From positions 393 to 64,392 of the forward strand of contig CALVQK010000009.1 of assembly GCA_944358305.1 (NCBI GenBank): a DNA stretch of 64,000 nt, written 5' to 3'. This DNA comes from an uncultured Bacilli bacterium. GTDB taxonomy: Bacteria > Bacillota_I > Bacilli_A > RF39 > UBA660. Position numbers and translations under genes: made by a program. Positions 1 through 64,000 of this stretch are shown piece by piece. How positions within the stretch are numbered: the stretch's first letter is position 1; the number at the start of each line of letters is the position of its first letter. Below the pieces are notes generated by a model, which searched no databases, was not told the origin of the DNA, and saw only the letters and a program-made list of their open reading frames with translations.

Positions 1-31
1 TACTACCTTTATGTGTTTTTAATTTAGGCAT
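1..31 (-). CDS. rpmI: 50S ribosomal protein L35, N-terminal 10 codons only (gene runs off window start)
   Basis: Reverse complement of 1..31 reads ATG CCT AAA TTA AAA ACA CAT AAA GGT AGT = MPKLKTHKGS, the canonical L35 N-terminus. It lies directly downstream of infC (conserved infC-rpmI-rplT order). A GGAGG-like RBS precedes it. Confidence 0.4.
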   Translation of the reverse strand, partial: MPKLKTHKGS

Positions 32-45
32 TATAATTCCTCCTT

Positions 46-591
46 CTACTTATCTTTCTTTGGTACTAAAAACATTGTCATAGTACGACCATCTAACTTT
101 GGATGTTGATCAATTGTTGCATAATCTAGAGTCCTATTAGCAAATTTTTCTAATACTTCTTTACCTAATTCAGTATGAGCCATTTGACGTCCTTTAAATC
201 TGATTGTAAGTTTAATCTTATCACCTTTTTGTAAATATTTAATAACATTTTTAAGTTTAGTCTCAAAGTCTCCAACATCTATAACTGGAGATAATCTAAA
301 CTCTTTTAACTCTGCTTGATTAGCTCTTTGCTTCTTAAGAGCTTCTTTTTCTTTCTTCTGTCTTTCATAACGGTATTTATTATAATCCATTACTTTACAA
401 ACAGGTGGCGTTCCATTAGGGTTCATTAAAACTAAATCTAAATTAGCATATTTTGCTAAAGTCCTAGCATCTTCAATAGATTTAATTCCTACTTGCTCTC
501 CATTAGGACCAATAACTAATACTTCACTAGCTTTAATTTGCTCGTTAATTAATTGACTCTTATTATCTTTTGCTATAATTAACACCTCCAT
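46..591 (-). CDS. infC: translation initiation factor IF-3
   Basis: 181-aa ORF with an IF-3 N- and C-domain pattern (…EVLVIGPNGEQVGIKSIEDA…LDLVLMNP…RLSPVIDVGDFETK…). The true start may be an upstream non-ATG codon, as is usual for infC. Confidence 0.9.
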   Translation of the reverse strand: MEVLIIAKDNKSQLINEQIKASEVLVIGPNGEQVGIKSIEDARTLAKYANLDLVLMNPNGTPPVCKVMDYNKYRYERQKKEKEALKKQRANQAELKEFRLSPVIDVGDFETKLKNVIKYLQKGDKIKLTIRFKGRQMAHTELGKEVLEKFANRTLDYATIDQHPKLDGRTMTMFLVPKKDK

Positions 592-772
592 AAATTAAGA
601 AAAGTGAGTATATTAATATACCCACTAAAAAACCAGAATAATATTAAATTATTTATATTAAGTCTTGGCTTTTTACCTATTGACTCTAGTCAATCAGGTG
701 GTGGTGAATATTAATAAATAGACCCATCTCTTTCCTTTTCCTCATATATTTTATGATAAAAATTAATAAATG

Positions 773-1603
773 TCAACTTTTTTTACCACTTTTTGTTATT
801 TTTGTTCTTGCTTTTCCCTTTTTCTTTTTAGTAAACTCTGCCAAATTATTTTTAATAGCATCACAAATTGCATCTACTTCTTCATTAACTTTATCAACAA
901 TACATTTAGCATCAATCTTACTATTAGGATTAAAGTTTGCCGCCTCTACACTACATTCATCTGAAAACTGAGCATAAATAGGTTGATTATTTTTATAAAT
1001 TATATCTAAATCACGTTTATTACATCCACATAAACTAAACAAATCATTACTATTAAACCTATATTTTGATAAAGGATAAACTTGTCTATACTTCTCTAAT
1101 ATTAAAGAAGCATCATCTCTTCTTCTATAGCTTTTAAAAGAAGATCCACAAGCGGTATCCTTTAAATCAATAGAAACTTCTCTAACAAAAACATCCTTTT
1201 CTCTAAATAAGTCATCTCGTGAATCTCCACTAATTAATAATTGTTCAAAAGCTTTAGCATCTGACTTAACCACCATATTAACAAGAGGAGTCTCATCATA
1301 TGAAGAAAAAATTGAAAGTTGATTAACTTTCTCCTCTTTACTATTAACTTCTCTTTTTTTATAAGCAACTTGGGTTTCTAACTTAATTAACCCATTATCA
1401 TAAATAGTTTCAACTCCAATCACTTTACCTAAACGATAAAGATTTTTTATCATATCAAGTGAAAAACCAGAACCCTTAACCATCTTTAACATCTCTATTA
1501 ATTCCACTTCATCTTTAACAATTCTTGAAAAAACTATATTACTACCAATATTTTCAGCTATACAGTCCTTAAACTTCTCATAAGCATTTATTGCCACAAC
1601 CAA
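773..1603 (-). CDS. hypothetical protein with a basic C-terminal tail (possibly YtxC-like)
   Basis: 276-aa ORF and the only long frame here. It is transcribed just upstream of infC. The family could not be assigned confidently from sequence. Confidence 0.3.
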   Translation of the reverse strand: MVVAINAYEKFKDCIAENIGSNIVFSRIVKDEVELIEMLKMVKGSGFSLDMIKNLYRLGKVIGVETIYDNGLIKLETQVAYKKREVNSKEEKVNQLSIFSSYDETPLVNMVVKSDAKAFEQLLISGDSRDDLFREKDVFVREVSIDLKDTACGSSFKSYRRRDDASLILEKYRQVYPLSKYRFNSNDLFSLCGCNKRDLDIIYKNNQPIYAQFSDECSVEAANFNPNSKIDAKCIVDKVNEEVDAICDAIKNNLAEFTKKKKGKARTKITKSGKKS

Positions 1604-1610
1604 AACCTCC

Positions 1611-2339
1611 CTATTTATTAAAGCTCTTATTTTCCTTTCTTTCTTTAACTTTGCTAGCTTTCTCTATAAAATACTCAAATATCTTCTTAGAATTTATATC
1701 ATCACCAATAATTATCTCTGGATGCCATTGCACCCCTAAACAGAAATCATAATTTTTAAGTTCAACCGCTTCAATAACTCCATCAGAACTTTTCGCTGTA
1801 ACATTACATTCTTTAGTATAATCTACACATCTTAAGTGATGAGAATTAACCATTATCTCTTCTTTGCCTAATATCTTATATAAAATACTATTTTTATCTA
1901 TCATAATAGTATGAGCTTGTTCTTTATAATCTTCTTTATAATGTAACTCTTTATTAGAAACATCTAAAAGTTTAAAGTTATCTATTTTATAATTAGCAAT
2001 CAACTGCATTCCTAAGCAAACTCCAAATATAGGAATATTTCTTTTCAAACATTCTTCAAAAACATAATAATCATATTTAGTAATTTTATCTCCCCCAGGA
2101 ATAAATAAGCCATCTAACTGTTCTATCTGATATAAAATAATTTCTTTTTCTCTACCTGTTAAATCAGGAAAATCTGCATGCTTTGTAAAAAAGTAATCTA
2201 TATCCTGTGGTGGAGTTAAAAGAAAAGGAACACCCCCAGTTTTTACAATCGCTCTTCTTGTACTTTCCATACAACACTGTATTGGTGCTCCTTTTGTACT
2301 AACATCACTTCTTGTTAAAATACCAATAATAGGCCCCAT
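1611..2339 (-). CDS. class I glutamine amidotransferase-like protein, gamma-glutamyl hydrolase / peptidase C26 family
   Basis: GxCxG nucleophile motif (FGVCLGMQ) and a VQWHPE His motif. It overlaps glyQS by 1 nt. Confidence 0.7.
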   Translation of the reverse strand: MGPIIGILTRSDVSTKGAPIQCCMESTRRAIVKTGGVPFLLTPPQDIDYFFTKHADFPDLTGREKEIILYQIEQLDGLFIPGGDKITKYDYYVFEECLKRNIPIFGVCLGMQLIANYKIDNFKLLDVSNKELHYKEDYKEQAHTIMIDKNSILYKILGKEEIMVNSHHLRCVDYTKECNVTAKSSDGVIEAVELKNYDFCLGVQWHPEIIIGDDINSKKIFEYFIEKASKVKERKENKSFNK

Positions 2340-3712
2340 TAAAATTTAATCCTCTCTTCAATATAAGGAATAACTTCATCTAACTTCAAAGTTACCTGTT
2401 CCATTGTATCTCTATCTCTTAAAGTAACCATATTATTTTCTAAGGTATTATCATCAACAGTTAAACAGAAAGGTGTACCAATTGCATCTTGCCTTCTATA
2501 TCTTTTACCAATAGAACCAGCTTCATCATAACTAACTGAAAACTCTTTAGATAACATTTTATATATTTCCAAAGCTTTCTCATTATGTTTTTTCTTAATT
2601 AAAGGTAATATTGTAACTTTATAAGCTGCTAAAAATGGATGTATTTTTAATACTTCTCTGTCACTGCCATCTTCCAAATTTTCTTTTTTATAAGCATCGC
2701 AAATAATACTAAGTAAAAGTCTATCAACGCCTACACTAGGCTCAATAACATAAGGAATATATTTCTCATTAGTAACAGGATCTAAATATTCCAAAGCTTC
2801 TCCTGATACTTTCTCATGACTAGATAAATCATAATCTGTACGACTAGCAATCCCCCATAATTCCCCAAATCCAAATGGGAATTTATATTCAATATCTGTA
2901 GTAGCATTACTATAATGACTTAACTCTTCTTTTTTATGATCTCTAAGTCTTAAATTATCTTTATCAATACCTAAACTTAATAAAAAGTTATAACAATACT
3001 CTTTATAGTGTTTATGCCAATCTAACTCAGTCCCTGGTTTACAGAAAAATTCAAGCTCCATTTGTTCAAATTCTCTTGTTCTAAAAATAAAATTACCAGG
3101 AGTTATTTCATTTCTAAAACTCTTACCAATTTGGCCAATACCAAAAGGTATCTTAAGTCTCATACTTCTTTGTACATTCAAAAAATCAACAAATATACCT
3201 TGAGCAGTCTCAGGCCTTAAATAAATCGTACTCTTACTATCTTCTGTAACTCCTTGAAAAGTCTTAAACATTAAGTTAAACTCTCTAATATCAGTATAAT
3301 CCATAGCTCCACAGTTAGGACAAACTATATTATGTTCTTTAATATAATTCATTAACTCTTCATGATTCATACCACCAGCATCTTCTACCCCATCTTCTTC
3401 TACTAATTTATCGGCACGATGACGAGTTTTACATTTTTTACAATCAATTAAAGGATCAGAAAAAGTACTTAAATGTCCACTTGCTTCCCATACTTTAGGA
3501 TTCATTAAAATTGCTGAATCAAGTCCAACATTATTAATATCTTCCTGAATAAATTTCTTTAACCAAGCATTTTTTACATTATTCTTAATTAACATTCCAA
3601 CAGGACCATAATCCCAAGTATTAGCAAGACCACCATATATTTCACTTCCTTGGAATATTATTCCATACTGTTTACAATAATTAACCAAATCTTCCATCTT
3701 AATATTTTCCAT
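2339..3712 (-). CDS. glyQS: glycine--tRNA ligase (homodimeric GlyQS type)
   Basis: 457 aa. The N-terminus [34 protein letters not shown] and class II aaRS motifs match GlyQS. Confidence 0.9.
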
Positions 3713-4281
3713 TATATTGCCTTTCCTCCTGTCTTAGCCATTTTTCTAGCAAACTTCTCTTCTGCTTCTTGCAAAAATACTGCTAAATCATTAATATTAC
3801 GAGCTACTTTAAAATATAAACTATAACTATCATCGATAAGTCCTGCTTTCTTTCTATTTTCTAAATCAGCTAATATTTCTTTAAAATTACCATTTTCATT
3901 ATAAACAATTAAAGGTTTTTCATCTTTAGTTTCTATTTTATTATTTAAAAAAGCCATAAATTCAGATAAAGTTCCCGTCCCACCAGTCAAAACCAATATT
4001 GCATCACTTTTTTCATAAATCTTAGCTGTTCTTTCAAAAGTAGAGTTTACTGGTATTTTTTCATCAGCATGACTTCTAACAAGTTCAAAAGGATTACCAA
4101 CCACTATAAGCTTTCTTTTATTTGCCCTAACAATTTCTTTAACTTGTCCCATAGAACCAGACTCTCCTGAACCCATAACTATATTATAAGGTCGTCTTGT
4201 CACAAGTTCTGCTATAGTATTATTATCATTAAGCGTATCTATAGTTCCAGAATAACTTCCACACATAATTCCTACATTCAT
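3712..4281 (-). CDS. LOG family protein (cytokinin riboside 5'-monophosphate phosphoribohydrolase-like, TIGR00730 type)
   Basis: GGxGTxxE motif ([11 protein letters not shown]) and a PGGxGT-like core. It overlaps glyQS by 1 nt, implying translational coupling. Confidence 0.75.
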
Positions 4282-4317
4282 TTAATTCACCTCTGTTCAT
4301 ATTTCATATTATATATA

Positions 4318-5277
4318 CTATAATTCTAAAAGTCTAGGTAAAAATATTGATATACCAATTATTACTGAAAATATCGCTGCCACTAGTACAGCACCCGCTG
4401 CCGCATCTTTAGCAACCTTAGCCTTAGGCTTCTTTTCTTCTGTTACAAGATCAACGACATTTTCCAAAGCTGTATTCATAAGTTCAAGTGATAAGACTAA
4501 TGCGAAAAGAACAAAACAAACACCCCATTCTACAAAAGTAATTTCAAAAACAATACCCGCAATTATTACAAGAATCATAACAAGAAAATGAATAACCATA
4601 TTTCTTTCATGTTTTAAAGTATAAAGTATTCCATTAAATCCATAAGATAAAGTTTTAAGTAAAGGTTTCTCTTTTTCTTTAGGCTTAAGAGTTTTTTCAA
4701 AAAAGTATATTAATATCAATAGAATTATAAGGCCTAAAATAACCCCACCTATAACATCAGTTACATAATGAACATTAAGTATTAATCTACTTAAACAAAT
4801 CAAAACTATCAAAGTTGTAAGTAAAGATGTACCTATCACTTTATATTCTTCCTTACATTTACTTCTTCTAAGCAAATATATTAAAAAGCCATAATAAGTT
4901 GTAGCAATCAAACTATGACCACTAGGAAAACTATAACTAGATAAAAGCTCACTACCTATTAAAGGTCTTTCTCTTAAAAATATATTTTTAGAAACAATAA
5001 TAATACCTGCACTAATTAAGGTATTAATTATAACAAACAATCTCTGATGATTAGTATTAAGTAAAAATATTAAAAGCATTGTAATAATAATTATCGCCTG
5101 ACTAGAAGCAAATGATGTAACTATATTAGAAACCGTCATTAAAAACTCACTTTGATTATGAGAAAGGAAATTATATACATTATTATCTATTACTAAAGTT
5201 ACATCTAATAAAACCCCTAAAGTTAAAATAACAAATAAACTTATAAGAATTATTAATCTTTTTTTCATAAACATCAC
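4318..5277 (-). CDS. fusion membrane protein: PAP2 phosphatase domain plus C-terminal DgkA-type (diacylglycerol/undecaprenol kinase) domain
   Basis: PAP2 motifs KxxxxxxRP (KNIFLRERP), PSGH (FPSGHS) and SRxxxxxHxxxD (SRLILNVHYVTD) are present. The C-terminal 120 aa resembles prokaryotic DgkA (…ELMNTALENVVDLVTEE…AKDAAAGAVLVA…). Confidence 0.65.
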   Translation of the reverse strand: MMFMKKRLIILISLFVILTLGVLLDVTLVIDNNVYNFLSHNQSEFLMTVSNIVTSFASSQAIIIITMLLIFLLNTNHQRLFVIINTLISAGIIIVSKNIFLRERPLIGSELLSSYSFPSGHSLIATTYYGFLIYLLRRSKCKEEYKVIGTSLLTTLIVLICLSRLILNVHYVTDVIGGVILGLIILLILIYFFEKTLKPKEKEKPLLKTLSYGFNGILYTLKHERNMVIHFLVMILVIIAGIVFEITFVEWGVCFVLFALVLSLELMNTALENVVDLVTEEKKPKAKVAKDAAAGAVLVAAIFSVIIGISIFLPRLLEL

Positions 5278-5281
5278 TACC

Positions 5282-6028
5282 TTATTTTAATTTTAACACA
5301 TTCTTTAACATTTTCTTACTATTTAAATAAATTCCTGTATACCTATCATAATAATCCTCTAAAAATTTATTTATTTCTTCATTTACTTTAGGATTAACAT
5401 CTATTTTCGTAATTTTCTCAAGATCAACATAATAATACATTTGTAAAAGTTTAATTGCTTTATCGCTATAATATCCTTCATTTTGATAGCAATCTTTACA
5501 AATAAATCCACCTGCGGTTGGACTTAAACTAACTATATTGGTAGTTTTTCCACAAACAGCACACCCCGTAACAATCGGACTAACCCCTAAAAAATCTAAA
5601 TATTTAAGTTCAAGAATATTAGTAATAACTGCAGGATTAAGCCCATCTTCTATCTTATCTAAAGCTGCGATTATTAAAGTTAGTATATCTTTATCTTTAG
5701 ATTGTTTAACTACTTGTCTTGTAAGATCCAAAAGGTATGATGCATACACAACATTTTCTAAATTCATAACTGTTTTTGGATAGTCACTAATTACATCAAT
5801 ACTAATTAAAGTTGATAAAGCATTCTCTTTATAATAAAAATGAAAAGTTCCGTATACTAACTTTCTAGAACTACCTCTAAGCTTACTTTTTAAATTACGA
5901 CATCCCTTAGAGATAATTCCAATAAGACCATATTCGCTAGTCAAAACATTTAAAATTTTACTAGAGTCACTATAATTAGTTTCATTTAAGACCAGTCCCT
6001 TTACATCCACTATCTTCACAAGTATCAC
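5282..6028 (-). CDS. recO: DNA repair protein RecO
   Basis: 248 aa with an OB-fold N-terminus and a C4 zinc motif (CAVCG…CKDC). It sits in the conserved position next to era. Confidence 0.85.
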   Translation of the reverse strand: MILVKIVDVKGLVLNETNYSDSSKILNVLTSEYGLIGIISKGCRNLKSKLRGSSRKLVYGTFHFYYKENALSTLISIDVISDYPKTVMNLENVVYASYLLDLTRQVVKQSKDKDILTLIIAALDKIEDGLNPAVITNILELKYLDFLGVSPIVTGCAVCGKTTNIVSLSPTAGGFICKDCYQNEGYYSDKAIKLLQMYYYVDLEKITKIDVNPKVNEEINKFLEDYYDRYTGIYLNSKKMLKNVLKLK

Positions 6029-6152
6029 TTTCCTTTATAGACTTTGCTAAAAGAAAATATCTAATATCACCAGTCTTTTTAAATAAATTCCATAGTTTTT
6101 CATAATTATTCATATTATCACCTATTAATATAATGATTAATAAGTAATTTTT

Positions 6153-7043
6153 TTATTCATCTTTACTATCAATTCCAAGTTCTATTAAATACTTTTCTTT
6201 ATCACGCCAATTCTCAATTACTTTAACATGTGTTTCCAAAAACACTTTTTTTCCTAAGAAATCTTCCATATCATTACGAGCAAGGATGCCTATACGTTTT
6301 AACATATTACCATTCTTACCAATAATAATTTTCTTTAAACTCATCTTATCTACAACAATTAAAACTTGTATATGAACAAGATCATCATATTCTTCGAAAT
6401 TTTCCACATAACAAGTAACACTATGAGGAATCTCTTGTTTTGTTAACATCATTATTTTCTCTCTAACAAATTCCCCCATAATAAACTTAATAGAAACATT
6501 GGTAAGCTCATCATTTGCAAATATGACTTCATCAAGCGGTAAATACTTCTTCAATGTTTTAATTAAATCGTCTATTGCTTTCTTCTTTAAAGCAGATATA
6601 GGAATAATCTCATCAAAGCCATATAGTTCTTTCGCTTCATCTATTGTTTTAATTAATTTTTCGCTTCCAACTTTATCTATTTTATTTAAAATTAAGAAAA
6701 CTTTAGCTTCTTCATTTTCTTTAATCTTATTTAAAACAAACTTATCTCCTTTACCAATACCACTAGACGCATCTATTAATAAAAGGATGATATCAGCATT
6801 ATCAATATTTTGATAAGCTTTCTTATTTAACACACTACCAAGTTTATTCATAGGTTTATGAATACCAGGAGTATCAATAAAAACAATCTGAGCTTCGTCA
6901 TCTTGATAAATACCTTCTATAATATTTCTTGTAGTACCAGCTTTATCTGTTGTAATAGCAAGTTTCATATTAAGTATTGCATTTAATAGTGTACTCTTAC
7001 CTACATTAGGTCTTCCCATAATTGAAACAACGCCACACTTCAT
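6153..7043 (-). CDS. era: GTPase Era
   Basis: G1 motif GRPNVGKST, G2 threonine (TTRN), DTPG, NKID and a C-terminal KH domain. Confidence 0.9.
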   Translation of the reverse strand: MKCGVVSIMGRPNVGKSTLLNAILNMKLAITTDKAGTTRNIIEGIYQDDEAQIVFIDTPGIHKPMNKLGSVLNKKAYQNIDNADIILLLIDASSGIGKGDKFVLNKIKENEEAKVFLILNKIDKVGSEKLIKTIDEAKELYGFDEIIPISALKKKAIDDLIKTLKKYLPLDEVIFANDELTNVSIKFIMGEFVREKIMMLTKQEIPHSVTCYVENFEEYDDLVHIQVLIVVDKMSLKKIIIGKNGNMLKRIGILARNDMEDFLGKKVFLETHVKVIENWRDKEKYLIELGIDSKDE

Positions 7044-7147
7044 AAATTTACCTCCTTACTTAAATTACAAAATTCCATCTAAACCCAATAAAGTATTACA
7101 TCTTTAAGAAATAATACTCTATATAATTAACTAAGTAACTTCTATAA

Positions 7148-7540
7148 TTAAAACAATTCTATAATGTTAGGTATAAAAATCATTAAGGCAATAATCGCAC
7201 TGGTTAAAGTCAAAACAAACTCCGCTGCTGAAGCTGTATCTTTGGCAACTTTAGCAAGTGGATGAAATTCTTTAGTAACAAGATCAACTGTACTTTCTAT
7301 TGAAGTATTTATAAGCTCAACTACTAAAGTTAACCCAATAATAGCAATTATAATCAACCATTCTGTAGTTGATATATTAAGTAAAAAACTAAGTAATACC
7401 AAAATAACTGTACATACTAAATGTATATACACACTCTGTTCATTTTTATAAGCTGCCTTTAATCCATTCCATGAGTTATTAATACTTGAAATAATTCTTT
7501 TAAATCCAAATTTTTTCTTATTTCTATCTGGTGATGCCAT
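7148..7540 (-). CDS. dgkA: diacylglycerol kinase / undecaprenol kinase DgkA
   Basis: 130-aa three-TM protein with the DgkA signature (…ELINTSIESTVDLVTKEFHPLAKVAKDTASAAEFV…). Confidence 0.8.
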   Translation of the reverse strand: MASPDRNKKKFGFKRIISSINNSWNGLKAAYKNEQSVYIHLVCTVILVLLSFLLNISTTEWLIIIAIIGLTLVVELINTSIESTVDLVTKEFHPLAKVAKDTASAAEFVLTLTSAIIALMIFIPNIIELF

Positions 7541-7985
7541 ATTCCATCAAAACCTCCTCTTGTTTCTTAAACATAACTTCTGCTTCTTCTTCCTTCTCAT
7601 GATCATATCCTAATAAATGATAAATTCCATGTACCGCTAAAAAGCATAATTCTCTTTCCAACGAATGACCATACTCTTTCGCTTGTTCCCTGGCCTTATC
7701 TAAACTAATATAAATATCTCCTAATAATCTAGTTCCATCAGGAATAACCATATTTTTATCATCTTCTAAAGCAAAACTAATAACATCAGTTACCCTATCG
7801 ATACCTCTATATTCTTTATTTAATTTATGAATATAAGAATTATCTACAATTATTATACTACAACTTGCATTTTTTACTCTTTCAATTTCGAAAGCTTTGT
7901 TAACTACTTTTTCTATTATATCATTATATGGGAACTCATCATTAGTTTCATTATATATATTAATATCATTCATTAAACAAAACAC
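7524..7985 (-). CDS. ybeY: rRNA maturation endoribonuclease YbeY
   Basis: HGxxHLLGYDH metal-binding motif (HGIYHLLGYDHEKEEE). Confidence 0.9.
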   Translation of the reverse strand: MFCLMNDINIYNETNDEFPYNDIIEKVVNKAFEIERVKNASCSIIIVDNSYIHKLNKEYRGIDRVTDVISFALEDDKNMVIPDGTRLLGDIYISLDKAREQAKEYGHSLERELCFLAVHGIYHLLGYDHEKEEEAEVMFKKQEEVLMEYGITR

Positions 7986-8026
7986 GCCCTTTCAATGCCC
8001 ATATTGTATCATAAAAAAAGAAGTTT

Positions 8027-8626
8027 TTAAAGTAATGTTATTAATCCCACTAAAAGCATAATAGACACTAAATTTAAAAACCACTCTCTTTGTAATACCC
8101 TAGGACACATATCACCTATTTTTAAAATCAAAATATATAAATAATGGCCCAAAACTCCTCCTACAATATTTAATAAAATATCATCTATATCAAAGACTCT
8201 ACCTATCATTAACTGTGTAGATTCTATTGTTAAAGATGTAATAACAGTTAAAATAAAAATAGGCAAAAATCTCTTTTCCTTTAAAAAATAGCTAGTAAAA
8301 AAACCATATGGTAAAAACATAATGATATTACCAAGTACATTTTTTAAAAATAATCTACTTCCAAAATCATATCTAAACATTTCTCTAAATGGAATTAAAT
8401 TATTACTAGAAATATTATTATTATCTTGAAAAGTAACAACTTGGAATAAACACAATATATAAATAATGAAGGATAAAGCGATAAGCTCTTTATATAAAGA
8501 AAAATCTTTTTTATTTTTAACAATATCTGCAACTCTTAAAGTAATAGCAACTACTACAGAAATAATTATCATAGGTAAACTAAATTCAAAAACATTACCA
8601 ATAGTCCTACTTAAACTTGAAAACAT
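8027..8626 (-). CDS. VanZ-like family membrane protein
   Basis: Multi-TM protein with a VanZ-type NxxxFxPxGF segment (NIIMFLPYGFF). Confidence 0.5.
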   Translation of the reverse strand: MFSSLSRTIGNVFEFSLPMIIISVVVAITLRVADIVKNKKDFSLYKELIALSFIIYILCLFQVVTFQDNNNISSNNLIPFREMFRYDFGSRLFLKNVLGNIIMFLPYGFFTSYFLKEKRFLPIFILTVITSLTIESTQLMIGRVFDIDDILLNIVGGVLGHYLYILILKIGDMCPRVLQREWFLNLVSIMLLVGLITLL

Positions 8627-8647
8627 GCTCTTCCCTCCTTTTCATCT

Positions 8648-9832
8648 TTAACTATAACTATTTTCTTCTTCTATGCGTTGATTTTCTTTTTCAATATCAA
8701 AATCTTTTAATGAGCTATAACTAGTTATATCTTCCTCAACTTTAAAGAAAATCTCTATATCTATTCTATCAGCATTTTCGTCTCTTTTCAAAACCTTTTC
8801 TTCTAATATTGTAATATCATCACCTAATTTTGTTTTTAATTTCTCTATTGCCAACGGTTTGATATTCTTATCATAATTCTCAGCAAAGTTAATATCTGTT
8901 AATTTAACTTCTTCTTTTTTAGTTAAATTAATACTAATAGGAAGAAGAGGATGTTTATATAATATTTTTTTACTATCTTTAGAATAAGCATACTTATCAA
9001 AATCTGTAATACTAATATCATCACTTAAAAAACTAATTTCAAGAACAGTTTTATTATTACCAGTTTTTGCTTCTTCATGATAATTAGCTGGTAAATCAAG
9101 AGATACTTTATACCAAACTTCTGCATACACCTTTCCAATTGCCCTTGTTTTACTAACAATATTACCATTATTCCTAATAAGACCACTAATCAAAACATCC
9201 CCTGCACTAACATAGGCATTCTTTTTAGTAATAACTTCCCCAGACTCGGCAATTATCCTTGTAACAAGACCACTTTTTTTAGCAACTATATTACGAGGCT
9301 CAGTTTCTTTCTCAGTATCATTTCTAACTCTTCTAATTAGTTTAACTTCATAACTTACACCTTTCTCTTCTATTTCAATCCATTCTATTATATCTTTTTC
9401 CTTTTCTAAAATTTTACTCTCTATTTTTTCTTTCTCATTATAACTAACTTTAAAATTATACTTTTTTAAACCAAATTCTTCTAAATCATTTAATATAATC
9501 TCTCTCAATTCACTATCAGTATCTATAACTTTAATAGAAAAAGTTAAATTTGTAAGCAAATTAAAAAAAGCAAAACCAATTAAAGAGATCATTACAAATA
9601 ACTTCCTCATCTTAAAGAAATGAATAAAATTAAGAAGTCCTTTTCTTTTAACAACTTCTATTTTATAAGTAGTATTTATTTTTAAAAGATTAGCATAATC
9701 TTCTTCTAATACTTCCATTATAAGATATTCTCTAGTCCTTTTTAAAATTTTAAAGCCTATATTTAATCTTGCTAATAACATTATAAAAGTATCTAATCTT
9801 TTACCAGTAATTTTAAGTACATAACTACTCAT
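8648..9832 (-). CDS. yqfD: sporulation protein YqfD-like
   Basis: 394 aa with YqfD-like architecture (N-terminal domain, central TM, C-terminal domain), positioned between rpsU/yqfC and ybeY as in Bacilli and Clostridia. Confidence 0.6.
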   Translation of the reverse strand: MSSYVLKITGKRLDTFIMLLARLNIGFKILKRTREYLIMEVLEEDYANLLKINTTYKIEVVKRKGLLNFIHFFKMRKLFVMISLIGFAFFNLLTNLTFSIKVIDTDSELREIILNDLEEFGLKKYNFKVSYNEKEKIESKILEKEKDIIEWIEIEEKGVSYEVKLIRRVRNDTEKETEPRNIVAKKSGLVTRIIAESGEVITKKNAYVSAGDVLISGLIRNNGNIVSKTRAIGKVYAEVWYKVSLDLPANYHEEAKTGNNKTVLEISFLSDDISITDFDKYAYSKDSKKILYKHPLLPISINLTKKEEVKLTDINFAENYDKNIKPLAIEKLKTKLGDDITILEEKVLKRDENADRIDIEIFFKVEEDITSYSSLKDFDIEKENQRIEEENSYS

Positions 9833-10067
9833 ATTTTATCTCCAAATTATCAAGTCTACCTAATATGAGTAACTCTTTATCTGCTAATTTATTAAGAGAA
9901 AATTCTCTACCTTCTAAAGTAAGTTTTTTAGAAGGAGCTTTTATTATTATTTTATTACTACCAAGTGTTAAAATCTTTTCGTAATTAGTTATATAAATCT
10001 TCTTATCATAAATATTAATATGAAATTCCCTTGGATCAAGAAAGTTTCTCAAATAGTTATAAGCCAT
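9825..10067 (-). CDS. yqfC: sporulation protein YqfC-like (YabP family)
   Basis: 80-aa protein overlapping the yqfD start, in the conserved rpsU-yqfC-yqfD order. Confidence 0.55.
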   Translation of the reverse strand: MAYNYLRNFLDPREFHINIYDKKIYITNYEKILTLGSNKIIIKAPSKKLTLEGREFSLNKLADKELLILGRLDNLEIKYE

Positions 10068-10110
10068 AAAACTTCACCTAATAAATAATATGCAAAAAAG
10101 GAAAGAAACA

Positions 10111-10314
10111 TTAGTCTCTTTCCTTTCTTCTTTTACGCTCATTTCTACGTGCATTTTTAATGGCTTCTTTTTTAGCTTTTCTTCTTCTAACTCCTGGTTT
10201 ATCATAAGCATCATGTTTTTTAGCTTCAGAAGGGACACCACTTCTTGCAAGTTTTTGTTTGTACCTTTTAATCGCACCATCTAAATTACCATTTTTAACA
10301 GGTACTTGTGCCAT
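10111..10314 (-). CDS. rpsU: 30S ribosomal protein S21
   Basis: 67-aa highly basic protein (…KNGNLDGAIKRYKQKLARSGV…RRRKAKKEAIKNARR…). Confidence 0.85.
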   Translation of the reverse strand: MAQVPVKNGNLDGAIKRYKQKLARSGVPSEAKKHDAYDKPGVRRRKAKKEAIKNARRNERKRRKERD

Positions 10315-10512
10315 ACTACTATCCCTCCCTTCGCTTTTTTTCTACAACTGATTATAACACCTCATACCTTGAAAAGACAACATTTTTTTGACACTTTTTA
10401 CACTTTTAAAGACTTTTTTCTAGTATTATCCCCAAAAATTGTCCAAAATTATAAAAAGAAATAACTAAAAAACAATTAATTAACCCTAGAAATGTTAACT
10501 TAAAAATATTCT

Positions 10513-10683
10513 TCATTCTAAGGGACATATATTACCACTTCCTATTCTTCTAATAGAACTACCTAATTTTCTCCCTGCTAAAATTAAAATTTCTATTAAG
10601 TCTCCAACATATTTTATTGCTGTAGAAGTAAGACTAAATCCTCCTTTTATATTTTTTAATTCTTTTTCTGTCAAAATTCGCAT
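10513..10683 (-). CDS. class II bacteriocin precursor peptide B (double-glycine leader)
   Basis: Hand translation gives MRILTEKELKNIKGG|FSLTSTAIKYVGDLIEILILAGRKLGSSIRRIGSGNICPLE. The leader is of the classic LxxxELxxIxGG type. Its ATG overlaps the upstream peptide's stop (TAATG), and its GGAGGTGA RBS lies inside the upstream peptide's last codons. This gene is not in the supplied ORF track. Confidence 0.7.
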   Translation of the reverse strand: MRILTEKELKNIKGGFSLTSTAIKYVGDLIEILILAGRKLGSSIRRIGSGNICPLE

Positions 10684-10838
10684 TAATCTTCACCTCCACA
10701 AGGTTCTGGATTTGTAAAGCCACTAACTACACCTACAATAAAAGAAATAATTACTGATATACCTATTCCAAGCACTGCTACTGACATACCAGCACCACCC
10801 TTAATATTCTTCATTTCATTTTTTGTTAACTTTCTCAT
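10683..10838 (-). CDS. class II bacteriocin precursor peptide A (double-glycine leader)
   Basis: Hand translation gives MRKLTKNEMKNIKGG|AGMSVAVLGIGISVIISFIVGVVSGFTNPEPCGGED. The GG leader is followed by a hydrophobic, GxxxG-containing core. A GGAGG RBS lies 7 nt upstream, and the ATG overlaps the upstream gene's stop (ATGA). This gene is not in the supplied ORF track. Confidence 0.75.
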   Translation of the reverse strand: MRKLTKNEMKNIKGGAGMSVAVLGIGISVIISFIVGVVSGFTNPEPCGGED

Positions 10839-11218
10839 TTTGACCTCCAACTATCGATTATCAAACTAAAAATACTCTTTTTTATATTAGGTAATAACAA
10901 AGTTGTATCATCACCATCTATCTTAAAATTATCTTCTAATTTTAAAGTCAAGATAACTTCATCCTCTAATTTTTCTTTATTTTCTATTTTATATAAAAAC
11001 TTCTTATTATCATAATAGAAAAAATTATTATCTTGAAATAGTAAAGTATCGTCTAAAGTAACAACAACTTTAATATAGTTATCATCTACTAAAGCCATAT
11101 TATAACTATTAAATGTCCATAATTTAACTGTATTTAGAAGATAAAAGAAAATAAATAGCAGAACAAAAGTAGTAACAAAGAATAAGTTCAAAAGACTCTT
11201 TTTTCTATAATTCTTCAT
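10835..11218 (-). CDS. small membrane-anchored protein, putative bacteriocin export accessory or immunity protein
   Basis: 127 aa with one N-terminal TM helix. Its start overlaps the ABC transporter stop by 14 nt. Homology is not recognisable. Confidence 0.4.
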   Translation of the reverse strand: MKNYRKKSLLNLFFVTTFVLLFIFFYLLNTVKLWTFNSYNMALVDDNYIKVVVTLDDTLLFQDNNFFYYDNKKFLYKIENKEKLEDEVILTLKLEDNFKIDGDDTTLLLPNIKKSIFSLIIDSWRSK

Positions 11219-13298
11219 AACATTTTCCCTTTTCTAAGTAAAAGACTCGATTAAATAAATCTTTATTATTAAGTCTATGAGAAATATAAATAACTATTTT
11301 ATCTTTATAATAACTTAAAAGTTTTTCTATTATTTCTCTTTCTAAATCAATATCAACATTACTAAGACATTCATCCAAAATATAAATCTCACTGGGTCTA
11401 AACAAAGCTTGGGCTAAACTAATTCTACTTCGCTCACCCATACTAATATTTTCTCCATTCTCTGAAAGCATTGTTTTAAGTGTATATTTCTTTTCTCTAA
11501 GTAATTTCTTAACTCCTGTAACTTGCAAAAGAACATCTTGATTTACCTTAGGACTTCTTGACAAATAAATATTATCTTTAATATTTCCCTTACTAAGCAT
11601 TTCTTTATTAGAAACATAAGTAATAATATTTCTTAGATCTGCTAAATTATAATGTGTTAAATCTATATTTCCTAATCTGATATGACCAAACTCAAGCGGT
11701 AAGAATCTCCCTAACAGCTTTACAAGAGTACTTTTACCACTACCTGAATTACCATAAATAAATACTTTATCCTTCGGATTAATCTTAAGACTAATATTAT
11801 TAAGAACAACATTATCTTTATATTTAAAAGATAACTTAGAAATAACAAGTCTCATATTATTAGTAGCATATTCATAATTATGAAAAGGCAATAACACTTC
11901 TTTTTCTAGATTAAAAATATCATTTAACCTCTCGCAAATTTTTCTAATATTCTGATACTTCAAGACAAGAAGGCTCAAGTTTTCAACATTTTTTAATGCC
12001 ATAAAAACAAAACTTTCTAATAATAAAAATGTTGATAAACTCATACTAGTACTAGATATTAAAATAACACCACTAATACCTAAAATTATCAAATAAATAA
12101 TTCCTTCTAAAAAACTTAAACTAGCTTTTACAATTTCACTATATTTAGCAATATTATAGTTTTCATTTTCTTTTATAGAAGTAATTTTCCTAATTTTTTT
12201 TAACATTAAATCTTCTAAATGTAATCCTTTAATCTTGTCATTATTAATAATTACCTGCTGCAACTTACTATCATAACTATCCTTTATTAAATAATATCTA
12301 GAAATTAAAGACTTACTTACTTTTTTCTGTAAATAGATAAAAAGAAATAAAAATACACTACCAATTAATAAAGTTATAGTTAAAAGATAAGATAAACTAG
12401 AAAAGAAAATATAAATAAAAACTAAAATAGCAATACTATTAACACAAGTTAAAAGTGACGATAATAAAGATTCTGTGAAAATATCAACATCATTAAATAG
12501 TGATACCATAATCCCCCTCTCTTTAGTTTGATAATATAAATTTGGAAGTGATAATAATTGTTTAATTAAATTAGATTTCAAATTAAAGCTAAACATCTTA
12601 CTAAGTTTTAGTACTAAAAGTTGCATAAGATATGAAAGAAGTGTTTTTAATACCAAAAGATAGGCAAAAACAAATAATAATATAGACAAATTATAAACTG
12701 ATTTAACTATTAAAGCATTATTCAAAATTACTTTTAAAGAAAATAAATTTAAAAGCTCAAGAATAATTATAAAAATAGTAGAAATAATTATTAAAATAAA
12801 ACTATTTTTATTACTAAAAAACAATTTATTAAATTCTTCTCTAATAATTTTTCTTCTAATAAATCTTTTAATACTTGCAGTTTTACTAATAAACAAGTAA
12901 TTACCAGTCTCAATTTTACTAAATTTCTCTTTAGACATTACTTTAGTACCAAACGAAGGATCTTTAACTGTAACCTTATTACGAACTACATTAGTAATAA
13001 CAACATAGTGATATAAATTCTTTGAATCATTTATTTTAACATGTGCAATAATTGGTAATACTGATTTCTCTATATCATTAATACTTCCATTTTTACCAGT
13101 CGCTTCAAAGCCAAGCGAAAGGGCTGTTTTCATTAAACCATACATTGTAGTACCATCTTCAGTTGCCATACTAACTTTTTCTAAATAATCACGAGAAACA
13201 TTAGAGTTATAATATCTAGCAACCATTAATAAACAAGCAAGACCACAGTCATAACTTTTTTCTTGAAAAATAAATTTTAATCTTTTTATTATTACCAC
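11205..13298 (-). CDS. bacteriocin-processing ABC transporter with N-terminal C39 peptidase domain
   Basis: 697 aa. The N-terminal Cys motif (QEKSYDCGLACLLMVARYY) matches C39 double-glycine peptidases. A six-TM domain is followed by a C-terminal ABC ATPase (GNSGSGKST, LSGGQ-like ISMGERSR, ILDE). Confidence 0.9.
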   Translation of the reverse strand: MVIIKRLKFIFQEKSYDCGLACLLMVARYYNSNVSRDYLEKVSMATEDGTTMYGLMKTALSLGFEATGKNGSINDIEKSVLPIIAHVKINDSKNLYHYVVITNVVRNKVTVKDPSFGTKVMSKEKFSKIETGNYLFISKTASIKRFIRRKIIREEFNKLFFSNKNSFILIIISTIFIIILELLNLFSLKVILNNALIVKSVYNLSILLFVFAYLLVLKTLLSYLMQLLVLKLSKMFSFNLKSNLIKQLLSLPNLYYQTKERGIMVSLFNDVDIFTESLLSSLLTCVNSIAILVFIYIFFSSLSYLLTITLLIGSVFLFLFIYLQKKVSKSLISRYYLIKDSYDSKLQQVIINNDKIKGLHLEDLMLKKIRKITSIKENENYNIAKYSEIVKASLSFLEGIIYLIILGISGVILISSTSMSLSTFLLLESFVFMALKNVENLSLLVLKYQNIRKICERLNDIFNLEKEVLLPFHNYEYATNNMRLVISKLSFKYKDNVVLNNISLKINPKDKVFIYGNSGSGKSTLVKLLGRFLPLEFGHIRLGNIDLTHYNLADLRNIITYVSNKEMLSKGNIKDNIYLSRSPKVNQDVLLQVTGVKKLLREKKYTLKTMLSENGENISMGERSRISLAQALFRPSEIYILDECLSNVDIDLEREIIEKLLSYYKDKIVIYISHRLNNKDLFNRVFYLEKGKCYEEL

Positions 13299-13417
13299 CT
13301 CCTATTATAATAATTAACCAAATTTATTTTTTTGCTCCATTATTTTGTTTATCAGTTATCTTGACAAATCTCTTAATATTCAAATGACTGTAATAAAATA
13401 AAAATAAGGTGGTAAAG

Positions 13418-13876
13418 ATGCAGTTTGGGAAAATTAGAGATTTAAGAGAAGATCATGATTTAAAACAATTCGAAGTTGCTAAAATTCTAGGCGTCAAACG
13501 AACTACCTACGCTATGTGGGAATTAGGCGATGTTAATTTTCCAATAGAAAAATTAGTAGAACTTGCTAGATACTTTCATACTAATGTAGAATATATGCTT
13601 AATCTAACCTCAGACAAGCGCGAAGTAATATACGAAAAAAACATAACTGTTGAATTTATTGGAAGCCAATTAAGAAGGTATCGCCTTAAATTAAAAAAGA
13701 CGCAACGAGAATTTGCAAATGTTTTAAACATTAGACAATCTAGTTATTCTTATTATGAAGATGGCAAAACTAGGATACCGACTAATAAACTTGTAAAATT
13801 AGCACAAACTTATCATATTCCTTTAAATTATATTTGTGGCGGCAAGAGAAAAGAAAATATAACAGTAAAATTATAA
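13418..13876 (+). CDS. XRE-family transcriptional regulator with two tandem HTH domains
   Basis: Two HTH_XRE modules (…FEVAKILGVKRTTYAMWELG… and …QREFANVLNIRQSSYSYYEDGKT…). An AAGGTGG RBS lies 6 nt before the ATG at 13418; the track's GTG at 13409 is the less likely start. It is divergent from the bacteriocin operon. Confidence 0.75.
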   Translation: MQFGKIRDLREDHDLKQFEVAKILGVKRTTYAMWELGDVNFPIEKLVELARYFHTNVEYMLNLTSDKREVIYEKNITVEFIGSQLRRYRLKLKKTQREFANVLNIRQSSYSYYEDGKTRIPTNKLVKLAQTYHIPLNYICGGKRKENITVKL

Positions 13877-13946
13877 AAAAACTGTTGACATTAATGATTT
13901 CTTTTCATATAATTGTAAATGTCAATACAAATTGATATTTACTTAT

Positions 13947-14020
13947 GCGGATGTAGTTTAATGGTAGAACCTCAGCCTTCCAAGCTGACTACGGGAGTTC
14001 GATTCTCCTCATCCGCTCCA
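13947..14020 (+). tRNA. tRNA-Gly (anticodon UCC)
   Basis: 74 nt folded by hand into a cloverleaf: acceptor gcggatg/catccgc, D arm, anticodon stem tcagc/gctga with loop cTTCCaa, T arm ggagt-tcgattc-tcctc, and an encoded CCA. Confidence 0.9.
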
Positions 14021-14031
14021 TAGTGAAATGT

Positions 14032-14052
14032 GCTCGAACTTTTCGAGTTTTG
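14032..14052 (+). terminator. putative rho-independent terminator after tRNA-Gly
   Basis: Short hairpin gctcgaa-ct-ttcgag followed by TTTTG. Confidence 0.35.
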
Positions 14053-14131
14053 ATAAATAACTAATTCAGAAATGGATTAGTTTTTTTGTGTTATAAGAAA
14101 CTATCCTACTCTAAAAAGAAAGGATGGTATT

Positions 14132-14413
14132 ATGGTAAATATTATTAAAGAAGAAATCTTAGTTGAAGAATCGTTAAAAAACAAACTTGAATTCATATGT
14201 GATTTTTGTAAAGTAAAATACACTATTATTAATGGTAATGTTAGAAAAATAGAAAAAACAAATCTAACCTATATTGAACCACATAGAATAATTATTAATA
14301 ACACTACATTTCTTGCCTTTAATTATTCTAATGACATATTTATCGAAAATTTATCTAATAAGATTAAATTATCCCAATTAGAAGATTATATTAAGACTAA
14401 AACTATTACATAA
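14132..14413 (+). CDS. hypothetical 93-aa protein, paralogous to the ORF at 24666..24938
   Basis: Shared motifs with the second copy (TNLTYIEPHRIIIN here vs TNLAYVEPHKVIIG there; C-terminal …LSQLEDYI here vs …LSELSEYI there). Both sit upstream of a serine recombinase, so it may be a recombination directionality factor or accessory protein. Confidence 0.45.
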   Translation: MVNIIKEEILVEESLKNKLEFICDFCKVKYTIINGNVRKIEKTNLTYIEPHRIIINNTTFLAFNYSNDIFIENLSNKIKLSQLEDYIKTKTIT

Positions 14414-14511
14414 ATATGTAATTGACAAATTATAAATAAAAATATATAGTAATACACCAATAAAGGAGATCTTTCTATATGATTAAAAAAAGTTATATTT
14501 GTTATTTAAGA

Positions 14512-14559
14512 GGAGTCAAAAGTATTAGTTTTAGTAGCTAGTATTTTTGACTCCCTTTT
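14512..14559 (+). terminator. long perfect hairpin with T-run upstream of the recombinase gene (a terminator or a recombinase-associated site)
   Basis: ggagtcaaaa at 14512..14521 pairs with ttttgactcc at 14545..14554 (10-bp perfect stem) and is followed by cttttttg. Confidence 0.4.
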
Positions 14560-14565
14560 TTGTAA

Positions 14566-16437
<1,872 letters not shown>

Positions 16438-16639
16438 AATGCGTGGCACGTTTTGTTGAACTTAGTTCAATGAAAGTGGCGATAGCAATTTAAAAATTAA
16501 TACTTTATGTAGTTTTATTTCTAATGCTTGCTTTTGAAATATTACGAAATAAAGTAAACGGATTCTAAGGTGTTAAACCTTAGCCCACTGGATATTTTGT
16601 ATGGTACGTACAAAATTCCTAGGGGGTTAGAAATTTTGG

Positions 16640-18025
16640 ATGTCAAAATATACTCCTATCAAAAGGATGGTGATTTATATGGAAGAACTTGCTTATTCAT
16701 TGCATTTAGGTAGTGATAAAAATAGGAAAAATATATCAAGAAAAAATGGTAAAAATAATATTAGTGGTAATACTTCTTTAAGTAATAATGCTATTCAAAA
16801 TACAAGACAATTATCTAAAGTAGATAAACATAATTATAGAAAATATGATAACGAACAAGAACTAATAGAAATTGTTAGAGGCACTTCTTCTCCTTTTGAA
16901 GATGTTAAAAAATTATATTTAAATGAATTTGAAGAAGCAAGACTTGAATATAACTCTAAACAAACTAGACCAAGTCGTATGATAGATAATTACTTTGAAA
17001 ATATATCTAACAATGAAAAGAAAGATCTTGCTTGTGAAATTATTATTGAACTAGGAGACAAAGAATATTGGGATACTAAAGATGAAACTTTTAAAAAGAA
17101 AATGACAAACGTTTATACAAAACAAGTAGATGATTTAGAATTGCTTATTCCAAATTTTAAAGTAGCTAGTGCAATTATTCATTATGATGAAACTAGTCCA
17201 CATATGCATATTGTTGGTGTTCCAATTAAATATAAAAATAAAAATGGTATGGAAAAACAAGTCGGTAAATCTGATGTATTCACAAAAGAATCTTTAAAAA
17301 CATTACAAGATAAAATGCGAACATTATGTATTGAAGAATTTAATCAAGAATATAATTTAGATCATTCACTAAAGCAAAAACAAAAAGGTAGAAATAAAGA
17401 CATTCATATATCTGATATGGATAATTATATTCAAATGAAAAAGCAAATTGAAAAGAATAATGAAAACTTAAAACAGGCAAACAAAAAATCCTTAGAATTA
17501 AAACAAAATTCTAAAGAAATAAAAAATACAATTGATAAATTAAAAATATCTAAACTTAATAAAGATAATTATATTTTATCAAAAGAAGATAAAGACTCTT
17601 TTATCGACTTTATCAATCAAGTTGATAGTACAAATAAGGAATATGATAAAATACAAACGCTATCTAACACATTAGTTAATGCTAATGAACAATTAAAAGA
17701 TAAGAATAATAAGATTAAAACTCTTACTGAAAATAATAAAGCACTTAATTTAAGAGTTGAATCTTTAAATAATATCATTAAACAAAAAGATAAAGAAATA
17801 TCTAGATTAAATTCTATTATTATTGATATAAAAAGTACTCTTAATTATTGGAAAGATAAATTTGATAAATTAATATCATTCTTATATAGCAAATTACACA
17901 ATTGGTATGATAAAGACGATAAATATATTGATGTAGTTAATGATATGCATAAAGATGATATTCTAGATGATGAAGATTTAGAAGATTTAAATTTAAACAA
18001 AGAAAAAGATGACTTTGAAAGATAA
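16640..18025 (+). CDS. Mob/Pre (MobV-family) plasmid recombination/mobilisation relaxase
   Basis: HxDExxPHxH motif (HYDETSPHMHIVGVPI), characteristic of the MobM/Pre family, followed by a long coiled-coil C-terminus. Confidence 0.7.
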   Translation: MSKYTPIKRMVIYMEELAYSLHLGSDKNRKNISRKNGKNNISGNTSLSNNAIQNTRQLSKVDKHNYRKYDNEQELIEIVRGTSSPFEDVKKLYLNEFEEARLEYNSKQTRPSRMIDNYFENISNNEKKDLACEIIIELGDKEYWDTKDETFKKKMTNVYTKQVDDLELLIPNFKVASAIIHYDETSPHMHIVGVPIKYKNKNGMEKQVGKSDVFTKESLKTLQDKMRTLCIEEFNQEYNLDHSLKQKQKGRNKDIHISDMDNYIQMKKQIEKNNENLKQANKKSLELKQNSKEIKNTIDKLKISKLNKDNYILSKEDKDSFIDFINQVDSTNKEYDKIQTLSNTLVNANEQLKDKNNKIKTLTENNKALNLRVESLNNIIKQKDKEISRLNSIIIDIKSTLNYWKDKFDKLISFLYSKLHNWYDKDDKYIDVVNDMHKDDILDDEDLEDLNLNKEKDDFER

Positions 18026-18033
18026 GTCATCTT

Positions 18034-20001
18034 TTAATAATTTGTCACTAATACTTCAATTGTTTTCAAGATATTGCCATTTTGTTTATGATAGTTAGAG
18101 TTATTATAATCACAATCAATGATATGAACTTTATAATTATGGTCTTTTATCCATGCTTCTAGAATATTGTTTTTGTTTCCTTTATGTTCAATAACATTTG
18201 ATAAAGCAAACTTGATACCTTTACTATCTAAAATTGCTAAATAATTTAATAAATCTATTTCATCTTGCTCTGTCCAACCGCCATTTTCATTGTAGCTTGC
18301 TGTTCCTAAAAAATATGGTGGATCACAATATACTAAAGTATTATCTGTTGTTTCAATTGCAAATTCTCTAAAGTCTGATTTTATAAATTCGATATTTTTA
18401 GTTTTAAGTTTTGTTATAAAATTCTTTAAATTTTTTCTTAAAGAATTATTAAAATCTCTTTTGCCAACTGGCATATTAAATTCACCATTAGAATTAAATC
18501 TAATTTGATTATTAAATCCATAAATAACAAGTGTTAAGAATATTAAATCTTTTTCGGTAGTATTACTTTTCATATTGTTATAATCTTTTCTTAATTCTAA
18601 ATATCTAGATTTATTATAAGAACCTAGTCCTTTGTCACTAGTACAATTATAAACTTCATAACCATTTAATAATGAATTACTTAATTGATATTTTTCAATA
18701 ATTTTTTCTAATGAATTTATAATAAAGCCATCTTCATACTTCTTAAATAAATCCATAACTCTTATTATTTCTTCTTGCTTATCAACGCATACAATTCTTT
18801 TAGCATTAACATTAACTCCTACGTTAGAACCACCAGAAAATAAATCAACAAATAAATCTATTTCAGTTGGGAAAATAGGGATTATTTGATTTAATAGTTT
18901 ATACTTACCTCCGGTATAGTTTAGCGGAGATTTAACTTTATCAATTATTGGAACTTCTTGTTTTTGTTTTTTCTTTGTGGTTTTTCCAACTTTGCATATA
19001 AATAGTCTTTCTTTATGACCATCAATATGTGTTTTACCTGTATTAAATTGATTGAAATCAGTTTCATATACTTTGACTTTACCTTTCATTCTCAAAGTAT
19101 TCATAATATCTTCATCACTAATTTTTGCTTGAGATCTACCAGCTCCTTTAGTTCCCATATTGTTATATGAAACAATTATATATTTTGCATTTATATTTTC
19201 AATTAAATCTTTAAAAGCAAGTGGAGCTGATACAGAACAATATTTACTTTTTATCCCATTTCTCTCCATTTTTTTTGCAACCCCATGAACCTCATTTTTT
19301 TCCCACATCGCAACATTTTCTAATAAATGATACGCATCTGAATATTGCCTTGAATTATATGGTGGATCAATATAAACAACATCGGCTTTAATATTTTTCA
19401 CTAAATCATTAGCATTCTCATTAAAAACTTTATTATTTTTATTATTTGTATTAGATTTTAAATCAAGCATGCATAACTCTAACTTTTTATCTAAATCTCC
19501 ATTTTTTCTGTATGCATCATAATGTCCAACTGTATTTGCAATTTTATCCATAGCATACAATAAAGAGGTAATAAGTATGGCTCTTTCCCTTGTATTTAAA
19601 TTATTAGAAAGATAATTTATTTCAATATCTTCTCTTATATAACCAATTTTTTTACAATTATCTTTACTAAAATAAGTATCACTAAAATTAAGTGAAAAAT
19701 AGTTTTCTTCTAAGTTAGAAAGTGAATTATATTTTTCTATATACAACTTTATTTTGTTTTTATCTATTTTTTCATTACCAAACCATGATAAATAAGATAA
19801 ATAATTAGATTTCAATAAATCATTAACATATACTTTAGTTTTTTGGTTATTAAAAAAATCTCCAACTATACCAGTTCCACCGAACAAATCCAAAAATGAA
19901 GAAAATTGAATTTTCTCTTTTTTCATAGTATTTTCAATGAAATCAATCATTCGTGCTTTACTACCTATATATCTTCTATTATTAATTGAAATTGTTTTCA
20001 T
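18034..20001 (-). CDS. fused double-domain N6-adenine DNA methyltransferase (two tandem Dam-like gamma-class domains)
   Basis: Two complete sets of motif I and motif IV: FLDLFGGTGIVG…VVYIDPPYNS, and FVDLFSGGSNVG…LVYCDPPYF. This two-domain architecture is typical of MTases of asymmetric-site type IIS systems (M.AlwI, M.MlyI, M.FokI type). Confidence 0.8.
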   Translation of the reverse strand: MKTISINNRRYIGSKARMIDFIENTMKKEKIQFSSFLDLFGGTGIVGDFFNNQKTKVYVNDLLKSNYLSYLSWFGNEKIDKNKIKLYIEKYNSLSNLEENYFSLNFSDTYFSKDNCKKIGYIREDIEINYLSNNLNTRERAILITSLLYAMDKIANTVGHYDAYRKNGDLDKKLELCMLDLKSNTNNKNNKVFNENANDLVKNIKADVVYIDPPYNSRQYSDAYHLLENVAMWEKNEVHGVAKKMERNGIKSKYCSVSAPLAFKDLIENINAKYIIVSYNNMGTKGAGRSQAKISDEDIMNTLRMKGKVKVYETDFNQFNTGKTHIDGHKERLFICKVGKTTKKKQKQEVPIIDKVKSPLNYTGGKYKLLNQIIPIFPTEIDLFVDLFSGGSNVGVNVNAKRIVCVDKQEEIIRVMDLFKKYEDGFIINSLEKIIEKYQLSNSLLNGYEVYNCTSDKGLGSYNKSRYLELRKDYNNMKSNTTEKDLIFLTLVIYGFNNQIRFNSNGEFNMPVGKRDFNNSLRKNLKNFITKLKTKNIEFIKSDFREFAIETTDNTLVYCDPPYFLGTASYNENGGWTEQDEIDLLNYLAILDSKGIKFALSNVIEHKGNKNNILEAWIKDHNYKVHIIDCDYNNSNYHKQNGNILKTIEVLVTNY

Positions 20002-20082
20002 ATTTTACATCCCCATTTCCATTTTCGGCATCGTATCTACTATTCAATTATATCAAAAAAAAAGAAGTATAACAACTTCTTT

Positions 20083-22113
20083 TTATAACTTTTCTAAAAT
20101 TTCTTTGTTATACCATTCAGGATCTGGAACAATCGAATTATATGCATTATCAAACATCATATATAACTCGTTGTAGTTTAATTTATCCTTAATAATATTT
20201 ATTAATATATCTGAATCAATTGGAATTATTTTTAAGCCATTTATGTAGCTTCCATCAGTTTTAGGATAAAATCTAGTTCTCATATTTCTAAAATCCAAAA
20301 TAACTCTTTCTTCTAGATTCGTTGCTATAAACAATGCGTAATCTTTTTCGTTACTAGTTTTATTAATATCTTCTCCTAAATGTCTAGATACAGGCTCCAT
20401 TTCCATATGTCTTTGCCCTGTTGATTCGGAGATGGTTGCTTCAATTAATAAATTATGTTTTGGATAACTATTTGTGTTTTCATATCCATAAACTATGTCT
20501 GCCATTCCACCACCAGCATGGGTTTTTGGCAAAAGATTGGCATCTAAACTTAAATTCATAAATTTCAATATATTTCCAATCCTACCGCTAACTTTATACC
20601 ATATTATTCCAATAATATATTCAAATATTGTAGGGACATCAGCATTATCAGTTACATAGGAAATAACCTCGTTATCATTTCTTGTTTTTATATAATTTAG
20701 TAAAGTTATTAAAGTATTATCATCAAATTTTTCATCAATTAGCTTATTAAATTCTTTTAATCTTTCGTCTTCTAAATAATTATTGATATTTGAAATAGAA
20801 AGATGAGTGTTTAATTCGTTATTAATTGTATCAATTACTTTTTCTATATTTGTTGTATATTTATCTGATATTTTATCTATTGGTATATATGAATATAAAA
20901 GCTTATTATATTCTTCTTTATCAGTTATTATTGGCTCTTGAAGTAAATCATCAATAATGTGTTTAAAATAATATTTTGGTAACATTTCTAGTTCTATTTT
21001 ATCGTCCTCAAATTTTATAATATCAGTTAATGAAAAATATCTTTTATTTAAATCAAAATATTCTTTAAGATTAACTTTCCATTTTATAATATGCATTCTT
21101 TCAAAGAATACTCTTTTAAAATCAATTATATTTTTTACTATGGATATATCCAATTCTCTAAACTTTTTATCAAATTTTTCATCTATATTTCTAATAGAAT
21201 ATCCCATAAATAAATAATTTTTCCAATGTTTTTTCGAATTACCAGTAATATTATTTACATAATCAAATAATTTTTTATATGAATTTTTTCGTTCTTCAAA
21301 GGTATTATGTCTCAAATGAAATATTAAATTTACTAATTCATTATAAACGTTAACATAGGGCAAATTATAACTAGTACTTTTTCTATTCATACTAATAATA
21401 TTCATAGTTTCTTCTGTTACTGGATAATCTTTTCTAAATTCTTCTAATGCTCTTAAATAATTATCCATCTCATATATTTTAGTAATTATAATTTCATCAA
21501 TATCAAATCCCATACGATTGTCTTTTATATTTTCAACCATTTTTATTACATCATATTTATTTTTGCATAATGGAAGTAAATAAGTAAATTCATCATAAGA
21601 AAGATAACCTAATTTTTCAATCATATAAATAAGTGCTATAAATGGTTTTATTTTAAATCCAGGTTTATTTATTGTTAGTTTCAAAAATTGTAATAAATAA
21701 TCATAACTATCATCATCAATGTAGAAAATGTTATTTTTAGTTCTTTCTTTATGTAATAAACTTTCTATTCGAGTTCCAATTTCAGTTAAATTTCTATTAC
21801 TATCTACCAATCCAATTTCAGCCAAACCCGATAACTTTTCTCTTGCATCTTTATCTCTTAACTTTGCAGTACCAGTTAAAAATTCATTCTCTTTTAAATA
21901 GTTATAATATTTAATTTGTGTTGGATACTTCTCATCTTTTTGAATATCCAAACCAACTATATTTGAATCGTTTATTTCTTCATTCCACTTCAAACCAGGA
22001 TTATTGTTCCAAAATTGCTTTAATAATTCTAATTGTCTTTCAATCTTATAGTTTAGCTGGCTTACTCGAAAACTAGTCGTCCCAATAGACCAACTGTATG
22101 ATTTAAATGCCAT
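20083..22113 (-). CDS. putative type IIS restriction endonuclease (AlwI/PleI/MlyI-family-like)
   Basis: 676-aa protein directly upstream of the double MTase on the same strand. Size and position fit an R subunit, and its N-terminal region resembles AlwI-family enzymes by recollection. No catalytic motif was verified. Confidence 0.45.
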   Translation of the reverse strand: MAFKSYSWSIGTTSFRVSQLNYKIERQLELLKQFWNNNPGLKWNEEINDSNIVGLDIQKDEKYPTQIKYYNYLKENEFLTGTAKLRDKDAREKLSGLAEIGLVDSNRNLTEIGTRIESLLHKERTKNNIFYIDDDSYDYLLQFLKLTINKPGFKIKPFIALIYMIEKLGYLSYDEFTYLLPLCKNKYDVIKMVENIKDNRMGFDIDEIIITKIYEMDNYLRALEEFRKDYPVTEETMNIISMNRKSTSYNLPYVNVYNELVNLIFHLRHNTFEERKNSYKKLFDYVNNITGNSKKHWKNYLFMGYSIRNIDEKFDKKFRELDISIVKNIIDFKRVFFERMHIIKWKVNLKEYFDLNKRYFSLTDIIKFEDDKIELEMLPKYYFKHIIDDLLQEPIITDKEEYNKLLYSYIPIDKISDKYTTNIEKVIDTINNELNTHLSISNINNYLEDERLKEFNKLIDEKFDDNTLITLLNYIKTRNDNEVISYVTDNADVPTIFEYIIGIIWYKVSGRIGNILKFMNLSLDANLLPKTHAGGGMADIVYGYENTNSYPKHNLLIEATISESTGQRHMEMEPVSRHLGEDINKTSNEKDYALFIATNLEERVILDFRNMRTRFYPKTDGSYINGLKIIPIDSDILINIIKDKLNYNELYMMFDNAYNSIVPDPEWYNKEILEKL

Positions 22114-22232
22114 AGTTCACCTCCAAAGATTCACTACATTTATATTTTAACATAAAAACAATCTAAATTAATTAGAATATCTTAAAATAACGACAAAAAA
22201 TGATATAATATTAGTCGAAATGAGGTGACTTT

Positions 22233-24380
22233 ATGTTAGAAAATATTAATAATTATACTTACAAATCATTTAAAAACTATACAGGCCCACTAAGCACTGA
22301 AAAATTTAAAAGAGTAAATATGATTTTTGGGTACAACGGCAAAGGAAAAACTGCTTTAGCAAAAGGCATCATTGAAGAATTTTTAAAGGATCCAAGCAAT
22401 TCAGAAAATAATTATAGATTTTATGATAAAGATTATATAAAAAATAATTTATTAATTGAAAACAGCAATAGTTTAAAAGGAATCGTAGCCACTTTTGGAG
22501 AGAAAAATGTTGATGTTGAAAAAGAAATAATAGAGAAAAAAAAGCAGCTGAAAGACACAAGTGAAATATCTAAAAATCTTGAAATTATAAATAAAAAAAT
22601 AAATAATGAAATTGATAATATTTTTAATTTAAAAAAAGGTAAATCTACAATAAAAAAGAAATCTGCAAACAGTATAGAAGAATTATATGAAGCTTATACT
22701 AAAGATTTAGTCCCAGCTCTTAAACTTGTCAATAATGAAGAAGAATTAAAAAATACAAAAGACTCTTCTGAATATGAAAAGGAATTATTAAAAATAGAAA
22801 ACTTAAAAATTATTAATATTGATTTGATTGACGCACAAGAAATAATTTCAATATCAGAAATTTTATCTAACGAATATAGCAAAGTTGAAATTCCATCAAT
22901 AGAAATAATTGAATGGCTTAAAACAGGCCTTCATATTCACAAGAAAAAGAATACAGAGAAATGTATATTTTGTAGTGGAGATTTAGATTTAAATAAAATT
23001 GAAGATAAAATAACAACATACTTGAGCAATAAAAAACAACAAGATTTACAAAAACTAGATAATTTTAGAAAAAAAATTGATATAATATTAAATAACAAGG
23101 AAAAAATAGATGAAAATAAAAACATAGTTTCTAGTATAATTGGAGATCACGTTAATATATATTATGATGAATTAAATGAAAATATTTTAAATCTAGAAAA
23201 ATATATTAAAATAATTAATTCAAAAATTGAAAATATGTCTATTCAAATTGAATTCAATACTAAAGAATTTATTAAGATTATGAATAATATAACTAGCTTA
23301 ATAAATAGTATTAATGAAGAAAAAAATAAAAAGAAAAAAAATCTAAATGAAAAAATAGAAAAAAGCAATATACTTATAAAAGGCTCCATTGCACTTGAAG
23401 TATCTAACAATTCTTTAATAAAAAGTTTAATGGAAGATAAAAAGAAAAACGATAGTGATCTTATTGAAATGGAAATTAGTAACAAAAAAATATTAGAAGA
23501 AATTACTAAACTTAAAAATAGTAAATCAACTACCAGTGATTTTGCTGATTACCTTAACAATCTCCTTTTACAATTGGGAGTAGATTTTTACTTAGATATT
23601 ATTGAAAACAACTATATTATTAAACATAGACAAGATAGAATATCATTATCGTTAGATGATATAAGTGAAGGAGAAAATAATTTACTTGCATTATTGTTCT
23701 TCTATTATGAATTATTCGAAGACGATAAGCAAACACAATATAAAGACAATATTAAGATATTAGTCATTGATGACCCAATTTCTAGTGTAGATGACATTAA
23801 TAAAATGTATATTTTAGAGTTAGTGAAAAAAATTTCAAATCTAGAATACCCTCAAATTTTTATTTTTACGCATGTATGGGATGATTTTTGTGACTTGTGT
23901 TATGGAAAAAAAGATATTGATACGAACAATCGAGAAACTCCATATAGATTTTATGAAGTTAAGAAAAATTCGACTGGAAGTTATTTAACAAAAACAAAAA
24001 CAAACGAAACTCCATATAAACATGATTTTAAAGAAATCTATGATTTTTCAAATAAAACCAACGCAGATGATTTAACTGATTGTGAGATTTATCATTATCC
24101 CAATATTATGCGAAAAGTTTTAGAAGAATATATGAAATTTAAAGTTTCTAACTCTAGTCCTACATTAGATAATATTAATAATGTTAAAATTGCTTTATGT
24201 AAAAATGTTAATGAGGCTTCCTCTAACGATAATATTCAAATACCAGTTTTATTGGATGTGTGTAATATTTTGTCCCATAGGTCAACTAGAAATCCTGAAC
24301 AAATTCTAAATTCAGCAAAATATTTAATGAAGAAAATAAAAGAAGCAGATATAAATCATTTTTCTTCAATGATTAATTAA
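22233..24380 (+). CDS. RloC/PrrC-like (AAA_13 family) ATPase with coiled-coil insert and CxxC hook; putative anticodon nuclease / abortive-infection protein
   Basis: Walker A IFGYNGKGKTALAKGI. A roughly 400-aa Lys/Glu-rich coiled coil contains CIFCSG (a Rad50-like zinc hook, as in RloC). Walker B/D-loop ILVIDDPISSVDD. The C-terminal region contains R-x3-E (RKVLEEY) and a downstream His, reminiscent of the PrrC anticodon-nuclease triad. Confidence 0.55.
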   Translation: MLENINNYTYKSFKNYTGPLSTEKFKRVNMIFGYNGKGKTALAKGIIEEFLKDPSNSENNYRFYDKDYIKNNLLIENSNSLKGIVATFGEKNVDVEKEIIEKKKQLKDTSEISKNLEIINKKINNEIDNIFNLKKGKSTIKKKSANSIEELYEAYTKDLVPALKLVNNEEELKNTKDSSEYEKELLKIENLKIINIDLIDAQEIISISEILSNEYSKVEIPSIEIIEWLKTGLHIHKKKNTEKCIFCSGDLDLNKIEDKITTYLSNKKQQDLQKLDNFRKKIDIILNNKEKIDENKNIVSSIIGDHVNIYYDELNENILNLEKYIKIINSKIENMSIQIEFNTKEFIKIMNNITSLINSINEEKNKKKKNLNEKIEKSNILIKGSIALEVSNNSLIKSLMEDKKKNDSDLIEMEISNKKILEEITKLKNSKSTTSDFADYLNNLLLQLGVDFYLDIIENNYIIKHRQDRISLSLDDISEGENNLLALLFFYYELFEDDKQTQYKDNIKILVIDDPISSVDDINKMYILELVKKISNLEYPQIFIFTHVWDDFCDLCYGKKDIDTNNRETPYRFYEVKKNSTGSYLTKTKTNETPYKHDFKEIYDFSNKTNADDLTDCEIYHYPNIMRKVLEEYMKFKVSNSSPTLDNINNVKIALCKNVNEASSNDNIQIPVLLDVCNILSHRSTRNPEQILNSAKYLMKKIKEADINHFSSMIN

Positions 24381-24559
24381 TGAATGCAAAAAATGAAAAT
24401 ATTAATTATTGCTTTTACTTATTTTTATTATATTTATACTTAATGTGTGAAAAATTTAAAAATGTATTATACAATATTCAAATATTGTATAATTTGTGGT
24501 ATTATTGATATAGAAATTAGTTGTTTATCAACTTTCTCTAAGAGTTTTGAATAACCTTT

Positions 24560-24579
24560 GTTATCGCTCCATAAGATAA
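24560..24579 (+). repeat. left copy of a roughly 20-nt direct repeat gttatcgctccaWWgataa (att-like)
   Basis: gttatcgctccataagataa. It shares 12 identical nt plus gataa with the site at 31728, and its gctcca core resembles the tRNA-Gly 3' end (atccgctcca). Confidence 0.5.
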
Positions 24580-24665
24580 AATCGTCGCACCAAGCGATGT
24601 TAATGATTAAATCAACGCAAGTTGATTTTTTTTGTTGCTATTGCAAAGAAAGGGTGTGATGTGGT

Positions 24666-24938
24666 ATGATTAATATTGTAAAAAAGAAAATCAATATGAG
24701 TGATGAACTCAAAGCCAAAATTAATTGGTCTTGCAAATTTAATAAGAAGTCCTATCAAATAATTGAGGGATACTTAAGGATTGTGGAACATACCAATCTA
24801 GCGTATGTAGAGCCACATAAAGTAATTATTGGAGATAAGTTATACCTATTCTTCAATGAGCAGAAACATTTTTATATAGGGAATTTAAAGAAGAAAATCC
24901 CATTGTCTGAATTATCAGAGTACATAGCAAGGCATTAA
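24666..24938 (+). CDS. hypothetical 90-aa protein, paralogue of 14132..14413
   Basis: Conserved blocks shared with the first copy. It is followed by a hairpin and then a serine recombinase. Confidence 0.45.
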   Translation: MINIVKKKINMSDELKAKINWSCKFNKKSYQIIEGYLRIVEHTNLAYVEPHKVIIGDKLYLFFNEQKHFYIGNLKKKIPLSELSEYIARH

Positions 24939-24998
24939 TGAATTGGTGAGTTTATATACTCCCACAATATTGGTTGTTTTTGTCGTATAAATAACTAA

Positions 24999-26903
<1,905 letters not shown>

Positions 26904-26921
26904 AAGGGATTTGATTAAATT

Positions 26922-27275
26922 ATGAATATTGATTATAAAAAAGTTGGAGATTATTTACTACCTAATTTGGTGATAGAAAATCAAAATTATGGAGAAATAA
27001 ACAAGTATGGATTACTAAGATTAAATTATATTAAGGAACACAAAAAAGGATTATATCAGGCACTTTTAATGAAAAATGAACTAACAAATCATCTTCTTTC
27101 AGTCAGTAAAGAATGTGAAGAAAGATTAAAAACTTTAATGGATAATTATATTAAAAATGATGAAAAACTATCTGAAAAAAGTAAAGAAAATAATCAAATT
27201 GAATGGGCAAAATTGATGAATAATTATAAAAATACTGCTGAAGAAATTATCTTAAAGGAGTTAATTTATGTCTGA
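26922..27275 (+). CDS. small hypothetical protein (possible relaxase accessory or TnpV-like protein)
   Basis: 117-aa ORF tightly linked between the recombinase and the relaxase. Confidence 0.35.
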   Translation: MNIDYKKVGDYLLPNLVIENQNYGEINKYGLLRLNYIKEHKKGLYQALLMKNELTNHLLSVSKECEERLKTLMDNYIKNDEKLSEKSKENNQIEWAKLMNNYKNTAEEIILKELIYV

Positions 27276-27338
27276 TGTTGTCATAAGCAAGCAAGGTAGT
27301 ATTACTCCCACCACTCCAAAAGAAAGGATAAACCTATA

Positions 27339-28646
27339 ATGGCAACAACATCAATTTGGAGTATTAAGAATAATTTAAAGCAGTCTATAAATTATATTAT
27401 CAATCCAGAAAAAACTCTTAATAAAGATTATGGTAATAGAGAGTCATATAGTTATTTAGAAGAACCTATTAAAGATTGTAATTTTAAACAAGAAAAAGTT
27501 TGTTATGTCAGTTGCTTAAATTGTGATGAAGATAATCCTTGTGATGATATGGAGTTCACTAAAGAAATATTTAGAAAGAAAGACGGAGTTCTCGCTTATC
27601 ATGGTTATCAGTCATTTAAAGAAGATGAAGTTACTCCTGATATTGCTCATGAGATTGGAGTTAAGTTTGCTGAAGAAATGTTTAAAGATTATGAAGTGGT
27701 TGTTGCAACGCATCAAAATACTAATCATATTCATAACCATTTCATAATAAACTCTGTATCTTTTAAAAGTGGTAAGAAATATAATAACAATCTAACCAAT
27801 ATATCAAAGATAAGACACATTTCTGATTCACTATGTTCTGAATATGGTCTTTCGGTTTTAGATGAAGATAAGTTTTATAAAAAGACTTACACCAAAAGTA
27901 TATCAAACGATGAATATTACAAAACTCTTAAAGAAGATTTAGATAATGTTATTAGTTATTCAGTTACTTTAAAACAATTATTTGAAAGAATGAGATCATT
28001 AGGTTATAAAGTATATTCTCGTAATGGTGTTATAACTATTTATAGAGATGGTGAAGATAAAGTTAGAATAGAAAACGTATTTGGTGAAGAATATTCAAAA
28101 GATAAATTAAACCAAAAATTATATTTATCAAAACAAATAATATTTAGACCTATGCCACAAAAATCTATCTTTGAAGAATATTCTAAAATTAATAAACCAC
28201 ATAAAGGCATCTACGGACTCTATTTATACTATTGCTATTTATTAGAAGTATTTCCAAAGAAACATCCTAAACAATATCTTCCTTATTCCATTAGAAAAGA
28301 AGTTTATAAATTGGAGCAAACCTCACAGCAAGTCAGATTTATGCACGAGAACAATATTGTTACAAAAGAAGATTTAGATAATTTTGTTAAAAGTAATAAC
28401 GAACAATTAAGTGAATTAAAAGGTAAAAGAGAAAATCTTTGGAAGAAATACCATAGAGCAAAAACTGAAGATAAGAAAAATGAAATACTTGATGAAATAA
28501 ATGATATCCAACCTAAAATCAAAGAACTTAATAAGTATGATAAGTATTGTAAAGAAATAATTAAACGAGCTGAAGGCATACAAAATAATCTTAATAATTT
28601 TGATAAAGATATACAAAAGGAAAAAGACAATTCTAGGTCAATGTGA
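27339..28646 (+). CDS. relaxase/mobilisation nuclease (MobA/VirD2-like, MobP-type)
   Basis: His-rich metal motif THQNTNHIHNHFIIN (HxxTxHxHxHxxIN) and an N-terminal catalytic Tyr region, with a coiled-coil C-terminus. Confidence 0.65.
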   Translation: MATTSIWSIKNNLKQSINYIINPEKTLNKDYGNRESYSYLEEPIKDCNFKQEKVCYVSCLNCDEDNPCDDMEFTKEIFRKKDGVLAYHGYQSFKEDEVTPDIAHEIGVKFAEEMFKDYEVVVATHQNTNHIHNHFIINSVSFKSGKKYNNNLTNISKIRHISDSLCSEYGLSVLDEDKFYKKTYTKSISNDEYYKTLKEDLDNVISYSVTLKQLFERMRSLGYKVYSRNGVITIYRDGEDKVRIENVFGEEYSKDKLNQKLYLSKQIIFRPMPQKSIFEEYSKINKPHKGIYGLYLYYCYLLEVFPKKHPKQYLPYSIRKEVYKLEQTSQQVRFMHENNIVTKEDLDNFVKSNNEQLSELKGKRENLWKKYHRAKTEDKKNEILDEINDIQPKIKELNKYDKYCKEIIKRAEGIQNNLNNFDKDIQKEKDNSRSM

Positions 28647-28663
28647 CTCTTTAAATTGTCTTT

Positions 28664-29626
28664 TTAATTATGTAACTTTTTATCTCTAACTAATCGTAAT
28701 ACATGTACTAATTCTGTTTGTTTTTGTTTTCTTTGAACTTCTTCATTATATTGTGAAATTAATTCATTTATTTTTCCAGAATAAGTGCAACTATCAACTA
28801 GATTTATTCCATTTTCAGTTATAATATTATCTAATATAGAATCTTCATTAATACTAAATGGTATTCCATTTATATTAAATACTACTGTACCTTTATCCAC
28901 TTTTGCAATAATCATTGCTTCCATAAAAATATTTTCTAGTGTTGCATCTTCAAGAAATTCAATAAAATGAACTTCAGTATTTTTATCATAATGATAATCT
29001 TTTATTGATGTATTCCAATCCATATAACGAGAAGTGTTAGGTCTTTTTAATAATTCCATATATAGTCTATTTAGAGCACTTTTAGCCTTATTTCTTTCAT
29101 ATCCAAACTTTCTTTTTCTCAAAGCATCCATTGCATGTAGAACTTTATCAGTATGCTCAAAGAACATAAAGAAATCATTTTCAATATCCCACCAAAAATC
29201 TCTATCATCTTTATAGCCAAAATATGTGTCTTCTTCATTTTTTTCTTCTTTTTGAATGTGTCTATGTAAGGAACAATATTCTTGTAATCCATATCCATTT
29301 ACTGCTAGTCTATCAACTATATTTTGTATATTTTTAAAGAATACATGTGGGGCATAAACTTTTAATGAATTACCATTTTCGTCTTTATATTGATTGAAAA
29401 CAAATACTTTGTAAAAATCTTTATTTATTGTCATTCTTCTTAAAGATTTTGGTAATGAACCCCATTCAAATTCAGCAGAGCCCATATAGTCTAGTCCTAC
29501 AATATCATCAAGACCATTTATATCTTTTTTCTCTATATCATCAACATTTCTTCTAAAATGCCCACTTTGTACTAAACGAACTCTTTTTTGAATTAGTGTA
29601 TCTCTATCTTCACCAAAAAATCTCAT
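28664..29626 (-). CDS. hypothetical protein (320 aa), co-oriented and adjacent to the HD-domain gene
   Basis: Long ORF with no recognisable family from sequence. It is separated from the HD gene by 14 nt. Confidence 0.45.
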   Translation of the reverse strand: MRFFGEDRDTLIQKRVRLVQSGHFRRNVDDIEKKDINGLDDIVGLDYMGSAEFEWGSLPKSLRRMTINKDFYKVFVFNQYKDENGNSLKVYAPHVFFKNIQNIVDRLAVNGYGLQEYCSLHRHIQKEEKNEEDTYFGYKDDRDFWWDIENDFFMFFEHTDKVLHAMDALRKRKFGYERNKAKSALNRLYMELLKRPNTSRYMDWNTSIKDYHYDKNTEVHFIEFLEDATLENIFMEAMIIAKVDKGTVVFNINGIPFSINEDSILDNIITENGINLVDSCTYSGKINELISQYNEEVQRKQKQTELVHVLRLVRDKKLHN

Positions 29627-29640
29627 ATTTTAATTACTCC

Positions 29641-30291
29641 TTATATTTTTCTGCCTTTACTTTCACCAATTTCATTATTTATAGCATAAGTTGAAACAGC
29701 TCTAAAATTATCATCGTATGGATAAACTTGTTGTCCAAATTGAAGCCACATAGTTGACCAAGAAGCACCTGTTTTAAGCAATTCTTGAACTCTTGCATTT
29801 TTCATTGTATCGTTTCCATCTTGTTTATTTAAATCAACACAACCTTCTTCATCATATAATTTACTTTGTAAATCGCATTCTAACTTGTCGCATTGATAAG
29901 CAAACATTGACTCTTTTGTGCTATGAGAGTCAAATTCTAAAAATAATTGTTCTATTTGTTTTCCATCTAATAAACCACCTAGTATTTTACTAACTGCTTC
30001 ATGCTCCATTTTTTCTTTTTCTGCTTTGGAAATTTCAAATTGTGTTAAATCACCAATAACTGTTTCTCCAAGTTCATGAACGGCTAGCATAAATATTACT
30101 TTCATAATATCTACATCATATTGGTATTCTGATTTCATAGCAATCGCAAGCATTTGAACTCCAAATATATGCTCTGCAACACTTTCAATTCTTTCTCTTT
30201 GAACATTCCAATTTTTCCAACCAGTTCTAATGACATTTTTTAACCTATTACATATAACATAGTAATTTATTACATTTTGTTCTTTTGACAT
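29641..30291 (-). CDS. HD-domain phosphohydrolase, YfbR-like 5'-deoxynucleotidase family
   Basis: ESVAEHIFGVQMLA… (metal His) and HELGETVIGD (HD-type Asp) spaced as in YfbR. Confidence 0.65.
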   Translation of the reverse strand: MSKEQNVINYYVICNRLKNVIRTGWKNWNVQRERIESVAEHIFGVQMLAIAMKSEYQYDVDIMKVIFMLAVHELGETVIGDLTQFEISKAEKEKMEHEAVSKILGGLLDGKQIEQLFLEFDSHSTKESMFAYQCDKLECDLQSKLYDEEGCVDLNKQDGNDTMKNARVQELLKTGASWSTMWLQFGQQVYPYDDNFRAVSTYAINNEIGESKGRKI

Positions 30292-30489
30292 AAAATCCCC
30301 TCGTTTCGGTAGATTATTATATTATTTTCTTCTAATTTAGTCAATACAACTGTAATATTTTGTAATAATTCTAATAAGCTATTTATTTTATTATTATTTT
30401 TTGATATAATTTTATTAACATTATTCAATCATTTTTATGTTTATATGTTATTAGCTTCGTTCATAATATTTAAAGAAGGGATTGATATT

Positions 30490-30753
30490 ATGAACGACAA
30501 TTATATTTATGTATTACTTCGTATTAATAAAAAAAATGGAGGAGTAGAAATGATAAAAAGTGAAAAAAAATTAATGAAAGAAATTAATAAAGTTTATAAA
30601 GATCTAAAAATTGAAAAAAAAGTAATCAATGTAGATAAAAGTAACATTAACTTTTCAAAAAAAATAGGTATTTATGATAACAACAAAAAAAGTTATTTAG
30701 ATAATAAAACTAGTGTCAGGGCGAGGTATGGTTATTATGGCGGATTGGAATAA
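30490..30753 (+). CDS. small hypothetical protein overlapping the start of the protease gene
   Basis: ATG at 30490 with an upstream purine-rich RBS. Its 3' end overlaps the protease start by 17 nt, implying coupling. Confidence 0.35.
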   Translation: MNDNYIYVLLRINKKNGGVEMIKSEKKLMKEINKVYKDLKIEKKVINVDKSNINFSKKIGIYDNNKKSYLDNKTSVRARYGYYGGLE

Positions 30754-31633
30754 AATTTTAAAAGAAATACAAGATGAGGAGTTTCAATCTCCTATTGATA
30801 CTGTTCGAAAGAAATATATAAAAAATCTTTCTGATTTAACTCAAAGAAATACAATATGTTATTATTCCGGATTTTTAAATTGTGCCGATCATCCAGATAC
30901 TGCTATTAATGATAGAGATTTAAATGGGTTTATGACTGTTATTCATGAAATGGATAAATCTAAAGGTCTAGATTTAATCATTCATTCTCCTGGTGGTGAA
31001 GTTGCTGCAACTGAAGCAATAGGAAATTATTTAAGAAAAATTTTTGGAAACAACATTCGTGTTTTTGTTCCTCAAATTGCAATGTCTGGTGGCACTATGC
31101 TTTCTTGTATTGGAAATGAAATATATATGGGGAAACACTCAAGTATAGGTCCAATCGATCCTCAATATGGAGGTGTTCCAGCATATGGGGTAATTCAAGA
31201 ATTCGAACAAGCAAAAGAAGAAATTATAAGCAATCCCCAATCAATTCCATTTTGGCAACCAATTATAGGTAAATATCCACCTACTTTTATAGGACAATGT
31301 TATAAAGCAATTGAATTATCATCTGATGTAGTAAGAAAATGGCTTGAAGAAGGTAGTATGTTTGAAAATGATAACAAGAAAGAACAAAAAATAACTAAAA
31401 TAATGAATTATTTAAATAATAATGAGCATACAAAAATGCATTCACGACATATTGGTATAGATAAAGCCAAAGAAATTGGTCTTAAAATTAAAGCACTCGA
31501 GTCAGATGATAAACTTCAAGATGCTATACTTTCTGTTCATCATTGCTATATGCATACATTTCAAAATACGAATGCCGTAAAGATACTTGAAAATCAAAAA
31601 GGTGTATCATTTATAATGATTGGAGAAAAATAA
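30737..31633 (+). CDS. ClpP/SppA-like serine peptidase of the SDH (S49-related) family
   Basis: HSPGGEVAATEAIG (oxyanion GG) and QIAMSGGTMLS (Ser nucleophile) in a crotonase/ClpP-fold pattern. The start is chosen at the ATG at 30737, which follows a GAGGT RBS. Confidence 0.6.
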   Translation: MADWNKILKEIQDEEFQSPIDTVRKKYIKNLSDLTQRNTICYYSGFLNCADHPDTAINDRDLNGFMTVIHEMDKSKGLDLIIHSPGGEVAATEAIGNYLRKIFGNNIRVFVPQIAMSGGTMLSCIGNEIYMGKHSSIGPIDPQYGGVPAYGVIQEFEQAKEEIISNPQSIPFWQPIIGKYPPTFIGQCYKAIELSSDVVRKWLEEGSMFENDNKKEQKITKIMNYLNNNEHTKMHSRHIGIDKAKEIGLKIKALESDDKLQDAILSVHHCYMHTFQNTNAVKILENQKGVSFIMIGEK

Positions 31634-31727
31634 AACTATTGATTTTTAATAATAAAAAATATATAATTTATTTAGTTGATTTAATCAATGCAACTTTGGG
31701 AGTATAAATTTTCGAATATAAGTAAAG

Positions 31728-31748
31728 TTATCGCTCCAATTGATAACT
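31728..31748 (+). repeat. right copy of the direct repeat gttatcgctccaWWgataac (itself an imperfect palindrome gttatc…gataac)
   Basis: gttatcgctccaattgataac; see 24560..24579. Confidence 0.5.
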
Positions 31749-31787
31749 AAAAAGAGCTTAGCTATGTACTAAGTTCTTTTTTATTAT

Positions 31788-31808
31788 CTCCCGTAGTCAG
31801 CTTGGAAG
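31788..31808 (-). repeat. 21-nt inverted exact copy of tRNA-Gly positions 31-51 (anticodon loop to start of T stem)
   Basis: ctcccgtagtcagcttggaag is the exact reverse complement of 13977..13997 (cttccaagctgactacgggag). The flanks do not match the tRNA. Confidence 0.7.
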
Positions 31809-31983
31809 AAAGAAATTTTTTATTCCTATAAAAAGTTTCTACAATACTCTAGGTAGTTTAAATAAATTTTTTCATTAACAATAAATTACAAATTCTTTTT
31901 CATTTTCATAGTCAGCGATTTCTTTATTAAAAATCATTATTTCCTTCTATCATTAATATTATTACCAATAACAAATTAAAAAA

Positions 31984-32703
31984 TCAAATCCAAAACTCTT
32001 TTTCAGTATAATATCTATCATAATAATCTACTATCATTTTTATACATTGTTCTATTAACTCTCTATCACTTTTATAGTTAGCTATAACAAAACTATGTGA
32101 GCTATATTCGTGATTATCCTCTTCTGTTATTTCTTTACTTTTATTAAAATCATAAGATACATAATCTTCATAACCATAATAATAGTCTTCTTTATAAACA
32201 TTTAAATAATCATGATAAGATATTTTATAATAGCTAACAGGGACAGTCACTATAATACTCCTACCTTGATATCTATTTTCTAAAGCTTTTTGAATATTCT
32301 CTTCAAAATACCAAGTATCAATATATTTTTGACTAGGGGAAAAATACCAAACATTTTCTCTATTTACATTGCTCTCATTTAAAATATTATTATAATATAT
32401 AGTATATTTCATTTTATTACAACCTATACTTATAGTAAATATATCAATACGTTCAAATTTCAGATGTGATACCTTTCCTCCTTTATTTTCAAGTTTAAAA
32501 ACTTTTTCCCTGTCTTTTATATCATTTGTTTTTTCTATATAAAATATAGGAGCAGTATTTTCTTTTTCAGTTCTTGTCTGATCTTTTACTAAATCATTAG
32601 CAATTACTAATAATATTAATGAGAATACTCCAAAAATTATTTTAGATATAAAGTCTATTATTACATCATTTTTTTTTAAAAAATTTTTTAACTTATCCAT
32701 CAT
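31984..32703 (-). CDS. hypothetical membrane-anchored protein
   Basis: Start chosen at the MMDKLKNF… ATG at 32703, which has an AGAGGGA RBS. The track's longer N-terminus runs in another frame through the upstream gene's Gly/Ser tail and is rejected. Confidence 0.45.
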   Translation of the reverse strand: MMDKLKNFLKKNDVIIDFISKIIFGVFSLILLVIANDLVKDQTRTEKENTAPIFYIEKTNDIKDREKVFKLENKGGKVSHLKFERIDIFTISIGCNKMKYTIYYNNILNESNVNRENVWYFSPSQKYIDTWYFEENIQKALENRYQGRSIIVTVPVSYYKISYHDYLNVYKEDYYYGYEDYVSYDFNKSKEITEEDNHEYSSHSFVIANYKSDRELIEQCIKMIVDYYDRYYTEKEFWI

Positions 32704-32767
32704 GCTTCCCTCTTTATGTTGATTATATAGAAAAACTAAAATTAATGCAATATAATGAAAAAGATGG

Positions 32768-35044
32768 CTACCAAGAGCCACCTCCTCCACCTCCAGAACC
32801 TCCACCACTGCTTCCTCCACCAGATGAAGAACCACCTGATGAAGATGATGATGGACTAGAAGACATTACAGATTGTGCCGAAGTCAATGTAGAACTCATA
32901 AATGAACCAAAAGTCACAACACTAAAAGTATTAGGGCTATCATACCATGATGGAGCCTGTAAATTTATTGACTCAAATTTTTTAATCCATTTATCAGATA
33001 CTCCTAAAACATAAGTAAATGGTAAAATATCATAAAAATATGTTGGATGTTCCAAAACCATTGCCTCTAATTTATCTTTTTCTGCTGTTTCTAAAAAGTT
33101 TTTAAATCCTCTTAATTTACCTAACAATTGATTACCATATGTCGTCCTTTTTGGCATTAATTTAAAACATATTATCATTCCAATTAAACATAAAATTCCT
33201 ACTATAAAAGCAATCAAATAAAGAGAATCTGTTGTAATAGCATCTGCTAGAGGTAACGTACTAAAGAAAACAGAAGAATGAAAAACTGTAAATCCTAACC
33301 ATATAATTCTAAACAATAAAGGTATTTTTGCAAATATACCAACAGCATAAAAGGGAATATAAAAGGCACAAATAAACAAAGTCATTCCAAGAGATGCAAA
33401 ACCTGCATATTCAATTGTTGGCACAGCAATAGTTGTTATTATTGAAATAAGCATTAATAAAATAATTATTATAGACTTGATAGATGTACTCTTTTCAAAT
33501 ATTTTATTTTTATTTTCTTTATTATTTATATTAGATAATATCTTATGAGTTGTAACATAAAAACTATCATATAAATCAGTTGATGTTACTTCATCTTCTT
33601 TCACTGCTTTTTTAAATAATCCACTTAAAAACAATCTTTCATTAGCATTATTACCATCATATTCTTTTAATTTAGTTATCTTAAAATTATTTGTCTTTGT
33701 AAATAAAGACTTCTCTTCACATTCAGATATTTTAATATAACCTTTATTAGCTAAATATATTAATAAAGAAGTTACATCCTGACTATCAGCTTTTCCCTTA
33801 TATAAAAATCCTACTTCTAAACTATTAAAACCTTCTGGCGGATAAAATTCTACTGTCTCTACAACTTGATTATCCCGACCAAAGATAAACCATAATATTA
33901 AAGAAACTAATAATGATACTACTGGTATAATAAACATTAAATAAAGCATAGGATTAACATCAAGTCCTGCCCCTACAAAATATCCTTCAGGAAGTTCACA
34001 TCTAACCGTCAATGCTTCCCCTGCATCAAGAATACCATTATAACTTCCATGTATTTCATTACCATCTACTGTATATTCAATATTACTACTATCAGTAGAA
34101 CCTACACTGCCAGCAGAAAATCCTAATTTAGTTGCATCAAACTCTTTAGGCATTGTTATATCAAAAGTCACATTACCTATTACTGTATCCCACTCACTAC
34201 CTATAATATTGTAATATAATTCATCATAATCACTAACAGGATCTTTACCCAAATTATAAGTATATTTAATTGTATAAGTCTGTTTTCCTGTTAAAGTACG
34301 ACTAGCTGAACCTATCTGTATTTTATAATTACCATCTTCTCTTGACGTAGTATACTCTTCACTGACACTCAAATCAGTAACCTGAGTTCTATTAGTAGAA
34401 GTACTTCCATCAAGTCTTACTATTTTATTACTTAAAGGAATAGTTCTAAATATTCCATGCTTTGGAATATTAAAATAAGCAGTTATTGTCTCAGTTATAT
34501 CAAAAGTATTATTCTCATTTACAATAATATTAACATCATAATTATCAATAACATAATCATACGTACTATACAAACTATTTTCACTAGGTATATTACTATT
34601 AAAAATTAATTCATCATCATTAACATCAACAATTAATCTATAATACTTTATATCATTAGTACTATATTCCCCCAATACATCTAAATTAAACATTAAGTTA
34701 AAATCATTTGAACCAATTGAAGCAATATTAGAACTATCCGCTTCTGCTATTAAGTTATATCCTTCATCATAAAAATAAACATTTGCACTATAAGTTATGG
34801 AACTATTAGAATTATTAACAACTTCTCCAGTTAAACCAAAAGCCATAGTTGAAGTATCAGAATAATCTTCAAATGTAATATTAGAAAAAGATAATTCTCT
34901 AACATCTAAATTCTTAACATCATTTATATCAGTATAAGATATCTCTCCACTTATAGCATTAGTATTCAAAGGATAAATACAAACTATAGACATTATAGTA
35001 ACTAAAATTATCTTTCTAATAATATTTTTCATTTTATCCTCCAT
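32768..35044 (-). CDS. DUF2207-family membrane protein (signal peptide, large extracytoplasmic domain, multi-TM region, Gly/Ser-rich C-terminal tail)
   Basis: 758 aa with an N-terminal signal peptide, and several TM helices in the C-terminal third. It ends …SSSSGGSSSGGGSSGGGSGGGGGGSW. It is immediately downstream of LemA, the classic LemA-DUF2207 pairing. Confidence 0.65.
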   Translation of the reverse strand: MEDKMKNIIRKIILVTIMSIVCIYPLNTNAISGEISYTDINDVKNLDVRELSFSNITFEDYSDTSTMAFGLTGEVVNNSNSSITYSANVYFYDEGYNLIAEADSSNIASIGSNDFNLMFNLDVLGEYSTNDIKYYRLIVDVNDDELIFNSNIPSENSLYSTYDYVIDNYDVNIIVNENNTFDITETITAYFNIPKHGIFRTIPLSNKIVRLDGSTSTNRTQVTDLSVSEEYTTSREDGNYKIQIGSASRTLTGKQTYTIKYTYNLGKDPVSDYDELYYNIIGSEWDTVIGNVTFDITMPKEFDATKLGFSAGSVGSTDSSNIEYTVDGNEIHGSYNGILDAGEALTVRCELPEGYFVGAGLDVNPMLYLMFIIPVVSLLVSLILWFIFGRDNQVVETVEFYPPEGFNSLEVGFLYKGKADSQDVTSLLIYLANKGYIKISECEEKSLFTKTNNFKITKLKEYDGNNANERLFLSGLFKKAVKEDEVTSTDLYDSFYVTTHKILSNINNKENKNKIFEKSTSIKSIIIILLMLISIITTIAVPTIEYAGFASLGMTLFICAFYIPFYAVGIFAKIPLLFRIIWLGFTVFHSSVFFSTLPLADAITTDSLYLIAFIVGILCLIGMIICFKLMPKRTTYGNQLLGKLRGFKNFLETAEKDKLEAMVLEHPTYFYDILPFTYVLGVSDKWIKKFESINLQAPSWYDSPNTFSVVTFGSFMSSTLTSAQSVMSSSPSSSSSGGSSSGGGSSGGGSGGGGGGSW

Positions 35045-35601
35045 TACAACTCTACTTTAACATTTTCTCTTTCACTTTTCTTTGCTTCAAACATTAACTT
35101 TGACTTAAATCCAAAAATTCTCGCAAAAATATTATTAGGAAACATTTCTACTTTATTATTAAAGATTCTAACAGTCCCATTATAATACTTTCTAGAATTA
35201 GCAATATCATCTTCTATTTTTACTAACTTATCACTTAAATCTTTAAAATTTTCACTAGCTTTGAGCTCGGGATAAGCCTCTGCTAAAGCCATAATTTTAC
35301 TAATACCTCTGGATAATTTTATATTAGCATTTATCTTTTCATCATTAGACATATCATCATAAACATTACCTCTTAAACTTACAACTTCTTTTAATGTTTC
35401 CTTCTCATGTTTCGCATACCCTTTAACAAGCTCTACTAAATTAGGAACTAAATCCCACCTTTTCTTTAAATAAACATCCATTGTTGAAAAAGCTTCTTTT
35501 ACTTTATTATTCAACTTAACAAAGCTATTAAATAAAAATAAAGCATAAACAACAATTATAACAATAACTGCTATAACCACATAAATCCACATAACTCCCA
35601 C
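35044..35601 (-). CDS. LemA family protein
   Basis: N-terminal TM followed by the LemA signature (…KRWDLVPNLVELVKGYAKHEKETL…). It has a 1-nt overlap with the downstream gene. Confidence 0.8.
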   Translation of the reverse strand: MGVMWIYVVIAVIVIIVVYALFLFNSFVKLNNKVKEAFSTMDVYLKKRWDLVPNLVELVKGYAKHEKETLKEVVSLRGNVYDDMSNDEKINANIKLSRGISKIMALAEAYPELKASENFKDLSDKLVKIEDDIANSRKYYNGTVRIFNNKVEMFPNNIFARIFGFKSKLMFEAKKSERENVKVEL

Positions 35602-35972
35602 CTCTATCTTAATTTAATTCTAATATATAAAATCTTAATAGTAAAGAAAAAGAGACTTAAATGTATTATCTTAAGGCTCTTATTTATCATAATATCAAAT
35701 TGACAAAGAATATAAATATTAATTTTATAAAATAAATCTAAAATTAATAATCCAAATACGATTCCATTTTATTATATTCATTTAATACATCAATATCTGC
35801 ATTATTAATCAAATACGTTTGCAAACTACCACTAGAATTTATACATAAATTAGTTAGAGTTAGATAATCATCATAAATTTATTAACATCATCTTGACTTT
35901 GTTCAACACTGCAAATTTTTAATATTAAAGAATTGTTTTCTATAAATATAGATTACAATTATCTACAGCTTT

Positions 35973-37232
35973 TTACATTTTCTCCAAATATTTCATAATT
36001 GCATAAGCCGCATCACGTCCTGATCTAGCGGCAAAAGCAACTGTACCAATAGTTCCTGCTAGATCTCCTCCTGCAAATACTTTTTCTTTGGAAGTATATC
36101 CATCTTTATCTATTAATATTCTTCCTCTTTTATCAAGTTCTAATCCTAAATTATTAACAATAAATTCCTCAGGATGACTCCCTATCGCCATAACTACATA
36201 GTCACAAGGTAAATAATAGCTAGATCCTTCTATATTAACAGGCGATAATCTATCATCACCTTCTTTTTTCACAAGTTCTGTCTTAATAACTTCAACTTTT
36301 TCAACTGTTTTATCTCCATAAATACCAAGAATATTATTTTGAAATAAAAACTCTACTCCCTCATCTTTCGCTTCCCTTATCTCATTTTCTTCAGCAGGAG
36401 CCTCCTTTTCACTTCTTCTATAAATAACATAAACTTTTTTAGCATTGGCTTTTTTTATAGTACAAGCAACATCAATAGCAACATTGCCGCCACCACTTAC
36501 TACCACAACTTTACCTTCATAATCAGGATGATTACCAGTTTCTAACAACTCATTACCACCATATACCCCCTTCAAATCTTCTCCAGGTATATTCATCTTA
36601 CTAGAACCATTCGCACCAAACCCTAAAAACACAGCATCATACTCATTCTCTAAATCCTCTAAAGTAAAGTCTTTACCTATACTTTGATTTAACCTAACAT
36701 CTATACCTAACTCTAAAATTTTATCAATTACTTTTCTTAACAAAGTCTTATCTAATCTAAAATCAGGTATTCCGTGATATAAAAGACCACCTAAATAATC
36801 ATGTCTTTCATAGATCGTCACATTATAACCATTTCGTCTTAAAAAGGCTGCACAAGTTAAACCAGCTGGACCCCCTCCTACAACAGCAATTCTTTTATTA
36901 TTTAAAGGCAAACTATTAATAGACCAATTATTCTTTAGTGCCATATCTCCAATAAAAGCTTCTATCTTACCGATCTCAATAGATTTGCCATTATTAATTC
37001 TTGTCTTTACACATTTCCCTTCGCATTGTCTACTCTTAGGACATATTCTCCCACAAACAGAAGGTAAAATAGTTGTTTCTAATAATAGATTATAAGCTTC
37101 TTTATATTTTTCTTCACGAAATAATTTTATTAAACCTCTAATATCATTATTTAAAGGGCACCCTTTCTGACAAGGACTTTTAATACATTGCAAGCATTCA
37201 TATGCACTTTCTTTTATATAGTCATAATTCAT
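35973..37232 (-). CDS. GltD-like FAD/NAD(P)-binding oxidoreductase (glutamate synthase small subunit / SudA family) with N-terminal Fe-S cysteine cluster
   Basis: Cys-rich N-terminus (CxxC…CP…C…C) and a Rossmann motif IAVVGGGPAGLTCAA, with a second dinucleotide fold VVVVSGGGNVAID. Confidence 0.75.
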   Translation of the reverse strand: MNYDYIKESAYECLQCIKSPCQKGCPLNNDIRGLIKLFREEKYKEAYNLLLETTILPSVCGRICPKSRQCEGKCVKTRINNGKSIEIGKIEAFIGDMALKNNWSINSLPLNNKRIAVVGGGPAGLTCAAFLRRNGYNVTIYERHDYLGGLLYHGIPDFRLDKTLLRKVIDKILELGIDVRLNQSIGKDFTLEDLENEYDAVFLGFGANGSSKMNIPGEDLKGVYGGNELLETGNHPDYEGKVVVVSGGGNVAIDVACTIKKANAKKVYVIYRRSEKEAPAEENEIREAKDEGVEFLFQNNILGIYGDKTVEKVEVIKTELVKKEGDDRLSPVNIEGSSYYLPCDYVVMAIGSHPEEFIVNNLGLELDKRGRILIDKDGYTSKEKVFAGGDLAGTIGTVAFAARSGRDAAYAIMKYLEKM

Positions 37233-37255
37233 AGCCTACCTCCAAATAAATAAAA

Positions 37256-38698
37256 TTAAACAGTAACACTAATAAGCATTTTTAAATCAGCAATAATCGC
37301 TTCTAAATTTTCAATTACGCTAGATATATTATAAAACGCACTTTTTTCTATAGATATACTAACTTGTGAGAAAAGTTTACGAGCACTATCTATCAATCTT
37401 ACAGTTTGATTATTATCATAATATAATAAATAATTCAAATGTTCATCTAAATCAATTTGCAAAGTTTTATAAAGCCAACATCTAAGTAATTTTGATTTAC
37501 ATATTTTCAAATTTCTTAAACGATCATCATATCTTTTTACAAAATGTCTATTAATTATAAATAATCGGTCATCCGTTGATAATGTAGAATTAGCTGCTAT
37601 ATTTTTTAAAGACTCACTTTCCATCTCTAAATCAAAATAATTATCATTTTCCATACATGATAAATCATTATACACTTTCATTCTTTCTATTGAAGTTAAG
37701 TTCATTTGCCTCACTTTAAAAATTATTCTGCGCTTTAAAGTTTCTTTATCAGAAACATTATCCCCATTCATTCTAAAGTTATTAACTTCATCAAAAAAAT
37801 CTCTATCATAATTATAAGAATCAACAGTTCTAACCGACTTTAATTCCTTAATAGTATTTTCATCTGCAAAATCTTTATCCAAATTTTTATTATATGCTTC
37901 AGCAAAGCCATCTGACGTATACATAATTAAAAGTCGCCCTGTTTCTTTATAAAATTCATTTAACAACTCATATCTACCACCATGTTTTTCTCCATTTATT
38001 TCATTAAACCAGTCTTCTTTAACATCATCAGTAATAAAAATAACATCTTTATTAACTTCCTTAGTCTTTTTTATAATAGAGTAAAATATATAATAGTCCC
38101 CATTTTCTTCTTTAGCATTATCCTTATAACCAGGAGGTATTAATTCCTTAAATCTTCTTAAGCCTTCATTTTTCATTTTTTCATATTCACTACCACTAAT
38201 TTTCTCACCAATAGCATTATTAAATAGTTTTATAATTTTTTTCTCAATATCATCATTACTAAATTTAGGCTTTTTATTTACTTTTTCATCATTTAATAGT
38301 TTTCCTATCTCCTCTATACTTTTATCTAAAATCTCATTAATATCCTTTTTGCATTTTAACTGATTATTTTTTCTTTTATTAGTTTCATCTTTCGCTTCTT
38401 GTAACTTCTTAACAAGGGAAGACATTAAATTATCATATTCATTATAAGAATTAACCATAACTTTATTTTTATTGTCAAAGAACTCTTTTCCTACCTGATA
38501 AGGAATCCAAAGACGTGTTTTCAACTTTTCTAAAATTTCAAAAATTTTATTTCTTGTATCTTCAGAATATCTATAAAAATTCAAAAGAATATTAGAATCT
38601 ACAACAATCATAGCATTCTGCCATATATCTTTATATTCATTATTTGAATAATCTATATAACCTTTAAACATCTCTATCATATTTTGTTTATTTTTCAT
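37256..38698 (-). CDS. large protein with N-terminal PIN-like domain (candidate nuclease; DUF4935/PIN_8-like)
   Basis: MIVVDSNILLNFY (PIN Asp-1 motif) within the first 40 aa, and later acidic residues (ITDD). A roughly 300-aa C-terminal region is of unknown function. Confidence 0.45.
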   Translation of the reverse strand: MKNKQNMIEMFKGYIDYSNNEYKDIWQNAMIVVDSNILLNFYRYSEDTRNKIFEILEKLKTRLWIPYQVGKEFFDNKNKVMVNSYNEYDNLMSSLVKKLQEAKDETNKRKNNQLKCKKDINEILDKSIEEIGKLLNDEKVNKKPKFSNDDIEKKIIKLFNNAIGEKISGSEYEKMKNEGLRRFKELIPPGYKDNAKEENGDYYIFYSIIKKTKEVNKDVIFITDDVKEDWFNEINGEKHGGRYELLNEFYKETGRLLIMYTSDGFAEAYNKNLDKDFADENTIKELKSVRTVDSYNYDRDFFDEVNNFRMNGDNVSDKETLKRRIIFKVRQMNLTSIERMKVYNDLSCMENDNYFDLEMESESLKNIAANSTLSTDDRLFIINRHFVKRYDDRLRNLKICKSKLLRCWLYKTLQIDLDEHLNYLLYYDNNQTVRLIDSARKLFSQVSISIEKSAFYNISSVIENLEAIIADLKMLISVTV

Positions 38699-38751
38699 AA
38701 AAAAATCTCCACTATTTAATATTATAATAATTTCAAATTAAAGGATGAGCT

Positions 38752-39183
38752 TTATTTCTCATCCTTTAATTCCATCATTGTACTAGTTATTTCCCCTTCT
38801 ATTTCTACTAAAGCACTTTTACTTATATTAGATAAAATCACAAGTTCTTTAACAGTATCAATTAATATCTTACCCCAAATAATACCACTTCTTACCTTTA
38901 AATCATTGAACATATCAGGAGTAATACTATCAAAGAAATAACCTATTACAACCCTATCTCTTGCAATTACCAATCTTTTATTAGTAACCGCAACTATACC
39001 AGTTCCTAAAATGTCAAATGAACTCTTATTCTTTTGAGCATAAAAAGCATATTTAATAACTTCATCATCATGTAAATGTTCAAGTAACACTCTAGAATTT
39101 TTCTTAAGTCTCCATCCTATCGTTAATGGATATTTACTTTTAAAACTAGAAAGTTGGCTTTCTAATATTTCCTTATTATTCAT
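38752..39183 (-). CDS. bacterial PH-domain protein (bPH_2/YokE-like)
   Basis: 143 aa; the GTGIVAVTNKRLVIA…GYFFDSI pattern is typical of the bacterial PH fold. Confidence 0.45.
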   Translation of the reverse strand: MNNKEILESQLSSFKSKYPLTIGWRLKKNSRVLLEHLHDDEVIKYAFYAQKNKSSFDILGTGIVAVTNKRLVIARDRVVIGYFFDSITPDMFNDLKVRSGIIWGKILIDTVKELVILSNISKSALVEIEGEITSTMMELKDEK

Positions 39184-39191
39184 GCTTCACC

Positions 39192-39743
39192 TTATTCAAT
39201 AAAGCCATTATCTCTAAAGAAATCAACTGTTGTATCTTTTGTAGAAAGTCCTTCTTGAATATCAACTATCTCACCATTTTGTACTACTAATAAAAGTGGT
39301 GTACCATAACCTTCACTAAAGTAATCATCAGATTCAATTAATTTAGCTTGTCCTTCATCATCTAATTCATCAGTATTTAAATAATTAACTTCAACATCAT
39401 ATTCATAAACTATATTTCTAACAATAGGCTCCATCTCTTGACAATAATGACAAGTAGGTCTAGCTATATAAATGATGGAAGCATCACTACCTTCTTTAAG
39501 ATCTAAATACTCATCAATATCAATATCATTTAATTCACCTTGTTCATCTTCAGGAATATCACTAGTAGAAGAACTATCTGAAGAATCATTAGAACTATTG
39601 TTAGTAGAACTTGTAGTTGTACTACTACCTCCATTATCACATTCTTGTAATTCTGATGTAAAATAACTTGCACCAAATACTATAATTAAAATTAAAACCA
39701 CTATAGTAGCACTTTTTAATTTTTCAACATTTTCTTTTTTCAT
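39192..39743 (-). CDS. membrane-anchored thioredoxin-like protein with Ser/Thr-rich linker
   Basis: N-terminal TM, low-complexity STTTSSTNNSSNDSSDSSS, then a CxxC (RPTCHYCQ) in a Trx-like fold. Confidence 0.55.
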   Translation of the reverse strand: MKKENVEKLKSATIVVLILIIVFGASYFTSELQECDNGGSSTTTSSTNNSSNDSSDSSSTSDIPEDEQGELNDIDIDEYLDLKEGSDASIIYIARPTCHYCQEMEPIVRNIVYEYDVEVNYLNTDELDDEGQAKLIESDDYFSEGYGTPLLLVVQNGEIVDIQEGLSTKDTTVDFFRDNGFIE

Positions 39744-39928
39744 AAACTTCCCTCCTGCCCATAATTATATCATTAATCTTATCAAAAATTAAGTATTATT
39801 AATTAATTTCTCATAAATTTCACTTTCTTCTTACTAAATAATTTTCTTTTATTATTTTTACCAAAGTTTTTGTTTGGTCTTTAAACTTTAAAGGATCATC
39901 ATTATCAATTACAAAATCAAAAAATTGA

Positions 39929-40477
39929 TCAGGTAAAGTATGGGGGTTTTCTCGTTTTTATTTGATAATACGTTTCTTCATCAAAAGAACTTTGATACTC
40001 TACTTTATCACCAATTACACCTTTATAAACTTTATCATAATCCATAACTATACTAGATATTTCGCTTAAATTATGATAATCAGTAGAATTAACTTTAATT
40101 TTAATAAGCCTCATTCTTAAAATTTGCAAAAGAATATCTAACCTATTAAAATCTTTCTCTAAATTAAAATCTCGATCATACACAAAAGAAGTCCTTGAAA
40201 AAATTAAAGTTCTTAATCTAAGATTATTAATACTACTAACTTTATCTTCTATTTCTAAACGCTTCTTTTCACTATAGTCTTTTGTAAACTGATAATAATA
40301 ATTTCTTACATAATCATTACTCAAAAGAAATATTCCTAACTCTTTAGATAAAGTCCTAGCAATTTCTGTTTTACCACTAAAAGCATAACCTGATAAAGCT
40401 ATTACACATGGCTTCTTATAAGTAATAACTTTGCTAATTTCCACATTCATTTCACTAATAAAATCTTTCTTTTCCAT
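39929..40477 (-). CDS. small P-loop NTPase/kinase-like protein
   Basis: Walker A ALSGYAFSGKTEIA near the N-terminus; 182 aa. Confidence 0.45.
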   Translation of the reverse strand: MEKKDFISEMNVEISKVITYKKPCVIALSGYAFSGKTEIARTLSKELGIFLLSNDYVRNYYYQFTKDYSEKKRLEIEDKVSSINNLRLRTLIFSRTSFVYDRDFNLEKDFNRLDILLQILRMRLIKIKVNSTDYHNLSEISSIVMDYDKVYKGVIGDKVEYQSSFDEETYYQIKTRKPPYFT

Positions 40478-40578
40478 AATAACCCCCTTGGACTAAAAAT
40501 TATTATATTACAAATTCAAAAAAAATTAAATATAAAAAGACTTTCTTTCATAAAGTATAAAGAAAGGTATGATAAATT

Positions 40579-41484
40579 ATGAAAATAGGACTACCTAAAG
40601 CATTACTATATCATTATTATAGTCATCTTTGGAAAGCATTTTTTGATGAATTAAAAATAAGCTATATCGAAAGCAATAATACAACTACCAAGACTTTAAT
40701 ACTAGGTAAAGAAAAAAGTATAGATGAATCATGTCTTGCTTTAAAAATATATCTAGGCCATATTGAAGAATTAAAAGATAAATGTGACTATATTTTAGTA
40801 CCAAGAATCTATTCTTTAGTAAAAACAGAACAAGTATGCACTAATTTTAACTGTCTATATGATCTTGTAAGAAATACTTTCCCTGACATAAAGATTCTAA
40901 ATTATAATATTGATCTTAAACATCATCACAGTGAAAAAAGTGCTTTTTTAAAGATAGGAAAAGAATTAGGCTTTAGTATCATAGAATCTCTTAATGCTTA
41001 TAATAAAGCAAAAGTTATTGAAAATAATTATTATAAAAATGAAGAGAAAAAAGCAAAAGATGCATTAAAAAGTAACAAAACTAAAATACTTTTACTAGGA
41101 CACCCATATATTTTAAAAGATAATCTTATTGGGAAAAATATAACTAACTATCTTGAAAAAAATAATATCTCTTTAATTTATAGTTACCAAATGCCAAGAG
41201 ACTTAATAGAATTTAACTGTAGCAAAATATCAGAGAAAATCCATTTCACTATGAATAAAAAACTACTCTCAGCCTTTAATTATTTTAAAGACAAAGTAGA
41301 TGGCACTATTATTTTAACAGCATTCCCATGTGGACCAGATTCACTTGCTAATGAAATGATTATAAGAAAAAAGAAACAAAATCCCATTCTTTTATTAACT
41401 TTTGAAGATTTAACTAATAATACCGCTGTTATAACAAGACTAGAAAGTTTCTTAGATATGTTAAAAGGAGGAATCCACTTATGA
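40579..41484 (+). CDS. acyl-CoA dehydratase activase-associated protein (DUF2229-like), gene 1 of 3
   Basis: Operon context with the BadF/BcrA-type activase. The family call is from recollection of conserved clostridial three-gene clusters. Confidence 0.35.
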   Translation: MKIGLPKALLYHYYSHLWKAFFDELKISYIESNNTTTKTLILGKEKSIDESCLALKIYLGHIEELKDKCDYILVPRIYSLVKTEQVCTNFNCLYDLVRNTFPDIKILNYNIDLKHHHSEKSAFLKIGKELGFSIIESLNAYNKAKVIENNYYKNEEKKAKDALKSNKTKILLLGHPYILKDNLIGKNITNYLEKNNISLIYSYQMPRDLIEFNCSKISEKIHFTMNKKLLSAFNYFKDKVDGTIILTAFPCGPDSLANEMIIRKKKQNPILLLTFEDLTNNTAVITRLESFLDMLKGGIHL

Positions 41485-42569
41485 GGCAATTAGTAGCATT
41501 TCCAAGGATGGGCAATTACTTTAATCCTTTAAGAAAATTAGTTACTAACACAACGCATTTAAAAGTAATAGAAATGCCTAAAATAACTAAAGAAACAATT
41601 TCTCTTGGTAGTAAAAATTCCCCTGATACTGTCTGTGTACCCTTTAAATATAATTTAGGTAATTTTATAGAAGCTTTAGATAAAGGAGCAACAGTATTAT
41701 TTCAAGCAGGTGGTGGTTGTAGATATAGATATTATGCAGAAGTACAAGAAACAATTCTTAAAGATTTAGGATACAACTTTACAATGTATCAAATAATAGA
41801 AAAAGATCATGTTAGATTTAGTGAACTATACAAAACTATGTTAAAGTTAAACCCCTATCTTACAAGAAAAAAACTAATAAAAGAAATATTTAATACTATT
41901 CTTTATATTTATTATTTAGATAAAATAGATGATCTTATTAGAAAAAGAGTTGGTTTTGAAAAAGAAAAAAATAGTTTTAAAAAAATAAAAGATGAATTTA
42001 TAAAGAAAGCAGACAAAGAAAATAGTGTTATTAAATTAACAAAATTATATTATAAAACTAAAAGAAAATTAAAAAAGGTAGAAATTAATAAACCTAAAAA
42101 CTGTCTAAAAGTAGGTATTATTGGAGAATTATATACTTCTATGGAACCATTCTCTAATTATGAACTTGAAAAACTACTAGCAAGTTTTAATATAGAAATA
42201 AAAAGATTTACTAATCTTAGCTATTTATTATGGCAAAAGAAGTTAATGACTTGGTTTATGAAATTTAAAGTAAGAAAATATTGTAAATATACATTAGGAG
42301 CAGATGGACTTGATAATGTATATAGAGTCTACTGGTTAAAAAAGCATAAATATGATGGTATCATTCATACTAAACCCACAGGATGTACTCCTGAAATAGG
42401 AGCTATGCCTATAATAATGAACATTGCTAAAGATAATAACATGCCAATTATATTTTTATCTTTTGATGAACAAACAGGAGTTGAAGGATTAAATACGAGA
42501 ATTGAGGCTTTTTATGATTTATTAAAACTTAAGAAGGAGGAAGAAAATGGAAGCAAGTCTAGGAATTGA
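41481..42569 (+). CDS. acyl-CoA dehydratase activase-associated protein (DUF2229-like), gene 2 of 3
   Basis: Overlaps its neighbours by 4 nt upstream and 23 nt downstream, so likely translationally coupled. Confidence 0.35.
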   Translation: MRQLVAFPRMGNYFNPLRKLVTNTTHLKVIEMPKITKETISLGSKNSPDTVCVPFKYNLGNFIEALDKGATVLFQAGGGCRYRYYAEVQETILKDLGYNFTMYQIIEKDHVRFSELYKTMLKLNPYLTRKKLIKEIFNTILYIYYLDKIDDLIRKRVGFEKEKNSFKKIKDEFIKKADKENSVIKLTKLYYKTKRKLKKVEINKPKNCLKVGIIGELYTSMEPFSNYELEKLLASFNIEIKRFTNLSYLLWQKKLMTWFMKFKVRKYCKYTLGADGLDNVYRVYWLKKHKYDGIIHTKPTGCTPEIGAMPIIMNIAKDNNMPIIFLSFDEQTGVEGLNTRIEAFYDLLKLKKEEENGSKSRN

Positions 42570-43497
42570 TATAGGTTCTATTTCTACTAAAGGAGTAATT
42601 CTTGATAATGACAATAATATACTAGCTTCTACTTATCTTTGGACTGAAGGTAATCCTATTAAAGCTGTTAAAAAAGTATTAAAGGATTTAGAAAGTCAAA
42701 TTACAAAAGATATAAAAGTAACAGCAGTGGGTACCACAGGTTCTGCAAGAAAGCTTATTGGTACAATGTTAGGAGCAACAAGTATAAAAAATGAAATAAC
42801 AGCTCATGCTATAGGTACTTTATCAAAATATCCAGATATAAGAACGATTCTAGAAATAGGAGGACAAGACTCTAAGATTATATTACTTGATAATGGTATT
42901 GTTACAGACTATGCGATGAATACATTATGTGCAGCAGGAACTGGAAGTTTTCTATCTAGTCAAGCAAAAAGATTAGGACTTTATGTCGAAGATTTTGGTA
43001 AAATTGCATTAACCAGTAAAAACCCTACAAATATTGCGGCAAGATGTACAGTCTTTGCCGAGTCTGATCTTGTTCACAAAATTCAAATGGGTTACAAAAG
43101 AAACGATATAATTGCAGGATTATGCTACAGTGTTGCTTCTAATTATCTTAACAATGTAGGCAAAGGTAAAAAAATAGTAGGACCAATAATATTTCAAGGA
43201 GGAGTATCAAAAAATATTGGTGTAAAGAAAGCTTTTGAAGACTTATTAAAAGAAGATATTATTGTAGATGATAATGGTCATTTAATGGGAGCAATCGGTA
43301 GTGCTATTTTAGCAAGGAAAACAGGAATAAAAAAAGAATTTAGTTTTCAAATAAAAGATGCTAACTTTGAAACAACAGGCATAGAATGTAAAGGGTGTCC
43401 TAATCACTGTGAGATTATAGTAGTTAAAAAAGATAATAAAATATTAGATTACTGGGGTAATAGATGTGATAAAGGAGCTTTAAAAGTAAAAGAGTGA
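42547..43497 (+). CDS. CoA-substrate-specific enzyme activase (BadF/BadG/BcrA/BcrD-type ATPase, HgdC-like)
   Basis: ASKHA-fold motifs GIDIGSISTKGV, …EIGGQDSK…, CAAGTGSFL, and a C-terminal CxxC pair for the bridging 4Fe-4S cluster (CKGCPNHC). A strong GGAGGAAG RBS precedes it. Confidence 0.75.
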   Translation: MEASLGIDIGSISTKGVILDNDNNILASTYLWTEGNPIKAVKKVLKDLESQITKDIKVTAVGTTGSARKLIGTMLGATSIKNEITAHAIGTLSKYPDIRTILEIGGQDSKIILLDNGIVTDYAMNTLCAAGTGSFLSSQAKRLGLYVEDFGKIALTSKNPTNIAARCTVFAESDLVHKIQMGYKRNDIIAGLCYSVASNYLNNVGKGKKIVGPIIFQGGVSKNIGVKKAFEDLLKEDIIVDDNGHLMGAIGSAILARKTGIKKEFSFQIKDANFETTGIECKGCPNHCEIIVVKKDNKILDYWGNRCDKGALKVKE

Positions 43498-43526
43498 TGA
43501 ATTTTCAAAAAAATTAATCACTCTTT
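43488..43526. terminator. bidirectional terminator hairpin between convergent genes
   Basis: aaagagtgat … atcactcttt (10-bp stem) with A/T runs on both sides. Confidence 0.5.
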
Positions 43527-43527
43527 A

Positions 43528-45405
43528 TTATTGCAATGCAATCTCAAATGGATCTTCTTTTGTTCCATCGCCAGATGTTATTATAACGTTTGATTTTAGA
43601 TTTATGGATGGACGGACACCGTTCGCGAGCGAATGAGTGCCGTAGTCCGCAGCACCATCGCTGTACACGCGACGCACGCCAGACGTACTATATGGTGTTA
43701 AGGTCCAATAAATTGTTGTTAATCCAGTACTAGTACTTCCACCCTTTACTGCATATCTTTCGAATTGTCCTGCCATTAATTCACCCATACGAAGTAAACC
43801 TACTTTGGCACTTGTAGTAGACATAGTTGCACTGCTCATAGAAGTATCTGTATACTTAGCTAACTTGTATGAAGTACCATTACTTACTGTTCCTAAATAC
43901 CATGTCGTACTTTCTTCTATCATATCACTATAATCATTACCTAGATAACTTGTTAAATATTCTCCATTTAAGAACGTTCCTATAGTATTACTACTTGAAA
44001 ACGTTGTATTACTTCCAAAAGCACTTATTATAAATTCTCCTGAACTCTTTAATGGCTCGACACTGGTTATCTTAGTTAACCCTGGCGTTTCGTGACTTAC
44101 TATGCGATATAGATTATTTTCATTATTTCCAAATCTTATATATTCTCCACTATATCTTGTATTCAATAAAGTGCCTGATAAACTATTATCATTGTCTCCT
44201 TCTAAGCGATAGGGATTTTCTTCTGTTCCATCACCATCTACAATTTTAACATTAGATTTTAGATTTATTGATGGACGGACACCGATCGCGTCCGAAGGGT
44301 TGTAGATGTCCGTATAACCATCACTGCTCACGTCACGCACGTAAGACGTACTATATGGTGTTAAGGTCCACCAATAAAGTCCATTATTTAAATAGCCATT
44401 ACTATAGGTTGTTCCATAATAACTAGATTGATATTCATACATATTAAGTAATCCTACGGCAGAAGTTACTGATGTTGACTCATCTGGTCTTGTTATACTT
44501 CCTAACTCTCTATTATCTTGAGTGGCATCCCACCTAGCATCAGTTACTATAAAGTTTTCATAATTTCTTAAATTACCAAGGAAACCATCTACTGTTGTAT
44601 CGTTTAACCACTCTTCCATATAACTTCCTGCAAAATCTGTACTACCACTTGAATAATTAATTGCACTTATATTCCATTGAGTTACTAATTTAACTGTCTT
44701 TGCTTCATTATTAACAGACACCGCTCTCCATAATTTACCACTATACCATATATAATTATTTGGATCTTCTCCTGTTATAAAAGTAGCAACCCCATCATCA
44801 TATTGGTTTTCTTCTGGAATATTATCAAGTAATACTGTTCCAGCTTCTTTCGCTCTTTCTTGAGACACTTCTACTCTTAAAACTCCGCTAAATACTTGTC
44901 CTCCATAATTACCATCTACTTCATCTGTTATCCACAAGTTTAAACTATATGTATTAGTTTCTCCTCCTGCTATGGTTCCACTATCTAACACTCTATTTGA
45001 ATTAGCACCTATTATAGTAAGTAAAGTTGCGCCACTGTTCTTTCCATTTTTATTTAAATTATATTTTAAATACATATCATCTATTCTGGTATCTGCATCA
45101 CCAATAGTGTTATCATCTAAATAAATAGTATAATCTACTGGCTTATCACCATTATTTCTTAATTCAAATGTTGATGGTGTTAAATTCATACCATCTTCAT
45201 CACTTAGTCCTATAGCATTATCTAAAGTTATGCCTTCACTTGTTTCATTTAAGACTAGTTCTAATTCTCCTACTTTTACTATTTGATCCGATCCGTTTAA
45301 ACGAGTAGAAAAGTAAGCATAACTTATTGCAATAATCAATATTATTATTATCAATATACTTATTACTAAAGTAATTATCTTCTTCTTTTTATTATCTTTC
45401 TTCAT
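43528..45405 (-). CDS. secreted TasA/camelysin-like N-domain protein, paralogue 1, with two C-type variable cassette modules
   Basis: Signal peptide with an AxA-type cleavage site. The mature N-terminus and following region (VKVGELELVLNETSEG…) match the TasA pattern (GTLDLSAKEN…). The conserved core is DDGVATFITGEDPNNYIWYSGKLWRAVSVN. The module WWTLTPYS-[variable]-GVRPSINLKSNV occurs twice (internal and C-terminal). Confidence 0.6.
   Translation of the reverse strand: MKKDNKKKKIITLVISILIIIILIIAISYAYFSTRLNGSDQIVKVGELELVLNETSEGITLDNAIGLSDEDGMNLTPSTFELRNNGDKPVDYTIYLDDNTIGDADTRIDDMYLKYNLNKNGKNSGATLLTIIGANSNRVLDSGTIAGGETNTYSLNLWITDEVDGNYGGQVFSGVLRVEVSQERAKEAGTVLLDNIPEENQYDDGVATFITGEDPNNYIWYSGKLWRAVSVNNEAKTVKLVTQWNISAINYSSGSTDFAGSYMEEWLNDTTVDGFLGNLRNYENFIVTDARWDATQDNRELGSITRPDESTSVTSAVGLLNMYEYQSSYYGTTYSNGYLNNGLYWWTLTPYSTSYVRDVSSDGYTDIYNPSDAIGVRPSINLKSNVKIVDGDGTEENPYRLEGDNDNSLSGTLLNTRYSGEYIRFGNNENNLYRIVSHETPGLTKITSVEPLKSSGEFIISAFGSNTTFSSSNTIGTFLNGEYLTSYLGNDYSDMIEESTTWYLGTVSNGTSYKLAKYTDTSMSSATMSTTSAKVGLLRMGELMAGQFERYAVKGGSTSTGLTTIYWTLTPYSTSGVRRVYSDGAADYGTHSLANGVRPSINLKSNVIITSGDGTKEDPFEIALQ
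43612..43688 (-). other. GC-rich, A-depleted hypervariable cassette A (C-terminal module of paralogue 1)
   Basis: Encodes SGVRRVYSDGAADYGTHSLAN with codons GGC GTG CGT CGC GTG TAC AGC … TCG CTC GCG AAC. GC is roughly 60% against an AT-rich gene background. It is sharply bounded by the conserved AT-rich ccatatagt (PYS) and ccatccataaatctaaaa (PSINLK). Confidence 0.6.
44275..44351 (-). other. GC-rich hypervariable cassette B (internal module of paralogue 1)
   Basis: Encodes STSYVRDVSSDGYTDIYNPSDAI. It is co-linear with cassette A at DNA level, with differences almost entirely in codon positions 1-2 of NNC codons. Confidence 0.6.
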
Positions 45406-45418
45406 TATTTACTCCTTT

Positions 45419-47326
45419 CTACTCTGATAAAGCAATTATAAATGGATTTTCTTTGGTACCTGTTCCTGATGTTATTATGACATTTGATTTTAGATTCATG
45501 GATGGTCGAGCCCCGAGCGAATAACTCGAAGGTGAATAGTAATAAGCATTACCACTGCCGCCGACACACCAAACACTCGACGAACTATATGGTGTTAAAA
45601 TCCAATAAGATATTGTTAATCCTGTACTAGATGTTCCTCCCTTTACCGCATATCTTTCAAATTGTCCTGACATTAATTCTCCAAATCTCAATAACCCTAC
45701 TTTAGCTTCCGCTACATTTGAGGTTGTTGCAGTTCCACTTGCATCTGTATATTTTGCATTCTTATATGAGTAGGAACTACCGCTTCCTACAGTTCCAAGG
45801 TACCATGTAGTACTATCTTCTATCATATTAGCATAAATACTATCTACATAGTTTGTTAGATATTCTCCATTTAAAAATGTATCTACTGTATTTGTACTTG
45901 AGAATGTTGTATTACTTCCAAAATTCATTGTTATAAATGTACCAGAACTTTTTAGTGATTCGGCACTGACTATCTTTGTTCCTGTTCCATTTTCGTGGCT
46001 TACTATTCTGTATAAATTATTTTCATCATTTCCAAATTTTATATATTCTCCACTGTATCTACTTGATAACAATGTTCCTGAAAGGTTAGTATCATTATCT
46101 CCGTTTAAGCGATAAGGATTATCTATTGTTCCATCACCATCTACAATACGAACACTAGATTTTAGATTTATAGATGGCCGAGCCCCGTACACATAGCCCG
46201 AAGGCGAATAGTAGAATGCAAGACCATTGTAGTTGACATTCCGAACACTTGACGAACTATATGGGGTTAAAGTCCACCAATAAAGTCCATTATTTAAATA
46301 ACCATTACTATAGGTTGTTCCTCTATAACTTGATTGATACTCATACATATTTAAAAGCCCTACTGCATCTGTTACTATCATACCATCGTCCCTTGGTCTT
46401 GTTATGCTTCCTAAATCAGTAGCATCCATTGTCGCATTCCACTTAGCATCTGTTACAATAAAGTTTTCGTAATCTCTTAAATTACCTAAGAAACCATCTA
46501 CACTGGTATCATTTAACCACTCTTCCATATAACTTTCTTCAAAAGCTGTATTCCCACTTGCATTATAAGAAATAGCACTTATATTCCATTGTGTTACTAA
46601 TTTAGTTGTTCCTGCTTCCTTATTAACAGACACTGCTCTCCATAACTTTCCACTATACCATATATAATTATCTGGATTTTCTCCTGTTATAAAGGTATCT
46701 ATTCCATCATCATACTTATTTTCTTCAGGAATATTTTCAAGTAATACTGTACTTGCCTCTTCTCCTACACTTTGACTTCCTACTACTCTTAACTTTCCTT
46801 TAAAGACTTTGCCACTAGCTTCTTCAGTAGTTGCATCATAGTCTATCCAGATTCTTAAGGTATAATTAATAGTTTCATCAGGTGCGATTGTTCCAAAGTC
46901 TACTCTTCTATTAGGATTACTTCCCATAGTTGTCATATTTCTAGTCATAAATGTTTCATCATTTCTTGTTAGACTATATCTTATACTAGAGTCTGGGATT
47001 CTACTTTCTCCTTCACTTAACTCTATATCATCTAAGTAGATTGTATAATCTGTATCTATCTTTCCATTATTTACTATACTAAAGTTAAAACCATTAAGAT
47101 TCATTCCTTCATTATCTGAAAGTGGTATTTGTTTCTCTAAAGTAAGTTCATTTCCTTCTTCTAATACTAAATCAAGAGTTCCTACTCTTACCAAATATTC
47201 TTTATCTCCTTGTAGTGTTGTTGTTAGGTAAGCGAATGCTATTCCTATTAAAAGAAGAATTATTATTACAAGCCCTATTATTATATATTTCTTATTTTTC
47301 TTTATTGCTTCTTTCATTACATTCAC
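45419..47326 (-). CDS. secreted TasA/camelysin-like N-domain protein, paralogue 2, with two variable cassette modules
   Basis: Same architecture as 43528..45405, with high protein identity in the conserved regions and 13 nt intergenic. Confidence 0.6.
   Translation of the reverse strand: MNVMKEAIKKNKKYIIIGLVIIILLLIGIAFAYLTTTLQGDKEYLVRVGTLDLVLEEGNELTLEKQIPLSDNEGMNLNGFNFSIVNNGKIDTDYTIYLDDIELSEGESRIPDSSIRYSLTRNDETFMTRNMTTMGSNPNRRVDFGTIAPDETINYTLRIWIDYDATTEEASGKVFKGKLRVVGSQSVGEEASTVLLENIPEENKYDDGIDTFITGENPDNYIWYSGKLWRAVSVNKEAGTTKLVTQWNISAISYNASGNTAFEESYMEEWLNDTSVDGFLGNLRDYENFIVTDAKWNATMDATDLGSITRPRDDGMIVTDAVGLLNMYEYQSSYRGTTYSNGYLNNGLYWWTLTPYSSSSVRNVNYNGLAFYYSPSGYVYGARPSINLKSSVRIVDGDGTIDNPYRLNGDNDTNLSGTLLSSRYSGEYIKFGNDENNLYRIVSHENGTGTKIVSAESLKSSGTFITMNFGSNTTFSSTNTVDTFLNGEYLTNYVDSIYANMIEDSTTWYLGTVGSGSSYSYKNAKYTDASGTATTSNVAEAKVGLLRFGELMSGQFERYAVKGGTSSTGLTISYWILTPYSSSSVWCVGGSGNAYYYSPSSYSLGARPSMNLKSNVIITSGTGTKENPFIIALSE
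45506..45586 (-). other. GC-rich hypervariable cassette C (C-terminal module of paralogue 2)
   Basis: Encodes SSSSVWCVGGSGNAYYYSPSSYSLGA. TCG, GGC and CTC GGG GCT CGA codons sit inside an AT-rich gene. Confidence 0.55.
46178..46258 (-). other. GC-rich hypervariable cassette D (internal module of paralogue 2)
   Basis: Encodes SSSSVRNVNYNGLAFYYSPSGYVYGA. It is co-linear with cassette C. Confidence 0.55.
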
Positions 47327-49123
47327 CTACCTTATTGTTGCTACTAAACGGAAAGCATCATTTCTACTATTACCCCCAACAGCACTATTACTAATTTCAA
47401 AATTAAAAATTCCCGCTTCAATACTATAATTATAAATTCCTCCACGTAATTGCCATGGGTATTGTTCTCTTACTAAACCACGATAATCACTATACCAATT
47501 ATTAGTCTCGTATAAAGCATGGCTCAAACATTCATTTCCACTACAAGCTGTTAACATGTTATCAGTTGTATATTTATCATAATATTTTGAGTCAGGCATA
47601 GAAGAAAAACCACTATCTGCAATTAAATCATTATAATTTGCCATTGTATATTCATGAGCACCACCACTCATATCATATATCCCATAGATATTTCCAGTAG
47701 TAGATGCGCCTGTTCCATTTATATCTACATTATATTGATATTGACATCCATAATCTGTGCTATCATTACTTGGAGCACCATAACTACAGCCTGTTATAAA
47801 TTGATCTGATTTGTTTTGATATATTTCTTTATTCGTTCCACTAAAGTCTTCATTACCTAACTTTCCATATTTAGATTGAGATAGATATGCAACTATTCCC
47901 CATTCACTATTCTTCATCATATGCGTATCTGTTGTACTCTCTATCCCATATCTATTACCCGCATTATTCATCTTTAAACTCACATTAAAAGCATTACTTA
48001 CATTTATATTTCTCCAACTAAAGGCATTAGGCTTTATAATTACATCCAAATTAGCAGTATTGCCACCACCATCTACTTCACTTGGATCACTACTACTTGT
48101 CTCAAACTTTCCTACCCAGATTCCTCTTAACTCTTCATCTCCAAATGTAAAAGCAGCTGGTGTATACCAACTATCATCACTTATTCCTTCACTTACTATG
48201 TATTTTGCACTTCCTCTATCTTTTGTATTTTCACTAACAAACTTTACATCTATTTCTCCTGGTAGTGCTTGGGTTGGAGTTGTATCTAAATAGGTTCCTT
48301 GTTTTCCATAATAGTTTGTCCCATCTTCACTTCCTATTGTATATGAATATCTTGGTATCCATACCCACATTGTCTCTATATCATCCATATTTACTACTGT
48401 TCCTACACTTGCATTCTTATATGCACTTCTTGTTGATTCTGATACTGTTACAGCATTTGCCCACATCAACTCTTCATAATTATACCAACTATTATTTATA
48501 TTTGTTCTATCTGCTTTTACCCAGTTACTTCCATCATAACTTACTGGTATCATTCCTTCATCTAACATTGGTGCATTTGGACTATTCTGTTCTCTATCAT
48601 AACTTGTTACTACTATCTTACTTTGATATATTGTTCCTTGTGCCTCATTCCCTGCATCCTCATCTAACCACATATACAAAGTATATGTTACTGTATCGCT
48701 TGGCTCTAATACATCTTCTCCTATTATTTCAAAAGAACCTATCCCATAATCACTTACTCTTATTACTCCACTATCATAGCCATTATTTCCTGTTATTTTC
48801 ATCTTTAAATTTGAATTACTTAATGTATTATTACTATCTTCTTCTAATGATACATGGTAATAAGCATTTATATTTCCTGTATTTGTTACTGTAAAAGTAT
48901 AAGGAGTTGTTTGTAGACCTTCTTTATCAGACATAGGAGCGCTATTTTCTATACTTATATTATCACCTTCACTAAAATCAACTTTTAATATTCCTGCTGT
49001 TAGTGTTATTTCTTTATCTCCTTCTATAGTCATAGTTAATAAGGCATAACTTGCACCTATTAATGCTAACACACTTATTAATATTATTACTACTGATATT
49101 ACTATATATTTTTTCTTTGTCAT
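47327..49123 (-). CDS. secreted TasA/camelysin-like N-domain protein, paralogue 3 (divergent C-terminal half, no variable cassette)
   Basis: N-terminal …ITLTAGILKVDFSEGDNISIENSAPMSDKEGLQTTPYTFTVTNTGNI… aligns to TasA (…TFASGTLDLSAKENSASVNLSNLKPGDKLTKDFQFENNGSL…). The C-terminal half is unrelated to the modules in the other paralogues. There is 0 nt intergenic to the upstream gene. Confidence 0.55.
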   Translation of the reverse strand: MTKKKYIVISVVIILISVLALIGASYALLTMTIEGDKEITLTAGILKVDFSEGDNISIENSAPMSDKEGLQTTPYTFTVTNTGNINAYYHVSLEEDSNNTLSNSNLKMKITGNNGYDSGVIRVSDYGIGSFEIIGEDVLEPSDTVTYTLYMWLDEDAGNEAQGTIYQSKIVVTSYDREQNSPNAPMLDEGMIPVSYDGSNWVKADRTNINNSWYNYEELMWANAVTVSESTRSAYKNASVGTVVNMDDIETMWVWIPRYSYTIGSEDGTNYYGKQGTYLDTTPTQALPGEIDVKFVSENTKDRGSAKYIVSEGISDDSWYTPAAFTFGDEELRGIWVGKFETSSSDPSEVDGGGNTANLDVIIKPNAFSWRNINVSNAFNVSLKMNNAGNRYGIESTTDTHMMKNSEWGIVAYLSQSKYGKLGNEDFSGTNKEIYQNKSDQFITGCSYGAPSNDSTDYGCQYQYNVDINGTGASTTGNIYGIYDMSGGAHEYTMANYNDLIADSGFSSMPDSKYYDKYTTDNMLTACSGNECLSHALYETNNWYSDYRGLVREQYPWQLRGGIYNYSIEAGIFNFEISNSAVGGNSRNDAFRLVATIR

Positions 49124-49256
49124 ATTACCAAACTCCTACTACCTTTAATATATCCAATATACATATTGTTATTCTTATTAAATTATACAACAAACATTAA
49201 GGGTAATACAAGTAAGTTATTTACATCAATCTCAATTTTCAAAAAAAGAAAAGCAA

Positions 49257-50846
49257 CTACTTACTTTTCTTTTCATAATATTCATCAAAACTAAGTCTCC
49301 TATCAATAATAGAACCATCATCTAATATTTCAATAATTCTATTACAAACAGTCTGATTTAATTCATGGTCTCTTGAAGTTAAGATTAACTCTCCTTGGAA
49401 ATTTTCTAATCCTTTATTTAAAGATGTAATACTCTCTAAATCTAAATGGTTAGTAGGCTCATCTAATATAAGAAAATTAGGCTCTTCTAACATTAATTTA
49501 CTTAACATACATCTTGCCTTCTCTCCTCCTGATAAAACACTAACTTTCTTAAATACATCTTCTCCTGAAAATAACATTCTTCCTAAAAAACTTCTTAAGT
49601 GTGTCTCATCATCTATCTTTTTAAACTGTCCTAACCATTCAATAATATTTTTATCTTGATCAAAATAACTACTATTATCTTGAGGTAAATATGAAGGATC
49701 TATTGTTTTTCCAAACACTACTTCCCCTTCATAATCCTTAATATTGCCTGCTAATATTTCAAAAAGAGTAGTCTTTGCTAAATCATTATCAGAAACAATC
49801 GCAATCTTATCACTACGTAAAATTGTAAATGATATTTTATTAAGAATCTTCTTACCATCTACTTCTTTAACTAAATTAGTAACTTTTAATACTTCTTTAC
49901 CAATTCCCTTAGTAATCTTAAAATCTATATAAGGATACTTTCTAGAAGATGGAACTATTTCCTCAAGTTCAATCTTTTCTAACATCTTCTTCCTAGAAGT
50001 TGCCTGTTTACTTTTAGAAGCATTAGCACTAAACCTAGCGATAAAGTCTTGTAATTCTTTAATTTTCTCTTCTTTCTTTTTATTTGAATCCTTCATTTGT
50101 TTTAAAAGAAGTTGGCTTGACTCATACCAAAAATCATAGTTACCTATATACAAATTCATTTTACCATAATCAATATCCACAATATGTGTGCAAACTTTAT
50201 TTAAAAAATGTCTATCATGACTAACAACTATTACAGTGTTAGGATAATTAATTATAAACTCTTCTAACCAACTAATCGCATCAATATCCAAACTATTAGT
50301 AGGTTCATCTAATAAAAGTATATCAGGATTACCAAATAAAGCACTAGCAAGCATTACTTTTACTCTTAACTTAACAGGTATATCTTTCATATCTTTATCA
50401 AAATACTCATCACTAATACCTAAATTAGTAAGTAAAATTGCCGCATCGTTTTCAGCATTCCAACCATCCATATCTAAAAACTCTGCTTCAAGATCTGCTA
50501 ATCTATAGCCATCTTCTTCACTAAACTCTGTATGAGAATATAACTCTTCTTTTTCTTTCATAATCTTATAAAGACGATCATTACCCATAATAACAACATC
50601 AAGTACTCTCATATCATCATACTGATAGTGATCTTGTTTTAAAACCGAAATTCTTTCTCCCTTACTAACCGTAATATCCCCAGTAGTAGTTTCAATTTCA
50701 CCTGTAAGCAGTTTTAAAAATGTACTTTTCCCAGCCCCATTCGCTCCTATTATTCCATAACAATTACCACTAGTAAATTTTAAATTAACATTTTCAAACA
50801 AAACTCTTTTATCAAACCTTAAACTAACATTATTAACTTGTAACAT
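49257..50846 (-). CDS. ABC-F family ATPase (two tandem ABC domains, no TM domain; EttA/Uup/YdiF-like)
   Basis: Two Walker A motifs (GANGAGKST and …GKTTLFEIL…) and two LSGGE/LSGGQ signatures, with an inter-domain linker. Confidence 0.85.
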   Translation of the reverse strand: MLQVNNVSLRFDKRVLFENVNLKFTSGNCYGIIGANGAGKSTFLKLLTGEIETTTGDITVSKGERISVLKQDHYQYDDMRVLDVVIMGNDRLYKIMKEKEELYSHTEFSEEDGYRLADLEAEFLDMDGWNAENDAAILLTNLGISDEYFDKDMKDIPVKLRVKVMLASALFGNPDILLLDEPTNSLDIDAISWLEEFIINYPNTVIVVSHDRHFLNKVCTHIVDIDYGKMNLYIGNYDFWYESSQLLLKQMKDSNKKKEEKIKELQDFIARFSANASKSKQATSRKKMLEKIELEEIVPSSRKYPYIDFKITKGIGKEVLKVTNLVKEVDGKKILNKISFTILRSDKIAIVSDNDLAKTTLFEILAGNIKDYEGEVVFGKTIDPSYLPQDNSSYFDQDKNIIEWLGQFKKIDDETHLRSFLGRMLFSGEDVFKKVSVLSGGEKARCMLSKLMLEEPNFLILDEPTNHLDLESITSLNKGLENFQGELILTSRDHELNQTVCNRIIEILDDGSIIDRRLSFDEYYEKKSK

Positions 50847-50899
50847 AACATCACCTCAAAACAATTAAAATTTTAACAGAAAACCAAAGAAAAAGAAAG

Positions 50900-51562
50900 T
50901 TATTTTAATACTTTCTTTAAAGTAACTTCTATAGGATAAGCTTCACCTATTCCTGATATTTCTGTCATTCCTGTTAATTTATGAACATTCATACATTCTA
51001 AATTTCTAGATATAAAGAAATGATTTAACATCTCTCTATTATTCTTAACATACATCTCCTGTCTTACTAAAGTAGAGATATCATCTAAAGCTAGCACCTG
51101 ACACAATCTATTTATATTAACTTCTCTTGGAAATCTTCCTGCTACTACCCTAGTTGGCAGATAACGATCATTACCAAATGGATCACAAATATCACACACA
51201 CTATCTATATTATAAGGATCTTCACAATTCACATTAATAAATGCCATAGGAAAATCTTTATAAGGAAAAATAGAAGAAGTTACAGGAACATCATAAGAAA
51301 AATTAACCATAACTTCATCATCAAAAGGCAAACTAGATTTATATAGTGTTGCAACTTTATCATTATAAACTATTTTATTATAAGAAGAATTTAACTGTGG
51401 TTGTTTTAAATTAATATTGTTTTTTATACTATCGCCTTGTAACATAACAATATCATAACCTTCTTCACTAATAAAATCTGTTATATAAGCTTTTCTTTTC
51501 TTATCTTTAATAGGAACAAAACTTCTTCCTAAATTCATACTAAGTATTCTAATATTTCCCAT
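50900..51562 (-). CDS. hypothetical protein, distant endonuclease/exonuclease/phosphatase (EEP)-like, paralogue 1
   Basis: N-terminal ILSMNLGRSF…DIVMLQGD resembles an EEP N-terminus, but the canonical LQE glutamate is Gly. It is 40-45% identical to the adjacent ORF. Confidence 0.35.
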   Translation of the reverse strand: MGNIRILSMNLGRSFVPIKDKKRKAYITDFISEEGYDIVMLQGDSIKNNINLKQPQLNSSYNKIVYNDKVATLYKSSLPFDDEVMVNFSYDVPVTSSIFPYKDFPMAFINVNCEDPYNIDSVCDICDPFGNDRYLPTRVVAGRFPREVNINRLCQVLALDDISTLVRQEMYVKNNREMLNHFFISRNLECMNVHKLTGMTEISGIGEAYPIEVTLKKVLK

Positions 51563-51581
51563 AATCTTTCTCCAAATTAAT

Positions 51582-52229
51582 TTATTTCAAAACTTTCTTA
51601 CGTACTATAGATGCTTCAATAGGATAAGCTTCACCTAACTTTAATGTTTCTGTCAATCCCACTAACTTACGAACATTTTCTGCTTCTAAGTTTCTTGATA
51701 TAAAGAAATGATTTACCATATCTCTATTGTTTTTAATATGCGTATCTAGCCCAATTAAAGTAGAAACATCATCTAAATCAAATTGATCACAAAATAGATT
51801 TGTATCAAAAGCCCTAGGAAATCTACCGGCAACTATTCTACTTCTTACATAATGAACATCTTTCTCTTTAGAATAAAGATCACACGCATCATATAATTCA
51901 TCAATATTTTTTAAATCCTTACAATTTACATTAACAAGAATTACGGGTCTATCAATATTAGAAATAATTGAACAGTTAAGTATATTTGTAGCTCTACTTT
52001 CAACAATTAATCTATTAGATACAAGAGTAAGAACATCTTTAGAAGAATCAGCATAATCATAACCTAAATCTTTAAAAAAACTATTTCTTCCTACTCCATT
52101 ACCTTGTAACATAACAACATCATATTTTTCTGTATCAATTTTCTCCCTCAAAAACTCTTTTTTTCTTTTATCTTTAATAGGAATAAAACCTCTTCCTAAA
52201 TTCATACTAAATATTTTTAAATTTTCCAT
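51582..52229 (-). CDS. hypothetical protein, EEP-like, paralogue 2
   Basis: Start chosen at the MENLKIFSMNLGRGF ATG at 52229, which has a GGAGG RBS. It shares the DVVMLQGNG feature (Q-G in place of Q-E). Confidence 0.35.
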   Translation of the reverse strand: MENLKIFSMNLGRGFIPIKDKRKKEFLREKIDTEKYDVVMLQGNGVGRNSFFKDLGYDYADSSKDVLTLVSNRLIVESRATNILNCSIISNIDRPVILVNVNCKDLKNIDELYDACDLYSKEKDVHYVRSRIVAGRFPRAFDTNLFCDQFDLDDVSTLIGLDTHIKNNRDMVNHFFISRNLEAENVRKLVGLTETLKLGEAYPIEASIVRKKVLK

Positions 52230-52270
52230 AACTTCCTCCAAATGTGCCTCTATTATAATACAAATATCTT

Positions 52271-54883
52271 CTAAACACAACCAAGTTTTCCTTTACTTTT
52301 AAGATATAATTTTCTAAAAAACTCTACTGGTATCACGGAAAAAGCACAACATAACATAATTTCTACCTCTTTTAAGCTTAAAGATGTTGTCCTAAACAAA
52401 TCTCCTCCAAAATAAATAAGAATAATCTGTACTACTACTATAAAGGCTATAACTATCATAAAGACTTTATTTGATAAAAGGTTTGCAAAAATATTAAGAC
52501 GACTTGTTCTTGCATTAAAACTGTTAAATATCATCATAAAGATAAATAACCCAAAGAAAGCACTCATAAAGTAAATATCATCTCTTCCCTCTCTAAAGAA
52601 GGAATGAATAAATGGACTTTTTAAAAAGAAAATACAAAGTAAAAAGGAATAAATACTAGTAAACACAATTTCATGAATCATATAACTATTAAGAATCTTC
52701 TCATCACGTTTCTTAGGTGGTTCTTCCATATATTCTAAAAGAGGTGCTTCATAAGAAAAAGCAATACCGGCAAGAGTATCCATAACCATATTAACCCAAA
52801 GCATTTGAATAACAGTAACAGGACTATCTACCCCAATAAAAGGGCCTACTATCGATAAAAAGACAGCACAAAAATTAACTGTTAATTGAAAAATAATAAA
52901 TTTACGAATACTTTTAAAGATTGTTCTTCCATAGAAAATCGCTTTTACAATAGAATTAAAATTATTATCAAGTAAAATTATATCACTGGCTTCCTTAGCA
53001 ACTTCAGTCCCACTTCCCATACTAAAACCAACATCGGCCTTTTTTAAAGCTGGGGCATCATTAACACCATCTCCTGTCATACCTACAACAAGACCTAACT
53101 CTTGACTTAATCTTACTAATCTACTCTTATCAGTAGGTAAAGCCCTAGCAACAACAGATAGATTTGGAATAATCTCTTTAATCTTTTCATCACTTAAATT
53201 ATTTAATTCACTACTAGTAAGAACAATATCTTTATCACTTTTTATAATACCAGCATCTTTTGCAATAGCAACTGCTGTTTTCTTATTATCTCCAGTTATC
53301 ATAACTGTCCTAATACCAGCTTTTCTAACTAATTCTATACCATCACTAACTTCTTCTCTTAACTCATCTTTAATAAATAAAAGGGAAATAAAACAAAGAC
53401 CACTTCCATCATTAGAACAAACCATCAAAACTCTAATACCTTTACTAGCATAATCATTAATAATATCAGTTATTTTATTTTTATTAATAAAACTTACTTT
53501 CTTACCATTAGGTGCTATATAATATTTACATTTATCTAATAACACTTCAGGAGCCCCTTTATAATAAGTTATTTCCTTACCTTCTTCTAACACTTTAGTA
53601 TAAGAATATTTATTTTTACTATCAAAAGGAACTTCTTTAATTTTTTTTAAAGAGTAATTTCCTTCTTCTAAATAATTAACAACTGCCCTATCAGTAGAAT
53701 TTCCTCCAATCCAAATATTTTTAACATCATCATAAACACAACTAGTATTAGAAAGAATTGCTTTTTTTAAAATATTATAATAATTAAAACTATTCTCAAG
53801 TCTATTCTTATCTTTATAATAATCTAAATTACCAAACATAACCCCTACTACTTCAAGTTCCCCTTTGGTAAGTGTCCCTGTCTTATCAGTAAATAATATA
53901 TTTAAACTTCCAGCTGTTTCTATTCCCATAAGTTTTCTAACTAACACATTATCTTTTAACATTCTTTTCATATTACTAGATAAAACCAAAGTAATCATCA
54001 TAGGTAAACCTTCAGGAACAGATACTACTATAATTGTAACAGCAAGAGTCAATGCTTGAAGAAAATATGCAAAAAGTAACGATGTATCAGAAATAGTAGC
54101 AATTATCCTTGTCATCTCAAAATTATTATCTATTACTAAAACTGAAAAAAGATAGGAAAAAGCGACAAGAAACGCTCCAACATAACCTATTCTACTAATA
54201 ACTTTAGCAAGATCTCTAAGTCTTAACTTTAAAGGACTTTCTGGTTGTTTTTCTTGCAACTCTAAAGATATTTTTCCATAAAAAGTATTAACCCCAACTT
54301 TTGTAACTATCATCTCTCCAACCCCATGATAAATTACACTACCTCTTAAAAGTTCATTATTAGTACTAGGATTAAGGCCAGAAACAAAAGCCTTTTTATA
54401 AACCTCTTTACTCTCCCCTGTAATAGATGATTCATCTACACTAACTTCTCCTTTAATTAAAACCCCATCAGCAACTATCCTATCACCTGAGTCTAACAAA
54501 ATAATATCAGAAACTACTACTTCATCAATAGGTATAAGTAAAACTCGTCCCTCACGTCTTACCTTTACTTTAATCGCTTCCGCTTCTTTCTGTAATTTTA
54601 AAAAAGCCTTTTCACTTCCATATTCAGAGATTGTTGAAATAAAAGATGCTAAAAATATCGCTATAACAATACCAACAGTCTCATACCAATCAAAATCTTG
54701 AATTAAAAATATTGTTTTAATACCAAGAGCAATTAAAAGTATTTTTATAATAGGATCTCCTAAACTTCTAATTAGTTGTTTAAAAAAGCTATCTTTCTTA
54801 AATTGTACCAAAGCATTACTACCATACATTTCTCTTGACTTAATTACTTCTTCTCCGCTTAAACCGTTACTATTTATTTTCAT
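52271..54883 (-). CDS. calcium-translocating P-type ATPase (PMCA/SERCA-like, P2-type)
   Basis: DKTGTLT phosphorylation motif, TGES-like actuator motif, TGDN, GDGVNDAPALKKADVG and 10 predicted TM helices. Confidence 0.9.
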   Translation of the reverse strand: MKINSNGLSGEEVIKSREMYGSNALVQFKKDSFFKQLIRSLGDPIIKILLIALGIKTIFLIQDFDWYETVGIVIAIFLASFISTISEYGSEKAFLKLQKEAEAIKVKVRREGRVLLIPIDEVVVSDIILLDSGDRIVADGVLIKGEVSVDESSITGESKEVYKKAFVSGLNPSTNNELLRGSVIYHGVGEMIVTKVGVNTFYGKISLELQEKQPESPLKLRLRDLAKVISRIGYVGAFLVAFSYLFSVLVIDNNFEMTRIIATISDTSLLFAYFLQALTLAVTIIVVSVPEGLPMMITLVLSSNMKRMLKDNVLVRKLMGIETAGSLNILFTDKTGTLTKGELEVVGVMFGNLDYYKDKNRLENSFNYYNILKKAILSNTSCVYDDVKNIWIGGNSTDRAVVNYLEEGNYSLKKIKEVPFDSKNKYSYTKVLEEGKEITYYKGAPEVLLDKCKYYIAPNGKKVSFINKNKITDIINDYASKGIRVLMVCSNDGSGLCFISLLFIKDELREEVSDGIELVRKAGIRTVMITGDNKKTAVAIAKDAGIIKSDKDIVLTSSELNNLSDEKIKEIIPNLSVVARALPTDKSRLVRLSQELGLVVGMTGDGVNDAPALKKADVGFSMGSGTEVAKEASDIILLDNNFNSIVKAIFYGRTIFKSIRKFIIFQLTVNFCAVFLSIVGPFIGVDSPVTVIQMLWVNMVMDTLAGIAFSYEAPLLEYMEEPPKKRDEKILNSYMIHEIVFTSIYSFLLCIFFLKSPFIHSFFREGRDDIYFMSAFFGLFIFMMIFNSFNARTSRLNIFANLLSNKVFMIVIAFIVVVQIILIYFGGDLFRTTSLSLKEVEIMLCCAFSVIPVEFFRKLYLKSKGKLGCV

Positions 54884-55038
54884 AGAAGACTCCTCCTAAG
54901 AAATAATATGAGAAAGTAGTTAAAGATAAAATAATTACAACAAGACAAAAAAATACATATAACTTAATATATGTATTTAATGATTAAACCTCCAAGAAGT
55001 AATCTAAATCTATACTGTATATACCTTTTTATATTATT

Positions 55039-55914
55039 TTACCATCTATTTCCACTTTCAACAAAACCAAAAGCACCATCTTTAAGATAAATTCTTGCAA
55101 CACCTCTATCAGATAATCTTACCATCTTCCTTTGACTAGCTAAATCATTTAGTAAAGGTGCTAACCTACTTTTAACAAAATAATAAGAAAACGTCTCAAA
55201 AGCAAGTAGATCTACATTACTATTTAAATCATACCAATTATTAAAATGCTCACTATAAATAAAAGAATAGAACTTAATAATCTTGTCATCATCTATTTTA
55301 AAAGGCACATGAACTGTATCAACGCAAGAAAATTTTATAAACATTTCTAAATGTTCAGAAGCAATAACTTCATTTTTAGGACATTCTAAAACTTCACAAA
55401 CATCAAAGTTATCTTGCAAATCATTAAAACAAAGTAAAGAAAGTACTTTATTTAAATTCTCTTTTAAATCAAACACATTAAAATCATTTTTGTTTATACT
55501 AGGAGTAACTAAAACAAGAGAATTATCACTTTTATAACCATATAAATCTGTTTTAATATCCGTTATATCACCATCTACATAAAGTCTACTAAAACATTCA
55601 CCAGTTTTTACATCTATATTTTTAAGATACATAGTATTCTCTTTAATATCAGTAGCATTTATATATTCTTTATCCTTAGTTATAGTAATTCCACTATATA
55701 GAGTCGCTTCTTTCTCTATAAGATCTCTTTTACTAAGTTTTCCAGTTACTACTAAAGTATCATTTTCTTTAATATAATTAGCAAATTTAGGGTCAGTCCC
55801 TAAATAATAAAGTGTAGAATAACACATGTTTATTTTCTTAGCAACATAACTATGTTCATTAAAAGCCATATAAGCTAATCTGTCATCACCATCAACCAAA
55901 CCTTTTATTATCAT
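55039..55914 (-). CDS. hypothetical protein
   Basis: 291-aa ORF with no recognisable motifs. Confidence 0.35.
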   Translation of the reverse strand: MIIKGLVDGDDRLAYMAFNEHSYVAKKINMCYSTLYYLGTDPKFANYIKENDTLVVTGKLSKRDLIEKEATLYSGITITKDKEYINATDIKENTMYLKNIDVKTGECFSRLYVDGDITDIKTDLYGYKSDNSLVLVTPSINKNDFNVFDLKENLNKVLSLLCFNDLQDNFDVCEVLECPKNEVIASEHLEMFIKFSCVDTVHVPFKIDDDKIIKFYSFIYSEHFNNWYDLNSNVDLLAFETFSYYFVKSRLAPLLNDLASQRKMVRLSDRGVARIYLKDGAFGFVESGNRW

Positions 55915-56006
55915 ACTACCTACTCCATTACTACCTTATTTATATAAACATTATATGTAAAAAATGAGAAAAAAGCAAATGAAAAAGCATAGTATTACCT
56001 ATACTT

Positions 56007-57911
56007 TTATTGAAGATCAATCTCAAACGGATCTGATTTAGTACCTGTACCAGAAATTATCACCACGTTAGATTTTAAATTCATAGAAGGTCGCACCCCG
56101 AACGCTCTGGTCTGATCGATGCCGTACGTGCCACCATTGTAGTAGACACCACACACGCGAGACGTACTATATGGGGTTAATGTCCAGTATGTTGTATTAT
56201 TACCATATCTATCAAATTGTCCTGACATTAATTCTCCCAAGCGAAGTAAACCTACCTTTGCTTCTGTAGTTGTTGAAGTTGTACTACTCATATTAATATC
56301 CGTATATTTTGCTAGTTTATATGATGTACCACTTCCCACAGTTCCTAAATACCATGTAGTACTCTCTTCTATCATATCCGTATATGCACTATCTACATAA
56401 CTTATCAGATATTCTCCATTTAAGAATGTTCCTATCGTTGTACTACTTGAAAATATTACATTACTTCCAAAAGTACTTGTTATGAATGTACCAGAATTTT
56501 TTAGTGGTGTTGCGCTTACGATTTTTGTCCCCGTTCCATTTTCTTGACTTACTATTCTATATAGATTGTTTTCGTCATTTCCAAATCTTATATATTCCCC
56601 ACTGTATCTACTTGACAACAATGTTCCTGAAAGATTAGTATCATTATCTCCATTTAAGCGATAAGGGTTATCTATTGTTCCATCGCCATCTACAATACGA
56701 ACGCTAGACTTTAAATTTATAGATGGGCGAACCCCGAGCGCGGTGGACGAATTGAGGGTATTTGGGGTACCATTGTCGACGACATAACGCAAGACAGACG
56801 AACTGGCTGGTGTTAATGTCCACCAATCAGAGCCATTATTTAAATAACCAAAGCTATCAGGTCTTCCCGTATAACTTGTCTGCTGATATTCATACATATT
56901 AAGTAATCCTACAGCATCTATTACTACTGTACCATCATCACTAGGCCTTTCCATCTCTCCTAAAAAAGTTGAATCCGTTGTTGCATTCCATTTAGCATCT
57001 GTTACAATAAAGTTCTCATAATCTCTTAAATTACCTAAAAAACCATCTACACTTGTATCATTTAACCAGTCTTCCATGTAACTTCCTTCAAAAACTGTAT
57101 TTCCACTTGCATTATATGGAATTGCACTTATATGCCATTGAGTTACTAACTTTGTTGTTCCTGCTTCATTATTTACTGATACTGCTCTCCATAGCTTTCC
57201 ACTATACCAAATATAGTTATTAGGGTCTTCTCCTGTTATAAAGGTATCTACCCCATCATCATAAGTACTTCCGCTAGTTAAATTCTCTATTACTGTCTCT
57301 CCTGCTGTTGGTGGTTTGTCTCCACTTTTACCATAAACATTTACTTGTATCGTAAATTGTAATCCTCCTCCATCTCCTTGAGGATTATATCCTTCATCTA
57401 CATACATTCTAAGTCTATAATTATTACTTTCACTACTTGTCATACTAGATGTATATAAACTCATCTCTCTTGAAGGACGCCCTGTGTATGTATTTTCTGT
57501 TGTCTCTTCATTATATGTCTCAGGACTCATTAACTGTTCTTCGCCCGTCTCTGTTAATCTTGTTAGATATAACTTTATATTAGATCCATCTATTGTCCCT
57601 TCCCCTACTTCTTTAGCACTTATTTCATAGTTGATATTTACATCACCTGTTATTTCACTACTTACTGTAAAATCAAAATATTCTCCTGGATTTAATCTTA
57701 CCATTCCTGTTTCATCTGCTGTTGGTAACGCTCCATTTAAACTTATTGTATTACTTTTTTCTTCATATGTCATTGTTATTGATCCTGTTGTTATAGTATT
57801 TGGTGTATTACCTGCTCTACTAAAACTAAACGCTGCAAAGCTTACTCCTATTATTGCCAGTAGCATTACAACTAATATAACTATTATTACTATATTTTCT
57901 TTCTTCTTCAT
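56007..57911 (-). CDS. secreted TasA/camelysin-like N-domain protein, paralogue 4, with two variable cassette modules
   Basis: Same domain order as the 43.5-47.3 kb paralogues (signal peptide; TasA-like ITTGSITMTYEE…; core DDGVDTFITGEDPNNYIWYSGKLWRAVSVN; two WTLTP…G[VA]RPS[IM]NLKS modules). Confidence 0.6.
   Translation of the reverse strand: MKKKENIVIIVILVVMLLAIIGVSFAAFSFSRAGNTPNTITTGSITMTYEEKSNTISLNGALPTADETGMVRLNPGEYFDFTVSSEITGDVNINYEISAKEVGEGTIDGSNIKLYLTRLTETGEEQLMSPETYNEETTENTYTGRPSREMSLYTSSMTSSESNNYRLRMYVDEGYNPQGDGGGLQFTIQVNVYGKSGDKPPTAGETVIENLTSGSTYDDGVDTFITGEDPNNYIWYSGKLWRAVSVNNEAGTTKLVTQWHISAIPYNASGNTVFEGSYMEDWLNDTSVDGFLGNLRDYENFIVTDAKWNATTDSTFLGEMERPSDDGTVVIDAVGLLNMYEYQQTSYTGRPDSFGYLNNGSDWWTLTPASSSVLRYVVDNGTPNTLNSSTALGVRPSINLKSSVRIVDGDGTIDNPYRLNGDNDTNLSGTLLSSRYSGEYIRFGNDENNLYRIVSQENGTGTKIVSATPLKNSGTFITSTFGSNVIFSSSTTIGTFLNGEYLISYVDSAYTDMIEESTTWYLGTVGSGTSYKLAKYTDINMSSTTSTTTEAKVGLLRLGELMSGQFDRYGNNTTYWTLTPYSTSRVCGVYYNGGTYGIDQTRAFGVRPSMNLKSNVVIISGTGTKSDPFEIDLQ
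56091..56168 (-). other. GC-rich hypervariable cassette E (C-terminal module of paralogue 4)
   Basis: Encodes SRVCGVYYNGGTYGIDQTRAFGV with CGC GTG TGT GGT GTC TAC TAC … GCG TTC GGG GTG CGA codons. Confidence 0.55.
56727..56808 (-). other. GC-rich hypervariable cassette F (internal module of paralogue 4)
   Basis: Encodes SSSVLRYVVDNGTPNTLNSSTALGV. GTC GTC GAC … ACC GCG CTC GGG GTT CGC codons. Confidence 0.55.
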
Positions 57912-58147
57912 AATTTACTCCCTTCATTATTTTGACATTAAAAAGAACAGAATATTATTATCCTGCTCTTATGTCATAATGAAAGAAAGTAATCTTATTA
58001 CTTAGATACTTACTAAAGTACCCCCTCCCAGGTAACTTCTTGTAAACTAATTCTCTTCATACTTTTTACCTTCTTTCTACTATCTTATTTACTTAATGAT
58101 AACAGAAAAAAAGAACTTAAACAAGTCCTTATTTTTGTTTAAATTCT

Positions 58148-58897
58148 TTATCTACTTCTAATTAAAGCAATATAGTTATTTACTTGACTTGCCCAAGTAG
58201 TACTAGCAGCATACTTAGGACCAATCGTCTCTGGTGTAGTTAAACCAACAGAATAGTAATTACGATATAAATTATCTAAATAACCCATTATACCTTCATC
58301 AAGTGTAGCATAAGCTTTATAAGCACCACCACCACAACTTGGTCCACCTTTTTGACCACCAACATTATTACATTCACGAACTAAACTACTACAAGTACCA
58401 TTACACCCAGTTTCATGAAGAATAATCGCTGTTGCCATATAAGGATCTATTCCTAACTGTAATGAATAACTAGCAATTAAATAACCTTTACCAGAAATAG
58501 TAGACTTTAATGAACGATTAAGTTTTTCAGCTAACTGATTCATTGTTAAACCATCATAAACAATAGGATCAACAGGAATAGTATTAACTTCTTCATAAGT
58601 TTTAACATCCTCAAGTTCATCTTCAATAACTACTTCCTCAACTTTTTCTATCTCTTCAGTATCAGTAGTAGTCGCATCTGCTACTTCAGCATTATTATCA
58701 TTAGATTCTTCTTCAGTAGTATTTTTATTATTAACTTCTTTATTACCTGAATAAGAATCATTCATTGTCACTTTTTCATAAGCTACAGCATTATCACTTT
58801 CAATTTGAAAAGCTTTATACTGTAATACCCCAGCTAAACCTATCATAAAAACACCAAGAGATGCTAAGGTAAGGCTCAGCTTACTAACTTTTTTCAT
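58148..58897 (-). CDS. secreted glucosaminidase-domain protein (mannosyl-glycoprotein endo-beta-N-acetylglucosaminidase-like)
   Basis: Start at the MKKVSKLSL ATG at 58897, which follows a GGAGG RBS. Signal peptide, an acidic low-complexity linker and a C-terminal glucosaminidase-like domain (…YMATAIILHETG…). Confidence 0.5.
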   Translation of the reverse strand: MKKVSKLSLTLASLGVFMIGLAGVLQYKAFQIESDNAVAYEKVTMNDSYSGNKEVNNKNTTEEESNDNNAEVADATTTDTEEIEKVEEVVIEDELEDVKTYEEVNTIPVDPIVYDGLTMNQLAEKLNRSLKSTISGKGYLIASYSLQLGIDPYMATAIILHETGCNGTCSSLVRECNNVGGQKGGPSCGGGAYKAYATLDEGIMGYLDNLYRNYYSVGLTTPETIGPKYAASTTWASQVNNYIALIRSR

Positions 58898-58986
58898 AGT
58901 TCCTCCTTCAAATAAGAACAATAAAATTGTACCAAAAATTCACTTTTTTGTCAAATTTGACACCCGAACCTATTATATTATATGAA

Positions 58987-61900
58987 TTATCTTGACTTTA
59001 TTAAAGACTTATTTCTATAAGAAATATACATCAAAATGCCACCTATTAATATTAAAATTCCACCAGTTAAATAAATATATGTAGCATTACTTCCTGTGTT
59101 TGGTACTTCTATAGGTTTAGAATTAAACATAACTGCACTTTGAATATCACCAGTTTCTAACACTTCAAAATCAACAACAGAAGTATTTAAAACATAACCA
59201 TCTGGGGAAATTGTTTCAATTAATGAATAATTTCCTACTGGAAGTTTTTCTATATAATGTGGTGTATCAGTAGAAGTCCACTCATCAACAACTTCTCCAT
59301 TACTATTTATTATTACTAAATGAGCACCTTCTACTTCTTCACTATTAGCAATATCAAGTTTACTTATCTTTACTTTTGTAAAATCATTAACATAATTTAT
59401 TATATCTACATTATTACTATTACTTACACTAAAATATATTGGATTATTATTAATAATTACCCCTTCTGGTACTCCCGTTTGTTTTAATACATAATCCCCT
59501 AAAGCTAATTCACTACTAGTATAGACATCTTCCGTAGTTGTAAACTCATCTATTACTTCTCCATTAGTTGTTTCTAATCTATAACTATAATCACTAATAC
59601 CATTAGTATCTACTGTTAAAACTCTATTATTAACACTTATTGTAGTTATATCATTACTTATATTAACAGTTTGTACTTCTCCAGACTCTAATACTCTAAA
59701 AGTTATAATAGATCCTGTTCCCACATATCCTGCAGGTGCTTCTAACTCAGTTAAACTATATATACCTGGAGTTAATCTTTTAACTACATAAGGACTATTA
59801 GTACTAACAAAAGTAATTGGCTCCATTATACCATCTTCTCGTGCTAATCTCATCGTCGCTCCACTTATATATTCCCCTGTTCTTGCATCTATTTTGCCTA
59901 AGTTTACTGTAATAGGCCTATTTCTTATAACAAGATCATAATTAGGATTATCATCACTAATAGTTACTTCATATCTAGTATTATCTACTATATAACCATT
60001 AGGAGCTTCTAATTCTCTTACATAATATGTACCTTCACTCAAATTACTAAGAGTATGAGCAGTTTCCGTAGTCCTAAATGTTTCTATTACTTCATTACCA
60101 TCACTAATTTCTAACAATGCTCCACTAACCGCTTCTCCTGTTTCACTATCTATTTTTCTTATCGTTAAACCACCTGTCGTATTAGAAATAGTATAAACAG
60201 AAGAAGAGCTATTAGATGAATTAAAGTTTATCTCTACTACCTCATCAGTTTTAATATAACCGGCTGGTGCTTCAACTTCTTCTAAATAATAAGTACCATA
60301 AGAAAGGCCTTCTATTACATAAGGAGCATTACTAGTAGTAAATGTTTCAACTTCTTCTCCATCACTATCTGTAAGTCTTAATCTTGCTCCAGAAACATAG
60401 GAACCACTACTAGCATCTACTTTGCCTAAGTTTAATTTTGTTTTTTCATTCTCTATAACTACTTGAATATTAGTAGTATTTTGATCTACTACAAAACTTT
60501 CTCTATTACTTAAAGGAACATAACCATCTGGAGCAACTAACTCTTCTACATAATAAGTACCAGGATCTAACCTATCAATAGTATAAGGACTATCAGTAGT
60601 TGTAAATGTATCAATAACTGAACCACTGCTATTAGTTATTCTAAGTCTTGCTCCACTTATTGCCTCTCTTGTATCTTTATCAACTTTACTAATAGTTATT
60701 TGATTATTAGAATTATAGAAAGTAACAGTCTTAGCTTCCGTTTCATTACCACTTATATTGAAGGTAACTTCACTATTACTTAAAGTATAACCATCTGGAG
60801 CTTCCACTTCTATTACTTTATAATCCCCTGGTTCTAAACCATTAACTCTATGAGCACTACTACCACTAGTCCATTCATCTATAACTTGATTATCAGATAC
60901 TCTTATTAACCTTAAAACTGCTCCACTAACAAAATTATTATTACTAGCATCTCTTTTCTCTATCAATACTTCATTTAACTCATCCCAAAAGTCAACAGTT
61001 ACCATAGTATGACTACTATCAACAGTAAATTCTTGTTCATTAGTGCTTAATAAATAACCAGGAGGAGCTTCTACTTCGACAACTCTATAAGTTCCTTCTG
61101 CTAGATTAGAAATACTAACATAATCATCTTCTGTTGTAACTGTATCAACTACTCTACCATCACTATCTAAAATATTTAAAACTGCTCCTGCTACTGGATC
61201 TCCTGTATCAATATCACATTTTCTTATAAGAACTTCAAAAGAAGAATTACTAAGAGTTCTACTAATATTTAAATTACTATCAGTAATAACAACACTAGTA
61301 GTAGCATTATCTATATAATAACCATCAGGTGCTTCTAATTCTCTTATTTCATATTCTCCAGGTAATAAATTAGAAATAATATGATCAGAAGTAGTAGAAG
61401 TAAATGTATCTACAACTTGATTAGTAACAACACTTCTAACTTCTATTCTTGCTCCTGCAAGAGCATTATTACTATCATCTACTTTTTTTATTGTTAAACT
61501 TCCTGTTGGCATAGTTACACTACTAGATACTGTCTTTTGTTTTGCAACTGGCATAAGTGCTGCTGCCACTGAACGTTGCATCTCTTCTGTTGGTGGTGTA
61601 TAACTATAAGCAGTATATTCTGTATAATTAACAACTACATTAATATTAACAGTTATAGGACTAGATATATTTGCAAGATTAACTCTTAATCTAAATCCTT
61701 CACTGCTATCTATTTCTCCTGTAACTACACTATTATTACTATCAACTACGGTGGCAGCACTATTATCAACACTAACTCTATAATTATCATAATCTACATT
61801 TGAATTAACAGTTATTGTATCTGTTATTAAATATCTATTATCACTACTTAAATGAAAATCACTACTATCAATACTAAAAGTTGGATTTATAGTAACTGGA

Positions 61901-62466
61901 TTATTTTTAGCATCTACTGCGCCTTCTATTAAAGGACCAATATAACGATAATAACTACTACTTTGTATAACTTCTTTTTGATGAGAAGTTAAATTACTAG
62001 TACCTGCTGTTAAATCTTGATACCACCATAATGCTATTTGCGTTAAATAATCATCATTGGCATCATTTCCTGTTAATGATTTACTAGGATAACCATTTTC
62101 TAATAAATAAATATAACCCGCATCTAACTCTTCATCACTTCTTGTAACAGTATAATTAGGGGCCCATTCTTTATGTTTATCAAGACAATAAACAGTATAT
62201 CTAGTACCACTACTAGATGTAGCATAATATGGTACTAAAGCTAATATTTCTTCATCACTAGTAAACTGTGGAAACAAATTAACTCTATCAGCATTAGTTC
62301 CCATACCTGTTGTCAAAGTATCAGGAAGCTCAGTTGGTAAAGCATAAGAAGTAACAACTGCTTTAGAAAAAAATATAACCATTACTGCCGATATTATAGT
62401 TGCTAAAGTAACCTTTAAAAGGTCATTATTACCTTTCTTAAATAGACTACCAATTTTTTTAACCAT
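58987..62466 (-). CDS. cell-wall-anchored surface adhesin with about 9 tandem Cna-B/SpaA-like (prealbumin-fold) repeats and a VPNTG sorting signal
   Basis: N-terminal signal/TM. About 90-aa repeats of the consensus …SGA.L.I..S.G.V.DTFTT…H….L.PG.Y…E.EAP.GY… The C-terminus is IEVPNTGS followed by a hydrophobic helix and a YRNKSLIKSR basic tail, a sortase-type cell-wall sorting signal with a VPNTG variant of LPXTG. Confidence 0.7.
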   Translation of the reverse strand: MVKKIGSLFKKGNNDLLKVTLATIISAVMVIFFSKAVVTSYALPTELPDTLTTGMGTNADRVNLFPQFTSDEEILALVPYYATSSSGTRYTVYCLDKHKEWAPNYTVTRSDEELDAGYIYLLENGYPSKSLTGNDANDDYLTQIALWWYQDLTAGTSNLTSHQKEVIQSSSYYRYIGPLIEGAVDAKNNPVTINPTFSIDSSDFHLSSDNRYLITDTITVNSNVDYDNYRVSVDNSAATVVDSNNSVVTGEIDSSEGFRLRVNLANISSPITVNINVVVNYTEYTAYSYTPPTEEMQRSVAAALMPVAKQKTVSSSVTMPTGSLTIKKVDDSNNALAGARIEVRSVVTNQVVDTFTSTTSDHIISNLLPGEYEIRELEAPDGYYIDNATTSVVITDSNLNISRTLSNSSFEVLIRKCDIDTGDPVAGAVLNILDSDGRVVDTVTTEDDYVSISNLAEGTYRVVEVEAPPGYLLSTNEQEFTVDSSHTMVTVDFWDELNEVLIEKRDASNNNFVSGAVLRLIRVSDNQVIDEWTSGSSAHRVNGLEPGDYKVIEVEAPDGYTLSNSEVTFNISGNETEAKTVTFYNSNNQITISKVDKDTREAISGARLRITNSSGSVIDTFTTTDSPYTIDRLDPGTYYVEELVAPDGYVPLSNRESFVVDQNTTNIQVVIENEKTKLNLGKVDASSGSYVSGARLRLTDSDGEEVETFTTSNAPYVIEGLSYGTYYLEEVEAPAGYIKTDEVVEINFNSSNSSSSVYTISNTTGGLTIRKIDSETGEAVSGALLEISDGNEVIETFRTTETAHTLSNLSEGTYYVRELEAPNGYIVDNTRYEVTISDDNPNYDLVIRNRPITVNLGKIDARTGEYISGATMRLAREDGIMEPITFVSTNSPYVVKRLTPGIYSLTELEAPAGYVGTGSIITFRVLESGEVQTVNISNDITTISVNNRVLTVDTNGISDYSYRLETTNGEVIDEFTTTEDVYTSSELALGDYVLKQTGVPEGVIINNNPIYFSVSNSNNVDIINYVNDFTKVKISKLDIANSEEVEGAHLVIINSNGEVVDEWTSTDTPHYIEKLPVGNYSLIETISPDGYVLNTSVVDFEVLETGDIQSAVMFNSKPIEVPNTGSNATYIYLTGGILILIGGILMYISYRNKSLIKSR

Positions 62467-62521
62467 TACTAATCACCTATCTTAAATTAAATTATAACAC
62501 AAAAAAAATAGTAATAAAATA

Positions 62522-64000
62522 CTATTCTTTTATTAAGCTTAAGTTAACCTTTTTATGATCTAAATCAATCTTCTCTACATAACAATCAACTATATCTCCA
62601 ACACTAAACAAATCACTAGGATTTTTAATATATCCCTTAGTTAATTTTGAAATATGAGCAAGGCCATCATTCTTTAACCCTATATCGATAAATAGACCAA
62701 AATCGACTACATTACGTACTGTTCCTTGTAGTTTATCACCAATTTTCAAATCTTCTATATGTAATATATCATTTCTCAAAATAGGTTGTGGATAATTATC
62801 TCTTAAATCCCGCATAGGTTTTTCTAAAGATTCTATAATATCTTTTAAAGTATATATATCTATATCTAATTCTTTACTAAGACTTTCTATATCTAAACTA
62901 TTTAATTTCTCACTAAGTTCCTTTTTGCCTAAATCTTCTTCACTAAAGCCTAAGTAATCTAACAAAGCATCAGTCTTAACATAACTTTCCGGATGAATTG
63001 AAGTTTTGTCTAATGGATTATCCCCATCAAGTATTCTTAAGAAACCAACTGCCTGTTCATACACTTTATCTGATATTCCTTTAATTTTATGAAGTTCTTC
63101 CCTATTTTTAAACTTACCATACTTTTCTCTAAAATCAATAATATTATCTATTACTTTTTTATTTAAACCTGATACATATTTTAGTAGTGAAGGGCTAGCT
63201 GTATTAATATTAACTCCAACTCCATTAACTGCTTTACTAACAACAAAGTTAAGTGATTCATCTAGTTTTTTAACTGGTACATCATGTTGATAAAGCCCAA
63301 CCCCTATACTTTTAGGATCTATTTTAACAAGTTCAGATAAAGCATCTTGTACTCTTCTTCCAATACTAACAGCACTTCTTTTTTCAACAGTTAATGAAGG
63401 AAACTCTTCTATGGCAAGCTTACTAGCAGAATATACTGAAGCCCCTGCTTCACTTACTATTATATAGGAAACATCCCTATCAGAAGATCTAATAGCTTCG
63501 GCCACAAAAGCTTCACTTTCCCTTGAAGCCGTACCATTTCCTATGGCAATTACATCAATATTATATTTATCAATAAGTTCAAGTAATTTCTTCTTTGAAC
63601 CTTCTATATCATTATGTGGTTCTGTTGGATAAATTACAGCAATATCTAACACTTTACCAGTTTTATCTAACACTGCAAGTTTACAACCAGTCCTAAAAGC
63701 TGGATCAAAGCCTAATACAGTTTTATCTTTTAAAGGTGGTGTTAAAAGAAGATTCTCTACATTAACAGAAAAATTATCTATCGCTCTTTCCTCACCCTTT
63801 TCTTTTAACTCACTTCTAACCTCTCTATCTACACTAGGAAATATTAAACGTTTAAGACTATCATTAATTGCATCCATAATAACAGAATAACAGAAAGACT
63901 CTTTATTTTTAATTACTTTAGACTCCAAATATGTAACTACTTTTTCTACATCATAATCTAGCTTAACAGAAAGTATTCCTTCTTTTTCTCCTCTATTAAT
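62522..64000 (-). CDS. tex: Tex-like transcription accessory protein (C-terminal about 490 aa; 5' end beyond window)
   Basis: YqgF/RNase-H-like segment (VLGFDPAFRTGCKLAVLD), an HhH region and a C-terminal S1 domain (…GDKLQGTVRNVVDFGLFIDIG…). The frame stays open to position 64000; the track's start at 63928 is an internal TTG. Confidence 0.75.
   Translation of the reverse strand: MNRGEKEGILSVKLDYDVEKVVTYLESKVIKNKESFCYSVIMDAINDSLKRLIFPSVDREVRSELKEKGEERAIDNFSVNVENLLLTPPLKDKTVLGFDPAFRTGCKLAVLDKTGKVLDIAVIYPTEPHNDIEGSKKKLLELIDKYNIDVIAIGNGTASRESEAFVAEAIRSSDRDVSYIIVSEAGASVYSASKLAIEEFPSLTVEKRSAVSIGRRVQDALSELVKIDPKSIGVGLYQHDVPVKKLDESLNFVVSKAVNGVGVNINTASPSLLKYVSGLNKKVIDNIIDFREKYGKFKNREELHKIKGISDKVYEQAVGFLRILDGDNPLDKTSIHPESYVKTDALLDYLGFSEEDLGKKELSEKLNSLDIESLSKELDIDIYTLKDIIESLEKPMRDLRDNYPQPILRNDILHIEDLKIGDKLQGTVRNVVDFGLFIDIGLKNDGLAHISKLTKGYIKNPSDLFSVGDIVDCYVEKIDLDHKKVNLSLIKE

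Follow-up and report, generated by a model that had tools for sequence, protein, structure and literature searches.

Among gut-phage DGRs, DUF6273 targets are known from phages nd4/nd12, as tentaclins and Mtd-like proteins, and from the Faecalibacterium prophages Lelie, CP11, Roos and Pioen and Toutatisvirus. These are receptor-binding or decoration proteins with a C-type-lectin-like fold and a variable region (VR) at the C-terminal end of DUF6273; their template (TR) and reverse transcriptase (RT) are encoded in the same phage genome, and one TR is able to serve two VRs. In the prototype DGR, Mtd/Brt/Avd from BPP-1, a phage of Bordetella, variation is adenine-specific and the VR forms the C-terminal end of a lectin fold; its template is of AAC-codon design, and a GC-rich IMH is found at the 3′ end of the VR-TR homology. 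TvpA of Treponema denticola has a lectin domain of the FGE-sulfatase type and belongs to a DGR with seven remote targets and a known RT and TR. DUF6273 is also found at the N-terminus of the Thomasclavelia ramosa IgA protease (PDB 9qa6), in fusion with an M64 peptidase, and is not known to be diversified there.

Three paralogous surface-protein genes, g1, g2 and g3, were analyzed in a 64-kb window (the whole stretch of 64,000 nucleotides, from an uncultured gut Bacillota). They share with the gut-phage targets the Pfam domain, the fold and the position of the VR, and the use of one TR for two VRs is proposed for them as well. In contrast to those targets, they are chromosomal, with no RT nearby and no relative found in viral contigs, and they have two DUF6273 domains per protein, with one VR each, and at least three paralogues per genome. 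The family is like BPP-1 in its variation, which appears adenine-specific, and in the C-terminal VR of a lectin fold, and can be likened to it in template design and IMH, but g1-g3 come without avd, brt or an adjacent TR and have two VRs per gene. It differs from the Treponema system in that TR-like copies adjoin a target and not an RT, and from the T. ramosa protease in its probable diversification. We consider it likely that the six cassettes described below are DGR-written VRs, each at the C-terminal end of a DUF6273 domain in a secreted or surface protein, and that they are remote from their element and quiescent or orphaned in this strain. The g1-g3 cassettes would be a new cellular case of a known kind, the DGR targets.

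The first-pass annotation of this DNA had described two modules in each of the tandem paralogues g1 and g2. Both ORFs and their modules were confirmed and g3 was added, giving two cassettes per gene and six in total, all on the minus strand (Table 1). The form of the module was also retained, except that the C-terminal modules start with YWTLTP or YWILTP instead of the proposed WWTLTPYS. All three proteins exceeded the Pfam gathering threshold for DUF6273 (23.5 bits). As had been anticipated, the cassettes end domains of C-type-lectin-like fold, with the VR solvent exposed at the C-terminal end of DUF6273.

Table 1. Paralogous genes, neighboring gene and cassettes in the window.
Feature	Position	Strand	Description
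g1	43528..45405	-	625 aa; N-terminal TM/signal helix, TasA-like beta-sandwich region, two DUF6273 (C-type-lectin-like) domains; Pfam DUF6273 34.0 bits
g2	45419..47326	-	635 aa; tandem paralogue, architecture as g1; Pfam DUF6273 30.7 bits
g3	56007..57911	-	634 aa; third paralogue, 8.7 kb away from the g1/g2 tandem pair; Pfam DUF6273 37.9 bits
Upstream gene, in operon-like array with g1/g2	47327..49123	-	N-terminal signal and beta-sandwich as in the paralogues; without DUF6273 and without cassette
g1 C-terminal cassette YSTSGVRRVYSDGAADYGTHSLANGVRP	43609..43692	-	61% GC, 15% A; framework common with g1 internal cassette
g1 internal cassette YSTSYVRDVSSDGYTDIYNPSDAIGVRP	44272..44355	-	52% GC
g2 C-terminal cassette	45503..45589	-	49% GC, 16% A
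g2 internal cassette	46175..46261	-	48% GC; first 11 codons match framework of template-like remnant in L037
g3 C-terminal cassette	56088..56171	-	56% GC; holds CAG and AGA codons and is therefore probably decayed
g3 internal cassette (PASSS variant)	56724..56807	-	57% GC

The cassettes, of about 84 nt, had 48-61% GC and 15-22% A, compared with 31-33% GC and about 40% A in the remainder of the genes that carry them. In the whole window, 50% GC or more over 84 nt was reached by only 9 regions, of which 6 were the cassettes; the remaining three were a tRNA-Gly, the Gly/Ser-rich tail of a protein and positions 4375-4458. The GC-rich, A-poor composition claimed in the first-pass annotation was thus recovered, although its figure of roughly 60% was reached only by the g1 C-terminal cassette (48-49% in g2). 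Third codon positions were C in 54 of 170 cassette codons versus 109 of 1727 elsewhere (Fisher 2e-20), and A in 12 of 170 versus 779 of 1727 (Fisher 5e-26). The reported preference for CGN arginine codons also held, with 11 of 12 in the cassettes and a single AGA (in g3), while the rest of the genes used mostly AGA. Variable codons followed an AAY design, in which positions 1-2 vary and the third base stays the same, and A was avoided in the codons of the framework. In family members with an atypical framework the cassettes had an ordinary 36-45% GC, and therefore the GC-rich composition is not required by the protein itself.

The two cassettes of g1 differed at 20 of 84 nt, distributed over codon positions 1, 2 and 3 as 8, 10 and 2, with A involved in 13, and these are exactly the numbers counted by hand in the first-pass annotation. 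Seven codons were altered at positions 1 and 2 together, which was reached by 0 of 100,000 permutations. In the g2 pair, 21 of 72 core bases differed and, by reading of the alignment, third-position differences were more numerous than in g1, and co-linearity was much lower in the g3 pair.

A search of gut metagenomes gave 3,202 homologues at E<=1e-10, and across this family protein entropy had its maxima exactly at the two cassettes. From 123 cassettes of 120 homologues we derived the framework YS[ST]SxVRxVxxxGxAxxxxPSxxxGVRPS, whose variable sites were occupied mainly by N (19%), Y (18%), S (17%) and D (8%). The amino acids out of reach of NNC/NNT codons (K, E, Q, M and W) accounted for 3.6% of variable-site residues versus 15.1% elsewhere. 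Homologues carry the annotation 'Candidatus Onthousia'. In one protein cluster, 'members' of 39 aa looked like neither family members nor templates and were set aside. When genome contigs of species representatives, a set from which the source genome is absent, were scanned with the g1 framework, the only match was L001, from another species. In viral contigs, the framework, the TR prefix (see below) and the 45-nt leader, and likewise the protein family, gave chance matches in GC-rich contigs or none, and phage records gave no match by blastn or tblastn.

Variation among alleles was seen in a related orthologue. Its alleles at four loci (L032, L033, L034 and L035) were identical over hundreds of bases, but a 75-nt part of the C-terminal VR held about 20 differing sites, every one of them at position 1 or 2 of an NNC/NNT codon, and the framework was invariant. 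L032, L033 and L034 are syntenic, and the single SNP between L033 and L034 lies inside that same VR. Additionally, strain P0329 differed in four residues, all of which lie in the 3′ part of one VR. The population variation restricted to cassettes that had been expected was present in the L032-L035 orthologue and in one strain of cluster P0265, but not in g1 and g2 of the window, whose cassettes showed no change in either of the other sample assemblies compared at the DNA level (two in number), nor in the C-terminal cassette of g3. The latter was identical across clusters P0190 and P0191, in 90%-identical alleles with a mosaic N-terminal half, and the internal cassette showed four amino-acid differences in these alleles. 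The g1 protein was variant-free within its own 90% cluster, the window differed from sample SAMEA6814404 by 28 SNPs, all within the upstream gene of Table 1, and in cluster P0016 the same cassettes were kept in eleven strains. The cassettes of the window strain thus appear static, with DGR firing rare or the DGR lost. Paralogues of this family often recombine, and part of the cassette differences is explained by this; for example, a recombination tract of 300 nt surrounds the internal cassette between L032 and L033, and P0127 has a swapped C-terminus.

A degenerate-pattern and adenine-aware scan for a TR on both strands of the window returned only the cassettes themselves and A-rich noise. We then used as query a TR prefix predicted from the L032-L035 alleles, with AAC at the variable codons, and found in another metagenome, at L036, an AAC-rich copy located about 65 nt past the stop codon of a family gene. 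A template-like sequence with A at variable positions, of the kind called for in the first-pass annotation, thus exists as real DNA, and its adenines coincide with the variable sites: 20 of its 24 adenines were variable among related alleles versus 5 of 57 non-A positions (Fisher 9e-11, with three alleles behind the prediction). Differences within the g1 pair likewise fell at 14 of 24 template-adenine positions and 6 of 57 other positions (1.6e-5). By reading of the L036 alignment, the VR-TR homology stops within the GC-rich, IMH-like GGCGTGCGGC. L036 is the sole near-full-length TR, and it may be decayed, because it bears an insertion of +1 nt and mismatches the VRs of the adjoining gene at about 10 non-adenine positions. 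In relatives, a TR or TR remnant is located about 65-100 nt downstream of the paralogue adjoining efp, after a conserved 45-nt leader TAGGCTATAATTAGTTTAAATAAATTATAGTAGGGAATTA, and the remnants behind this common leader in L001, L037 and L039 are all truncated. The 16-nt AGTACGTCTAACGTGC found 3′ of the L001 gene was considered as a chance match, which was ruled out, as it is a truncated TR behind the leader conserved in L036, L037 and L039. Moreover, L031, a bona fide DGR whose RT has IGFQTSQ and YMDD motifs, has a TR encoding the same framework, SSNVWNVNNNGNFNNNNPTNSNGFRP; it was retrieved with a synthetic Asn-rich template peptide that matched only two ORFs, both from unrelated organisms, and did not bring up the element of the g1-g3 lineage.

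Reading of all ORFs in the window, with Pfam searches of the unannotated ones, gave no RT, and together with the adenine-aware scan this agrees with the earlier statement that the window holds neither an RT nor a template repeat. In about 39 related loci, the DNA up to about 10 kb from family genes yielded no DGR-type RT (RVT_1 bearing the [LIV]GxxxSQ motif), and no Avd-like gene was noticed in the window or near any of these loci. The only RT adjoining a family gene is that of L037; it carries PQGGLISP and YADD motifs, has Rfam intron domains on its flanks and is the protein of a group II intron. This RT and the intron start in L001 were ruled out as the diversifying enzyme, both belonging to group II introns (Rfam D1-D4, D5/D6; PQGxxxSP motif).

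In the mechanism that we propose, a template RNA (TR) would bear the cassette framework with AAC or AAT at the diversified codons, and the DGR reverse transcriptase would copy it, misincorporating opposite adenines. The cDNA would then replace about 84 nt, with a 5′ limit between CCATAT and AGT and a 3′ limit in CGN CCA TC between CC and A. Framework codons (GTG, CGT, GCG, TCG, GGC) avoid A, and the cassette is for this reason GC-rich and A-poor in a genome of 27% GC. One TR would serve both cassettes of a gene, which would explain why they have a common framework despite diverged surrounding domains. Since neither TR nor RT is in the window, the g1-g3 cassettes would be remote targets. We infer that the source genome encodes, or once encoded, an RT and that this enzyme wrote g1-g3. 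The DGR reading put forward in the first-pass annotation is thus supported, as every testable prediction held, although the enzyme was not located.

A more active version of this explanation is that an intact element elsewhere in the genome diversifies g1-g3 in trans at present, and that the missing variation is a sampling artefact of consensus assemblies from few related samples. Writing would have been recent according to the undiverged framework of the g1 pair, with only 2 third-position differences; VRs turn over at the strain level in L032-L035, the four residues by which P0329 differs are confined to the 3′ part of a VR, and precedent for remote targets exists. We nevertheless regard present activity as possible but on the whole unlikely, because the cassettes were identical in two other sample assemblies, one of which had 28 SNPs in the neighboring gene, the g3 C-terminal cassette was frozen among 90%-identical alleles, and no RT was seen in the window or the approximately 39 related loci.

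Explanations without a retroelement fare worse. Hypervariable lectin loops could be kept by gene conversion between paralogues and diversifying selection, like cassette-based antigenic variation, and mosaic tracts are indeed frequent, including the L032/L033 tract, the P0127 C-terminus, the N-terminal half of the g3 alleles and the 28-SNP patch in the neighboring gene. However, this leaves unexplained the depletion of A, the restriction to NNC/NNT, the untouched synonymous sites of framework codons, the seven double changes at positions 1 and 2 in the g1 pair, the near-absence of K, E, Q, M and W, and the intergenic AAC-rich copy whose adenines match variable sites, and we consider it very improbable. 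The sharp compositional boundaries might instead indicate foreign DNA, or selection on local DNA or mRNA structure and not protein diversification. The patches, however, keep the reading frame and line up with one another codon by codon, they occupy the same structural position in thousands of homologues, composition is normal in family members with atypical cassettes, and phage records and viral contigs yielded no similar DNA; this reading is disfavoured, and we give it almost no credence. DGR-written, remote and now quiescent or orphaned VRs remain our preferred explanation.

We offer, as a rather doubtful possibility, a DGR network with templates detached from the enzyme. Small stand-alone template-RNA genes (conserved 45-nt hairpin leader, AAC-rich template and terminator) would follow immediately downstream of a target paralogue, and a lineage would have more than one type of template, with frameworks of g1-type and g2-type. 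These genes would serve several two-VR surface proteins dispersed along the chromosome, with the RT encoded at a great distance or brought in by a mobile element. Such a layout, if true, would be missed by RT-anchored DGR finders and could conceal many cellular DGR targets.

DGR discovery usually starts from the RT, and targets that are far from it, or that are left after its loss, thus go uncounted. In the g1-g3 family, base composition and codon usage suffice as a footprint for recognizing DGR-written cassettes, and template remnants beside targets without an RT provide a concrete case for DGR decay or operation in trans. Lectin-type DUF6273 targets, described from gut phages, now also include surface proteins of an uncultured gut Bacillota lineage, which are chromosomal, occur in several copies and have two VRs each. 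The proteins of this family are likely adhesins or ligand binders, and their diversification would therefore matter for how the bacterium interacts with its host or with phages in the gut.

The window (27% GC) carries three paralogous surface-protein genes, g1, g2 and g3, whose products of ~630 aa each combine a hydrophobic helix at the N-terminus with a beta-rich region and a pair of Pfam DUF6273 domains (34, 31 and 38 bits, respectively; cutoff 23.5). Each domain ends C-terminally in the module W-x-L-T-P-[YA]-S ... G-[VA]-R-P-S-[IM]-N-L-K-S, giving six variable cassettes in total, each of ~84 nt. The cassettes have 48-61% GC and 15-22% A, compared to 31-33% GC and ~40% A in the remainder of the genes, and they make up six of the only nine stretches in the window that reach 50% GC over 84 nt. 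Third-position C was found in 54 of 170 cassette codons and 109 of 1727 elsewhere (Fisher 2e-20), third-position A in 12 of 170 and 779 of 1727 (Fisher 5e-26), and arginine was encoded by CGN in 11 of 12 cases within cassettes and mostly by AGA outside, which upholds the GC-rich, A-poor, CGN-using cassettes described in the first-pass annotation. Between the two cassettes of g1, 20 of 84 bases differ (8, 10 and 2 at codon positions 1, 2 and 3), 13 of them involving A, exactly reproducing the counts made there (20 differences, 18 in positions 1 and 2, 13 with A). Both positions 1 and 2 were changed in seven codons, a number reached in 0 of 100,000 random placements. The g2 pair, by reading of the alignment, resembles that of g1 with more third-position differences, and the g3 pair is less co-linear.

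Coordinates of genes, elements and loci (L numbers, related or reference loci read as DNA)
Locus	Feature	Position	Strand	Remarks
Window	g1	43528..45405	minus	paralogue, two DUF6273 domains
Window	g2	45419..47326	minus	paralogue, two DUF6273 domains
Window	g3	56007..57911	minus	paralogue, two DUF6273 domains
Window	g1/g2/g3-related gene	47327..49123	minus	without lectin part
Window	SNP patch	48230-48698		470 nt
Window	paralogous gene pair	50900-52280	minus	neighbouring, between ABC-F ATPase and P-type ATPase
Window	LPXTG-anchored protein	58987-62466	minus	1,159 aa
Window	tRNA-Gly, then apparent integrated mobile element	13947-31633		tRNA-Gly at 13947-14020
Window	large serine recombinases of that element	14575..16437 and 25023..26903
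L025	paralogue pair	5926-9734
L001	45-nt element TTAGGCTATAATTAGTTTAAATAAATTATAGTAGGGAATTACCAA	287-330		just 16 nt of template after it
L036	45-nt element TTAGGCTATAATTAGTTTAAATAAATTATAGTAGGGAATTACCAA	5776-5825		then AGTACGTCTAACGTGCGTAACGTGAACAACTTTTGGCTTCGCGAACAACAACAATCCGACCAATGCTAACGGCGTGCGGCAT
L037	45-nt element TTAGGCTATAATTAGTTTAAATAAATTATAGTAGGGAATTACCAA	11940-11985		then ~66-nt template-like stretch, start matching g2 framework
L039	45-nt element TTAGGCTATAATTAGTTTAAATAAATTATAGTAGGGAATTACCAA	11922-11965		then shortened template
L036	remnant encoding GTSTKQDPFTIALS*	5600-5640	minus	outside any gene
L001	group II intron	1-76	minus
L037	group II intron	12906-14784	plus
L031	complete DGR	267-2795		Logan DRR595517_53079
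L031	accessory protein			240 aa, basic
L031	template	~1060-1160		called as 57-aa ORF
L031	RT			453 aa; IGFQTSQ and YMDD motifs

The LPXTG-anchored protein, 1 kb upstream of g3, has nine SpaA-type repeats and a thioester (TED) domain and is a probable further adhesin of the same neighbourhood. The pair of ~220-aa paralogues had no Pfam match, and the apparent mobile element also encodes a Mob_Pre protein, a MobA/VirD2 relaxase, an AAA_13 protein, an AlwI-type restriction enzyme and a D12 adenine methyltransferase.

Homologues numbered 3,202 at E<=1e-10, nearly all from ENA gut metagenome assemblies and a few under the name 'Candidatus Onthousia' (Bacilli incertae sedis); no relatives were found in viral contigs. 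In 120 homologues, protein entropy maxima coincide exactly with the two cassettes, whose common framework is YS[ST]SxVRxVxxxGxAxxxxPSxxxGVRPS. The x positions are dominated by N (19%), Y (18%), S (17%) and D (8%), while K, E, Q, M and W, which NNC or NNT cannot encode, make up 3.6% there versus 15.1% elsewhere. Among loci read as DNA, framework-type cassettes have 48-63% GC and four cassettes of atypical sequence only 36-45%, so the GC-rich composition is not required by the protein.

Cassettes were retained within most 90%-identity protein clusters. In the eleven strains of cluster P0016 the internal cassette was identical and the C-terminal one showed only two shared substitutions and one recombinant; in another cluster, a single strain out of eleven had four residue differences, all in the 3′ part of a cassette, a pattern consistent with partial retrohoming. 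Outside the cassettes the homologues P0048, P0049, P0067, P0070 and P0071 share at least 96% identity, inside them only ~50%. In the DNA of this allele group (L032, L033, L034 and L035, the first three syntenic at efp-gene-PfkB), hundreds of identical bases flank the C-terminal cassette on either side, and ~20 differing sites fall within 75 nt, all at positions 1 and 2 of NNC/NNT codons, with every framework base invariant. The sole SNP in 1,866 nt between L033 and L034 lies inside this cassette. P0070 shows this framework in its internal cassette too (1 mismatch among 51 specified bases), and a single template would therefore serve the two cassettes of a gene. A 300-nt recombination tract surrounding the internal cassette in the same group indicates that paralogue exchange also occurs.

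Two ONAT22-1 samples also encode an identical g1 protein, and the 90% cluster of g1 contained no variants. One ONAT22-1 contig is 100% identical to the window across 14.7 kb; the other (SAMEA6814404; 12.6 kb aligned) has 28 SNPs, none in cassettes and all within a 470-nt patch of the g1/g2/g3-related gene; the patch appears to have been recombined in from a paralogue of the kind present as a pair in L025. Alleles of g3 with just 90% overall identity and a mosaic N-terminal half have an identical C-terminal cassette and four residue differences in the internal one. The strain comparison proposed in the first-pass annotation showed cassette-restricted variation in the related orthologue of L032-L035, but the g1 and g2 cassettes of the window were unchanged in these two other sample assemblies. 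Diversification across the family therefore looks episodic, and appears either infrequent or finished in the strain of the window.

From three alleles we inferred the template TCT AAC GTG CGT AAC GTG AAC AAC AAT GGC AAC GCG AAC AAC AAT AAT CCG ACC AAT GNN AAC GGC GTG CGG CCA, and scanned metagenome contigs with its first 23 bases. In the single match, L036, AGTACGTCTAACGTGCGTAACGTGAACAACTTTTGGCTTCGCGAACAACAACAATCCGACCAATGCTAACGGCGTGCGGCAT lies ~65 nt past a family gene's stop codon and, by reading, matches the prediction at most positions. With this AAC-rich copy as reference, 20 of 24 adenines and 5 of 57 other positions vary among the three alleles (Fisher 9e-11), in agreement with the template design first proposed, with A at variable codons; differences within the g1 pair likewise concentrate at template adenines, 14 of 24 versus 6 of 57 (1.6e-5). 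Template-cassette homology begins near ATAGT and stops within GGCGTGCGGC, and these ends are the sharp compositional borders seen at first pass. Compared with the adjoining gene's own cassettes, the L036 template carries one extra base and ~10 mismatches at non-adenine positions, and may be a decaying copy. It is preceded by the 45-nt element TTAGGCTATAATTAGTTTAAATAAATTATAGTAGGGAATTACCAA with an 8-bp inverted repeat, also present after family genes in L001, L037 and L039, where the template copies are all truncated. The intergenic element is ~95% conserved between loci, whereas adjoining family genes are only ~75% identical; always directly upstream of template-like sequence, it could serve a template RNA as leader or promoter. 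A hairpin and then a T-run follow the template in L037 and L039. About 85 nt beyond the L036 template lies the remnant that encodes GTSTKQDPFTIALS*, a C-terminal tail typical of family proteins, which suggests that duplication of the 3′ end of a target gene gave rise to the template.

As stated in the first-pass annotation, the 64-kb window holds neither a template repeat (adenine-aware scan) nor an RT among its ORFs, and no Rfam family besides one tRNA. No DGR-type RT adjoined a family gene in the ~39 loci read. The 423-aa RT of L037, like the RNA located at one end of L001, was rejected as the diversifying enzyme, as both belong to group II introns (Rfam D1-D4 113 bits, D5/D6; PQGGLISP, YADD). 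These introns, from two different species, lie ~1 kb or less downstream of the template element, perhaps by coincidence, perhaps at a preferred homing site past the terminator. A search with synthetic Asn-rich 'template' peptides returned two short ORFs, both from unrelated organisms. One of them lies in L031, a complete, unrelated DGR of accessory gene, template and RT, whose template encodes SSNVWNVNNNGNFNNNNPTNSNGFRP, the framework shared with the window cassettes; their design is therefore that of a standard DGR lectin-type variable region. Templates can thus be retrieved from protein databases via synthetic Asn-rich peptides.

For cellular DGRs, targets lying over 100 kb away from the RT are on record (PMC5758913). 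The window cassettes are likely DGR variable regions remote from their element. The DGR reading drawn from the sequence alone was essentially right, given the template adenines, the cassette-restricted alleles and the codon footprint, with the RT not found in the ~39 loci. The layout is unusual: each protein carries two variable regions, there are several paralogues, and copies of the template stand next to a target with no RT. The literature searched showed no link between this layout and this lineage or TasA-like proteins. The template copies are either functional stand-alone template genes or remnants. In gut phages DUF6273, which is C-type-lectin-like, serves as a DGR target whose variable region occupies the C-terminal end of the domain (PMC10743442, PMC11792537, bioRxiv 10.1101/2024.10.15.618418), as in the window cassettes, and our finding adds a cellular case to these known targets.

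Follow-up and report, generated by a model that had tools for sequence, protein, structure and literature searches.

Adenine-poor cassettes closing tandem DUF6273 domains in an uncultured gut member of the Bacilli are probably orphaned DGR variable regions

The minus-strand gene P4 (positions 56007 to 57911) encodes a predicted membrane-anchored protein of 634 aa; a short cassette closes each of its two tandem DUF6273 domains. These cassettes, E and F, are probably variable regions (VRs) of a diversity-generating retroelement (DGR), carried by an extracellular protein anchored in the membrane and orphaned in this strain. The compositional signature of such regions is present in the window, the 64-kb stretch of DNA that was analysed, and relatives carry template repeats which, judged by alignment, form genuine template/VR pairs with neighboring cassettes. 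The window cassettes appear to be historical products and are not evidence for a diversifier encoded there. The DNA comes from an uncultured gut bacterium of the Bacilli with a small genome, whose relatives carry the labels 'Tenericutes' MAG and Candidatus Onthousia.

Results

Six cassettes in three paralogous genes

Three minus-strand genes in the window (P1, P2, and P4) encode proteins of ~630 aa with a predicted N-terminal membrane helix followed by two tandem DUF6273 domains. P1 (43528 to 45405) contains cassettes A (44272 to 44355) and B (43609 to 43692), which have a common scaffold. P2 (45419 to 47326, with the ATG at 47317 as the likely start) contains cassettes C (46175 to 46261) and D (45503 to 45589), which are built on a second scaffold that is one codon longer. 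In P4, cassette E (56088 to 56171, minus strand) closes the C-terminal domain and cassette F (56724 to 56807, minus strand) the N-terminal domain; both are 84 nt long. The six cassettes (84 to 87 nt) are in frame at homologous positions in the two domains of all three genes and are bounded by the motifs W(W)TLTP and G[VA]RPS[IM]NLK.

This arrangement agrees with the initial annotation of this DNA, which had placed two cassettes in P4 at sites equivalent to those of the tandem paralogues and had counted six variable sites in three genes. Cassettes E and F lie between the same conserved boundaries as those of P1 and P2, and a degenerate 3' element, GGNGNNCGNCCNNNNATRAATYTAAAR, follows each of the six cassettes; these are its only six copies in the window, where 0 would be expected by chance. 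The further targets that the annotation proposed to look for were not found inside the window, where these six element copies are the only ones, but a fifth family member of the strain with two more cassettes is located directly past the window end (L001:1401-3146). The open reading frame adjoining P2 (47327 to 49123, minus strand, 598 aa) lacks a cassette; its 28% identity to the family is confined to the N-terminal module of ~170 aa, the only part that it has in common with the family.

Pfam DUF6273 matched P1, P2, and P4, with the cassette at the C terminus of the profile in each. The match to P4 had an E value of 2.1e-9, with residues 265 to 402 as the best stretch, aligned to profile positions 23 to 172 of 172. 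DUF6273 is a published C-lectin-like target domain of DGRs with the VR at its C terminus (PMC10743442, PMC11792537), and the cassettes occupy that position in a C-type-lectin-type domain. An AlphaFold model of P4, built from a shallow alignment, places the N-terminal helix tentatively at residues 4 to 33; at a pLDDT of 49.4 the model is unusable and leaves the C-lectin fold unconfirmed. Searches of PDB sequences, NCBIfam, and Rfam returned no informative matches.

The cassettes are specifically depleted in adenine

The abrupt switch to GC-rich codons that the initial annotation had described was borne out. The GC content is 0.56 in cassette E and 0.57 in cassette F, compared with 0.33 to 0.34 in their flanks and a mean of 0.274 (standard deviation, 0.062) for 84-nt background windows. 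This corresponds to a z-score of ~5, and no background 84-nt window in the 64 kb was as GC rich as E or F. The switch is a specific depletion of adenine on the coding strand. Adenine makes up 0.15 to 0.21 of the coding strand in all six cassettes (0.19 in E and 0.17 in F) versus 0.40 in the remainder of the genes, and the proportion of T is unchanged. Only 1 to 3 codons per 28 to 29 have A in the third position, and the prevailing codon pattern is NNC/NNT. Two codons of cassette E, cag and aga, are out of reach of adenine mutagenesis starting from AAC. Also as claimed previously, the cassettes open in two ways: 'agt acg tct' begins both cassettes of P1 and the C-terminal cassette of P4, and 'agt tcg tc(n)' begins both cassettes of P2 and the N-terminal cassette of P4.

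Such a composition would be expected if the cassettes had been written from an AAC-rich template repeat. An RNA copy of the repeat would be reverse transcribed with random misincorporation opposite template adenines, and the cDNA would replace the VR from the GC-rich 3' boundary (GGN GTN CGN CC) and the conserved tail (ATA AAT CTA AAA TCT). The GC-rich codon switch would then be an avoidance of adenine, with the constant scaffold positions necessarily non-A in the template.

Cassette cores and flanks have different histories

Sequences flanking the cassettes cluster by domain position (N-N, 74 to 93% identity; C-C, 69 to 79%; N-C, 45 to 59%). The exception is the upstream flank of the C-terminal cassette of P4, which is 54 to 56% identical to other C-domain flanks and clusters with nothing. 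The cores, in contrast, cluster by gene, with 76% identity between the two cassettes of P1 and 75% between those of P2, compared with 55 to 64% across genes; the P1 cores are 76% identical although their flanks share only 57 to 59%. Therefore, the cassettes seem to have been written independently of their flanks. The 20 differences between A and B fall on codon positions 1, 2, and 3 in 8, 10, and 2 cases, respectively, and 18 of the 20 are at positions 1 and 2 of NNC/NNT codons. We infer that P1 and P2 each had one template from which both domains were written, and these would represent two template lineages.

The cores of E and F are 62% identical, which is the background level. Judged from these identities, a single template cannot account for all six cassettes. 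Because E and F share their scaffold only at background level, the evidence for a DGR origin is their composition, their position, and their place in the family and not a template match. The P4 cassettes would be older, orphaned products whose rewriting has ceased in this strain, and the template and enzyme would be located elsewhere in the genome or lost.

Variability across the protein family

The family is large and multicopy, with 4,860 proteins at an E value of ≤1e-20 among the 8,000 candidates scored, at least four genes per genome, and two diversified domains per protein. In an alignment of 66 proteins, all hypervariable columns were in the two cassettes, save four isolated columns (1, 201, 362, and 574), and 98.6% of the 1,583 residues in hypervariable columns belonged to the 15-residue set that can be reached from AAC. 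Variability among relatives is thus confined to the VR and has the AAC repertoire, as in a DGR target. Pairwise comparisons were bimodal: cassettes were identical at >98% backbone identity, and at least 9 of 24 residues differed at <90%. Therefore, wholesale rewriting appears to occur, but rarely. Within clusters of 90% identity, variation in the cassettes was no greater than that of the backbone. The cassettes of some relatives have decayed to a GC content of 0.32 to 0.37; all six window cassettes are still adenine poor. Relatives were found neither in viral contigs, by DNA-pattern and protein scans, nor by searches of phage records, and a phage origin is therefore unsupported.

These observations make it highly improbable that the cassettes have nothing to do with a diversifier and reflect local codon bias, horizontally acquired GC-rich inserts, or ordinary fast-evolving loops. 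The window does lack a template and an enzyme, as that explanation would predict. However, none of these processes fits a depletion that affects A and leaves T alone, in-frame cassettes at equivalent sites of both domains in three genes, or phylogenies that conflict between cassette and flank. The AAC-type repertoire and the template repeat of relatives (see below) also contradict it.

Synonymous-site conservation in the 3' element

The element behind cassette E (GGGGTGCGACCTTCTATGAATTTAAAA; 56073 to 56099, minus strand) and that behind cassette F (GGGGTTCGCCCATCTATAAATTTAAAG; 56709 to 56735, minus strand) each appear to comprise the end of the template-homologous scaffold and an IMH-like tail. 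Across the family the element is more than coding conservation of GVRPSINLK. CGN encodes its Arg in each of the six window cassettes and in 26 of the 27 distinct cassettes compared, against a background of 14% in the window genes. The Leu of NLK is the rare codon CTA in 22 of the 27 (background, 6.7%), whereas the invariant Leu of WTLTP just upstream is the common TTA in 25 of the 27. Third positions of the adjacent Gly, Val, Arg, and Ser codons vary freely. The bias toward CGN and the contrast between CTA and TTA therefore suggest a constraint beyond the amino acid sequence.

The proposal of a common 3' recognition sequence is supported by this synonymous conservation in the family and is weakened in P4 itself, where both elements have TTA at the otherwise conserved CTA site; in the element of F, AAG also replaces AAA. 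Elsewhere in the 27-cassette table, TTA is found in L018, where the cassette is AT decayed, and in L013, where it retains a GC content of 0.49; an AT-rich L002 allele at the P2 position, outside the table, also has TTA.

The first half of the element (GGN GTN CGN CC) marks the end of template homology, and the second half extends beyond perfect homology. Homology between template repeat and VR stops at GGCGTGCGGC, after which the template continues 'at ttc ctt tta aac cta gca' and the cassette 'ca tca ata aat cta aaa'. This divergence matches the IMH/IMH* arrangement known for DGRs (PMC5758913). No GC-rich cruciform was found 3' of the cassettes; the N-domain cassettes have a weak AT-rich inverted repeat with nonsignificant z-scores.

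Relatives retain templates paired with variable regions

AAC-rich template repeats were found in relatives at L028:12031-12109 and L008:12022-12100, ~95 nt past the stop codon of the target. The carriers are L008, which is on the 1.52-Mb contig ERZ21564551 s19725.ctg025008c, and L028/L029, and the template is located behind a gene orthologous to the family. It reads '...tcg tca AAC gtt cgg tat gtc AAC AAC AAT ggt AAC gcg AAC AAC...ggc gtg cgg'. Mismatches between the L028 template and the two cassettes of the adjacent gene were concentrated at adenines (11/24 and 13/24 at A sites; 2/55 and 4/55 at non-A sites), and the same was observed for L008 (10/21 and 7/21 at A sites; 5/58 and 3/58 at non-A sites). 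By these counts, the template/VR pairs of L028 and L008 show the relationship that defines a DGR.

The template is part of a unit of ~360 nt that is ~97% identical between L008 and L028 despite different genomic contexts, and it is flanked by the terminator hairpin of the target gene and a terminator-like hairpin of its own. At other loci the unit is reduced. In L007, from an 'uncultured Tenericutes' MAG, what is left is a stub of 16 nt, 'agt acg tct AAC gtg c', together with the upstream motif, and in L035 and L036 the upstream motif alone. The stub provides one of the two opening types, and the templates of L008 and L028 provide the other, '(a/t)ct tcg tca AAC gtt cgg'. Since both openings recur in relatives' template repeats, they probably correspond to two real template lineages, a possibility that had been raised on the window cassettes alone.

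None of the window cassettes was copied directly from the relatives' template, from which they differ at 21 to 35% of non-A sites. A gap-free alignment of P2 cassettes C and D to the L028 template shows mismatches at 13/26 and 16/26 A sites versus 12/58 and 14/58 non-A sites. Both cassettes are of its length class, yet the non-A mismatches indicate that they are not its direct products.

Evidence for recent homing comes from the relatives P0134 and P0135, which are 98.9% identical over 17 kb and differ by seven substitutions in the 17 nt abutting the 3' boundary of one cassette. All seven are at positions 1 and 2 of NNC/NNT codons. A partial homing event with its anchor at the 3' end would be expected to leave such a pattern, which is evidence, from sequence comparison, that the mechanism was recently active in the clade.

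Searches for a template, reverse transcriptase, and Avd

No template for the A/B, C/D, or E/F scaffold was found in the 64-kb window with blastn (word size, 7) or with scaffold-masked consensus scoring. Silent donor cassettes homologous to the variable sites were likewise not found in the window. A GC island at 32747 to 32860, considered as a candidate template, proved to be the Gly/Ser tail of a DUF2207 protein. A scan of genome contigs with the A/B scaffold gave a single match, which was a VR of a relative of a different species (L007); this pattern required 'AG' at one codon, so that a template having A at that site may have gone undetected.

A scan for YxDD, Pfam searches of ~46 ORFs, and tblastn detected neither a reverse transcriptase (RT) nor Avd in the window. 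The tblastn queries, the RT and Avd of the DGR of phage FP_Lagaffe, also detected neither in related loci totalling 408 kb, which covered 10 kb to either side of the three template-bearing loci. The locus that holds the template in L028, upstream of Tex, corresponds by synteny to the fifth family member of the strain, where the whole template unit is absent. Within the window and this syntenic site, a same-genome template with adenine-specific differences was thus not found.

Present state of the cassettes

Other assemblies are 97.7 to 100% identical to the window. Cassettes E and F had zero mismatches in L001 to L004, and A to D had zero in L005 and L006; each of the six is identical in up to four other samples, from two projects. 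The strain is represented in samples ERZ24773364, ERZ24773486, ERZ24773376, ERZ28614372, ERZ28616297, and ERZ28615924. In relatives at ~90% identity, cassette E is invariant and cassette F has two alleles, which differ by 6 nt (4 aa). These differences, found in P0002, are in scattered codons and the remaining variable codons are unchanged, which is unlike a fresh homing event. With no mismatch in the four other samples and this little variation among relatives, ongoing diversification of E and F was not detected; the P4 cassettes appear frozen, fixed in all available samples.

The initial annotation had proposed one diversifier acting on dispersed targets. The type of mechanism and the 3' element are in keeping with that proposal; its single diversifier is not, because the window contains no template, RT, or Avd, more than one scaffold is needed, the P4 pair is only 62% identical, and the cassettes are invariant across samples. 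In its strongest form, one active DGR elsewhere in the genome would now be diversifying all six cassettes, or eight with the fifth gene, in trans through the shared 3' element. Targets >100 kb from the RT and genes with several VRs are documented for nonphage DGRs (PMC5758913), and the synonymous conservation in the element, the recent A-site-only changes in relatives, and the persistence of adenine-poor composition in all six cassettes while some relatives decayed could be read in this way. We nevertheless consider it unlikely. At least three or four scaffolds would be required, one of them differing in length by a codon; each of A to F recurs unchanged in as many as four further samples, which come from two projects; the conserved CTA is missing from the P4 elements; the sole syntenic template site is empty; and neither the window nor the 408 kb of sequence from related loci yielded an RT.

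Some of the variation has another source. In the relative P0002 (90% identity), the 3' ~640 nt including cassette E are identical to P4, and the 5' part has diverged by 10 to 25%. P0014 and P0031 have identical flanks over 5,970 nt and differ in three patches, two of which are outside the cassettes; the C cassette of P0031 is that of P0010. On sequence grounds, such mosaic patches outside the cassettes show that ordinary gene conversion moves cassettes too. It is possible, if somewhat doubtful, that no retroelement acts now and that the cassettes are fossil VRs reshuffled by recombination or gene conversion among paralogues and strains, with point mutation under diversifying selection. Both mosaics, the scattered differences between F alleles, and the template units deleted or truncated at several loci would fit. 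Recombination alone, however, cannot generate the AAC repertoire or the A-specific mismatches between template and VR; the difference between P0134 and P0135 is limited to 17 nt and to inferred adenine sites; and intact templates are still present in L008 and L028. Orphaned DGR variable regions, no longer rewritten in this strain, thus provide the preferred reading of E and F.

Discussion

A cassette that is abruptly adenine poor, or "GC-rich," within an AT-rich gene may mark diversity written by a retroelement even when no retroelement is nearby. The family described here appears to be a large group of cellular surface proteins in uncultured gut Bacilli, with >4,800 database proteins and two diversified lectin-like domains in each.

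The DGR mechanism itself is already known, and the detached template unit of relatives is the sole feature that might be architecturally unusual. A speculative, rather improbable model is that the template repeat is an autonomous unit of ~360 nt parked behind one target without RT or Avd within 10 kb, that the enzyme acts in trans from a distant locus or mobile element, and that several template lineages serve a multicopy family of double-VR proteins, strains of which may lose the template and keep frozen receptors. If a detached template unit does work with a distant enzyme, known DGR architectures would be extended.

Comparison with known systems

Silent-cassette gene conversion, as in pilE/pilS and vlsE, shares localized cassette replacement and mosaic alleles with the present system. 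It differs in that no silent donors are present in the window and that, in relatives, variation is adenine specific relative to a noncoding template.

The prototype DGR, Mtd/Brt/Avd of Bordetella phage BPP-1, and the present system appear to have in common adenine-specific differences between template and VR (here in relatives) and a C-lectin-type scaffold, as well as a 3' boundary followed by an imperfect repeat between template and VR (IMH versus IMH*). Unlike BPP-1, the system described here has no mtd-avd-TR-brt cassette and no GC-rich cruciform downstream, and it has two VRs per protein.

The nonphage DGRs of Treponema denticola and Stenotrophomonas (PMC5758913) appear to resemble it in having several dispersed chromosomal targets, a GC-rich IMH start, and internal VRs in which the IMH is necessarily read as coding sequence. 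In those systems one RT-adjacent template serves all targets, whereas several scaffolds are needed here and the template of relatives is a separate unit behind the target gene with no RT within 10 kb.

The DUF6273 targets of DGRs in gut phages and prophages (Tentaclins and Faecalibacterium prophages; PMC10743442, PMC11792537) likewise have a C-terminal VR with AAC-type variability. The family described here differs from them in having no adjacent RT or Avd, at least four genes per genome, and two diversified domains per protein, and its members are predicted to be membrane-anchored proteins of the cell rather than tail proteins of a phage.

Genomic surroundings of the cassette-bearing genes

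The tRNA gene at 13947-14017 is followed by mobile-element genes. The region from 13947 to 28646 encodes two serine recombinases, Mob_Pre, an AlwI restriction enzyme with a D12 methylase, an AAA_13 ATPase, TnpV, and a relaxase. These genes look like integrated mobilisable elements, and none of them encodes a reverse transcriptase. Two genes from the two-cassette paralogue P4, positions 58987-62466 encode a large adhesin that has an LPXTG anchor, a thioester domain, and nine SpaA repeats, and thus the P4 neighbourhood is rich in surface proteins. The GC-rich island at 32747-32860 is unrelated to the cassettes; it corresponds to the end of a DUF2207 membrane protein, whose C-terminal tail is rich in Gly and Ser.

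The 598-aa protein encoded at 47327-49123 belongs to the same gene string as the family, with which it has only an N-terminal module of ∼170 aa in common. Its C-terminus (…WQLRGG…NDAFRLV) may resemble FGE-type lectin folds, but no FGE-type lectin match to this protein was found in Pfam.

Template units and cassette-associated repeats

In two relatives, a conserved unit of ∼360 nt lies directly behind the target gene, outside the window (L028:11930-12320 and L008:11921-12300). This unit contains an AAC-rich template repeat and, upstream, the conserved motif GGCTATAATTAGTTNAAATAAATTATAGTAGGG; it also has a terminator-like hairpin of its own. It had no match in Rfam, and neither a reverse transcriptase nor the DGR protein Avd was detected within 10 kb of it. 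A fifth family member (581 aa; L001:1401-3146), found in the same strain just past window position 64000, carries two further cassettes, one of which shows partial decay and contains the codons aga, ata, and atg. The template unit is absent behind this gene, though present after the syntenic gene in L028.

At N-domain cassettes only, an AT-rich inverted repeat of 10 to 11 bp (CCATCTATAA … TTGTAGATGG) flanks the conserved 3' element on both sides (56690-56731, 44238-44275, and 46141-46178). Folding z-scores for this repeat were not significant.

Variation between strains

Strain-to-strain polymorphism has a hot spot at 46426-48999. All 28 mismatches between L006 and the window fall within 48000-48999, and L002 has 329 of its 413 mismatches within 46426-48999 (313 of these in 46500-48499). 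Past 46426, L002 has a divergent allele of paralogue P2, the cassette of which is AT-rich (GC 0.37) and does not look DGR-written.

Two other strains, compared at L033:9021-10961 and L034:10001-11941, are 98.9% identical across 17 kb. At the 3' end of one cassette they differ by 7 substitutions inside 17 nt, each of them at an inferred template-adenine position. This difference has the appearance of a partial retrohoming event that took place recently.
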